Virus record (IMG/VR): IMGVR_UViG_3300027690_000008
Location: 1 to 38,174 of that record
Origin: a virus
Lineage: Duplodnaviria > Caudoviricetes
Strand: one strand, 5' to 3'
DNA: 38,174 nucleotides
Below the pieces are notes generated by a model that did not search any database, had not been told where the DNA came from, and saw only the letters and a program-made list of their open reading frames with translations. Numbering within the stretch: the stretch's first letter is position 1; every line of letters starts with the position of its first letter. Made by a program: the position numbers and the translations under genes. Shown here one piece after another: positions 1 through 38,174 of this stretch.

Positions 1-65
1 CATCCTTTTCCCTCCGGCTACAGGATTTTCATCAGATCATCCTTTACCAGAGCTGTTGTCTGAGG

Positions 66-121
66 GGGGGTCAATTTTCGGTTATCGTTTTGCCCTTTTG
101 GGGGTCAATTTTAGGTTATCG
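66..121 (+). repeat. 22-bp direct repeat pair GGGGGTCAATTTT(C/A)GGTTATCG
   Basis: Copies at 66-87 and 100-121, one mismatch, 34-bp period. Confidence 0.9.
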
Positions 122-125
122 AAAC

Positions 126-601
126 TAGCCCATCCCGGTAAGAAGGTCTCTATATAGAGGTGGCGCTTAAGTTGACCACTAACTCAGCATCGCAACACGT
201 TTAGGGAGACCCTGGGATAGACTCAGAGATTTATAGCCCATCCCGGTAAGAAGAATCTTCTATATGAGTTGGGCTATATTTTCACCTTCAGCACCTCCGC
301 AACCAGTCTCAGACCACCCTTGGATTGAGACCCAGAAACTTAAGGACCAGTTCTATATAAGAGAAAAAACTATAGAGAAGTGGTCTTTAACTCAGCATCG
401 CAACACGCTTAGGGAGACCCTGGGATAGACTCAGAGATTTAACGCCCATCCCGGTAAGAAGAATCTTCTATATGAGTTGGGCGTTATTTTCCCTAACTCA
501 CCTTCGCAACCAGTCTCAGACCACCCTTGGATTGAGACCCAGAGAAATAACACCGAGTTCTCTATAGGTTTTTCTCTATATAGGAAATGGCGTTATTTTC
601 C
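126..601. repeat. Array of five ~47-55 bp dyad-symmetric units at ~104-bp period, containing a 157-bp direct repeat (180-336 / 388-543)
   Basis: Dyads at ~126-171, 232-278, 340-390, 440-486, 545-598; linkers share CGCAAC...ACCCT(G/T)GGAT..AGAC(T/C)CAGA. Confidence 0.9.
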
Positions 602-604
602 CTC

Positions 605-881
605 TGCCACCTTTATGCCTCTCCTTTACAAGGGACTGTCATAAAGACTACCGAGAGACCCTCCTTCCTCTACCTCCTTTTAAAGAATCTTTTAACGGGA
701 ACCGTGGAGGAGGAGGGCGCTCAGTAGCCGCATTGCCACCTTATGTGTCTCCTTATGGTCTTCCCACTGCGTGGCCTTCATAAGGACTGCCATAAGGCCC
801 CATAAGCACAACCCTTCCCTCTGCCTCTTTTATGGTCTTCCACTATCGCCTGAACAGCGGCTTACGTGGCCCAACATAAGG
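605..881. repeat. Cluster of CATAA(G/A)G-like heptamers in both orientations
   Basis: Copies near 611, 640, 739, 751, 779, 791, 801, 828 and 875. Confidence 0.7.
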
Positions 882-1307
882 ACCCAGAGGGTATGTGTCT
901 TCCCAACCCAGGGGCAGCCGTAAGCGGGTTGCGAAGCGTCTTTAGCACCACCCCAGGACAGCATCCGGGCAGCAGTAGGAACCCTCAAAGGGAACCCATG
1001 GATAGGCTGAGGTCTTCCTCCATGTGGCCACCGCTGGGGACACTTCCAGGCCCGGCTGTCGCTGGGGTGGTCTTTTTCCTTTTGCCTGTTTGTCTGTGTG
1101 TGTATGGTTCGCCATCATGCCACCAGGCCAACGCAGAGGCCACACACGCGCTTTCCACGGGCACCCTTAGGCATCCCTTAGGCATCCCGTAGGCGCGGCC
1201 CAGACATCCCTTAGGCATCCCCAGGACATCCCCATTAACCACCATCACCATGAAACCCCCCACACTAACCATCAACACCATAATACGAAAGGAGCAACAC
1301 CACTCCC

Positions 1308-1952
1308 ATGCCAAAATATGCCAACATCAACGAGGCAGTCGAAGACAACCAAAGGCTCACCTGCAAGGTTCACGGCTGCACCCGTCCCCGTCACCGCATC
1401 TCAGGCTATTGCAAGCACCACAACCACATCAACAACCTCTATGGTTCCCCACACCATCGATGCATTACCAAGAAGGACTTCGCCATGGAGTACGTGGAGT
1501 GCCTCGGGGTAATCTGTAGCAACTTCAATGCCGGTCACCCGGGCATCCGCTATGGTCTCAAGTTCTTTCACCAGTGGCTCACTGATGCCTCCAACGGTAG
1601 ACCCTCTGTTCCTGGTAGATGGTCTGATAAAATCATGGACCAGTTCAGGCGCCTACATGATGCCGGGGTGGACCCCATAGACCTCCTGGCCACTTCTGCC
1701 GCCTTAGTCCTGATGCAGCATAGACGGCCCCAAAGTATCCGGGATGGTCGTCACCTGGTCTATGCTCTTGGTCTCAGACTGCTTCGGACTGCCCCCTATG
1801 CAGGGAAGGCCCGAGGCCCTCTGTCCAGGGAAATCGGTGCCCACGTTTGGGACAACCTCAAGACCCTCCTGGCCAATATCGCCGGGACTGTCATCAAGAA
1901 GGAACAGGAGCAAGACGAGACCCTCAGAGTCATGCATGCGCCCCTGTCGTAA
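1308..1952 (+). CDS. Hypothetical protein with N-terminal Cys/His zinc-binding motif
   Basis: 214-aa ORF, AAGGAG SD upstream; CKVHGC...GYCKHH motif. Confidence 0.75.
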   Translation: MPKYANINEAVEDNQRLTCKVHGCTRPRHRISGYCKHHNHINNLYGSPHHRCITKKDFAMEYVECLGVICSNFNAGHPGIRYGLKFFHQWLTDASNGRPSVPGRWSDKIMDQFRRLHDAGVDPIDLLATSAALVLMQHRRPQSIRDGRHLVYALGLRLLRTAPYAGKARGPLSREIGAHVWDNLKTLLANIAGTVIKKEQEQDETLRVMHAPLS

Positions 1953-1970
1953 CAAAGAGAAAGGAAAGAT

Positions 1971-2303
1971 ATGTCCTACACAACCCTACGTCTACCCGAT
2001 GATATCGAACTGTCCCTCATCCTGGTCCCTAAGCGGCTGTTCTCTTATGCTGCCTCTAATGCCGAGTTCAAACAGGTGACCGTCAAGGAGGCAGAGGCCC
2101 GGGGTATCATCAAGTGTAAATCCAGGCCGGAAGATGGTCTTGGGAACTGGACTCTTGAGGTCTATCAGGGTGTCGAGATGGTCTTCCGGTGCCGTCCTAA
2201 AGGCGTCCCTGGTCGCTTTACAGACGCCCCTGCCGCTGCCCAGGCTACTTTGATCCCTCAGGGTGTCTTGCCGAAGAGTCCCCCGGCTGTCGGTAGTCGA
2301 TAG
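1971..2303 (+). CDS. Hypothetical protein
   Basis: 110-aa ORF, GAAAGGAA SD, 18 bp after the previous stop. Confidence 0.6.
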   Translation: MSYTTLRLPDDIELSLILVPKRLFSYAASNAEFKQVTVKEAEARGIIKCKSRPEDGLGNWTLEVYQGVEMVFRCRPKGVPGRFTDAPAAAQATLIPQGVLPKSPPAVGSR

Positions 2304-2329
2304 CCTAAAAGCGACAACCCCGGTTGCCG

Positions 2330-2519
2330 TTTTCCCCAACCCACGGGAACCTGGAATCTGAAACCATGGTTTCACTTTTCCCCAACATACGGGAAGCTGG
2401 AATCTGATCCCATGGGATCACTTTTCCCCAACCCCCGGGAACCTGGAAGCTGCTGCCGGGGCAACCAAAAAGTGGTACCGACCGGTACCATTTCCCCCAA
2501 CCCCCGGGAACAAGGAAAC
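2330..2519 (+). repeat. Four ~29-bp repeats TTTTCCCCAACCC(C/A)CGGGAACCTGGAA(T/G)C with palindromic spacers
   Basis: Copies start at 2330, 2376, 2422 and 2491; spacers TGAAACCATGGTTTCA (2359-2374) and TGATCCCATGGGATCA (2405-2420). Confidence 0.9.
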
Positions 2520-2542
2520 AGAAAGGAGGTGATGTCTTCCCC

Positions 2543-2674
2543 ATGATGCCTACCACCACCATTACCGTTCACACCATCACATCAGGCGCGGCCTTTGGCC
2601 TTTGGTTGGTCTCTGCCGCCGGATATGTCTATTGGTCGCTTTACAGGCGCTGGTTGCTGTCTTTACGCAAGTAA
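2543..2674 (+). CDS. Small single-TM peptide, 43 aa (not in ORF track)
   Basis: Perfect SD AAAGGAGGTGA at 2522-2532; MMPTTTITVHTITSGAAFGLWLVSAAGYVYWSLYRRWLLSLRK: hydrophobic core with basic C-terminus. Confidence 0.6.
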   Translation: MMPTTTITVHTITSGAAFGLWLVSAAGYVYWSLYRRWLLSLRK

Positions 2675-2726
2675 TCACTTAACCCCCTACCATCACCCGT
2701 TCATAAAAGCTTTATCCAATCCCAAG

Positions 2727-2747
2727 ACACACACACACACACACACA
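2727..2747 (+). repeat. (AC)10 dinucleotide microsatellite directly upstream of an SD
   Basis: ACACACACACACACACACACA followed by TAAAAGGAG. Confidence 0.95.
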
Positions 2748-2767
2748 TAAAAGGAGAACAACACACC

Positions 2768-3604
2768 ATGATCGAAATCAAAACCCCTATGGGAAACGCA
2801 CGAGAAGGTAAACCGGCCCACCGTCAGTCCAACATCATGATGGATGGTGGTGCCGTAGAAGTCAACGGGCAGACCGGCCAAGTCCGTCACCTTCGGTCTC
2901 AGACCTTTAATCCCTCGGATCACCATGCCGCCTTCACGGGAATCCTGGGGACTGCTCGGACTCCGGCAGGTGCCCCCATCAACGACATGACGCAAATCAA
3001 TGACGACACCATCGTAAACATCAAGGGTGTCTCTGCCCCTGTCAGTTCTGCTGTTCGTGCTGGTCTTCTCGTGAAGCTTGCCGATGGCACCTATACTGAG
3101 CCTGGTGTCCAGAAACCGAACCAGACCATCTCTTACCAGGAAGGCCAACAGGCCAAAGCCAAGGCTGCCAAGGAGGCCACCAAGCGTATCAACCTGGTTG
3201 GCCATGGTAATGCCGCTGTGCTGCGTCAAATGAAAGCCAAGGCCGGTCCTGTCCAGGTAGACAACCTGATCAGCAAGGGTCTTGCCGCCGCCATCCCTGA
3301 GAAGAACCTGTCAGGGGAAACCGTAAAGGGGGACCGTCTTGCCAAAGAGATGACCCAGATGTTCCCCGGGTTGCCCCCTGAGGATGCCGTGGCATTCGTG
3401 GAGACCCTCTTGAATGAGGTCGAAGGCAATGCCGCCGATTACATCAGCAACAACCTGGGCGTCGATGGGGATGCAGTCATGGAGTTTGCGGCCACCAAGC
3501 TGTCGAAGAACGCACGGACCAGCATCATGACCGGCCTTTATTATGGTGACAAGACCACCATTCGCCGGTTGGTTCAAATGTATAAGAACGGGGAAAGAGC
3601 GTAG
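2768..3604 (+). CDS. Hypothetical protein
   Basis: 278-aa ORF, AAGGAG SD, protein-like composition. Confidence 0.8.
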   Translation: MIEIKTPMGNAREGKPAHRQSNIMMDGGAVEVNGQTGQVRHLRSQTFNPSDHHAAFTGILGTARTPAGAPINDMTQINDDTIVNIKGVSAPVSSAVRAGLLVKLADGTYTEPGVQKPNQTISYQEGQQAKAKAAKEATKRINLVGHGNAAVLRQMKAKAGPVQVDNLISKGLAAAIPEKNLSGETVKGDRLAKEMTQMFPGLPPEDAVAFVETLLNEVEGNAADYISNNLGVDGDAVMEFAATKLSKNARTSIMTGLYYGDKTTIRRLVQMYKNGERA

Positions 3605-3809
3605 CCGCTGTCGCTTCACAGACGCTGTAAAGACGCTCAAAGGTAGGCAAGCGGGGAAAAGGGAGAAGTGGAGGGGGATGTCTTAGGATGCCCTCTTCAC
3701 TTCTGCCGCTTTTAAGGCGCTTTTCCTTCTGCTGAGCTTTTGCACCAGGGCCTAAGTCGGCTGGCTGCCCCCACAGGCGTCCACGGCTGCCGTCGCTGTA
3801 CAGACGCTT

Positions 3810-4170
3810 TCCAGATTTCAACCTGGGCGTCAGCCGCCCTACAGGCGTCGGGGTTGTCCTGGTTGAGTTTGGTTAAGGGGCGCACTTGCCACTCTGAGTT
3901 TGGAAAAAGTGGACCGGTCGGTCCAGATTTCAACCTGGGCGTCGGGGTTGTCCTGGTTGAGTTTGGTTAAAGGGCGCACTTGCCGTTCGTTGGTTGGAAA
4001 AGTGGCCACCATGGTGGTCGATTTTATATTCTCATAAACAGTTGCGCCTGAGATAAGCATGTTGGTGTAGCTCTTGTTGAACCCAAACTCCCGCTTACAG
4101 TACCCGCTCCAGTTCCCCAGCGCTTTCCTCTCGTTCGCCGGGAGACACGCAAACTCTTCCTTGAGCTGTG
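3810..4170 (-). pseudogene. Decayed gene fragment with a PTNERQVRPLTKL motif (seen in mobile-element DNA-binding/methylase-associated proteins), partly duplicated
   Basis: WSGYCKREFGFNKSY...FPTNERQVRPLTKLNQDNPDAQVEIW; second diverged copy of the last ~80 bp at ~3811-3914 in another frame; no credible start. Confidence 0.5.
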
Positions 4171-4200
4171 AAAGGTGGTGACCAACACGGTAGAACGCAT

Positions 4201-4277
4201 CAGCCACGGCCACGGTACAGCCACGACCACGGTACAACGACGGCACTGGTACAGCCACAGTGTCGGTACAGCCACGG
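4201..4277 (+). repeat. Degenerate short repeats GGTACAGCCACG
   Basis: About 4-5 imperfect copies. Confidence 0.7.
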
Positions 4278-5000
4278 CAAGGCAAGACACACCCATAAAA
4301 AAGAGGCGCTTGTGGTGGGCGTCTTCTCTCTCTCTCCTTCCTGTGTGTCTTGCCTTGCGGTCGCTGTAAAGACGCTGTCGCTGTACAGGCGCTGAGGCCG
4401 GACTCGGGGATGATGGTGATCCCACGAGGGCTTGCAGTCAAATCGTCCGAATCGCACGGTTTGAGTATTTTCGCACATTTACAGTGCCTGGAATTGGTGT
4501 CACGTTTCGTGACGGTAATTTTTTGTGAGCGTTTCCCGGCACCATTGGGCCTGACCCGATGAATCCCCGGGGCAGCTTCCTGATGGGCATGACGTCACGT
4601 TTCGTTACGCCATCGGACCTGACCCAAATAGTGCTTGGGGCAGCTTCCTGGTGGACCTGAGGCGCTTAATAGACGCCCCAGCTTCCTGATGGACAGGGTG
4701 TCGGTGTAAGGTGCCGGAATAATTGTTGCCTGTAGCATTAGTACATCCGCTCAGGAATACCATCAGCAATCCTGATAGTATTTTTCCGTCGTCATCTAAG
4801 GCGCTTAATAGACGCCCCAGCCTGATGGACCAAGCGTCAGTATTGCCGACACTTCCCCCTGTCGCTGTAACAAGCGCTGTCACAGCCACGGTGTGGGTTA
4901 AACCCACCTCATCCCTGTCGAGCTTTCCCCAAAACGTCAGGACTGCTGAGGTTTTGCCCCAGGAATACCATCGCTAATGACGATAGTGCTTGACAGTCCC

Positions 5001-6134
5001 TCACCTCCTTTCGAACACCTCATCAGCCACGCAGACAGCCTTCCTCAGTGCCCCATTGACCAAGTGGGCATACCGTTGCGTCATGTCGAGACTACGGTGC
5101 CCCAGGAGTTCCTTGAGGGTATAGATGTCGACCTTCCCCGAGGAGGCCAGATACGAAGCATAGGTGTGTCTGAGGTCATGGAACCGGAAGTTCTCCAGCT
5201 TTGCCTTTTTTCGTATCCGTTTCCAGACACACTCGAAGCTCTTGAAATAGTTCCCGGAAAGGGAAGGGAAGACCCAATCCGACACCTTCAGCTCATGGCA
5301 CCTCTTCAGGACAACCAAGGCATTACTGCCCACGGGAAGTGTCTGAGTCCGTTTGCTCTTTGTGGTCTCTGCCGTATACGACACCAGGCCATTCTTGAGG
5401 TCTACGTTGTCCCAGGTCAACCCCAGGATTTCCCCTCTTCTCTTTCCTGTGAAGAGCGCATAGCGAATCACCAGGACGGCCCTCTCGTTTGAGTCCCAGG
5501 AGTCCAGGACATCCAGGAGACGCCCCATCTCATCACCTGAGAGCGCCCTGGTGACCCTGTTGTCAAACCTGGGGGCATCTACCTTGTTGCAGGGATTGGG
5601 GACGGTATCGGGGCAGACACCCTGCTTCATGCTCCAGTTATAGAGGTGTCGGATCAAGGCGAAGACTTGCTTGATGGTCGCCGGTCGATATGTCCTGTTG
5701 GTCCTGGGAGAGGGTGTCGACCGCATGTCATCAAGGAGGGATTGGATATCGGCAGGTCGAACCTTGTCCATAGGCTTGGACCCGAGGACCGGCTTGATAA
5801 ACTGTTCCCACCTCTGTCTGTCACTTGCCCCTGTCCGTTTGTTGGCCATGGCCCACTTGATGTACCTGTCCCAGGCATCAGACAGCTTCGGGAAGGGACG
5901 CTTCAAGGGGACCACACCTGAGGCATCGAGTGCCTTCATGGTCCTGAACTTGGCCTCGACTGCCCGGGCCGTGTCTAAGGTGTCGGCTGTCTGAGTCATG
6001 CGCCGACCATCCGGCATACGGACACTCACACGGTAGACCCGGCGACTCTCCAGGTTGGCACCACAGCCGGGGCACTTCTTTTTGCCAAGCTTGAACTCCT
6101 TCTTACAGGCAAGACAGCGAACGAGAATAGCCAC
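5001..6134 (-). CDS. int: Tyrosine recombinase / phage-type integrase with N-terminal zinc ribbon
   Basis: Catalytic R (KRRGEIL), K (TKSK), HDLRH, LGH, TQRY; CLAC...CPGC at N-terminus; GTG start at 6134 after AAAGGAGG is preferred to 6203. Confidence 0.95.
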   Translation of the reverse strand: MAILVRCLACKKEFKLGKKKCPGCGANLESRRVYRVSVRMPDGRRMTQTADTLDTARAVEAKFRTMKALDASGVVPLKRPFPKLSDAWDRYIKWAMANKRTGASDRQRWEQFIKPVLGSKPMDKVRPADIQSLLDDMRSTPSPRTNRTYRPATIKQVFALIRHLYNWSMKQGVCPDTVPNPCNKVDAPRFDNRVTRALSGDEMGRLLDVLDSWDSNERAVLVIRYALFTGKRRGEILGLTWDNVDLKNGLVSYTAETTKSKRTQTLPVGSNALVVLKRCHELKVSDWVFPSLSGNYFKSFECVWKRIRKKAKLENFRFHDLRHTYASYLASSGKVDIYTLKELLGHRSLDMTQRYAHLVNGALRKAVCVADEVFERR

Positions 6135-6288
6135 TTTTGGACCTCCTTTAGGGTGTGTAAATAGGGTGTAATCAGACCCCCTAAAGGTGCCCCTCAGAGC
6201 CACTCCTGGGCCTCTCCTGGGCCTCTCATCGACCCCTCAAGCAACCCCATAGCCTTCCCACTATCTGCCGTAATTACAGCCGCTTGGT

Positions 6289-6310
6289 CCCCCTCTTGAC
6301 CCCCTCTTGA
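6289..6310. promoter_or_regulatory. Tandem 11-bp repeat CCCCCTCTTGA, candidate integrase arm-type sites
   Basis: Two adjacent exact copies between the int start and the att core. Confidence 0.5.
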
Positions 6311-6358
6311 CCCTCCTTTCGATTGCCGCCCGATGCCTCAGCACAGTAGAGGGACGTC

Positions 6359-6405
6359 GACTACGAATCCGTAGGTCGCAAGTTCGAATCTTGCCGGGCG
6401 CGCCA
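6359..6405 (+). pseudogene. 3' half of tRNA-Arg(ACG), att-site duplication
   Basis: Anticodon loop CTACGAA, TCCGT, variable AGGTC, T-arm GCAAG-TTCGAAT-CTTGC, acceptor strand CGGGCGC-G-CCA; upstream half is non-canonical. Confidence 0.9.
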
Positions 6406-6413
6406 TAAAAATC

Positions 6414-6453
6414 AAGGGGTTACAGGTTTCGGGCTGTGGCCCCTTTTTCTTTT
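6414..6453 (+). terminator. Intrinsic terminator-like hairpin after the tRNA 3' end
   Basis: AAGGGGTTACAG / CTGTGGCCCCTT stem followed by a T tract. Confidence 0.75.
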
Positions 6454-6475
6454 GTGTGAGAATCTGTGTGAGAAT
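6453..6475. repeat. Tandem TGTGTGAGAAT x2, arm-type-site-like
   Basis: Exact 11-bp copies at 6453-6463 and 6465-6475. Confidence 0.6.
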
Positions 6476-6494
6476 TTTCACAAAAGCGATCTTC

Positions 6495-6546
6495 TGTAAC
6501 GCGCCGGATGGTCTTGGACTGCGTGCCGGATGGTTTAGGACTCGAT
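6495..6546 (+). mobile_element. Transposon-like end: TGTAACGC followed by two 22-bp-period repeats
   Basis: GCCGGATGGTCTTGGACT (6503-6520) and GCCGGATGGTTTAGGACT (6525-6542). Confidence 0.5.
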
Positions 6547-6558
6547 TCGCACACATGT

Positions 6559-6623
6559 GCTTAAGAATGAGCTGTGCAGTTCGGCCGCTTTTTGGCTAGG
6601 TCGGCACCAGCGAATTCTTAGCT
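6559..6623 (-). other. attC-like site with AAG/CTT core
   Basis: R'' AGCTAAG, 5-nt spacer, L'' GCTGGTGC ... L' GCACAGC, 5-nt spacer, R' CTTAAGC; extrahelical G in L''; R'' overlaps the stop codon. Confidence 0.75.
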
Positions 6624-7574
6624 TTCTGATTTAATGCGGGAGTATGTCCTGCCGGATAATACATTCTTTACCTGCCTAAGATTTTTTGCAGAAATTTCCT
6701 CGGCAATTATGTCCGATGTTTTTCCAAGAGCTGCACCTAAACGTATTATACGGACCTGTCTGGCAGTGAGGCGACCACTATGTCCACATATCACGCGTTC
6801 AACGAAATCTACATCTGACGCCCAACGCGCAGCGCAGAGTGGGTTAGGCCGACCCTCAACTGATTCCCTATCTGATAATTTTTCTAAAAGCCGATCTCGA
6901 TCTTCAGAAGTTCTTGGTTGAAGGCCAAGACTGGCAAGGTAGGCAAAACCTGCTCGCCCGCCGGGAATCATATTGAGGCCCAGTGGGTAAAGACTGACCA
7001 TCCCAACCCATTCTTCCTCAAACTCAAGCGCTGCTTCATGGTCAAGCTCGCAAATGAAAACTTTATGCAGAACCTGGACTGATAGATGCTGCCTTAGTGC
7101 CTGATGGAAAAGAAGATTTGATCCAGATTTCGCTGACGAAACATGCTGCGAATATCGATCAAACCAACGCTGTTTTGTCATTCCGACATATCCTAGTGGC
7201 GTTTCTGTCTGAAATGAATGCAAGTAGACCAAATATTTTTTTGATATCTTTGTGTATCCTTTAAATATCGGATTCAATGGGAGGTCGATCTGGGCTCTAT
7301 TATGCGCAATCGATGAGCAAGTCAAAATGAGGTGCCCATTTAAATTAACCAAATCATCAGGTGTACACACTCTCACTTCAGGTGGTGTAGCCAAGGCATC
7401 GACTTCAATCCAAAAGTCTAAAGATCTGTATACCCTATTTCCAGCCGGTAATAGTTTTGCTCCTGGACCTTTTGAAAATATTCCATCTAGATGTCTTGCG
7501 AGTGAATAGGGATTAATTGCCCATGATGGTACTAATTCATTTACATTATGGACATTGATGTTATGGAATTTCAT
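6618..7574 (-). CDS. GIY-YIG-family nuclease with C-terminal HTH-like segment (gene cassette)
   Basis: LVYLH...GYVGMTKQR..R..QH...E...E...GLN pattern; C-terminal LTARQVRIIR...VLSGRTY. Confidence 0.75.
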   Translation of the reverse strand: MKFHNINVHNVNELVPSWAINPYSLARHLDGIFSKGPGAKLLPAGNRVYRSLDFWIEVDALATPPEVRVCTPDDLVNLNGHLILTCSSIAHNRAQIDLPLNPIFKGYTKISKKYLVYLHSFQTETPLGYVGMTKQRWFDRYSQHVSSAKSGSNLLFHQALRQHLSVQVLHKVFICELDHEAALEFEEEWVGMVSLYPLGLNMIPGGRAGFAYLASLGLQPRTSEDRDRLLEKLSDRESVEGRPNPLCAARWASDVDFVERVICGHSGRLTARQVRIIRLGAALGKTSDIIAEEISAKNLRQVKNVLSGRTYSRIKSES

Positions 7575-7584
7575 CTCTTATCGT

Positions 7585-7645
7585 AGCTAATGAAAAGATG
7601 CGGGACAGCATACTCCTCATTGTCCCCACCAGCGACAGCTTAAGT
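7585..7645 (-). other. attC-like site with AAG/ATT core
   Basis: R'' ACTTAAG, L'' GCTGGTGG, central GGACA..TGTCC stem, R' ATTAGCT; R'' complements the TTAAGT at the start of the same cassette. Confidence 0.65.
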
Positions 7646-7649
7646 TTTG

Positions 7650-8315
7650 TTATATAGATACCCTTGCCATAAATTCGTTTACGGCATTGGAAAATAATAC
7701 TACTTGCTCTTTAGTATATTCATCATATTTTCCGTGGGCAGCCTTATTCCTGAGATCTAACCATGCAGTAACGTTTTTTTCATCCAGCTTATTGTAAACA
7801 TTTGATTTTGCAAGTTCGGCATTAATCAGTGATGCTTTTTTAGGGATTAGCTTCCCGTTTTTTTCAATGTGAGTGTCAATGTTGTATTTAAGGCATAGGT
7901 TCCTCAGATGTTTCTCCAAAACGCTACCAATCATTACCGCTGCTGGGTCTTTATAGCCTTCAGTCAATAAGTGCTCCGCCATTTCGAGAAAATCATAAAA
8001 AATCTCAGCAGACAATAAACCTCTTGTGGTATTGAACCAGCCGCCATTCAATTCCATTTTCGCGGCATTAAGGATTCCTACAGCCTGCTCAACGTCTTCA
8101 GGATGCTCAATTTTCACTTGTTCATTAAACTCGCTAAAATAAGGATGATATTCACCGAAAAGATTCTTCAGGAGAGACAAACATGCTGCCCTAAGTCCAC
8201 GGAATTTACCAGTATCAACATAAGACCCCCACTCCAGCTTTCTTGTGGTGCTCAGAACTTCAATTGATTGTTGTAATAATTCATCGATTCTTCTAAGGAA
8301 ATCCTCTATTTTCAT
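7650..8315 (-). CDS. HEPN-domain (DUF4145-like) protein (gene cassette)
   Basis: PAAVMIGSVLE...LRNKAAHG (RxxxxH) motif. Confidence 0.8.
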   Translation of the reverse strand: MKIEDFLRRIDELLQQSIEVLSTTRKLEWGSYVDTGKFRGLRAACLSLLKNLFGEYHPYFSEFNEQVKIEHPEDVEQAVGILNAAKMELNGGWFNTTRGLLSAEIFYDFLEMAEHLLTEGYKDPAAVMIGSVLEKHLRNLCLKYNIDTHIEKNGKLIPKKASLINAELAKSNVYNKLDEKNVTAWLDLRNKAAHGKYDEYTKEQVVLFSNAVNEFMARVSI

Positions 8316-8340
8316 AATCGAACATCCTTATTTCGTAGAA

Positions 8341-8398
8341 ACTTAACGCCAAATTTTGCGGCGCGGTCCTTTGCGTCCTCGCCAGTTCTTTGTTGGAG
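8341..8398 (-). other. attC-like site, canonical AAC/GTT core, degenerate L boxes
   Basis: R'' CTCCAAC ... GGCGAGGACGCAAAGGACCGCGCC ... R' GTTAAGT. Confidence 0.65.
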
Positions 8399-8406
8399 AT
8401 CTTGGA

Positions 8407-9924
8407 TCATAGCTGAAGATCTTTTACGTATTCCATGACTTTATCAAGTAAATATTTCATAATATGTCCTGGGGTAAGTGTATTTTGCGGTTTGCGGGTG
8501 CCTGCATCTGCCTCTAAATATTTGCCAGTTGAGCGCCATGTTAATTCAACACAGAAAACACTTCCATCTTCAAATGGCAGTTGGATATCAGGACAAAGTT
8601 GGCTTCCGGGTAAGTTTTTCTTTTCACTTATCACCTGAACCTCTTTGCCATTTCGATTAATATAATCTTCAATCGCTATACCAAGAGCTTTATTTAATGA
8701 TTTATCTCCTTTGGCGGCCAACTGCTGAATTGCAATGTACTCTCTGGCCATTTCATCGGAAGTTTCACGGACCCGGATTGTTAGTGGTGATTCAGGATTG
8801 ATAAATGCTTGACCAATACGAACCCTGCTCACCGCATCTGCGCAATTGTCAGCAGACTCACTCCGTTTTTTTAGATTGGTCTTTACATTATCATCCCCAT
8901 AGCAGCGGATTGCAGCTAATGCAGTGTTTGGAGGCAACTCGAAAAGTCTTACATCAAGTATTCGCATCAAATAGGCCATATCAGCCCTTCGTGCACGCCA
9001 GTCATTAAGGTATGCTGATTCATTCTTATCGTTATCAAGAAACTCCGCGATTTTATCAATATCAATTCTGTTGCGTGTGCCTTGTGTCAAATTACTGATA
9101 GTTCTATCTAGCTCTTTTAAATCATCGCCAGCTACAACAACCCAAACCCGCGGTCTAATGCGCGTTTTTAATAAGCGGAAAGTAGATGCATTCCTTTCTG
9201 AAGATAGAGAATTAAGGCGTGAATAAAATTCACCAATGGTTTCGCTATTTCTTGCACAATCCTTAGCGAGACCATAACCGATACCAAAAGATTCTAAATT
9301 TTCACCAGCATTTAGAGCTCTTGTTGTAAGATCGGCAACGTTAACATATGATTCTTTCGGCAGCCCTTGAAACTTAAATACCTGTGATCGAGTACCAAGG
9401 AGGCTGTCACGCCCTATATGCCACGCTATTCCAGCAATATGTTCAGCAGCTTTTGGATCAGTTATTGGCCACACAACCAATACTTTGCCCTTTTCTGTTC
9501 TGAAAAGACTACGTATCGATTCAAAACATATTTTGAGTTCCTCGTCCTTTTCATTCGGGTTATCACGATCATGAATTATATAAAGACGGTTCTCTTTTCT
9601 ATGTAAGGAATCACGCTCAATAAAAGTCGGAATATCAGTTATCAGTTTGTCTTTATTTATACGTACTACATCAATATTTTGGGAAAAATATCTTAAGCCA
9701 TGCAAAAATGTTGTCTTGCCAGAGCCAGAAACACCATGCAAAATTTGCAGCCTGCCTATTCCAGATGTATGGACTTCTCTTAAGATCGTTTCAATTTCTA
9801 TGCATGCTGAATCAACTGGTTGAATAATACCGGAGATATCACATCCCGTCCTCTGAGATTCAGACTCCAACTTTTCAAACCTTCCAGGAAGGTTAAGATC
9901 TTTTAAGAAATCACCATTCGACAT
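8407..9924 (-). CDS. P-loop ATPase with putative C-terminal PD-(D/E)xK-like domain (gene cassette)
   Basis: Walker A GVSGSGKTT; Walker-B-like LYIIHD; C-terminal PDIQL...CVELTWR. Confidence 0.75.
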   Translation of the reverse strand: MSNGDFLKDLNLPGRFEKLESESQRTGCDISGIIQPVDSACIEIETILREVHTSGIGRLQILHGVSGSGKTTFLHGLRYFSQNIDVVRINKDKLITDIPTFIERDSLHRKENRLYIIHDRDNPNEKDEELKICFESIRSLFRTEKGKVLVVWPITDPKAAEHIAGIAWHIGRDSLLGTRSQVFKFQGLPKESYVNVADLTTRALNAGENLESFGIGYGLAKDCARNSETIGEFYSRLNSLSSERNASTFRLLKTRIRPRVWVVVAGDDLKELDRTISNLTQGTRNRIDIDKIAEFLDNDKNESAYLNDWRARRADMAYLMRILDVRLFELPPNTALAAIRCYGDDNVKTNLKKRSESADNCADAVSRVRIGQAFINPESPLTIRVRETSDEMAREYIAIQQLAAKGDKSLNKALGIAIEDYINRNGKEVQVISEKKNLPGSQLCPDIQLPFEDGSVFCVELTWRSTGKYLEADAGTRKPQNTLTPGHIMKYLLDKVMEYVKDLQL

Positions 9925-9943
9925 TTTTAGTTCCCCTTGGGAT

Positions 9944-10005
9944 TTCTACCGCCGCTTTTCAGCGGGCGCGGCTTTTTGCGACCTGCTGCAAAAGCTTGGT
10001 TACGC
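9944..10005 (-). other. attC-like site with AAC/GGT core
   Basis: R'' GCGTAAC, 5 nt, L'' TTTTGCAG ... L' CTGAAAA, 5 nt, R' GGTAGAA; extrahelical G. Confidence 0.75.
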
Positions 10006-10015
10006 AAATTTTTGG

Positions 10016-10954
10016 TTAGCATATGGGAATACGTTTTAATAACCTTTTAAGGCAATTTTCCTTTTCATTTTCATCTTTAATTTTGCAAAATTCATTAAAT
10101 ACCAGTTCCGCTCTGGTCTGATCGCAGATGGGGAAAAGTTGTTTGAGAAAAATATTACGATCACCATCATTACTTGGTATACTTTTCAAGGCAGAGACTA
10201 ATACATCCCTGACAATTTGTTCAAAATCAGCGATATTCTTTAAAGCTTCTCTGTGGTTAGGGCCTATTTTGCTACCATGCACAATAGTTGAACGAACACC
10301 GTAAAAATTTCTAAGCATACGCTTTTGGGCTTCGAATTCAATACCATTTATCAATTTAACAGCACGCTCGCGTAGCCGCCTCCCGACGAAATCCGACTCA
10401 GGTACCAAGGTAGCTTCCAACGCTGTCATGTAATCAACGATACGATCAAGTTGATCATGGGCCGGATTATGCTCCTTTCCACCTCCGTACATGAAAAAAC
10501 GTCGAGCTACTTTGAACCAATCTGAGGACCAATTTTCTTGAGACGCGATCTCCGAAGCAAATGCATTGAAACTGGAACACTCTTCAGTATTGATTTCATA
10601 TCTCAAAGTTGTGGTTGTGGATACCATTACGGGATAGGGTAACTGGCAGGAAAGCTTGCCATCAGCGTCTTCGACACACGGCTGAACAAAAAATAAATCG
10701 CCTGTCTTGTAAAGCCTTAATAGTAGTAATGTGTCTTCGACATCCGAAGAAATCTCATTCCAATCCGCTGAGTTATCATATTCTCTTTTGTAAATCCAAT
10801 CACCATAGAAAACCCATGCTTTCGAAAATAGACGTTGAGCCTTTTTCAAAGCGCCAGTGTCACCACGGCTGATTTCGGTTAGTCGAAAGTTATTGAAAAT
10901 AAGCTCGTCAGAATTTGAATTGAGCTTTTTTACGAGAGCAAAGCTATTACGCAT
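10016..10954 (-). CDS. ApeA-like HEPN domain protein
   Basis: IVDYMTALEATL...FYGVRSTIVHG (RxxxxH). Confidence 0.75.
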   Translation of the reverse strand: MRNSFALVKKLNSNSDELIFNNFRLTEISRGDTGALKKAQRLFSKAWVFYGDWIYKREYDNSADWNEISSDVEDTLLLLRLYKTGDLFFVQPCVEDADGKLSCQLPYPVMVSTTTTLRYEINTEECSSFNAFASEIASQENWSSDWFKVARRFFMYGGGKEHNPAHDQLDRIVDYMTALEATLVPESDFVGRRLRERAVKLINGIEFEAQKRMLRNFYGVRSTIVHGSKIGPNHREALKNIADFEQIVRDVLVSALKSIPSNDGDRNIFLKQLFPICDQTRAELVFNEFCKIKDENEKENCLKRLLKRIPIC

Positions 10955-11017
10955 TTTATATTCTCACTCACGAATCATCCTTTGTATATTAAGCCGGAAA
11001 TTAAACAGGCCAAATTC

Positions 11018-11080
11018 CGTCATCCCGGACTTGATCCGGGATCCAGTATTTATACTGGTTTCCGGCTTCCCCGGAAAAAC
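11018..11080. repeat. REP-like extragenic palindrome pair
   Basis: CGTCATCCCGGACTTGATCCGGGATCCAGT ... ACTGGTTTCCGGCTTCCCCGGAA. Confidence 0.65.
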
Positions 11081-11130
11081 AAGACATGGTAAGAATTATT
11101 GCCAAGTAAATAATATAAATATTATCCGGC

Positions 11131-11192
11131 TGACCGCCAATTTTCGTAATTATGAGTATTTCGCGGAAATCCGCCCAATTCCCGAATTAATG
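11131..11192. promoter_or_regulatory. Candidate prophage end with two transposase-binding-like repeats
   Basis: TGA-CCGCCAATTTTCGTAATTATG (11134-11154) and CCGCCCAATTCCCGAATTAATG (11171-11192). Confidence 0.5.
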
Positions 11193-11326
11193 TTCAAATT
11201 TTATGAAACAAGTTTTCAGAAGGCCATTTTAAACTGAATCAGATCGTCAACTAATTGTGAATTCCGGAAGACATCTTTAACTTTCAGCCTTTTCTTATTT
11301 TTTTGTACCCTCTGATCCGTTTCAAG

Positions 11327-12082
11327 CTATCGAACGATCAGCAGTTCTTGAGCTTTAACGCATTTCTGTTGGGCTGAGCTGTACGACAGGTTGACCGTTC
11401 TGATGTTGAATATTTTAAACACTTGTCGCATTTCCGGATGATCGTTGATGCTGAGGATAAAATGCGACTTCAGGCTGGATAGAGCTTCAGCCAGTTCTTG
11501 AAAATCGGCCAGCTCAAAATTGTGCTGGTAATATGGCGCCTTATAGTATGGCGGGTCAAGGAAAAACAACGTGCCCGGCTTATCGTAGGTTTCTAAAAAG
11601 CGCTGCCAGGGCAGATGCTCGATGGTCACGCCGGCCAGTCTCAAATGGACCTCGGAAAGCTCCTCCTCGATGCGCAGCAGGTTGATCCGCGGCCGGCTCA
11701 TCGGCGAGGCCCCATAGGTCCTTCCCCGCACCCTGCCGGCAAAGCAGAGCCGCTGCAGGTAATAGTAGCGGGCCGCCCGTTGAATGTCGGTTAGGCCACC
11801 GGCCGCCTGCTGGCGTTTCCAATCCTCGAACCACTCCCGTGAGGCGAGCAGCCATTTAAACTGTTTTAAAAACTCCTCCAAGTGGTTTTGAAGCACCCGA
11901 TAAAAGCAGATCAGGTCGCTGTCCAGGTCGTTGATGACTTCGTATTTGGATGGCTCTTTGCGAAAAAATACCCAAGCCGCCCCTGCGAACACCTCGCAGT
12001 AGGCTTTGTGCTCGGGCATCATTTCGATGATGGTTTGGGCCAGTTTGGATTTGCCGCCGATGTAGGCTAAAGGGCTGTTCAT
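11327..12082 (-). CDS. DNA adenine methyltransferase (Dam/D12 class)
   Basis: SPLAYIGGKS, EVFAGAA (motif I), DPPY (motif IV); ATG at 12082 after AAGGAG. Confidence 0.95.
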   Translation of the reverse strand: MNSPLAYIGGKSKLAQTIIEMMPEHKAYCEVFAGAAWVFFRKEPSKYEVINDLDSDLICFYRVLQNHLEEFLKQFKWLLASREWFEDWKRQQAAGGLTDIQRAARYYYLQRLCFAGRVRGRTYGASPMSRPRINLLRIEEELSEVHLRLAGVTIEHLPWQRFLETYDKPGTLFFLDPPYYKAPYYQHNFELADFQELAEALSSLKSHFILSINDHPEMRQVFKIFNIRTVNLSYSSAQQKCVKAQELLIVR

Positions 12083-12367
12083 TGGGCGCTCCTTGAGTAT
12101 ATCCAATTGAGTGTGATATGAGCCCCTTGCTCGGTCCGAGCGGGGGGTCGTCCATTTTTGGATGGGGGGCTGGTGTGAACAGCTCTTCGCCCCCTGGGAA
12201 GTGGCAACTCCCCAGGGGGTGGCCTCCTTAATTATTCACATCTGTTTTTGCCTCCCTATTTTTTGATTCCCATGTCGGTTGACCGCAGGGTTGGTCCGTT
12301 GACACCGGGCATTGTTGTGATTTCAGGTTTGATGGCCGATGCTAAAAATGCTTGACGGACTGGGGTG

Positions 12368-13228
12368 TCATGGCGTGCCTCCCTGGCGCACCGAATCGAT
12401 TTTGGCGGTGATGGCCGACTCCGCGGAATCGTCCACCGCTTTATAGGCCAGCACCTGATCAATATGCCCGTCATGGGGCTGCTGACCATCTCCCGTATCA
12501 TAGCGATCGTAGCCCACCGAAAACGGTTGATAATTGAGAAACAGACCCTGGGTCCAGATCCAGGATTGATTATAGACAATGGCATTGGTGTCATCCCAGA
12601 CCCGCAGCCCGGCCTTGCCCAGGACGGTGGAATGCCAAAAGCCGATATGGTACCAGACATCAACGACCGGATTAAATTGGGTGAACTGCTCGCTCAGGTT
12701 TACGCTGTCGTCTGCGGCCCTGACCCAGATCATAAAACGGTCCGTGCCCTGGTCGTACATCACGTTGAAGCCGCGGCCTCCTGTGACCGGCCGGTATTTG
12801 GTAACAAACATCCGGGTGGTGGACTTATCGTCGATTTTGACCCAGAAGCAGATCAAGAAATCCTGTGATCCGCCGGTGTTTTTGCCCGGCGCGCCGGCCG
12901 GGTAATTGGCGTCGGCAACATACATGTGCTGGATGGCGGCTGCGTTCAGGTCAAGGGATTGATTGCCTTGCTTGTAGTCGGTGGCATCCACCCCGCAGGC
13001 GTTGGCATCGGTCATCAGGGCGGATCCCGACACCTCGTCCCAGGTGATGCCCTGGGTGCTGTCCATTTTTAGATGCAGCACCAGATTGGAGGTCCAGTCA
13101 AAACCCGTGCCGCCGCCGTGGCCGCGCACAAAATCCGCAATGGCTCGCGGGGACAGCCCCAGGCCGGCCAGAGCGGCAATCCCTCCGATTCGATATGCCC
13201 GTTTTAAAAACTGCCGCCGAGTCATCAT
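12368..13228 (-). CDS. Tat-signal LamG/concanavalin A-like domain protein
   Basis: MMTRRQFLK twin-arginine signal ending in AIA; FLICFWVK...WYHIGF...HDGHIDQVLAY LamG pattern. Confidence 0.8.
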   Translation of the reverse strand: MMTRRQFLKRAYRIGGIAALAGLGLSPRAIADFVRGHGGGTGFDWTSNLVLHLKMDSTQGITWDEVSGSALMTDANACGVDATDYKQGNQSLDLNAAAIQHMYVADANYPAGAPGKNTGGSQDFLICFWVKIDDKSTTRMFVTKYRPVTGGRGFNVMYDQGTDRFMIWVRAADDSVNLSEQFTQFNPVVDVWYHIGFWHSTVLGKAGLRVWDDTNAIVYNQSWIWTQGLFLNYQPFSVGYDRYDTGDGQQPHDGHIDQVLAYKAVDDSAESAITAKIDSVRQGGTP

Positions 13229-13944
13229 TGTGTACCTGCCAGGGTGAAAGAAACCGCCGTTACCGTTCCGCTCGGTGCGCCCAGCAGCGCGCGCATCCAC
13301 GCGCCGGAGGCAACGGCCGTATCGCTGATGGTGCCGGCGTCGTTGCCTCCATCGGCCGTCACCGCCGCGGCGAGCACGCTAGCGCAGTTGGCCCCGGCCG
13401 AATCACACTCTTGCAGGTCGACCGTGATCGAAGGACTCGTGCCTTCTGCGATGCAGTTGAAGCTGGCAAGGGTCAGGTCGGCCGGCGCCCGGAACCAGAA
13501 AAAATCATCTGCGTCCGCAGGATCGCTGATCGTGCGTTCCTTGATAAATGGATACGCCATGGCACCGCCGTGGGTCTCGACGGCCAGCTTCGCCTGGGCC
13601 GGTGAGATTAGGCGAGGTGCGGTCTCTGTACCGGCGATGATCTCGGCATCGCTGGCCGCGGCGACTGCGTCCTGTTTGGCGTCCAGGGCCGATTGCGCCG
13701 GGTCGGAGACCGGCATGTCTCGCAGCCTGAGCTTTTTGGTGGTGCCCGTTGGCGCCATGGTGGTGTCTGACACGTCGGTAACGATCGTCACGTCGTCGCC
13801 GGCCGGATCGGTGGCCAGGTAGTAGTCGCTGATCTTGGCCCCGGCCTGCTCGGCCCGGCGCAATTGTTCGTAGTCCGGTCCCCGGAAACTCGCGCAACCG
13901 GTAAGCAGCAGGGCGATGACGGCGATAATGGTGGTGGGTCGCAT
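13225..13944 (-). CDS. Lipoprotein with tail-fibre-like motifs
   Basis: MRPTTIIAVIALLLTG-C lipobox; ASDAEIIAGTETAPRLISPAQ fibre-like motif; start reassigned to 13944. Confidence 0.75.
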   Translation of the reverse strand: MRPTTIIAVIALLLTGCASFRGPDYEQLRRAEQAGAKISDYYLATDPAGDDVTIVTDVSDTTMAPTGTTKKLRLRDMPVSDPAQSALDAKQDAVAAASDAEIIAGTETAPRLISPAQAKLAVETHGGAMAYPFIKERTISDPADADDFFWFRAPADLTLASFNCIAEGTSPSITVDLQECDSAGANCASVLAAAVTADGGNDAGTISDTAVASGAWMRALLGAPSGTVTAVSFTLAGTQ

Positions 13945-13952
13945 GGCAGCTC

Positions 13953-14372
13953 CTACATCAAAAGAAAATAGATTTGATCCTGGGCCGGATCGGGCGCCCA
14001 GATCCGTTTGCTTTGGCGTTCGACCAGGCGCACTCCGGAGCGAGTGACTATGATATTCTGCCAGTGATCCATTTCGACCCCGGCAAAGCGCGTGCCGCAC
14101 ACGATGCCCAGCGGCCAGTTGAGGCGCGGTTTCGATCGGCCGGCCAGGTAGTCATCGGCGTGCAGACGGCGCTGGGCGGCGACGAGATCGAGCGATTGCT
14201 CCTCGCACTCGTACAGATGCGGGACAAAGGGCAGGTCCGGCTCGGTGACCAAAAACGCGGCTACGTCGGCGGTCTCAGGCGCCCACCACTCGGGATCGGA
14301 CAGTACTGCAAATTTAAGATCCGGCCAGATGGCGGCGAGCTGGGCACGGATGGTGTCGCTGGATACGATCAT
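13953..14372 (-). CDS. Putative papain/transglutaminase-like (MOA agglutinin C-terminal-like) protein
   Basis: YECEEQS ... LGIVCG ... DHWQNIIV ... LVERQ resembles the DCDDF/H/E triad pattern; start reassigned to 14372. Confidence 0.55.
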   Translation of the reverse strand: MIVSSDTIRAQLAAIWPDLKFAVLSDPEWWAPETADVAAFLVTEPDLPFVPHLYECEEQSLDLVAAQRRLHADDYLAGRSKPRLNWPLGIVCGTRFAGVEMDHWQNIIVTRSGVRLVERQSKRIWAPDPAQDQIYFLLM

Positions 14373-14374
14373 GG

Positions 14375-14992
14375 CTATGCCTCCTCGAGGGAGATGATCT
14401 GCGCCAGGGTGGTGACCGGCGCCGCGGCGTCGCAATTTGCGGCAAAATCCCAGCGCACGGCCTCGGGATCGGAAGATCCCAGGATCTCGGCCTTCCTGGC
14501 GTAGTAGTATGGCAGCACCACGCCCTTGATCCAGTCGAAGATCTGCTTGCAGGCGGCGCGCTGGGCCGCGCTGCCATCCGGGTCGCTGTACATGGCCTGA
14601 AGGGTGATCTGGGTGGGCTGGGGATAGCCGTGCATGACGAATATATAATGGTGCATGTCGGACTCGAGCCGGCGGCAGATGGCCTCGCGGTCGACCACCC
14701 ATGCCTGGGTGCTTTCGTCCCACACGGAATATGGGGTCGGCGGCGTGGATTCGGCGATTTGCGCCTCGATGCGCTGCTGCTCCGCCCGGTAGACGGACAG
14801 GTAGGGGCCGGACAGGGCCGCCAGGGCAGAACCCGTGACCTTCGCGTTGGGCTTGCCGTCGTTGTATTCTATCTCGGCGAACGCATCGTAGATCTGGATG
14901 GCGTGGACGTTTTCCGGAGCGCCCACGGCGACGTGCAAAAAAACGCCGTCCAGGCCGATGACGCCGTCGGCGGGTAGGATCGTCATTCGCAT
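14375..14992 (-). CDS. Tail fibre-associated / assembly-like protein
   Basis: VHAIQ...AEIEYNDG N-terminus; PPTPYSVWDESTQAW motif; position after the fibre gene. Confidence 0.6.
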   Translation of the reverse strand: MRMTILPADGVIGLDGVFLHVAVGAPENVHAIQIYDAFAEIEYNDGKPNAKVTGSALAALSGPYLSVYRAEQQRIEAQIAESTPPTPYSVWDESTQAWVVDREAICRRLESDMHHYIFVMHGYPQPTQITLQAMYSDPDGSAAQRAACKQIFDWIKGVVLPYYYARKAEILGSSDPEAVRWDFAANCDAAAPVTTLAQIISLEEA

Positions 14993-15276
14993 ATCAACTT
15001 CCTCCTGTTTTCGATGACCTGCACCAGCAGGTCCAGGCCGCTTTTATGGTCCGCCATTTCATTGCGGAAACTTTCCACCGCGGCGCCGGTCTGCCGCTCG
15101 ACCTGGGCGTTTTCCACCAGCAGGATTGGAAGCCAGGCGACGGCACACCCCCATTCGTCTTTCTCCATGTTGGTTTGGGGATCTTTGCCAAGGATGTGAA
15201 CAAACCAGGCGCAATCCAACTCCTTGCAAGGCGCAAACCCATTTAGCGGGCAGTTGTTTTTCGGTTTCAATTCCAT
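14983..15276 (-). CDS. Cys-rich phage protein next to the tail fibre gene
   Basis: CPL...CKELDCAWF...WGCAVAWLP...GAAVESFRNEM. Confidence 0.7.
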   Translation of the reverse strand: MELKPKNNCPLNGFAPCKELDCAWFVHILGKDPQTNMEKDEWGCAVAWLPILLVENAQVERQTGAAVESFRNEMADHKSGLDLLVQVIENRRKLICE

Positions 15277-15292
15277 ACGGGTTCCCTTTCTC

Positions 15293-16006
15293 CTAATCCT
15301 TGGTTGCGATGATCACATCCACATATTGGACGGACATGTTCAAGGTGTGCTGATGAGCCGTTCCGGTAAAGGAGTGATTATGCGATCCACCGCCACCGAC
15401 CGATTGCGACGGTCCCAATGTCGGCGTCGCGCCCGAGCCCGCCAGGGTATAATTTTGCTCGCCACCGTAGATGTTGCCGGCGCGGGAAACATGATTCGAG
15501 GTGGTTAAACCCGATGCGGAGGAAGCATCTGCGACCGTATCGTGCGGGTGCGACGGCATTTGGGTGGTGGTTAGGGTCGTGTTGCCGACAGAGCCACTCG
15601 CAGCCACGCTGGACGATGCTCTGCTGGCAGCCATCGCCGTGCTAAATGCCAATGACCCACCTGATCCGGCGGTGCCGTTGACTACCCGAAGGGCTTTGTC
15701 GTTATGGGTTGTCACCTTGGTCCAGCCAACAGGCGCCGCGGATTGAACGAAAAGCATCACCGTACCGGCCGGGACGACCGGGGCCGCGATCAGGGCCGTG
15801 ATGGCCCCCGAGTTTTCGTCGCACTGAGCCTCTACCCATTTGAGCCAGCGGTCGATCAGGCGCCAGGACCAGTTGAAGTATTGAAACGGAGGTTTTTCGT
15901 CCTTGATCCACCCTTGCAGCCTCTTTGCGCTGGAGGGTTCGATAAATTTGTTCGCATCATCGTCAGTGATCCAATCCAGATGTCCGCCGGTCGGTTTGAT
16001 CGCCAC
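15293..16006 (-). CDS. Short tail fibre / collar-domain protein
   Basis: GW..EKPP.QYFNW baseplate-anchor N-terminus; PAGTVMLF...APVGW collar; TLTTTQMPSHPH and HNH/HQH motifs. Confidence 0.85.
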   Translation of the reverse strand: MAIKPTGGHLDWITDDDANKFIEPSSAKRLQGWIKDEKPPFQYFNWSWRLIDRWLKWVEAQCDENSGAITALIAAPVVPAGTVMLFVQSAAPVGWTKVTTHNDKALRVVNGTAGSGGSLAFSTAMAASRASSSVAASGSVGNTTLTTTQMPSHPHDTVADASSASGLTTSNHVSRAGNIYGGEQNYTLAGSGATPTLGPSQSVGGGGSHNHSFTGTAHQHTLNMSVQYVDVIIATKD

Positions 16007-16016
16007 GAGACCCCTC

Positions 16017-16718
16017 CTAATTCGTCAGCTGGATGTAGGCGAATTCTCCGCCTGCCCCGGCATCGTTGTAATCCCCGAATCCACCGATAGTGGGATCCTC
16101 TCCATCGAACCCGAAGGCGTTGGTGGAAGAGTAAATGATCGCCAGAAAGTCCACCCGGACTCCGGCCGCCACCACCTTTTGCATCAAAACGCGCACAAAC
16201 GCTGCGATGGCGCCGTCGATGGGCGTGTCCGAATACAGATCCACCTGGGCCGGGTAGACTTCCACCACCTGCACCTGGTTGGCCTGGGCCAGCAGGCGCC
16301 AGACGCCGATCACGTCCTCGATCGTGCCGTGGCTCACATTGGCGCCGATCTTGGCCTTGAGCAGCAGTTTGTAGATCCGGTCGGAATGGCCCATGCGCGA
16401 CTGGCCCACAATGGTGCCGATCAGATCCAGCTGGGCGCCCTGGCCGGCATCGATATCCAGCAGGCCGTAGAGCTGGTGGGCATGGTTTTCCAGGTCCTGC
16501 ATCTGCTGGCCGAAAAGCGCATCCATGAGCGCTTTGAGTCGGATGGCCGGCCTGTACTGGTGCAGCAGGCGCGCCGCCCCGTCGGTCGTATGATCGAGCA
16601 GGGCCACCCGTGCCTGGGGGCTGGTCCATTGAAGATCTCCGCCACCGAGTTCATCCCAAATCGGGTTGCCCGCTTCGTCCAAAAAAGCCAGGCCGGATTC
16701 GTCGTAAATCGTGCCCAT
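16017..16718 (-). CDS. Baseplate wedge protein (DUF2612-like)
   Basis: GAQLDLIGTIVG motif; follows baseplate J. Confidence 0.8.
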   Translation of the reverse strand: MGTIYDESGLAFLDEAGNPIWDELGGGDLQWTSPQARVALLDHTTDGAARLLHQYRPAIRLKALMDALFGQQMQDLENHAHQLYGLLDIDAGQGAQLDLIGTIVGQSRMGHSDRIYKLLLKAKIGANVSHGTIEDVIGVWRLLAQANQVQVVEVYPAQVDLYSDTPIDGAIAAFVRVLMQKVVAAGVRVDFLAIIYSSTNAFGFDGEDPTIGGFGDYNDAGAGGEFAYIQLTN

Positions 16719-16728
16719 CTAAACGCCT

Positions 16729-17943
16729 CTACACATGTGCGATGGTGATGTTGGCCACGTCCCAGGCCGACATCTCCACATCGCCGCTGCTGCCGTCATC
16801 GATATCCACGTTGGCATCCCCTGTCGGACCGGGCGCCGCGCCGATGCGCACCACCACATCGGTAATGCCCGCCACGGCCGCAAGCTGGGCCATGAGCGCA
16901 GGGTAAACCACCACATCGGCCCCCGGCCCCAGGGTGTTGCCCCAGGCCGCCATGGCCGACTTGATATAACTGTCGCCGTCGGCCGGGTAGTCGGCCGTCA
17001 CGGTCAGATCCAACTCCAGGTAGATATCTACCGGCGTCGGCCGGGTAAAATAACAGTTGCGGGTGAATCCCTGGCTGTCGGTCACCTCCACCAGCACGTC
17101 GCCGTAAGGTTGGATGCCGGCCGGTTTTGCCTTGAGCATGATGGTGTCGGCGATCTCCTGGTCGCGCGCCGTGCTGCCGCCGGCCTGGTAGACCACCACC
17201 TCGAACGATTTTCCCGGCAGCCCCCTGGCATCGGTGGTGAGGCCATAATTTTCAAAGACGATGACATGCTCGATGGCCACTTGGTCGACATCTTCGTTCA
17301 AGGCCAGGATCGCGCTGCGGATCGCCTCGGTCGGACCGGCCTGGGAATATTGCAGCGTGGTGCTCCTGCGGATGCGCAGTTCTGCGTCGGTTTCGATATT
17401 GCGACCCACGATGGCCGCCGTCGGGTTGGATACGGCCGTCAGCCCCGAGACCGGCGTTTCGATCTGGGTGAGCGTTTCCGCCCCGGCCGCCACGGGGCCG
17501 GTCTGGGCCGCTATGCAGTCGACCGACACCGTGCCGCCCGCCTCGATCGTGGCCGCGGCCTCGGTCTTGAACCTGGCCGCAGGATTGCCTTCCACGTAAA
17601 AGGTCGTGCCGGCCGGCACCACGGTGCCCGCCGTGCCGCTGAGCACAACTGCCTCGATGCGGCTGTAGCGCGCTGGCAGACGCTTGTGGGCCGTAAAACT
17701 CACTGCCCGGTCCAGGCTCACGTCCGCTGCGGTATTGGGATTGAGCGCATGGTAGAGATCTGCGAAAAGCTCCCACAGCAGGGCCTCGCGCTCGGAGAAA
17801 ATCCCCTTGAGCTGACCGAACACCGACTGGGGCGCCGTGTTGATCTGCGCCCCGTAGGCGGCGCGCAGGGCCGTATCGATTTCCGCCTCGATATCGGGCA
17901 AGGTTTTGATGATCAGCCCCTGGGCCGTCAGACCATAGGTCAT
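16729..17943 (-). CDS. Baseplate J/gp47 family protein
   Basis: MTYGLT.QG, GTVVPAGT, GRNIETDAELR, KPAGI motifs. Confidence 0.9.
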   Translation of the reverse strand: MTYGLTAQGLIIKTLPDIEAEIDTALRAAYGAQINTAPQSVFGQLKGIFSEREALLWELFADLYHALNPNTAADVSLDRAVSFTAHKRLPARYSRIEAVVLSGTAGTVVPAGTTFYVEGNPAARFKTEAAATIEAGGTVSVDCIAAQTGPVAAGAETLTQIETPVSGLTAVSNPTAAIVGRNIETDAELRIRRSTTLQYSQAGPTEAIRSAILALNEDVDQVAIEHVIVFENYGLTTDARGLPGKSFEVVVYQAGGSTARDQEIADTIMLKAKPAGIQPYGDVLVEVTDSQGFTRNCYFTRPTPVDIYLELDLTVTADYPADGDSYIKSAMAAWGNTLGPGADVVVYPALMAQLAAVAGITDVVVRIGAAPGPTGDANVDIDDGSSGDVEMSAWDVANITIAHV

Positions 17944-18296
17944 GGCAACACCTCGTCCACCGTCACGGTCGAGCCGTCCTCGACCGCCGCTGTAAAAGTA
18001 AGGCGCAGGCTGCGCACCCCCGGATCGATCTGCAGGTCAAAGGAGATCAACTCCACAATGCCCGGCGTCTCGATGATCTCCGATTTGAACACCGCCGCCA
18101 CCGCCAGCGGGTTGGGGTTTTTGATCAAAACGGCCTGGATGTAGGGAACACCCTTTCGCCGGTCGAGAAACCACTCGAGCAGAAAGGTCTTCAGGCGCTG
18201 GATCAGATGCTGCCGGATGGCGTCCACGCCGGTCACCAGCCGCAGGTCCGTATCGCTCAGAGCCAGGTCCCAATTGTCGTCGAGCAGCAGATCCAT
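17940..18296 (-). CDS. Baseplate wedge / sheath initiator
   Basis: QRLKTFLLEWFLD...GVPY motif; directly upstream of J. Confidence 0.8.
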   Translation of the reverse strand: MDLLLDDNWDLALSDTDLRLVTGVDAIRQHLIQRLKTFLLEWFLDRRKGVPYIQAVLIKNPNPLAVAAVFKSEIIETPGIVELISFDLQIDPGVRSLRLTFTAAVEDGSTVTVDEVLP

Positions 18297-18297
18297 G

Positions 18298-18522
18298 CTA
18301 TTCCAGGTCTCCTTTGCCGCTTAGCGGGCCGCTCTGGCTGTCTAAAAAAGTTCCCGGCAGCGCATGCCCGTTGGTCGTGATGTGGTTGACGATCGCCGTG
18401 CAGATCACCTGCCACATGTGTTCCACCATGTCCTGCTCTGCGCTGTTGAGCCGGTCGCCGTACACCTGGGCCAGGACCGCCGCGGCCACTTCGCTTCCCA
18501 TCTGGTTGCCGTTCATCGCCAT
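18298..18522 (-). CDS. Small phage protein (possible spike-associated)
   Basis: 74-aa ORF tightly packed between the spike and wedge genes. Confidence 0.65.
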   Translation of the reverse strand: MAMNGNQMGSEVAAAVLAQVYGDRLNSAEQDMVEHMWQVICTAIVNHITTNGHALPGTFLDSQSGPLSGKGDLE

Positions 18523-18525
18523 CGG

Positions 18526-19182
18526 TTAAACCCTCTTGATCGTGGCCAGGCGCGCCTTGTCTTCCTGGAAGTACGCTATGGTGTCCGAGATAAAGGGAGA
18601 TGCGCCGATGGAGGTGATCACCCGCGCAGAAATCAGATGATCCAGGATGCTGTCCACGATGGTCAAAAACTCCTCGGTGGCCCCCGAAATCGAGATCTTG
18701 CCGTCCGGGGACATCTCCACCCGCATCTGCCCGTTTTGCAGCACCGCATTGGCCGCGCTGGTCTGGCCAAGGGGCGCACCGAACGGCCGTACTCCGGGGA
18801 TGAAGATCGCGTCGCTCAGGTGGTGGTGGCGGGGATCGGCCGGCGATACGATCTGCCCCGCGCCCGACAGCCAGCCGTCCAGGGAGCGCTCGCAAAACAC
18901 GATCATGCCCAGGTCGCCGGAGGCGGCCGGCAGGTGCAGGTAGGCCGCGCCGGATGCGGCCGACGGCCACTGCACCGGCACATCGGTGATCACGGGAAGC
19001 TCGGTGTCCTCGGCCTCGCTTTTGTAACGCCGCTTTAAAAGGGGTTTTACATCGGCCTTTTGCCTGGCGTGGTCGTACTTTTCGATGCGGCCCGGCAGGC
19101 ATACATGGACATCATGGAGCCTGGCCGTAATGGCATCGCGCAATATCTGGGCAAGGGTTTTATCTTCCTTGCGCGTCTTCAT
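18526..19182 (-). CDS. Baseplate spike (Gp138-like)
   Basis: HVCLPGRIEKYD...DVPVQWP...GD..IVFCERS.D.W...RHHHLSDAIFIPG. Confidence 0.85.
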   Translation of the reverse strand: MKTRKEDKTLAQILRDAITARLHDVHVCLPGRIEKYDHARQKADVKPLLKRRYKSEAEDTELPVITDVPVQWPSAASGAAYLHLPAASGDLGMIVFCERSLDGWLSGAGQIVSPADPRHHHLSDAIFIPGVRPFGAPLGQTSAANAVLQNGQMRVEMSPDGKISISGATEEFLTIVDSILDHLISARVITSIGASPFISDTIAYFQEDKARLATIKRV

Positions 19183-20006
19183 AAGGCCACCGCCTGTCCC
19201 GTCGCGTACCAGGCCTGCCCGTGGGTGTCGCCGGCAAAGGCCACGGCGCGCAGCTTGTAATCGCCGGTCACCGCCCGGCTTTCGATGCGCACCAGGCGCC
19301 CCGGCACGAGCTCGGTCTGGATCAGGCTTTTAAACTCCACCCCCATGCCGCCGTCCACCTCGCGCCGGATGGGCGAGCCCACCAGGCCGGTCTCCGGGGT
19401 GAGCAGCACGGCCCTGCGGCCGGCATCCACGCCGCGTTCGAGCATATAAAGGGCATTGCTTTCGATGTACCACTCCAGGCCCTGGCGGGCGGCCAGGTCA
19501 TCGAGCACGTCCTTGCTGCTGCCCGACACCGCGATGCCGGTCTGGGCGCGCTCGCTTTTGACCCCCAGCAGGCTGCCGACCACGATCTTTCCCTGGTCCA
19601 CGAAGCTTTGCACCACATCGTCGATCACGTCCTTGTAGTCCACGCCTGGCGCATAGCTTTTGTCGATATGCACCGAGCGTAGCGCCGCGGCCCCGTCCCC
19701 GCACTCCACCGTGGTCACCCAGTCCGGCCCCTGCCGGGAGACGTAGGCCCGCGAGATATCTCCCAGGAAAAGCTGCTCGATGTGCGCGCCATAGCCCACC
19801 TCGAGGCGCACGAAGGCGTTTTCTTCCTCGGCCAGGGCGCGGCCCTTTTCGCCCAGGTTGTAAACCGAGATCTTGGCCGTGTTGGCGTGCGACTCGCTGT
19901 TTTTCTCCACCTGGAAGACCACGCGCAGGCCGTCCCAGCGCACCGCCTCGCCGCTTTGCTTGCCGCCGATGGTCACCGCCGCGTATCGGGAGAAAAGCTG
20001 ATCCAT
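19179..20006 (-). CDS. Baseplate hub protein
   Basis: NTAKISVYNL...LEVGY...LF.GDI...ECGDG...ETGLVGSP. Confidence 0.85.
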   Translation of the reverse strand: MDQLFSRYAAVTIGGKQSGEAVRWDGLRVVFQVEKNSESHANTAKISVYNLGEKGRALAEEENAFVRLEVGYGAHIEQLFLGDISRAYVSRQGPDWVTTVECGDGAAALRSVHIDKSYAPGVDYKDVIDDVVQSFVDQGKIVVGSLLGVKSERAQTGIAVSGSSKDVLDDLAARQGLEWYIESNALYMLERGVDAGRRAVLLTPETGLVGSPIRREVDGGMGVEFKSLIQTELVPGRLVRIESRAVTGDYKLRAVAFAGDTHGQAWYATGQAVAL

Positions 20007-20323
20007 CAGGCCGCCTCCTCGTAGACCAGGACGGCATCGGTGCCCAGATCGTCCCGGCCCGGTTCTCCGTGCTCGGAGACGAAATTGACGATGAAAAGGC
20101 GCCCCGGCGGCAGCCGGTCATCCACGTACTGGTCCAGCAGATCGATGCCCGTGCGCAGCGCAAGGCCGCATAAAAGGGCCTGCTCGGCCGAATCGAAAAG
20201 ATCGAGCGTCCAGACGCCCGAGCGGGAGTTGTAGCGGATCCGCATGCGGTAGACCGATCCGTCGAGCTGCACCGAAAAGCTCTGATAGGCCGTTGCAGCC
20301 ACCGGTATGGAAAGGTGTGCCAT
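20006..20323 (-). CDS. Baseplate plug-like protein
   Basis: QSFSVQLDG...YN.R...WTLDL; gene order. Confidence 0.75.
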   Translation of the reverse strand: MAHLSIPVAATAYQSFSVQLDGSVYRMRIRYNSRSGVWTLDLFDSAEQALLCGLALRTGIDLLDQYVDDRLPPGRLFIVNFVSEHGEPGRDDLGTDAVLVYEEAA

Positions 20324-21039
20324 CAGTCGATCACTCCCATCCCGGTGAGCAGTTTATGCGCCCAGCTTTGCGCCCGGCCCGCCTTGGCCCCCTCGAGCAC
20401 GGCCGGTTGCTTTCGCCCGCCCCGCTGTTCGGCCGCCCCCAGATCCTTGACCGAGTCAACCTTGGCCTCGCGCGGTACGTCCACAGTCTGGCCGCTGACG
20501 ATGCGGATCTGGCGGAAATCGGCCTTGAACACCAGGGCACCGGCCGTGTGCGCATTGCGGGTGTCCGAAAAATGCTCCATCACCATGTTGGTGTAGGTGG
20601 CCAGGCCCGCCACGATGGTCAGCGGGATGTTGTTGGCGTAAATGTCCTCGAAGATGTCCAGGGCCGCCCGGCTGGCCTTGGCGGAATTGGAAAGCGCCAG
20701 GTTGGCCATGATCACCGACCCGGCCGTGGCCAGCGATCCGGCCGCCCCGCCGATGCGGCCACCGATAAAACCGGCCGTGTTGCCGATGAGCGCGCCGGCC
20801 AGGGTGATGGGCGTGTCGGAGACGATCCCTTCCATCCGGTAGCCGCGGCCTCGCCGGATCACGTGATCGGAGATCTGCGAGCCGTCCTCGATCTCGTGCA
20901 GCGTGGCCTGGGACTCCAGGTCCACCTGCTCGGCCACGGTGCAGTCCACGATCAGCAAGGTGCGGTCCACGCCGTTGCGGCTCGTCATGAGCGCCACCCG
21001 GCGTGGCTGCGCGTTTAGAAATATCTGCTGGTAAGCCAT
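20323..21039 (-). CDS. Dit-like tail/baseplate protein
   Basis: T.HEIEDGSQISDH...GIVSDTP...TYTNMV; follows the tape measure gene. Confidence 0.8.
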   Translation of the reverse strand: MAYQQIFLNAQPRRVALMTSRNGVDRTLLIVDCTVAEQVDLESQATLHEIEDGSQISDHVIRRGRGYRMEGIVSDTPITLAGALIGNTAGFIGGRIGGAAGSLATAGSVIMANLALSNSAKASRAALDIFEDIYANNIPLTIVAGLATYTNMVMEHFSDTRNAHTAGALVFKADFRQIRIVSGQTVDVPREAKVDSVKDLGAAEQRGGRKQPAVLEGAKAGRAQSWAHKLLTGMGVID

Positions 21040-22677
21040 CTACCACAACCCCACGGGTTCGGTGGCCTCGCCGGCCTCGCGCAGCATGCGCGCCACGCCG
21101 TCGGCCACCCCCTGCTGCACGGCCCGGCTGACCGCCTCGGGCGGCGTGCCCTCGGGCACGTTGACCGTCACAGGCGCGTTGATGCGGATGGAATTGCGGC
21201 CATGCCCCGACGCCCCCGCGGTCGCCGGTGCGGCCGCAGGCGTCATGCCCAGAAAACCGAAGGCGCGCTCGATGGCGCCCCCCAGGGCCTGGGTGCCGGA
21301 TTCCAGAACGCCGCCTACGGCCTTGGTGCCGGCCTCGAGCTTGCCCCCCAGCCACTTGGTAATGGCCTCGATCATGTCGAATACGGGCCGGATCTTTTCC
21401 GCGAGCCAGTTGAAAACAGCGGCGATCCCGTCTTTCCAGTGGTCCAGCCAGTTGGACAGGCTTGTGAACTGCTTTTTGATCCAATCGATAGCGTCGCCGA
21501 GGGTGAATTTGAATATCCGTTGGAGCCGTGGGCTGTCGGCCAGCAGTTTGTCGGCAATGATGCCATAAATCGAATCACCGCCCTTCACAAAGGTGTACAA
21601 ATCCTGAATGGCTAAAATCAGACCGACGATCAGGCCGCCGACGAGAAGCGGTATGGCAAAAATCTGCGCCTGGGCGATAAGGGCCGCACTCCCCAGCAAC
21701 CTGAATCCGGTCGCCACCTTGCCAATGCCGATGGCCAGATTGCCCAATGCCGAAAGCACATAAGCGCCCGCAAACAGCCCGATGGCCCAGGCGGCCGCCC
21801 TTGCCGTGCGCTCGATGCCGCCGAACATCTCCACCACATCGGCCAGAACCGAGGCCACGGTGCGGGCCGCGTTGTACAGCCAGCGCAGGAGCGTGATCAT
21901 GCCGCGCAGCAGCTTTTCGATGCCGCTGCGGATGATCTCCCGGTTGTAGACAAACCACTGGCGGAACTGCACCATCAGGTCGCTTAAAATGGGCAGCAGG
22001 CGGGCGCCGACCTCGTTGCGCAGGCCGGTGATGATCAGCCGGGTGCGGGTCAGGTTGTCGTTGAACGCTTCGGCATTGCGCGCGGCCTCTTCGCCGATCA
22101 CAAAGCCCAGCTCGCGCGCCTCGGCCCGCATGCCAAGCAGGGCGGCCTTTCCGTCGCGCAGCATGTTGACCATCGCCACGCCCTCGGTGTCGAAAAGCTT
22201 GAAGGCCAGGGCCACGCGCCGGCCGGGATCCTCGATCCCGGCCATGCCGTCCGCGATGTCGGCCAGAAGATCGGCGCTGTTTCTCAGCCGGCCGCGGCCG
22301 TCGGTTACCTGCACGCCCAGCTCGCGCAAGGCATCCTTTGCTTCTCCGGTGCCTCGGGCCGCCTCGGCCGCTCGACGGGTCAACCGCTGCAGGCCGGTAT
22401 CGAAGCTGTTCTGGGCCACGCCGGCCAGCTCGGCCGCATAGCGAAGCTCCTGCAGCGCCTCGACCTGCACGCCCAGCTTGTCCGCCGTCTTGGCCGCGCT
22501 GTCGCCCGCATCAGCCACAGACGTTGCCATTTTGTAAAGGATGCCCGCCGAGGCCACCGCCGCCGCCCCCAGGGCCACGATCAACCCCTTGGTCTTTTGC
22601 AGCCCCCGGTCCAGATCGGTCAGCGCGGAGTCATCCACGTCGAAGCCGATGCTGACAAAAAGGTCTCTTAACTTCAT
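21040..22677 (-). CDS. Tape measure protein
   Basis: Ala-rich helical protein, LRDLFVSIGF start, LQELRYAA motif, hydrophobic segments. Confidence 0.9.
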   Translation of the reverse strand: MKLRDLFVSIGFDVDDSALTDLDRGLQKTKGLIVALGAAAVASAGILYKMATSVADAGDSAAKTADKLGVQVEALQELRYAAELAGVAQNSFDTGLQRLTRRAAEAARGTGEAKDALRELGVQVTDGRGRLRNSADLLADIADGMAGIEDPGRRVALAFKLFDTEGVAMVNMLRDGKAALLGMRAEARELGFVIGEEAARNAEAFNDNLTRTRLIITGLRNEVGARLLPILSDLMVQFRQWFVYNREIIRSGIEKLLRGMITLLRWLYNAARTVASVLADVVEMFGGIERTARAAAWAIGLFAGAYVLSALGNLAIGIGKVATGFRLLGSAALIAQAQIFAIPLLVGGLIVGLILAIQDLYTFVKGGDSIYGIIADKLLADSPRLQRIFKFTLGDAIDWIKKQFTSLSNWLDHWKDGIAAVFNWLAEKIRPVFDMIEAITKWLGGKLEAGTKAVGGVLESGTQALGGAIERAFGFLGMTPAAAPATAGASGHGRNSIRINAPVTVNVPEGTPPEAVSRAVQQGVADGVARMLREAGEATEPVGLW

Positions 22678-22901
22678 GGGCGCCCTTTGGGTTTGGTGAC
22701 CGCTGCGGCGGCCTCCTGATCGATATCCAACGCCTCGTGGGCGTCGGCCAGATCATCGATGGACCAGTGGGTTTCGATCTCGTGCAGCGTGGTGATGCGC
22801 GCGATCACCGGCCGCCACAGGTACCAGTTTATGTTGGTTTGGCCGGGGTCATACCCGCCCTGGCCAGCACGGCGCCGAGGTCGGGCAGTCCGGCTAAAAA
22901 A
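22674..22901 (-). CDS. -1 frameshift extension of the tail chaperone (GT-like)
   Basis: Slippery T-TTT-TTA at 22901-22895 leads into ...NWYLWRPV...TLHEIETHWSIDDLADAHEALD; stop overlaps the tape measure start. Confidence 0.7.
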   Translation of the reverse strand, partial: FFSRTARPRRRAGQGGYDPGQTNINWYLWRPVIARITTLHEIETHWSIDDLADAHEALDIDQEAAAAVTKPKGRP

Positions 22902-23260
22902 TCGCCATACTCCACACGGATGGCCTGGCCCAGCACCTTGAACAGATGGGGCAGGCGGCCGGCAAAGTGGGCGTCGAACTGCCGGGAAATCTCGCCGCGG
23001 CCGGCGCAGATAACCTGGGAGAGCAGTTCGTCCACGATGGCCTCCACCTCGTTTTCGTCGAGCCGGTCGCACAGGGCGGTGACCACCACCGAAAGGTCGA
23101 TGTCCGCATCCAGGGCGGGTTTTCCGCCCTTGAACGACGCCCCCAGGGGGCCACCCACGATGCGCATGATGCGGGTCAACAGCTTTAAACTGCGCTTGGG
23201 CGGCAGCTGGCAAAAGGTGTACTGCTCGCCGTCGATCGTAAGTTCCACCGGGGTTCGCAT
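22829..23260 (-). CDS. Tail assembly chaperone
   Basis: Between tube and tape measure genes; FDAHFAG...EYGDFL motif. Confidence 0.8.
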   Translation of the reverse strand: MRTPVELTIDGEQYTFCQLPPKRSLKLLTRIMRIVGGPLGASFKGGKPALDADIDLSVVVTALCDRLDENEVEAIVDELLSQVICAGRGEISRQFDAHFAGRLPHLFKVLGQAIRVEYGDFLAGLPDLGAVLARAGMTPAKPT

Positions 23261-23661
23261 CAGTTACCTCCCACCGTCATCTCAACGATGCTGCCCTTGA
23301 TGGCCCATTCACGCTCGCCGGATTCTTTGGCGTACTCGCTGTCGGCCGGCTTGACCACCGTGCCCTCGGGCATCACGTGCAGCGAGCGGCCAGAAGCGTC
23401 TTTTACGATGCATGACAGCAATCCGCCCGAGACCGCAAAGGCGGACAAAATACCGTTGTCCTGGCTGGTCTGGGGCAGCACCACGGTGATCGTGCCCAGC
23501 CGGTTGGCGTTTCGCGTGCGCGTCACCTCGCCGGTGGTGCCGGCGGCAAACGTCCAGTCGTCTTCTTCCTTGGCCACCGCGATCCGGTTCCAGCTTTTGA
23601 TGATGCTGCCGCCGACGATCAGGCTCACCTGGGTGGGATCATAGGTTCTCACTTCGTTCAT
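23260..23661 (-). CDS. Tail tube protein (DUF3277-like)
   Basis: TYDP..V...G.ITV.L.QTS..N..L...REW; follows the sheath gene. Confidence 0.85.
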   Translation of the reverse strand: MNEVRTYDPTQVSLIVGGSIIKSWNRIAVAKEEDDWTFAAGTTGEVTRTRNANRLGTITVVLPQTSQDNGILSAFAVSGGLLSCIVKDASGRSLHVMPEGTVVKPADSEYAKESGEREWAIKGSIVEMTVGGN

Positions 23662-23698
23662 CTCGCACTCCTTGTCTGGAGATCGTTAACCGTTGCGC

Positions 23699-24739
23699 CT
23701 ACAGGGTCAGCTTGCCGGCGATGGCCACCTTATGCACCGCGCCGGCCAGCTGGGCCGTAAAGCGCATGTCGTTTAAAAAGCGCTGGCTTTTTTCCAGCGG
23801 ATCCACGGCGGCGATGGCCGGCGGCGTGATCACGATGCTGCCTTCGACCAGAAGCCCGGCGTCCACGCCTTTTTCCAGCCGGTAGCGCAGCTCGTTTTCG
23901 ATCACCGCGATGCCCTGGGCGGTAAACGGGATCTTATCGGCATTGATCAGCCGCAAGAAGATGCCCTCGGCGATGCGCGCCTGCAGCCAGTCCGTGCCCC
24001 GGATGATGTCGATGAACTCGCACGAGGCCATGACCGCCTCGCCCGAAATCATGTTGTAGCCGGCCACCTGCTCGTAGAAATTCGCGTTTTTGGCCCGCAG
24101 GTTGATCACCTCGGTGGGCGTCAGATCGTCCACCGTGATGCCGGCCAGCTGTTTGAACTTCCAGGTAATGCTGCCCGGATCATGGGGCAGGCATCGGCCC
24201 AGCCAGGCCGCTTCCGGGTAACTTTCCGCATCGCCGCTGTACAGGACTCCCGTGCGGTCGTAAGCCGCGTCCTGAAGCGTGGAGGCGATGTCGGTCGTGG
24301 ACGTGGTCAGCATGTCGGCCTGGTCGATGCAGGCGATAAAGATCTTGTTGCGCGCCTCGATCCAGGCGGCCGCGGCGGCGATATCGGCCAGGTTATCGGC
24401 CTCCAGGGCCTGGCGGCATAAAACGAGCGCGTACCAGTCGCCATAGGCCGCCTGCATGGCCGAAAGCTCGTCGCCCAGGGCCTCGAGCAGATCGCGCCGG
24501 CCGATGACAACCTGCTGAGGGCTTACCTCCTGGGAAAACAGGGCCGCGGCCGCCTTCCACTGCTCGGTGGTGGTTTCAAAATCCACCTCCACGGCCTCGA
24601 TGTTGTTGTAAACCCGGTAACGGTCGGTAAACTCGGTCAGCGCCCCGAAGATCAGGGCCGTGCCGAATCCGGCCTGGGTGATCTTGGCCGTCTCGCGGGT
24701 GATGGTGACCTGGATGATATCGTTGATTTGGGTGCCCAT
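23699..24739 (-). CDS. Tail sheath protein (DUF3383-like)
   Basis: GFGT.LI, PGSITWKFKQLAG, FIDIIRG.DWL, KIPFT..G, LAGAVH. Confidence 0.9.
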   Translation of the reverse strand: MGTQINDIIQVTITRETAKITQAGFGTALIFGALTEFTDRYRVYNNIEAVEVDFETTTEQWKAAAALFSQEVSPQQVVIGRRDLLEALGDELSAMQAAYGDWYALVLCRQALEADNLADIAAAAAWIEARNKIFIACIDQADMLTTSTTDIASTLQDAAYDRTGVLYSGDAESYPEAAWLGRCLPHDPGSITWKFKQLAGITVDDLTPTEVINLRAKNANFYEQVAGYNMISGEAVMASCEFIDIIRGTDWLQARIAEGIFLRLINADKIPFTAQGIAVIENELRYRLEKGVDAGLLVEGSIVITPPAIAAVDPLEKSQRFLNDMRFTAQLAGAVHKVAIAGKLTL

Positions 24740-24742
24740 GCG

Positions 24743-25264
24743 TTACTCCTCTTCGATGGCGATGGTTTTATCCACGGACAATGAGTCGATCTCTCCGGCC
24801 ACGCGCACGCTTCGGATCTCGCCGGGCGAATCGTCCACCGGCTCGGGCCAGGAGATGATGATGTCCAGGCTGGCGCGGATTTCATGGTCGGTATCCTGCA
24901 AGGTGGTGATGTCGCGCAGGCCCTGGGCCGAATGGGCCGCAATCCCGGCCGCCTGCAACACGGCCTGCCGGCTCGGCAGATCGATGGCATTGGCGATGGC
25001 CGCCGCGCGCACCAGGGCGTCTGGCGCCACCACCTGCACGTTGAGCGTGGCCCACTTGCGCAGGTGATAGCTGTAGGTGTCCTCGCTCTTGTAGCGTTCC
25101 TCGGGAGTGCCCAGGGCAAACGGCCCGGAGATGATGTCCAGCACGACAAACGGCGGCGCCGGCCGGTGGCCGTCCTGGTTGGCCCATATGGGCGTTACCG
25201 CTGGCAGGATCGCCGATATCCAGGCCACCAGGGCGTCTTCTATGACAATGGGCAGTCGCTGCAT
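24743..25264 (-). CDS. Tail terminator / neck protein
   Basis: IWANQ...RP..PF motif; directly upstream of the sheath gene. Confidence 0.75.
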   Translation of the reverse strand: MQRLPIVIEDALVAWISAILPAVTPIWANQDGHRPAPPFVVLDIISGPFALGTPEERYKSEDTYSYHLRKWATLNVQVVAPDALVRAAAIANAIDLPSRQAVLQAAGIAAHSAQGLRDITTLQDTDHEIRASLDIIISWPEPVDDSPGEIRSVRVAGEIDSLSVDKTIAIEEE

Positions 25265-25585
25265 TTATTGCTCCAACACGCGCATCAAAAGCGCCTTGTA
25301 GTGCGGCAGGGAAAAAGCCGTGTAGTCTTTCACCTGTTGCACCTCGTGCCGGCTGCCGTCCGCGCGCGTGACGATATCGCCGTTTTCCAGGGCATAGGCC
25401 GTATAGATCTTGTGCGCCCCACGCTGTCGGTCGCCCTCGGGCAACTGCAGCAGATCGTGTCCGCTCAGCGGCTGGATGCTGCCGGCCGCGCTTTCGGTCG
25501 AGGCCGCTGCCGGAACGAAGCGCCCGCTCACATAACTGCCCGGACTTTGGCGGGTCACGGTGATCGGTTCGACATCAAGCCTCAT
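25265..25585 (-). CDS. Head closure protein
   Basis: GSYVSGRF...SIQPLSG.DL..LPEG.R; start reassigned to 25585 (ATGA overlap). Confidence 0.75.
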   Translation of the reverse strand: MRLDVEPITVTRQSPGSYVSGRFVPAAASTESAAGSIQPLSGHDLLQLPEGDRQRGAHKIYTAYALENGDIVTRADGSRHEVQQVKDYTAFSLPHYKALLMRVLEQ

Positions 25586-26067
25586 GCGTTCACCTTGCTG
25601 ACGATGGATTGGCGCAACCGTCCCTCGTCGTTGAGCGGTACCGGAAACTCCCGGCCGCGCGCGATCTTCTCCTCTTTTACCGAGGGAGCGTTTTCGATCA
25701 GCGGCGGGCCGCCGCCGGCAGCGATCTTGGCCTTGACCTTGCCCTCGAACCACAGTCCCAGGCGGCCCAGAAACTTCTTTTTATCCAATTGCCCGGTCAC
25801 CACCTGGACCTTGGCCTCGTCGATCTTTTCGCGCGCCGTCTCTTTTTCTTCGTCCAGGGTGCTGCGCAAAAAGGATCGCTGCGGGATCGAAATGTTTTTG
25901 CCCTTGCCGGCCCGGTCCGTGCCGAACTCATGCGTCGCGGCGATGACCACCTGTTCGCTGTCCTGGTCGCCGAACACGCCGATATCCACCGAGCCGCGCA
26001 GCTTTTTGACCCGATCGGCAAATTCTTTCATGCCGCTGTCATCGATGTGCGTGTGGACCTTGATCAT
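25582..26067 (-). CDS. Neck / virion morphogenesis protein
   Basis: IAATHEFG...IPQRSFLR...PL.D.G.L.QSI. Confidence 0.8.
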   Translation of the reverse strand: MIKVHTHIDDSGMKEFADRVKKLRGSVDIGVFGDQDSEQVVIAATHEFGTDRAGKGKNISIPQRSFLRSTLDEEKETAREKIDEAKVQVVTGQLDKKKFLGRLGLWFEGKVKAKIAAGGGPPLIENAPSVKEEKIARGREFPVPLNDEGRLRQSIVSKVNA

Positions 26068-26077
26068 CGGTTTTCTC

Positions 26078-26416
26078 CTACGGCGTCACGGTCATGAATC
26101 CGGCGATGGTTCCGCGCCGGATCCGCTCGTACTCTCGGCCGTAAACCGTCTCGCTGCATTCGCCGGACCCGCCGGTCGCGTAGCTCACCGCTACATCGCC
26201 GGTGCGCTCGGAGGTGATCTCGCCCGCCTTGTCCTTGCGGGCGATCAGGGTCAGCCGGTGGGCCACGAGATACCTCTGGGCCATCTCCTGCTTGCGGCCC
26301 CAGATGGCCCCGACCTGCAGGGCCGCATCGGCCAGCACGGTATCCCAGGCGTCCTGGGATACCGATGCCAGCTCGGGTGCGATGGATAATACGGCGCTTT
26401 GGGTGGTGTCGGCCAT
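26078..26416 (-). CDS. Head-tail connector (DUF4054-like)
   Basis: APEL...YLVAH.L...GDVAVSY...TVYG.EY. Confidence 0.8.
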   Translation of the reverse strand: MADTTQSAVLSIAPELASVSQDAWDTVLADAALQVGAIWGRKQEMAQRYLVAHRLTLIARKDKAGEITSERTGDVAVSYATGGSGECSETVYGREYERIRRGTIAGFMTVTP

Positions 26417-26818
26417 TTACTGCTCCCGGCCGTTTTTCTTCGCTTCGATGGCCCTTATTTCTTCGGCCTGCTTGTCGATGGCCTCCATGACTGTCTTGCG
26501 GGCGCCGCCCTTGCGGCTATTTTCCGCCTGGGCATAGCTGTCGAGCAGTTCCAGGGTCATGGCGCCGCCGATCAGCTCGATAAACTCATCGGCGTTGAGC
26601 TTGGCCGGGTCGACGGACTCGTCCGACGCGTTTTCTCCGATGGGTTTTAAAAACCGGCCGTAATGGGCCATGCGTTTTTCGCCGGCCGCTTTTTTGACGG
26701 CCTGCCACACATCCGCGTCGATGCTGTTCTGGCCGGGAATAAACGAGAACACGCCTTTTTTCCGACCGCTGGCATAGGGCATGTGGGTGATATTGGGCTT
26801 TTTGTTGACGACGATCAT
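26417..26818 (-). CDS. Hypothetical phage protein
   Basis: Start MIVVNKK after GGGAGA; follows the capsid gene. Confidence 0.7.
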   Translation of the reverse strand: MIVVNKKPNITHMPYASGRKKGVFSFIPGQNSIDADVWQAVKKAAGEKRMAHYGRFLKPIGENASDESVDPAKLNADEFIELIGGAMTLELLDSYAQAENSRKGGARKTVMEAIDKQAEEIRAIEAKKNGREQ

Positions 26819-26849
26819 CGGTGATCTCCCTGTCAAGGTGTTAAGGGGC

Positions 26850-26875
26850 GGGCGGCCCATACGCGCGGGCCGCCC
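26850..26875 (-). terminator. GC-rich hairpin after the capsid gene (stabiliser/pause; no clear U tract)
   Basis: GGGCGGCCC-8nt-GGGCCGCCC. Confidence 0.5.
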
Positions 26876-26908
26876 TATCGCATTTGGCACCAGTTGCCGT
26901 TGCGTTCG

Positions 26909-27862
26909 CTAAATGCCGGTGAAGAACAAAAGCGCCAGCGGGTAGCGCACCACCACGCCGCCGATGCGCGACTCTCCGGGAACGATCAACTCCAGGCCCC
27001 GCTCCTGCATGGGGTAGGTGATCAGCTCCATGGGGATGCGAAGCTCCAGATTCTCCCGGTTCTTTTCGTAGCAGACCGCCCCGTCCTCGGTGCCCGAAGT
27101 AAATGCGCCGGTCAGCTCGGTGTACATGGGCTCGATGGCCGAAAGTCCGTAGGCCTTGGGGTTTTTGAGCACATGTTCCAGGATCGTGGTGTCGGACGCA
27201 TCGCTTCTGGGCGTGGAGGCGATCAGGTCATACTGGGCCACCGGCAACAGCAAAGTATCGGGCTTGTGCACGCCCTTGCTTTGGCTGCGCACCGTGGAGC
27301 ACATCAGGTAGATGTCGGCCATGATTTCGGCCGCCGTCTTGCTGGCCCAGTCGGGCGTGCCGCCGGCGCCGTTGGCGGCGGCCAGGGTGGGGATGTTGGG
27401 GTTGGACAAGAAGCCGGCAATGCCATGGGTGGCGTCGCCGAAAAAGGCGATCTTGTGCTCGGCCTCGCGGATCCCCCGGCGCTGGGCCGCAGCCTTTTCT
27501 GTTTCGAGGGACACGCCGGCCATCATGGCCGCCCGGATCTCCTGATGGTTATAGCCCACGGCGATACCCAGCGACCGCACCGCCTGGGTCACGGAGGTGC
27601 CGTAAACATCGGCGCGGGGCAGGTCCTGGGAGTAGTCCGTGATCACCTTGGCCATGCCCACCGAGCTGTACATGCGGTAGGTGATGGAGTCGGCGCCCGG
27701 ATTGTCGCGGTTGGATACCGGGATCAGCTCCCGGTACTTGAGCTCGCGCTCCTTGAAGCGGTAGATCTCGGCCTCCAGGGCCTCGAGTTCCCGCTCCATG
27801 AACAGCGCGGCATTCGGGTCGATGGCATCGAGCACGTGCCGGACTGCGTCTAATCTGATCAT
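26909..27862 (-). CDS. Major capsid protein (DUF2184-like, HK97 fold)
   Basis: VGMAK...DLPRAD...AFFGD...G.L.NPN...PDTLLLP...GGVVVRYP. Confidence 0.9.
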   Translation of the reverse strand: MIRLDAVRHVLDAIDPNAALFMERELEALEAEIYRFKERELKYRELIPVSNRDNPGADSITYRMYSSVGMAKVITDYSQDLPRADVYGTSVTQAVRSLGIAVGYNHQEIRAAMMAGVSLETEKAAAQRRGIREAEHKIAFFGDATHGIAGFLSNPNIPTLAAANGAGGTPDWASKTAAEIMADIYLMCSTVRSQSKGVHKPDTLLLPVAQYDLIASTPRSDASDTTILEHVLKNPKAYGLSAIEPMYTELTGAFTSGTEDGAVCYEKNRENLELRIPMELITYPMQERGLELIVPGESRIGGVVVRYPLALLFFTGI

Positions 27863-27928
27863 TTTTCGTTCTCCTGGTAAAAAGTTTAAAGTGCGTAAAC
27901 GGCGATCAAAGCCGGTTTAAAGCGCCTG

Positions 27929-28405
27929 CTACGGCAAGTTGATGTCCAGCAGGGCAAGCTCTCCGGCCCCGGCGTCGGAAACGAACTTGGCGCCGGGCAG
28001 CGCCACCGCGTCGGTGCCGTCGGCATCGGAACGAAACGCCCCGAGCTGTTCGCCGACGCCGGCCACGAAGCGCACGAACGCCGCCGATTCGGCCGTCACC
28101 GCATCCTCCACCGGCACCCATACCCGGCCGCGCTTGAGCACCGGCATGGGATCGCTGTCCGCGTACCCTTCGCCCTGGGGCTGGGTATGGCTGCGCAGCA
28201 CCACGCCGAGACCGGTCAGGCCGGTCACTTCACCTGTCGCATCGGGCAGGGTCGCTTCGCGCTGGGCAGCCCCCTTGGTCACGAAGACGCCGAAGGGGAT
28301 CGCACCGCCGGAAGCATTGGCACGCGTCACGATATCCGCGTTGCCGACGTCGGCCAGCTGGCCGGCCAGGCCCTTTTCCATGTACTCGCTCACTTCTGTC
28401 TGCAT
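27929..28405 (-). CDS. Capsid cement/decoration protein
   Basis: IPFGVFV...V...GRVWV; lies between scaffold and capsid genes. Confidence 0.8.
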   Translation of the reverse strand: MQTEVSEYMEKGLAGQLADVGNADIVTRANASGGAIPFGVFVTKGAAQREATLPDATGEVTGLTGLGVVLRSHTQPQGEGYADSDPMPVLKRGRVWVPVEDAVTAESAAFVRFVAGVGEQLGAFRSDADGTDAVALPGAKFVSDAGAGELALLDINLP

Positions 28406-28465
28406 GTCGTTTTCTCCTGGTAAAAGTTTATGCGGTCAGGCCTTCCCGGCCATATTGACCGGAGA

Positions 28466-29620
28466 CTACTTGTCAGCCAGCTCCTGGCTCTTTTTGATGA
28501 ACTCGGCCCGGTTATCCACCTTGGTGTGCGCCCCGGTCGCCTTGGCATCCCGGATCACCTGGGAGAGCCCCGCAGCGCCGTCCTTCTTTTCGGCGGCCGT
28601 CAGAAGTTCCACCACCGCGTCGAAACGGGCGTTGACATAGTCAACTGACCGACCGTCGGCTTTGAATTCCGGGGTCTGTTTTTGGATCACCGCCACCCGG
28701 ACGGCCTGATCGGGCAGCCCGTCGCATTTTACGCCCACTTTGCTGGCGACATCTTCCAAGGCCCTGCGATCGGCGATGATCTTCTGGATCTTTTCCCCGG
28801 ACGGGTTGGAAAGGGCCGCGTTGTCGGTCTTGAGGGTTTTTACCTCCTCGGCCAGGGTGTCGATCTTGGCCTGGGACTCGTCGGCCTTTTTCGTCAGTTC
28901 GACGATTTTGGCCGCCCGCTCCCGGATCGCCTCCACCGCCTCGTCCAGCTTGGCCGAGAGGCGGTCGATCACGCCCTGGGCCTGCTCGGGGACTTCGGCC
29001 TCGATGGCGTCCATGTGAAACCCGTCGATCTTCAATGCTTTTCGAATGAATTTGATCATGGTGTGCTCCTCGTGTTGATCTAGTTTGAGTTTTACATTGC
29101 TGCCCGCCCGGCCCTGGGGCACGATGGACAGATGGTTGTAACGGATGTTCTTCTGCACGGCGTCATAATGACCCTCGGCCGGATGCTCGCCGACGATGGG
29201 CAGCACCTCGGCCTCGTAACCGCAGGAAAGCTCCACGTCCTTGCCCTGGGCGTGCCGATCGAGCACATAGGCCACCACCGCCTTGTCCATGATCTTGACC
29301 GGCACAGAGACGAACTGCTCGTCATGGGTGACGTTTTCTCCGGTGACGCCCACGTTCAGGCGCCGGTTGTTATCCACCGTCACCCGCTTTTCGGGCGGAT
29401 GCTCGAAGGTCACCGGGATCAGGCTCAGCGTGGCGAGCGACGCCGGGGCAAAGACTTCATCGGCGCTGCGCAGCTCGCGCACCTTTTGCCCGCGGTCGTC
29501 CACGTAGTCGAACACGCCGGCACGCGTCACATTGGCGTCGCAGGTCAAAAATCCTTCCGGCGTGACCAGGTAGCGATCGTTTCTGATGGCATCGAGCTTG
29601 ACGGTGACCGTGCGGATCAT
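28466..29620 (-). CDS. DUF2213-like prohead protease/scaffold
   Basis: TPEGFL...R.GVF.Y...PVT.EHP...ELSCGY...NHLSIV..GRAG; coiled-coil C-terminus. Confidence 0.9.
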   Translation of the reverse strand: MIRTVTVKLDAIRNDRYLVTPEGFLTCDANVTRAGVFDYVDDRGQKVRELRSADEVFAPASLATLSLIPVTFEHPPEKRVTVDNNRRLNVGVTGENVTHDEQFVSVPVKIMDKAVVAYVLDRHAQGKDVELSCGYEAEVLPIVGEHPAEGHYDAVQKNIRYNHLSIVPQGRAGSNVKLKLDQHEEHTMIKFIRKALKIDGFHMDAIEAEVPEQAQGVIDRLSAKLDEAVEAIRERAAKIVELTKKADESQAKIDTLAEEVKTLKTDNAALSNPSGEKIQKIIADRRALEDVASKVGVKCDGLPDQAVRVAVIQKQTPEFKADGRSVDYVNARFDAVVELLTAAEKKDGAAGLSQVIRDAKATGAHTKVDNRAEFIKKSQELADK

Positions 29621-29800
29621 GGCCGTTTTCTCCTATGGTTTTTCATCGAAGACAAAGCCCGCGTTCAAGGCCCCTGAGAGGCCGAATTTCGCGCCCTGAT
29701 TTTGGCGCGGCCAATGGGCCGTCTCGAAAATCGTTAAACAAATGCCAGCCGATTTAAAAACGGTTGCGGCGGTCTTTTGCCCTTCGATCATCCCCATCTC

Positions 29801-30688
29801 CTATGCGGCCTCAGCCGCGGGCGCCTCGATGAACTCTTCGAGCACCGGTTCGGCCGTGCAGCGGCACTGATAATCTTCTCCCGGATGGCCGGTGGCCGGC
29901 GGGCTGTCCCAGCGGAATCGCTTGCCGTCGTTTTGCAGGTGGCTGGCCCGCGTGGCCCCGTCCTTGACCGCCCGCCAGATGTATTCTTCCACACCGGCCT
30001 CCTTTTGCCGCAGCTCGGTCAGCTTGCCGTTGAGCTTGGCCACCTGGTCGCGGGCGATAAAGCGCGCCCGGCGCCCCGTCACCCCCAGGCGCTCTTGGAC
30101 GGCCGCGGCGATGGTGCGGTTGCTGTCGCCGGCCTCCACCCGCGCCATGAGCATGCTGGACAGATCCGCGATGCCCTTGTCCGTGATGTCCTTGATCAGA
30201 GAGACATTGCCGGTCACGAAGGCGGAGAGCTTTTCTTCCAGCCAGCGCTCCTGGCGCAGCACAGGGATGCCCAAAACGGCCGTGAAATGGCGGTCCACCT
30301 GGGTGCGGTTAAACTCCGCCACCCGCCGGGCAAACGATTCCGAGACCTCGGCCGCGGCCTGCTCGCTGATCCGGGCCGCCACTCGAATGCGGATGCCGTC
30401 GATGGCCAGGCCCAGCAGGTCGCCATAACCGGCGTCCGCGCGCAGGGCATCGGCTTTAAGCGCCTGGTCGCGGGCCGCCACGATGGCCGGAAGATCGGTT
30501 TCGATCATCTGTTTAACGGCTGCAAAAAACGGCGCGGTCACATCCAGCACGGCGGCCTCATAGGCGCGCTCCAGGCCCTGGGGGTAGATCTGGCGAGGCG
30601 GCCGGCGCTTTCGCGGCAGCCTTCGTCCGCCGGCCCTGACGGCCGAGCGGCGCTGCCGGATCATGGCGATCTTTTCACTGGGCGTCAT
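29801..30688 (-). CDS. Minor head protein (SPP1 gp7 / Mu gpF family)
   Basis: RARFIARDQ...YIW....D...R.SH...DG..F.W...PGEDYQCRC. Confidence 0.9.
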   Translation of the reverse strand: MTPSEKIAMIRQRRSAVRAGGRRLPRKRRPPRQIYPQGLERAYEAAVLDVTAPFFAAVKQMIETDLPAIVAARDQALKADALRADAGYGDLLGLAIDGIRIRVAARISEQAAAEVSESFARRVAEFNRTQVDRHFTAVLGIPVLRQERWLEEKLSAFVTGNVSLIKDITDKGIADLSSMLMARVEAGDSNRTIAAAVQERLGVTGRRARFIARDQVAKLNGKLTELRQKEAGVEEYIWRAVKDGATRASHLQNDGKRFRWDSPPATGHPGEDYQCRCTAEPVLEEFIEAPAAEAA

Positions 30689-32312
30689 CGCCGGGCTCCT
30701 GTTTCGGACCGGATTTCTCCGGGTCGATTTCTTCTTGCGCCTTCGGCCCCACCGCGGCCGTTGCGGGCAGGATCTTTTCCGCTACCGGACGGGGGATCGG
30801 AAACGATGTCACGATCACCTCGATGGCGGTCTCGCGGCTGACTTCTGCCTTGCCCACCGAACTGATCAGGCCGATCAAGCTGGCCACCTGGGCGCCGTTT
30901 AAAAAGATCTGCTTGGATTCCAGATCCCGCGAAAGCGCCTCGGCCTCCCCGCCATCGCCGGCCGGCGTCCGGGTTTTCGGATCGATGACCGTCTCCATGC
31001 TGTAGCCGTCCGGGCCGAAGCGGCTCACCGCCACCTCGGCCGGCTCGAGCACGCCGTTTAAAATGTAGATCTGGTCGGTTTCGGCCACGGTCTTTCGCGT
31101 TTCGGCCAGCTCCTTTTCGGTGGGCTGCCACAGCGGGGAGAACTCAAACGACCAGTCCGCCACCTTTTTCTTCCGCTCGGCCAGCAGCAGTTCGATGATG
31201 CGCCGCAGCGGCCCGCGCAACTGCTTTTCCTGGTAGGCCCGAACGCCGTCGTAAAAATCGCGCGTGGTTTCGCCTGCGCCAGCCAGGGTGCCCAGCTGCT
31301 GGCCGAAAAGCCGCGTCTTGGGCAGACCCGCGGCGGCGGCCGTCAAATCCATGAACGTGCCGAGCAACTCGACCAGGCCGGTGATGGGCGTCTGGACTTT
31401 GACAAACTCTTCGTCCTGGCCGATGAGCGACACCCCCAGGCTGCTCATCTGGCCCACCGCGTACTGGATCCGGGCATGCAGGATCGACTCTTCGCCGTCG
31501 GCGATCAGCTGGGCCAGGTTGGGGATCTTGAGCACCTTGGTGATAAAGTCCTGGAAGAGCACCGCGGCAGCCTGAATCGAGACGCCGAACTGCTTCAGGT
31601 TCTGGTCGATGGATGTCAGGATCGAATCGTGCCAGCCCTGGTTTTGCACCCGCACCCGGTCGGGCAGCCAGGCACCGTCGAAGCGGATCACGCGCGAGGC
31701 ATGCACCACGCTTTGCCGCCCGGCGCCGGACCCCACCGTGGCCGGGTTGATGCGGTAAAGCTCGGCCTGGCCGAAACGCGGCGAGAGCGGATCGTCCACC
31801 GTGCTATGGATGGTGAGCTGCCAGCGGTCCAGAACGGTCAAGGAGACCATCTCGCGCACCCGGTCAACGGCCAGCGGCTCGACCGTATCCTGGCCGTCCA
31901 CCGCGCCCAGGAGCACGATGCTGCCCCCATACAGCCGGGCCATGCGCAGCGCCTCTTCGATGCGCTCCCACACCAGCAGCTCTTCCATGCGCCGGTACAG
32001 GTCGGCGGTCAGATCGCCATCCTCGATGGCGATCTCGATCCCCTCCCGGCACGCCTCGGCCGGCAGCAGGTCGATGATGCGGCGCGGTAGCCAGTAAAAC
32101 CGGTAGAGCCGTTCCAGCATGGGCTGGGACATGACCGTTTCGGCCGCAAACTGGGTGCGCTGAAGCGGGTCACGCGATCCGCCGAACCCGCTGAAGGCGT
32201 TGGCGTACAAGTCACGACGGTTCACGATGACCGGCGCATTGTCGCTGCGCACCCGATCAGAGCGGGTTGCGCGGGCCTCGAAGGCGGCGATTTTTCTGTC
32301 CAGGTCCATCAC
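30675..32312 (-). CDS. Portal protein (DUF1073-like)
   Basis: ARLYGG...VHASRVIRF...P.TRLFGQ...F.FSPLWQ; follows the terminase gene. Confidence 0.88.
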   Translation of the reverse strand: MMDLDRKIAAFEARATRSDRVRSDNAPVIVNRRDLYANAFSGFGGSRDPLQRTQFAAETVMSQPMLERLYRFYWLPRRIIDLLPAEACREGIEIAIEDGDLTADLYRRMEELLVWERIEEALRMARLYGGSIVLLGAVDGQDTVEPLAVDRVREMVSLTVLDRWQLTIHSTVDDPLSPRFGQAELYRINPATVGSGAGRQSVVHASRVIRFDGAWLPDRVRVQNQGWHDSILTSIDQNLKQFGVSIQAAAVLFQDFITKVLKIPNLAQLIADGEESILHARIQYAVGQMSSLGVSLIGQDEEFVKVQTPITGLVELLGTFMDLTAAAAGLPKTRLFGQQLGTLAGAGETTRDFYDGVRAYQEKQLRGPLRRIIELLLAERKKKVADWSFEFSPLWQPTEKELAETRKTVAETDQIYILNGVLEPAEVAVSRFGPDGYSMETVIDPKTRTPAGDGGEAEALSRDLESKQIFLNGAQVASLIGLISSVGKAEVSRETAIEVIVTSFPIPRPVAEKILPATAAVGPKAQEEIDPEKSGPKQEPGDDAQ

Positions 32313-33730
32313 AGCACCCGCCTTCCCACACCGAATCGGCCCGCAAGAGAGGTGAACCGCTCGCGCAACGCCTCGGCCACGGACGTTTTGGGCGCCGTGG
32401 CCGCATGCACCGCCAGGGCCAGCGCCCAGAACCGGTCCGCATGGCCGTCTTCCGACCGCTCGGCCATGAAGCGCACATTGCCCGCGGCCGTGGTCTGCTT
32501 GGTCACGGCGCGCAGGTCGGCCCGGATCTCGGGATCAAAGGGAATGCGCAGCTTCTTGTCTTCCATTTTGCCTTTGACCGGGTAGGCCAGCTCTTCTTTG
32601 ACGCGCACCGAAAAGTTGACCAGCTCGATGCGGCCGGCGCCGAACTTGTCCTGGGCGTCGTCGCCCCAGCCGATCCCGATGCCCGTGTAGTCAAAACAGG
32701 TCCTGTTGATCAGCGCCAGCCAGGGCCAGATGATCTTTTCCTGCTCGGACTTGCGCATGTTTTTAAGGGCGATGACGGCGCGGGTGTAAAGCACATCGCC
32801 CAGCTCTTCGAGCACCCACAGCACGGTCAAATCCTTCTTGCGGCCGATGTCCAGGCCGGCATAAAGACGGCGCTTTTTGTTCCTGGCATCTTCCAGGGCG
32901 AGCTCCCAGGCCTCGCCGGCCGCATATTCCACGCCGGCGATCAGGTCATATTCCAGGAAGGCCACGTCATCGTCGCCGGGGATGCACATATACTCCTGCA
33001 AAAAGGACTCTTCGTCGGCGCATCCGGATTTGACGAAATCGTAGTACTCGGCCTCGTCCATCTCCTGCTGTTCGGCATCGGCGGGCAGGGCCTGCTGCAG
33101 TTTGTACAAAAAGCCCTGGTTCAGCGCGTCTTCCAGCGTCACCCGGTGCAAGCTGATGCGCTTGGGATTGCCCTTTTCGCGCGCCTCGCGGATCAGCTGG
33201 TTGAAAAAATTGCCGCTGCCGCGATGGGTGGAGATCACTTCCAAAAGGCCGCCCCAGGTCAGGCCCGGATAGGCGATGGACCACATCTTGCGCGGATCCC
33301 CCAGCAGGGCGAACTCGTCGAGCACGCGACCGCCGCGCTTGCCCGCCTGGGCGTCCGGATTGCTGCTCATCGAGTAGATGCACCGGCCGGAGGCAAAACG
33401 CAGGGCAAGGGCGGTCAACCGCTTGGCCGCATCGACCACCACTTCGCCGAGGTCCTCGGCGGCCAGCTGGAAGACCTTCGTCCACATCTTGCAGTCATCG
33501 AGAAACAGGCGCGCCTGGATCTCGTCACGGGAAGAGATCCATTGGTCCCACCTGGCCCCGGCCTTGGCCGTGCGCTCCACGGTGGGATAGGCCGTGCTCC
33601 AGGACAAACCGATCTGCCGGGCCTTTTCCATCAGTTTGAGCCGGCTGGTGTCACGGATCCACCGTTCCTGGTAGAGCAGGAAAAGCGCATCGGGGTTCGA
33701 TGGCACTATCTTGGCGTTGCCTTTTTTCAC
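32309..33730 (-). CDS. Terminase large subunit (Mu gp28-like)
   Basis: YQERWI.D...EKARQIGLSW, LDEFA, ISTH.G, GLDIGR, D.TGIG, GHADRFWALALA. Confidence 0.93.
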   Translation of the reverse strand: MKKGNAKIVPSNPDALFLLYQERWIRDTSRLKLMEKARQIGLSWSTAYPTVERTAKAGARWDQWISSRDEIQARLFLDDCKMWTKVFQLAAEDLGEVVVDAAKRLTALALRFASGRCIYSMSSNPDAQAGKRGGRVLDEFALLGDPRKMWSIAYPGLTWGGLLEVISTHRGSGNFFNQLIREAREKGNPKRISLHRVTLEDALNQGFLYKLQQALPADAEQQEMDEAEYYDFVKSGCADEESFLQEYMCIPGDDDVAFLEYDLIAGVEYAAGEAWELALEDARNKKRRLYAGLDIGRKKDLTVLWVLEELGDVLYTRAVIALKNMRKSEQEKIIWPWLALINRTCFDYTGIGIGWGDDAQDKFGAGRIELVNFSVRVKEELAYPVKGKMEDKKLRIPFDPEIRADLRAVTKQTTAAGNVRFMAERSEDGHADRFWALALAVHAATAPKTSVAEALRERFTSLAGRFGVGRRVL

Positions 33731-34281
33731 TCGGCCATCCTCAACACATCGCGCCGGATAATTTTAATGGTTTCATCCGAAACGCCGGCCTGCCGGGCGG
33801 TCTTGCCCACCGCCTCGGCGGCCTCTTCCAGGGCGCGTTTCCGGATCTGCTCCTCCACCCGCGCGTTCTTCTCCGCCGCCTGTTCGAGGCGATGCACCGC
33901 AATCGCCAAATTCTTCAACATCTTGGGGTCGACATTGTCTTTCTCGCTGGCGTTCATGGCGGCGCGGAAAGCCAGGTTGCGCACGATTTCATTGAGCAGT
34001 TTACCCACGGCACCAGCCGGTTCACTGCCCAGCTTACCGATCCACATGGAGGCGATCTCGCGCGATTCGCGCAGCTTGGCGCCCACCTCTTCCATGCGGA
34101 CCGCATAACGGTTGACCGCGCTCTTGCTCAGCCGGCCGGGATGTCCCTCTTCGGCCAGGATGGCATTGATCCGTGCCGTCGCCTCAAGTTGCGTCACGCG
34201 CGGATCGCGCAGCAGCTCCTGGAGCCGGGTGCGGATATCATCCGGCAGGCGGTCGATGGTTGAGGGTTGCTGTTTAGCCAT
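33727..34281 (-). CDS. Terminase small subunit (Mu gp27 / DUF3486)
   Basis: STIDRLP...LSKSAVNRY motif. Confidence 0.88.
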   Translation of the reverse strand: MAKQQPSTIDRLPDDIRTRLQELLRDPRVTQLEATARINAILAEEGHPGRLSKSAVNRYAVRMEEVGAKLRESREIASMWIGKLGSEPAGAVGKLLNEIVRNLAFRAAMNASEKDNVDPKMLKNLAIAVHRLEQAAEKNARVEEQIRKRALEEAAEAVGKTARQAGVSDETIKIIRRDVLRMAE

Positions 34282-34284
34282 CGC

Positions 34285-34578
34285 CTAACCTTTGGGCCTC
34301 GGGGCCTTGACGCCGTCGATACGGCAGCGCCCCTCGGCCACATCGGCGCCCCTGCCGGTCAACCGGCCCACCAGCACGCCGTGGACATCCTCGACCCGGA
34401 TCAGCCCCTGCTCTTCGAGCCAGCGCATCTCCGTTCGCACCCGGTCACGGGAAACCGTATGACCGAACATCTCCAGCACGGATTGAAGCATGGACTCATT
34501 AAGAGAGTTTCCGTCCTCGACCATGCTGCGCAGGATGACCAGCCGCATGTCTTTGGCAATGAGTTCGGCGAACATCAT
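34285..34578 (-). CDS. Mu gp26-like winged-helix protein
   Basis: RLVILR.M...SRD.VR....WL.EQGL...LT.RG.DVA.G....GV..P.P. Confidence 0.85.
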   Translation of the reverse strand: MMFAELIAKDMRLVILRSMVEDGNSLNESMLQSVLEMFGHTVSRDRVRTEMRWLEEQGLIRVEDVHGVLVGRLTGRGADVAEGRCRIDGVKAPRPKG

Positions 34579-35015
34579 TTCCCGCTCCCTTTCCCCCCGC
34601 CTTGATTGATCAAAAATTCGTTGACCAGGTCCACGGCCCGGTTAATTCCTTCCAGGCGGCCCTGGGTGTTTCTAAGCTCGCCGCTCAGGGCCGCGATACT
34701 GGTGTTAAGGGCCATGAACTGCTGCTGGGTCGGCATATGATCCAGCTCGATGCGCAAGGCCGCCGCGCTGGCCTCCACCGCGCTGGTGCGGGCCTTGTGT
34801 TGCCTGCATCCTGTCACCAAAGCATCACGCATCTGATCCAGGTCCTTTACGGTCGGCAGCTTGGCCATGTTTGCTTCGATCAGCCGGAATCGGTTTTCGG
34901 TCGCCTTTTGCTTGGCCACCCGGCGCACGTACCAGGCCACCGCCGCGGTAAACAAAAACTGGAAGATGTTGAACCAGAACATCAGGGCCTGATAGTTGAA
35001 TTTCGGTTCCGGCAT
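34575..35015 (-). CDS. Mu gp25-like (DUF2730) membrane-anchored protein
   Basis: N-terminal TM, coiled coil with LP/MPT motifs; position before gp26. Confidence 0.7.
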   Translation of the reverse strand: MPEPKFNYQALMFWFNIFQFLFTAAVAWYVRRVAKQKATENRFRLIEANMAKLPTVKDLDQMRDALVTGCRQHKARTSAVEASAAALRIELDHMPTQQQFMALNTSIAALSGELRNTQGRLEGINRAVDLVNEFLINQGGGKGSGK

Positions 35016-35018
35016 GCG

Positions 35019-35240
35019 CTATCGTTCCCTTTCGAAGGCGTGCTGGCAGGCCACGCAGCGCATGCAATCGATCCCCAATTGCCTCATCGCCTCAAGCCTT
35101 TCCTCTGGGATCCGTTCCCCGCAGTCGATGCAGGTTTGGGACTCTCCGCGAGGCATGCCGGAGTGCCGCCCGCGACATTGCCTAAGTGCGTCCCGCAGAT
35201 AGAATTCCGCATATTCATTGCCGTAGTCCGCTTCATCCAC
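35019..35240 (-). CDS. TraR/DksA C4 zinc-finger protein
   Basis: (M)DEAD...CIDCGERIPEERL...RCVACQ; GTG start at 35240. Confidence 0.85.
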   Translation of the reverse strand: MDEADYGNEYAEFYLRDALRQCRGRHSGMPRGESQTCIDCGERIPEERLEAMRQLGIDCMRCVACQHAFERER

Positions 35241-35244
35241 ATGG

Positions 35245-35436
35245 TTACTCCGACGTGACGCCAAGATCGCTGTTGAGTTGTTCGCGCCGCATTTTTCGTT
35301 CGGCGGTATACTGGCCGATGCTCTCCGGCGTGATTTCAACACCGGTGCGGGTACGCACGCGCTCGATGACGTCATAGATCAGGTTCAGCGCCACCGCGAT
35401 CTCGACAAACGGCACCTGCTTTAAGTCCACTCCCAT
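35245..35436 (-). CDS. Hypothetical protein
   Basis: 63 aa, AAGGAG SD. Confidence 0.65.
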   Translation of the reverse strand: MGVDLKQVPFVEIAVALNLIYDVIERVRTRTGVEITPESIGQYTAERKMRREQLNSDLGVTSE

Positions 35437-35471
35437 AACCGTGCTCCTTTATCAGCGCCCATGCGGCGCGG

Positions 35472-36092
35472 CTATTTCTGCTTTTCTTCCAGCCCTTGGG
35501 CACACCGTATCGAGATCTCGCGCAGATACGATCGAAACGCCTCTTTGTCGCCGGCAGGCATATCTCCTAAAAGCGCCCAATCATCGAGCACCTGGTTCGC
35601 TTTGCGGAAATAGGAGATGATTTCGGTGTCAAGATCCGGATGGCTCTGGCGAAGCGCCTGCTGGTATGGCTTGTAGAGTTCGGCCGCCTCGATATAGGCA
35701 TCCTGGGCGTCAGCGTAGGTGGCAAGTGCAATGGTGCCCGGATCGCTGGTCTGCTCGGAGATCTGGGCCGTGACGCTCTGCTTCAGCGCGCATCCATAAA
35801 GAGCGATCCCTGCGAGGAGCCCCGAACACACCAGGACCAGGACCATGAGTACAGCCGTTTGGATATTGCCGGCATTGTCGGATTTCGCTTTAAAAATGGG
35901 CGAATTGGTGACCATGCGCAGGATAAAGGCGCCGATCATCCAGACAAAGCCTATGGCGAGCAGGATATAATCCGTGCCGGCCGAGACCTGTTCATTCGTC
36001 AACCCGAAATCGATGCCCTGGGACTTGCCCAGGGCCACCAGGAACATCACGAAATTGAAAAGCAATGTCTTGTAGCCCTTCAGAAAATCCAT
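35472..36092 (-). CDS. Holin-like membrane protein with internal lipobox-like segment
   Basis: KGYKT..FN...LRMVTNSPI holin-like N-terminus (2 TM), third TM ending LYGC; follows the endolysin gene. Confidence 0.6.
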   Translation of the reverse strand: MDFLKGYKTLLFNFVMFLVALGKSQGIDFGLTNEQVSAGTDYILLAIGFVWMIGAFILRMVTNSPIFKAKSDNAGNIQTAVLMVLVLVCSGLLAGIALYGCALKQSVTAQISEQTSDPGTIALATYADAQDAYIEAAELYKPYQQALRQSHPDLDTEIISYFRKANQVLDDWALLGDMPAGDKEAFRSYLREISIRCAQGLEEKQK

Positions 36093-36113
36093 GGTTAAAT
36101 ACTCCCTTTCGAT

Positions 36114-36626
36114 TCAATCTTCATACGGGGTATACGCAAGATCGGTTCTGAACTGATCCAGGTTGAACCTGCGGCCCGGACAGCTTTTATACGGTGCAAG
36201 CTCCCGATGCCCGTAGACATGGGACGGACCAATCCGGAATACCTGCATCAAGGTGCGCACCAGGCCTATGCCGAGCGCCATCTGTGCGACCGGTACCGGC
36301 TCGATGTCGAAACTGCCGATAAAGCAGATGCCGATGGATTTTGCGTTCATGCCGTATGCTGAACAGTGGGCACCGGTTTCGGTCATCATGCGGCCGGTGA
36401 GGATCTCATAGCGCGATCCCACAAGCTCGATGCCGAAGTGGTAGCCGATATCGCGCCAGGGCCGCTCCACCGGCGCAGCTTCGGCGATCAGGGCCGGAAC
36501 GGATTCGGGTTTTACGACGTACCCTTCACACCGCCAGGACGTGTGATAGGCGCGGATGGCGTTCCAGGAGACGGTCTGTCCGTCTGTTGTCAGCGAGTGG
36601 TGCAGTACGATGGCGGTTGGTTTCAT
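36114..36626 (-). CDS. Endolysin, N-acetylmuramoyl-L-alanine amidase (Amidase_2)
   Basis: IVLHHS, WRDIGYHF, GAH, SIGIC..G, GHRE...KSCPG. Confidence 0.92.
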   Translation of the reverse strand: MKPTAIVLHHSLTTDGQTVSWNAIRAYHTSWRCEGYVVKPESVPALIAEAAPVERPWRDIGYHFGIELVGSRYEILTGRMMTETGAHCSAYGMNAKSIGICFIGSFDIEPVPVAQMALGIGLVRTLMQVFRIGPSHVYGHRELAPYKSCPGRRFNLDQFRTDLAYTPYED

Positions 36627-36809
36627 GGCCCTTCCGGTCTTTGTGGGCTCATGCGCGTCGGGTCCGCGGCCCATAGGACCGCGAACCCTCACGCCGATAA
36701 CCCCGATGTCATGACGGACTATGCCATGCGATGGATGAAACGATCCACCGAAGTACTTCAGTTATTTTCTTCTCGGAAGGATATTGGCGAGGAGAGAATG
36801 ATCGTGGTG

Positions 36810-37130
36810 TTAAAACATTTTGCGCTGCTTGTAAATGGCGCCATCGCAGCTTTTAGGGGGGTCTGCCATTTGGCCGGCCACGATCGCGCGGATCCAGCGC
36901 ACCGTCAGGTTATACTTCAACGCCAACGCATGATAGTTGCGGCCGTTGAACTCGGCTCGGATCTTTCGGTTGCGTGCGGCCGTGGCCAGCCGGTCGGGCA
37001 GAGGGATATGAATGCGTTCGCCGCCCATCTGCGCCGACAATGCCAGCAGCCCTTCAAGGCCGATGATTTCGGCGATCTGCCTGCAGTCGTCCGGCAGATC
37101 ATCGATGTTTATGTCCAATGCGTCCGGCAT
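36810..37130 (-). CDS. mor: Mor/C-family transcription activator
   Basis: GGERIHIP...RNRKIRAEFNGRN...LALKYNLT.RWIR.IV. Confidence 0.9.
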   Translation of the reverse strand: MPDALDINIDDLPDDCRQIAEIIGLEGLLALSAQMGGERIHIPLPDRLATAARNRKIRAEFNGRNYHALALKYNLTVRWIRAIVAGQMADPPKSCDGAIYKQRKMF

Positions 37131-37131
37131 G

Positions 37132-37422
37132 CTACCTCACAGACAATACGCACAGGTCGGTCGGCAGACCGAAACTGCCTGGGGGCATGATGTGCGTGAT
37201 TTCCCGAAACGCCTGGCGGCCGGTAAAGTTTTCATTTTCAGGGTCCCATTCGCGCAACAGCAGCCAATCGCCCACCTGGTAGTCACGATCGCAGCGGCGG
37301 ACCTCGCACCGCTTGCCCTTGTGGATCAACGCCTCGAATTGTTCAGGCCATGATTTAAGCTCATGGATGGCCCGGATTTCCGAGCCGAAACAATCAAGGA
37401 GCCAGGATACCAATTTCTCCAT
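37132..37422 (-). CDS. ASCH/PUA-like (DUF3850) protein
   Basis: HELKSWPEQF...GK..EVR..DRDYQVGD.L.LREW. Confidence 0.85.
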   Translation of the reverse strand: MEKLVSWLLDCFGSEIRAIHELKSWPEQFEALIHKGKRCEVRRCDRDYQVGDWLLLREWDPENENFTGRQAFREITHIMPPGSFGLPTDLCVLSVR

Positions 37423-37435
37423 CAAGACACCTCTA

Positions 37436-37852
37436 TCATCCCGTAAAGCGCCCGTGCCGCCGGGCATCGTATTCCAGGGCGGCCACGATCTTATGCAGCT
37501 GGTAGGCATCGCACCACTCCACCCGGTCCACCTTGAACATGTGCCGGGCCATGCCGTGGACGTAGTTCCAGGGACGGGCGGCCTCGGCCAGATAGGCCTC
37601 GATTTTGCTCAGCATGGCCCGCTTGTCAGGCCCACTTTTCTTAAAATCCGGTTTGTTCGGCCGGCGTTTTCGGGTAAAGCCCTTGAGCCGCAGCTCTTTT
37701 AAAAAATCGCTGGCCTGGGCCGCACTGATGTCGCAGGTGCTGCTTTTCCCGAAACGGGCCATCAACATGTCGGCCTTGGTCTCCTTGTCGATGCCCAATT
37801 TGCTGCAGGCGATGCCGATCAGCTGGCGCTGGCTCTTTGTGCTTGGGATCAT
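37436..37852 (-). CDS. gemA: Mu gp16 / GemA family regulator
   Basis: IA...LGID.......L...GKSS...L...GF...KIEA.L......W.Y. Confidence 0.8.
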   Translation of the reverse strand: MIPSTKSQRQLIGIACSKLGIDKETKADMLMARFGKSSTCDISAAQASDFLKELRLKGFTRKRRPNKPDFKKSGPDKRAMLSKIEAYLAEAARPWNYVHGMARHMFKVDRVEWCDAYQLHKIVAALEYDARRHGRFTG

Positions 37853-37932
37853 CTTTTTTCCTTCCGGCTGCTCGTCAGGCCGCCCGCGCCACCGGGCGGC
37901 GATCCTGCGCGAGAGCGGGATTTCGCGCGGGA

Positions 37933-38124
37933 CTACGCCTTGATCTCCTGTATATCGGTGATCGGCTGCCACTGCCGGCAACTCGGGCAGACGACGCGAT
38001 CGATGCGATACTGCATCCCCGACGTGGCCGTCTTGATGATTTTTTTACGATCAACCACAAAGACGGTTTCCGGGCATCGCTCGTTTTCACATCGTGCTGT
38101 GACCCGGTAATATGGTTTTCTCAT
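37933..38124 (-). CDS. Small zinc-finger protein
   Basis: CENERC...CPSC; start MRKPY after a G-rich SD. Confidence 0.6.
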   Translation of the reverse strand: MRKPYYRVTARCENERCPETVFVVDRKKIIKTATSGMQYRIDRVVCPSCRQWQPITDIQEIKA

Positions 38125-38174
38125 GATCCCCCCTACAGTGCCGCCAGATCCAGGGCGATCGGCGTCCACCGATC

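Follow-up and report, generated by a model that had tools for sequence, protein, structure and literature searches.

Phage genomes can carry CALINs, clusters of attC sites without intI, and five of the six such sites tested by Qi et al. 2023 recombined with attI1 (PMC9892861). A second related case is a Tragantia homologue in Marinobacter. The attC behind it is nearly canonical but mismatched at the crossover point; the preprint judges this pseudo-attC likely non-recombinogenic and reports that IntegronFinder missed it (bioRxiv 10.1101/2024.07.02.601719). Cassettes have also been described to reach non-integron DNA through secondary genomic GWT sites and to be fixed there by attC loss (bioRxiv 10.1101/2022.09.11.507474), and Table 4 of Frumerie et al. 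indicates that recombination requires an identical first core base in both partners (PMC2811028).

The array analysed here lies in a prophage within the window, by which we mean the whole 38 kb stretch of viral DNA. Like the phage CALINs, it is an attC cluster without intI in which single-gene cassettes are co-oriented, but unlike those reported in PMC9892861 it has three of four cores broken, two sites that do not fold, and a position in a slot between a Dam gene and an att end. With the Tragantia pseudo-attC it shares a defence-type gene followed by an imperfect attC outside an integron, although the case given in that preprint (10.1101/2024.07.02.601719) is a single system in a chromosomal defence island, whereas here there are four consecutive prophage cassettes whose defence role is predicted. 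The array is best read as frozen, CALIN-like predicted defence cargo of an already known kind. Its neighbourhood has no intI, and our own covariance model sees a single site at E < 0.01 and three at E <= 1 without filters. We consider it highly probable that a block of four cassettes at the att end of the prophage was captured from a host integron and frozen by attC decay while its genes stayed intact as cargo; taken separately, the capture from a host integron is likely, and so is freezing by decay of the sites.

The four-gene block has a GC content of 0.41 vs 0.62 and lies between the prophage Dam gene and the tRNA-Arg attachment end, with the following surroundings.

5001..6203, minus strand: tyrosine integrase of 400 aa (PF00589, 100 bits), belonging to a neighbouring element beyond the tRNA copy
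6327..6401, plus strand: tRNA-Arg(ACG)-like attachment site that keeps its 3' half while the 5' half has diverged, probably a hybrid att
6503..6536, minus strand: direct repeats A(A/G)ACCATCCGGC at the prophage end, putative arm-type integrase sites; prophage DNA, outside the array
11017..11047, no strand assigned: core of a REP-like inverted repeat within the leader of cassette 312, probably a host repeat
11139..11150, minus strand: left array junction, A/TTACGAAAATT (slash at the junction), the start of cassette 312; its first base is A, not G
11327..12106, minus strand: Dam-type methyltransferase (PF02086, 104 bits), the last conserved phage gene before the slot

The tRNA-Arg-like site scores 32.5 bits with the Rfam tRNA model and aligns to a tRNA-like sequence after Dam in the related prophage L004; ARAGORN called no tRNA gene at 6327..6401. 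In L004 the slot is empty, and the A(A/G)ACCATCCGGC repeats of this cargo-less prophage stand directly after Dam. Prophage-arm sequence is common to other contigs of sequencing run X1 up to 6543-6551, beyond which other DNA follows. The block thus occupies a prophage cargo (moron) slot, being a low-GC segment beside att that is absent from or different in relatives. Among 69 related viral Dam loci, two (L005 and L006) have LmuA, Mrr and AbiTii matches together with weak AAC/ATT sites (20.2 and 13.3 bits) after Dam in the corresponding slot; only these 2/69 loci have such a site, and Dam alone is common to these phages and the window (tblastn). L010, L023, L025, L026 and L028 gave no attC-like match. 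No intI was found in the whole record (the highest TIGR02249 score is 29 bits, where the cut-off is 265); the 400-aa integrase was considered as an IntI and rejected, at only 29-34 bits with the same model.

The four sites, S1 to S4, each follow one gene, and we name the cassettes after the length of the encoded protein.

9944-10005, minus (coding) strand: S1, AAC/GGT, attC of cassette 312, its core altered at a single base; subtype with 9/8-nt L boxes
8341-8398, minus strand: S2, AAC/GTT, degenerate attC of cassette 505 with four L-box changes and no attC fold
7585-7645, minus strand: S3, AAG/ATT, degenerate attC of cassette 221 with two L-box mismatches
6559-6623, minus strand: S4, AAG ... 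TCATTC-TT (AAG/CTT), degenerate attC of cassette 318 that still folds

The initial annotation had proposed four attC-like sites with these cores, and we confirmed all of them on the minus strand; they are genuine, beyond chance. Each aligns end to end and colinearly with a natural canonical attC (sites in L324, L331, L335 and L339; S1 pairs with L324, S3 with L335 and S4 with L339), and by this homology S1-S4 are attC-derived, i.e., pseudo-attC. Contigs from run X1 show 0 differences over 6507-11930 at a depth of 43-46 and match S1-S4 base for base, and on this ground we rejected an assembly error; the match speaks against assembly error only, because X1 may be the source sample. A covariance model trained on 45 canonical attC sites returned four matches at E <= 5 across the window, three of which are S4 (25 bits, E 5e-4), S2 (13.9 bits) and S1 (11.9 bits), with no match to S3. 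Recovery was one of four sites at E < 0.01, two of four at E <= 1 with default filters and three of four at E <= 1 unfiltered, so that the expectation that standard models may miss these sites is partly supported. Left-arm profile scores were 13.4 for S2, 11.1 for S3 and 16.3 for S4, where background exceeds 10 at 1/26,000 backbone positions; S1 scored 0.9 because its register is shifted.

Folding of the bottom strand, which had been suggested as a check, divided the sites. The R/L hairpin forms in S1 (-14.8 kcal/mol, z -2.0) and S4 (-11.9 kcal/mol, z -1.5); in the predicted fold of S3 (-6.0 kcal/mol, z -0.87) the R box is unpaired and no R/L hairpin forms, nor does one form in S2 (z 0.0). Of 51 comparison sites, 49 have a stronger fold than these two. 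Pairs between L'' and L' number 7/7 in S1, 7/7 in S4 and 5/7 in S3, whereas S2, the only site with a paired AAC/GTT core in its R box (the others have AAC/GGT, AAG/ATT and AAG/CTT), has eroded L boxes, as first annotated. The extrahelical G described in two sites is present as a bulge in S1 and S4, but it is on the top strand; the bottom strand, which is the recombinogenic one, therefore has a C there, as is normal for the attC family of these two sites.

Read against their canonical relatives, the odd cores are best explained as decayed forms of canonical attC sites from a common family. The alignment of S4 to its canonical counterpart has a 1-nt gap at the G, just after the usual spacer C; a C directly precedes GTT in 72/84 sites, and 6-nt spacers with a terminal C are the rule in the S4 subtype. 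Judged by this alignment, the CTT of S4 is better read as the 6-nt spacer TCATTC followed by TT, its G probably having been lost, than as a G-to-C change compensating the AAG. AAG does occur in two adjacent sites as originally proposed; the compensatory CTT gives way to a likelier G loss. Hairpin-templated correction was considered as a possible source of the S4 pairing. For S1, the predicted fold had prompted a reading as a compensated ACC/GGT core, which we dropped: the core is AAC/GGT because a natural subtype with equal 9/8-nt L boxes fixes the register. Under simple random decay, a parallel C-to-G in two adjacent R'' boxes has a probability of 0.6-3.7%, and any parallel core change one of 11-50%. 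Changes concentrate at the docking pair (4/8 vs 7/76 elsewhere, p 0.009, a post hoc comparison), and G-to-A is seen also at the left array junction and in both the L005 and L006 sites.

Two adjacent AAG sites, one of them paired with CTT in its predicted fold, might instead suggest that cassettes 221 and 318 came from an orthogonal AAG/CTT pool served by ordinary IntI and a CTT-type attI, and that they later joined G-type cassettes and decayed. The improbability of a parallel C-to-G by simple chance is in its favour, as are the engineered sites of Frumerie et al., for which Table 4 gives attC-CTT x attI1-CTT at 0.97 of wild type and an insulation of attC-CTT from wild-type attI1 by a factor of about 1000 (PMC2811028). 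S4 resembles that engineered pair in that AAG/CTT could be paired in the folded bottom strand; it differs from the pair reported there (PMC2811028) in lacking a matching partner in the array and in a C that is likely due to G loss. Against such a pool, S3 reads ATT rather than CTT, in canonical relatives the C of S4 corresponds to the spacer C, mismatched recombination would have been required at the S2 junction, and no AAG/CTT attC turned up in the collections that follow. AAG or CTT occurred in 0/91 and 0/245 (0/336) other modelled sites, although other single non-canonical cores do occur there (9/91 and 5/245). A scan of viral contigs gave one AAG/CTT match, not an attC, vs about 250 canonical ones; S4-like contigs in run X1, represented by two loose ends, have canonical cores; and 401 genomes yielded 70 matches to a generic AAG/CTT pattern vs about 57 in the control (hand counts), none attC-like by eye. 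In all, the 401 + 209 genomes, two overlapping sets, and the viral collection yielded no AAG/CTT attC.

A distinct AAG-core family with the L box GCTGGTG was also considered and rejected: the family is real, but its cores are AAC/GTT. In the 401 genomes, the GCTGGTG search gave 28 matches in 20 genomes, including two AAG rows that by eye lack the family inner stem; in the 209 genomes it gave 44 matches in 31 genomes, of which 33 have the family stem (32 AAC/GTT and 1 AAT/GTT) and the remaining 11 compare with 9 control matches. Of four AAG rows in the latter search, two gave no model match and two were judged by eye. Viral scans for this GGTG-box family were uninformative because neither AAG/CTT nor AAC turned up. 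If an orthogonal pool did exist, ordinary IntI would suffice, the pool would be about 1000-fold insulated from the GTT pool, standard attC screens would under-detect it, and the GTT core could no longer be taken as universal. The evidence is against this; we regard an origin of the two cassettes in such a pool as very improbable, and S3 and S4 are just as improbable as the first natural trace of one with a C docking base.

The initial annotation had raised a different possibility, an integron integrase whose protein has altered core specificity. Non-canonical cores are indeed frequent in the array (3/4 vs 5/172 neighbouring sites in viral contigs), but the four cores are AAC/GGT, AAC/GTT, AAG/ATT and AAG/CTT, and no single new specificity fits because they all differ from each other. 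The record holds no intI; the first base is, by the account in PMC2811028, read through partner homology and not by the enzyme; and an altered enzyme is unnecessary because IntI1 already recombines CTT x CTT in those assays. The homologous cassettes carry AAC: where checkable, the outcome that had been named as favouring simple decay was observed, with AAC after 318-aa homologues and AAC/GTT after 221-aa homologues. TAAC directly follows the 318-aa gene in 13/28 non-self loci and AAG in 0/28, while the 221-aa gene is followed by AAC/GTT at three of seven loci, by AAT/GTT at one and by no site at three, so homologues of both are found as canonical cassettes. All five tested genomes with a 318-aa homologue have an IntI above the family cut-off, and the nearby sites seen are canonical. 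The single 505-aa locus obtained is without attC, and a plasmid search for the 312-aa family gave no match. The mixed cores largely refute an altered integrase, which we find scarcely credible.

The cassette boundaries show the circular-cassette signature to different degrees. Each unit has a single ORF, an attC and a start complementary to its own R'', strongly so in 312 and 221 and weakly in 505 and 318. At 11149, where cassette 312 starts, 10/11 bases are complementary to the S1 R'', the sole such position of 4988, and because of this junction the array extends over about 6559-11150. The corresponding figures are 8/11 for cassette 221 (10/4988 positions equally good), 6/11 for 318 (189/4988) and 6/11 for 505. 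The circular-cassette signature first noted in two cassettes is therefore good in 221 and weak in 318, and the strongest example, 312, had been missed. ATATAAC at the 221-aa stop codon was rejected as R'', since ACTTAAG fits the cassette start better. No attI or GWT target was recognisable at the left junction; a GWT target cannot be shown because the junction has A before TT on the left and (C) before TT on the right. Unlike in the GWT-site domestication described in 10.1101/2022.09.11.507474, the sites here are point-mutated and not deleted.

The four genes of the array are as follows.

6618..7574, minus strand: 318 aa, predicted GIY-YIG-like nuclease (phrog_314, E 1.6e-7)
7650..8315, minus strand: 221 aa, HEPN protein containing R-x4-H (22.5 bits to PF18735, short of the cut-off)
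8407..9924, minus strand: 505 aa, P-loop ATPase (AAA_33 at 23 bits, short of the cut-off) whose C-terminal part has PD-x(n)-ExT
10016..10954, minus strand: 312 aa, HEPN-like fold in the C-terminal part, bearing R-x4-H (all 45 alignment rows keep R221 and H226)

The 318-aa protein has 222 homologues of equal length, Y117, Y129, G131 and E186 are invariant, and its model resembles the I-TevI catalytic domain (prob 0.99, rmsd 2.5), yet at E 0.16. Many 221-aa homologues have PF18735, with R189, N190 and H194 invariant in 38 alignment rows. In the 505-aa protein GxSGxGK, P445 D446 and E460 are invariant in 46 rows, homologues give weak AriA/PtuA/LmuB matches, and the C-terminal PD-x(n)-ExT is presumably nuclease-like. 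The top structural matches of the 312-aa model are HEPN domains (Z 8.1, rmsd 3.4, 111 residues), a Z of about 8 being middling for a helical bundle; the protein has no Pfam match and its family no PDB sequence match. Foldseek at E <= 0.001 gave no match for either modelled protein. With a HEPN fold or profile and a conserved R-x4-H, which we take to be the HEPN RNase motif, both the 312-aa and 221-aa proteins are predicted RNases. None of the four reaches the curated defence-family cut-offs of PADLOC and Pfam, where the 505-aa protein has only weak ATPase matches. Going by their sequences, the four genes are candidate anti-phage nuclease-like cargo. Their homologues include ones of 70-86% identity.

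The same origin could have been followed by purely neutral loss, leaving a decaying relic, possibly in a cryptic prophage, whose genes bring no current benefit. Consistent with this, the whole core is not significantly more changed than the L boxes (5/24 vs 6/60, p 0.28), and promoter signal is not above chance (13 found vs 11.4 expected). All four ORFs (about 4.0 kb), however, are full-length without a stop or frameshift and as long as their homologues although the sites are much changed; the predicted catalytic motifs are retained, and the post hoc docking-pair clustering also argues against a neutral relic, which we consider unlikely. If the docking-pair hint holds, prophages might actively lock captured defence cassettes against the host integrase, a tentative and rather doubtful idea.

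Capture followed by freezing, one of the options first proposed as a frozen, domesticated defence array, draws support from AAC homologues, intact ORFs, decayed sites and the absence of intI. Behind each ORF lies a site that aligns colinearly with a canonical attC found in nature, and the families occur in the phylum of a Geobacteraceae genome. Ordinary IntI would have assembled the cassettes with AAC/GTT cores, and the block would then have come to lie between Dam and the arm repeats, either inserted by IntI at a secondary target or joined there through illegitimate recombination. Mutations afterwards may have turned C into G in two R'' boxes and G into A at two junctions, removed the G of S4, replaced T by G in S1 and eroded the L boxes of S2 and S3. 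The five junction bases are now A, G, G, A and C, among which only S1 x S2 match; excision would be rare because the first base must match, the core must pair and S2 no longer folds. S4 may still recombine with a C-bearing partner because of its complete L-box pairing and normal folding energy. For the lysogen, the benefit of these genes would be defence against other phages. The array would be a clear case from nature in which integron cassettes have become fixed cargo of a prophage; such arrays can score too low for attC models and so escape counting, and the four uncharacterised nuclease-like genes are candidates for anti-phage tests. The REP-like repeat in the leader of cassette 312 has a depth of 464 vs 45 and loose ends in run X1, with BLAST matches in L315 and L316.

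The four attC-like sites proposed in the initial annotation were re-found with the same core triplets, one behind each of four minus-strand ORFs that are full length relative to their homologues.

attC-like sites of the array
9944-10005, minus strand: S1, AAC/GGT, after the 312-aa ORF
8341-8398, minus strand: S2, AAC/GTT, after the 505-aa ORF
7585-7645, minus strand: S3, AAG/ATT, after the 221-aa ORF
6559-6623, minus strand: S4, AAG/CTT, after the 318-aa ORF

Positions 6507-11930 show no differing base from contigs of the one public sequencing run that contains this DNA (X1; depth 43-46). This counters assembly error; as X1 may be the source sample, it does not count as an independent occurrence. 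A covariance model trained on 45 canonical sites (from 60 listed, chosen mainly by length up to ~90 bases) gave four matches across the whole window at E<=5, namely S4 (25 bits), S2 (13.9), S1 (11.9) and a 30-base intragenic fragment, with no match at S3. Left-arm profile scores were 13.4 for S2, 11.1 for S3 and 16.3 for S4, values above 10 occurring at 1 of 26,000 positions of the backbone; S1 scored only 0.9 because of its shifted register. An attC hairpin was predicted for the bottom strands of S1 (-14.8 kcal/mol) and S4 (-11.9 kcal/mol) and was absent from the predicted folds of S2 and S3; 49 of 51 comparison sites fold more strongly than these two. The extrahelical G reported for two sites holds insofar as S1 and S4 each have a single bulged base that is G on the top strand; on the bottom strand it is C. 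The array also has a left end that had been overlooked, A|TTACGAAAATT at 11150/11149, where 10 of 11 bases are complementary to the R'' box of S1, the sole such position of 4988.

Homologous cassettes carry canonical cores. For the 318-aa gene, the closest 30 of 160 loci were read, two being the window's own sequence; of the remaining 28, 13 (10 distinct) have TAAC directly behind the gene, none has AAG there, and the three distinct loci with model matches have AAC/GTT. Seven loci of the 221-aa gene gave AAC/GTT in three (one judged by eye), AAT/GTT in one and no site in three, the sole locus obtained for the 505-aa gene shows no site, and the search for the 312-aa gene yielded no locus. The 318- and 221-aa loci thus show the pattern expected of simple decay, and the suggestion of an integrase with altered core specificity was not borne out. 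Among more distant 318-aa homologues, those at L079, L082, L084-L090 and L103 are not cassettes; a helicase-like ORF carrying a Walker A motif follows or overlaps the gene (by eye), which suggests that this family of cassette genes came from phages or plasmids.

A wider survey found AAC/GTT in 82 of 91 modelled sites from bacterial and metagenome loci (99 matches minus one truncated, the two weakest and duplicates; 45 of the 91 are training sites) and in 240 of 245 from viral loci (279 of 293 matches used, then duplicates merged). Other triplets (ATT, GGT, GAT, GTG, GTC, TTT, AAT, GAC) were each seen once or in a few sites. Neither AAG nor CTT occurred in any of the 336 sites, the model being biased to canonical cores, although S4 nonetheless exceeded the cut used. 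A pattern scan of viral contigs gave one AAG/CTT match against an estimated ~250 with AAC/GTT, and the model does not recognise an attC at that match. A literature search listed no natural AAG/CTT site, which is weak evidence given its limited coverage. Separately, the ~250 viral-collection stretches fitting the strict canonical pattern (L342-L421; 245 distinct sites, 79 loci) include many dense arrays; either such arrays are much more frequent in phages than the 21 published cases imply, or cassette arrays are often classed as viral by mistake.

Individual sites can be traced to canonical relatives. S3 and S4 share the L box GCTGGTG, the mark of a common attC family with AAC/GTT; family-like matches in 209 genomes had AAC/GTT in 32 of 33 cases and AAT/GTT in one (44 matches in all, 11 of them lacking the family stem, against 9 control matches). 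S3 aligns without gaps to a canonical site in locus L335 that has an identical L'' and right spacer (TTTTC). For S4 the canonical counterpart lies in L339, and the one gap in the alignment falls exactly on the G of GTT; the CTT of S4, previously taken as compensatory, is better read as a spacer C followed by TT. Because a C stands before GTT in 72 of 84 sites, losing the G yields CTT automatically. The register of S1 is set by a natural subtype whose L boxes are 9/8 nt long (L324), which leaves one T-to-G change. Judged by these sequence comparisons, the odd cores of S1, S3 and S4 are best read as decayed canonical attC.

Some observations limit the decay reading. The same C-to-G change in two R'' boxes is seen in 0 of 336 sites elsewhere and had a probability of 0.6-3.7% in a simple simulation, where some parallel core change had 11-50%, and S4 is otherwise well kept. 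The core overall is not mutated above the L boxes (p 0.28). At the docking pair 4 of 8 bases are changed against 7 of 76 (p 0.009; p 0.03 for G/C bases only) in a small post hoc test that scored L boxes for pair-breaking changes only, an excess hinting that selection may favour locking the cassettes in place.

Frumerie et al. (PMC2811028) show that IntI1 requires its two partner sites to share their first base, whichever base it is: attC-CTT with attI1-CTT recombines at 0.97 of wild type and with wild-type attI1 at 1.5e-3. One site in their tests fell from 2.2e-3 to 6e-6 when its second core position was unpaired. Nivina et al. (PMC5027507) likewise describe the triplet as not important per se. 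An altered enzyme is therefore unnecessary for the CTT site under the first-base rule with ordinary IntI1, a rule measured for attC x attI and carried over to excision by us. With junction bases A, G, G, A and C, S1 x S2 is the only matched pair; S2 lacks an attC fold and S1 is unpaired at its second core position, and the array would thus be locked. It may have entered the phage by insertion at a secondary GWT site, a documented route (bioRxiv 10.1101/2022.09.11.507474), but neither junction of the block now shows a GWT target. CALINs, defined in PMC4889954, are known in temperate and virulent phages (PMC9892861), as is a defence gene next to a pseudo-attC that is mismatched at the crossover (bioRxiv 10.1101/2024.07.02.601719). 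We class the array as a CALIN-like relic whose sites are pseudo-attC, rather than as a group of functional attC sites.

In the HEPN-like 221-aa protein, R189, N190 and H194 are invariant. R221 and H226 are invariant in the 312-aa protein, whose C-terminal domain finds its best structural matches among HEPN proteins (Z 8.1, rmsd 3.4, 111 residues; a middling result for a helical bundle). The 505-aa protein combines a P-loop with a C-terminal acidic motif that is conserved, and the 318-aa protein has a GIY-YIG-like domain. None of the four reached a curated defence cut-off, so it is from domain type and position that we infer anti-phage defence cargo. REP-like nested inverted repeats at 10984-11105, in the leader of the 312-aa cassette, are multi-copy in X1 and match loci L315 and L316; they may be a host miniature element inserted before or after capture.

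The record, a virus contig, carries genes for terminase, portal, capsid, tail, baseplate and Dam. The block (GC 0.41 versus 0.62) is bounded by Dam and by two direct repeats adjoining a tRNA-Arg(ACG)-like site; in a related prophage with a 79% identical Dam (L004), Dam is directly followed by the same repeats and a tRNA, the cargo being absent. Other X1 contigs, one with a Dam homologue, share the repeats up to 6543-6551 and have different DNA beyond. No integron integrase was found in the record (best match 29 bits against a cut-off of 265). The attC families concerned were found in the phylum of a Geobacteraceae genome (Desulfobacterota), the sole phylum sampled, which makes it a candidate for the phylum of the host.

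Cargo with a model-detected attC-like site was seen after Dam in two of 69 Dam-related loci, many of which end directly after Dam.

Cargo after Dam in two other prophages
L005, 10771-13851: defence-type cargo, weak AAC/ATT site
L006, 10771-15927: defence-type cargo, weak AAC/ATT site

L005 and L006 agree with each other in their upstream ORF layout, with a tape-measure gene confirmed in L005; in tblastn, Dam is all that either has in common with the window. Their cargo differs, one having an LmuA match and the other Mrr and AbiTii, with T5orf172 and a DDE transposase also found. Among several eroded attC-like sites, the model found a weak AAC/ATT site in each (20.2 and 13.3 bits), which suggests a recurrent cassette-capture slot.

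Positions 1-6405 hold another element (GC 0.55), which has a tyrosine integrase of its own and lies across the putative hybrid tRNA-Arg site, suggesting tandem integration at one tRNA; of its other ORFs, those tested matched neither Pfam nor PHROG. The prophage pairs Mu-like Gp27, GemA and late-activator genes (33727-34281 and 36810-37981) with a portal/capsid module of non-Mu type and an att end at a tRNA.
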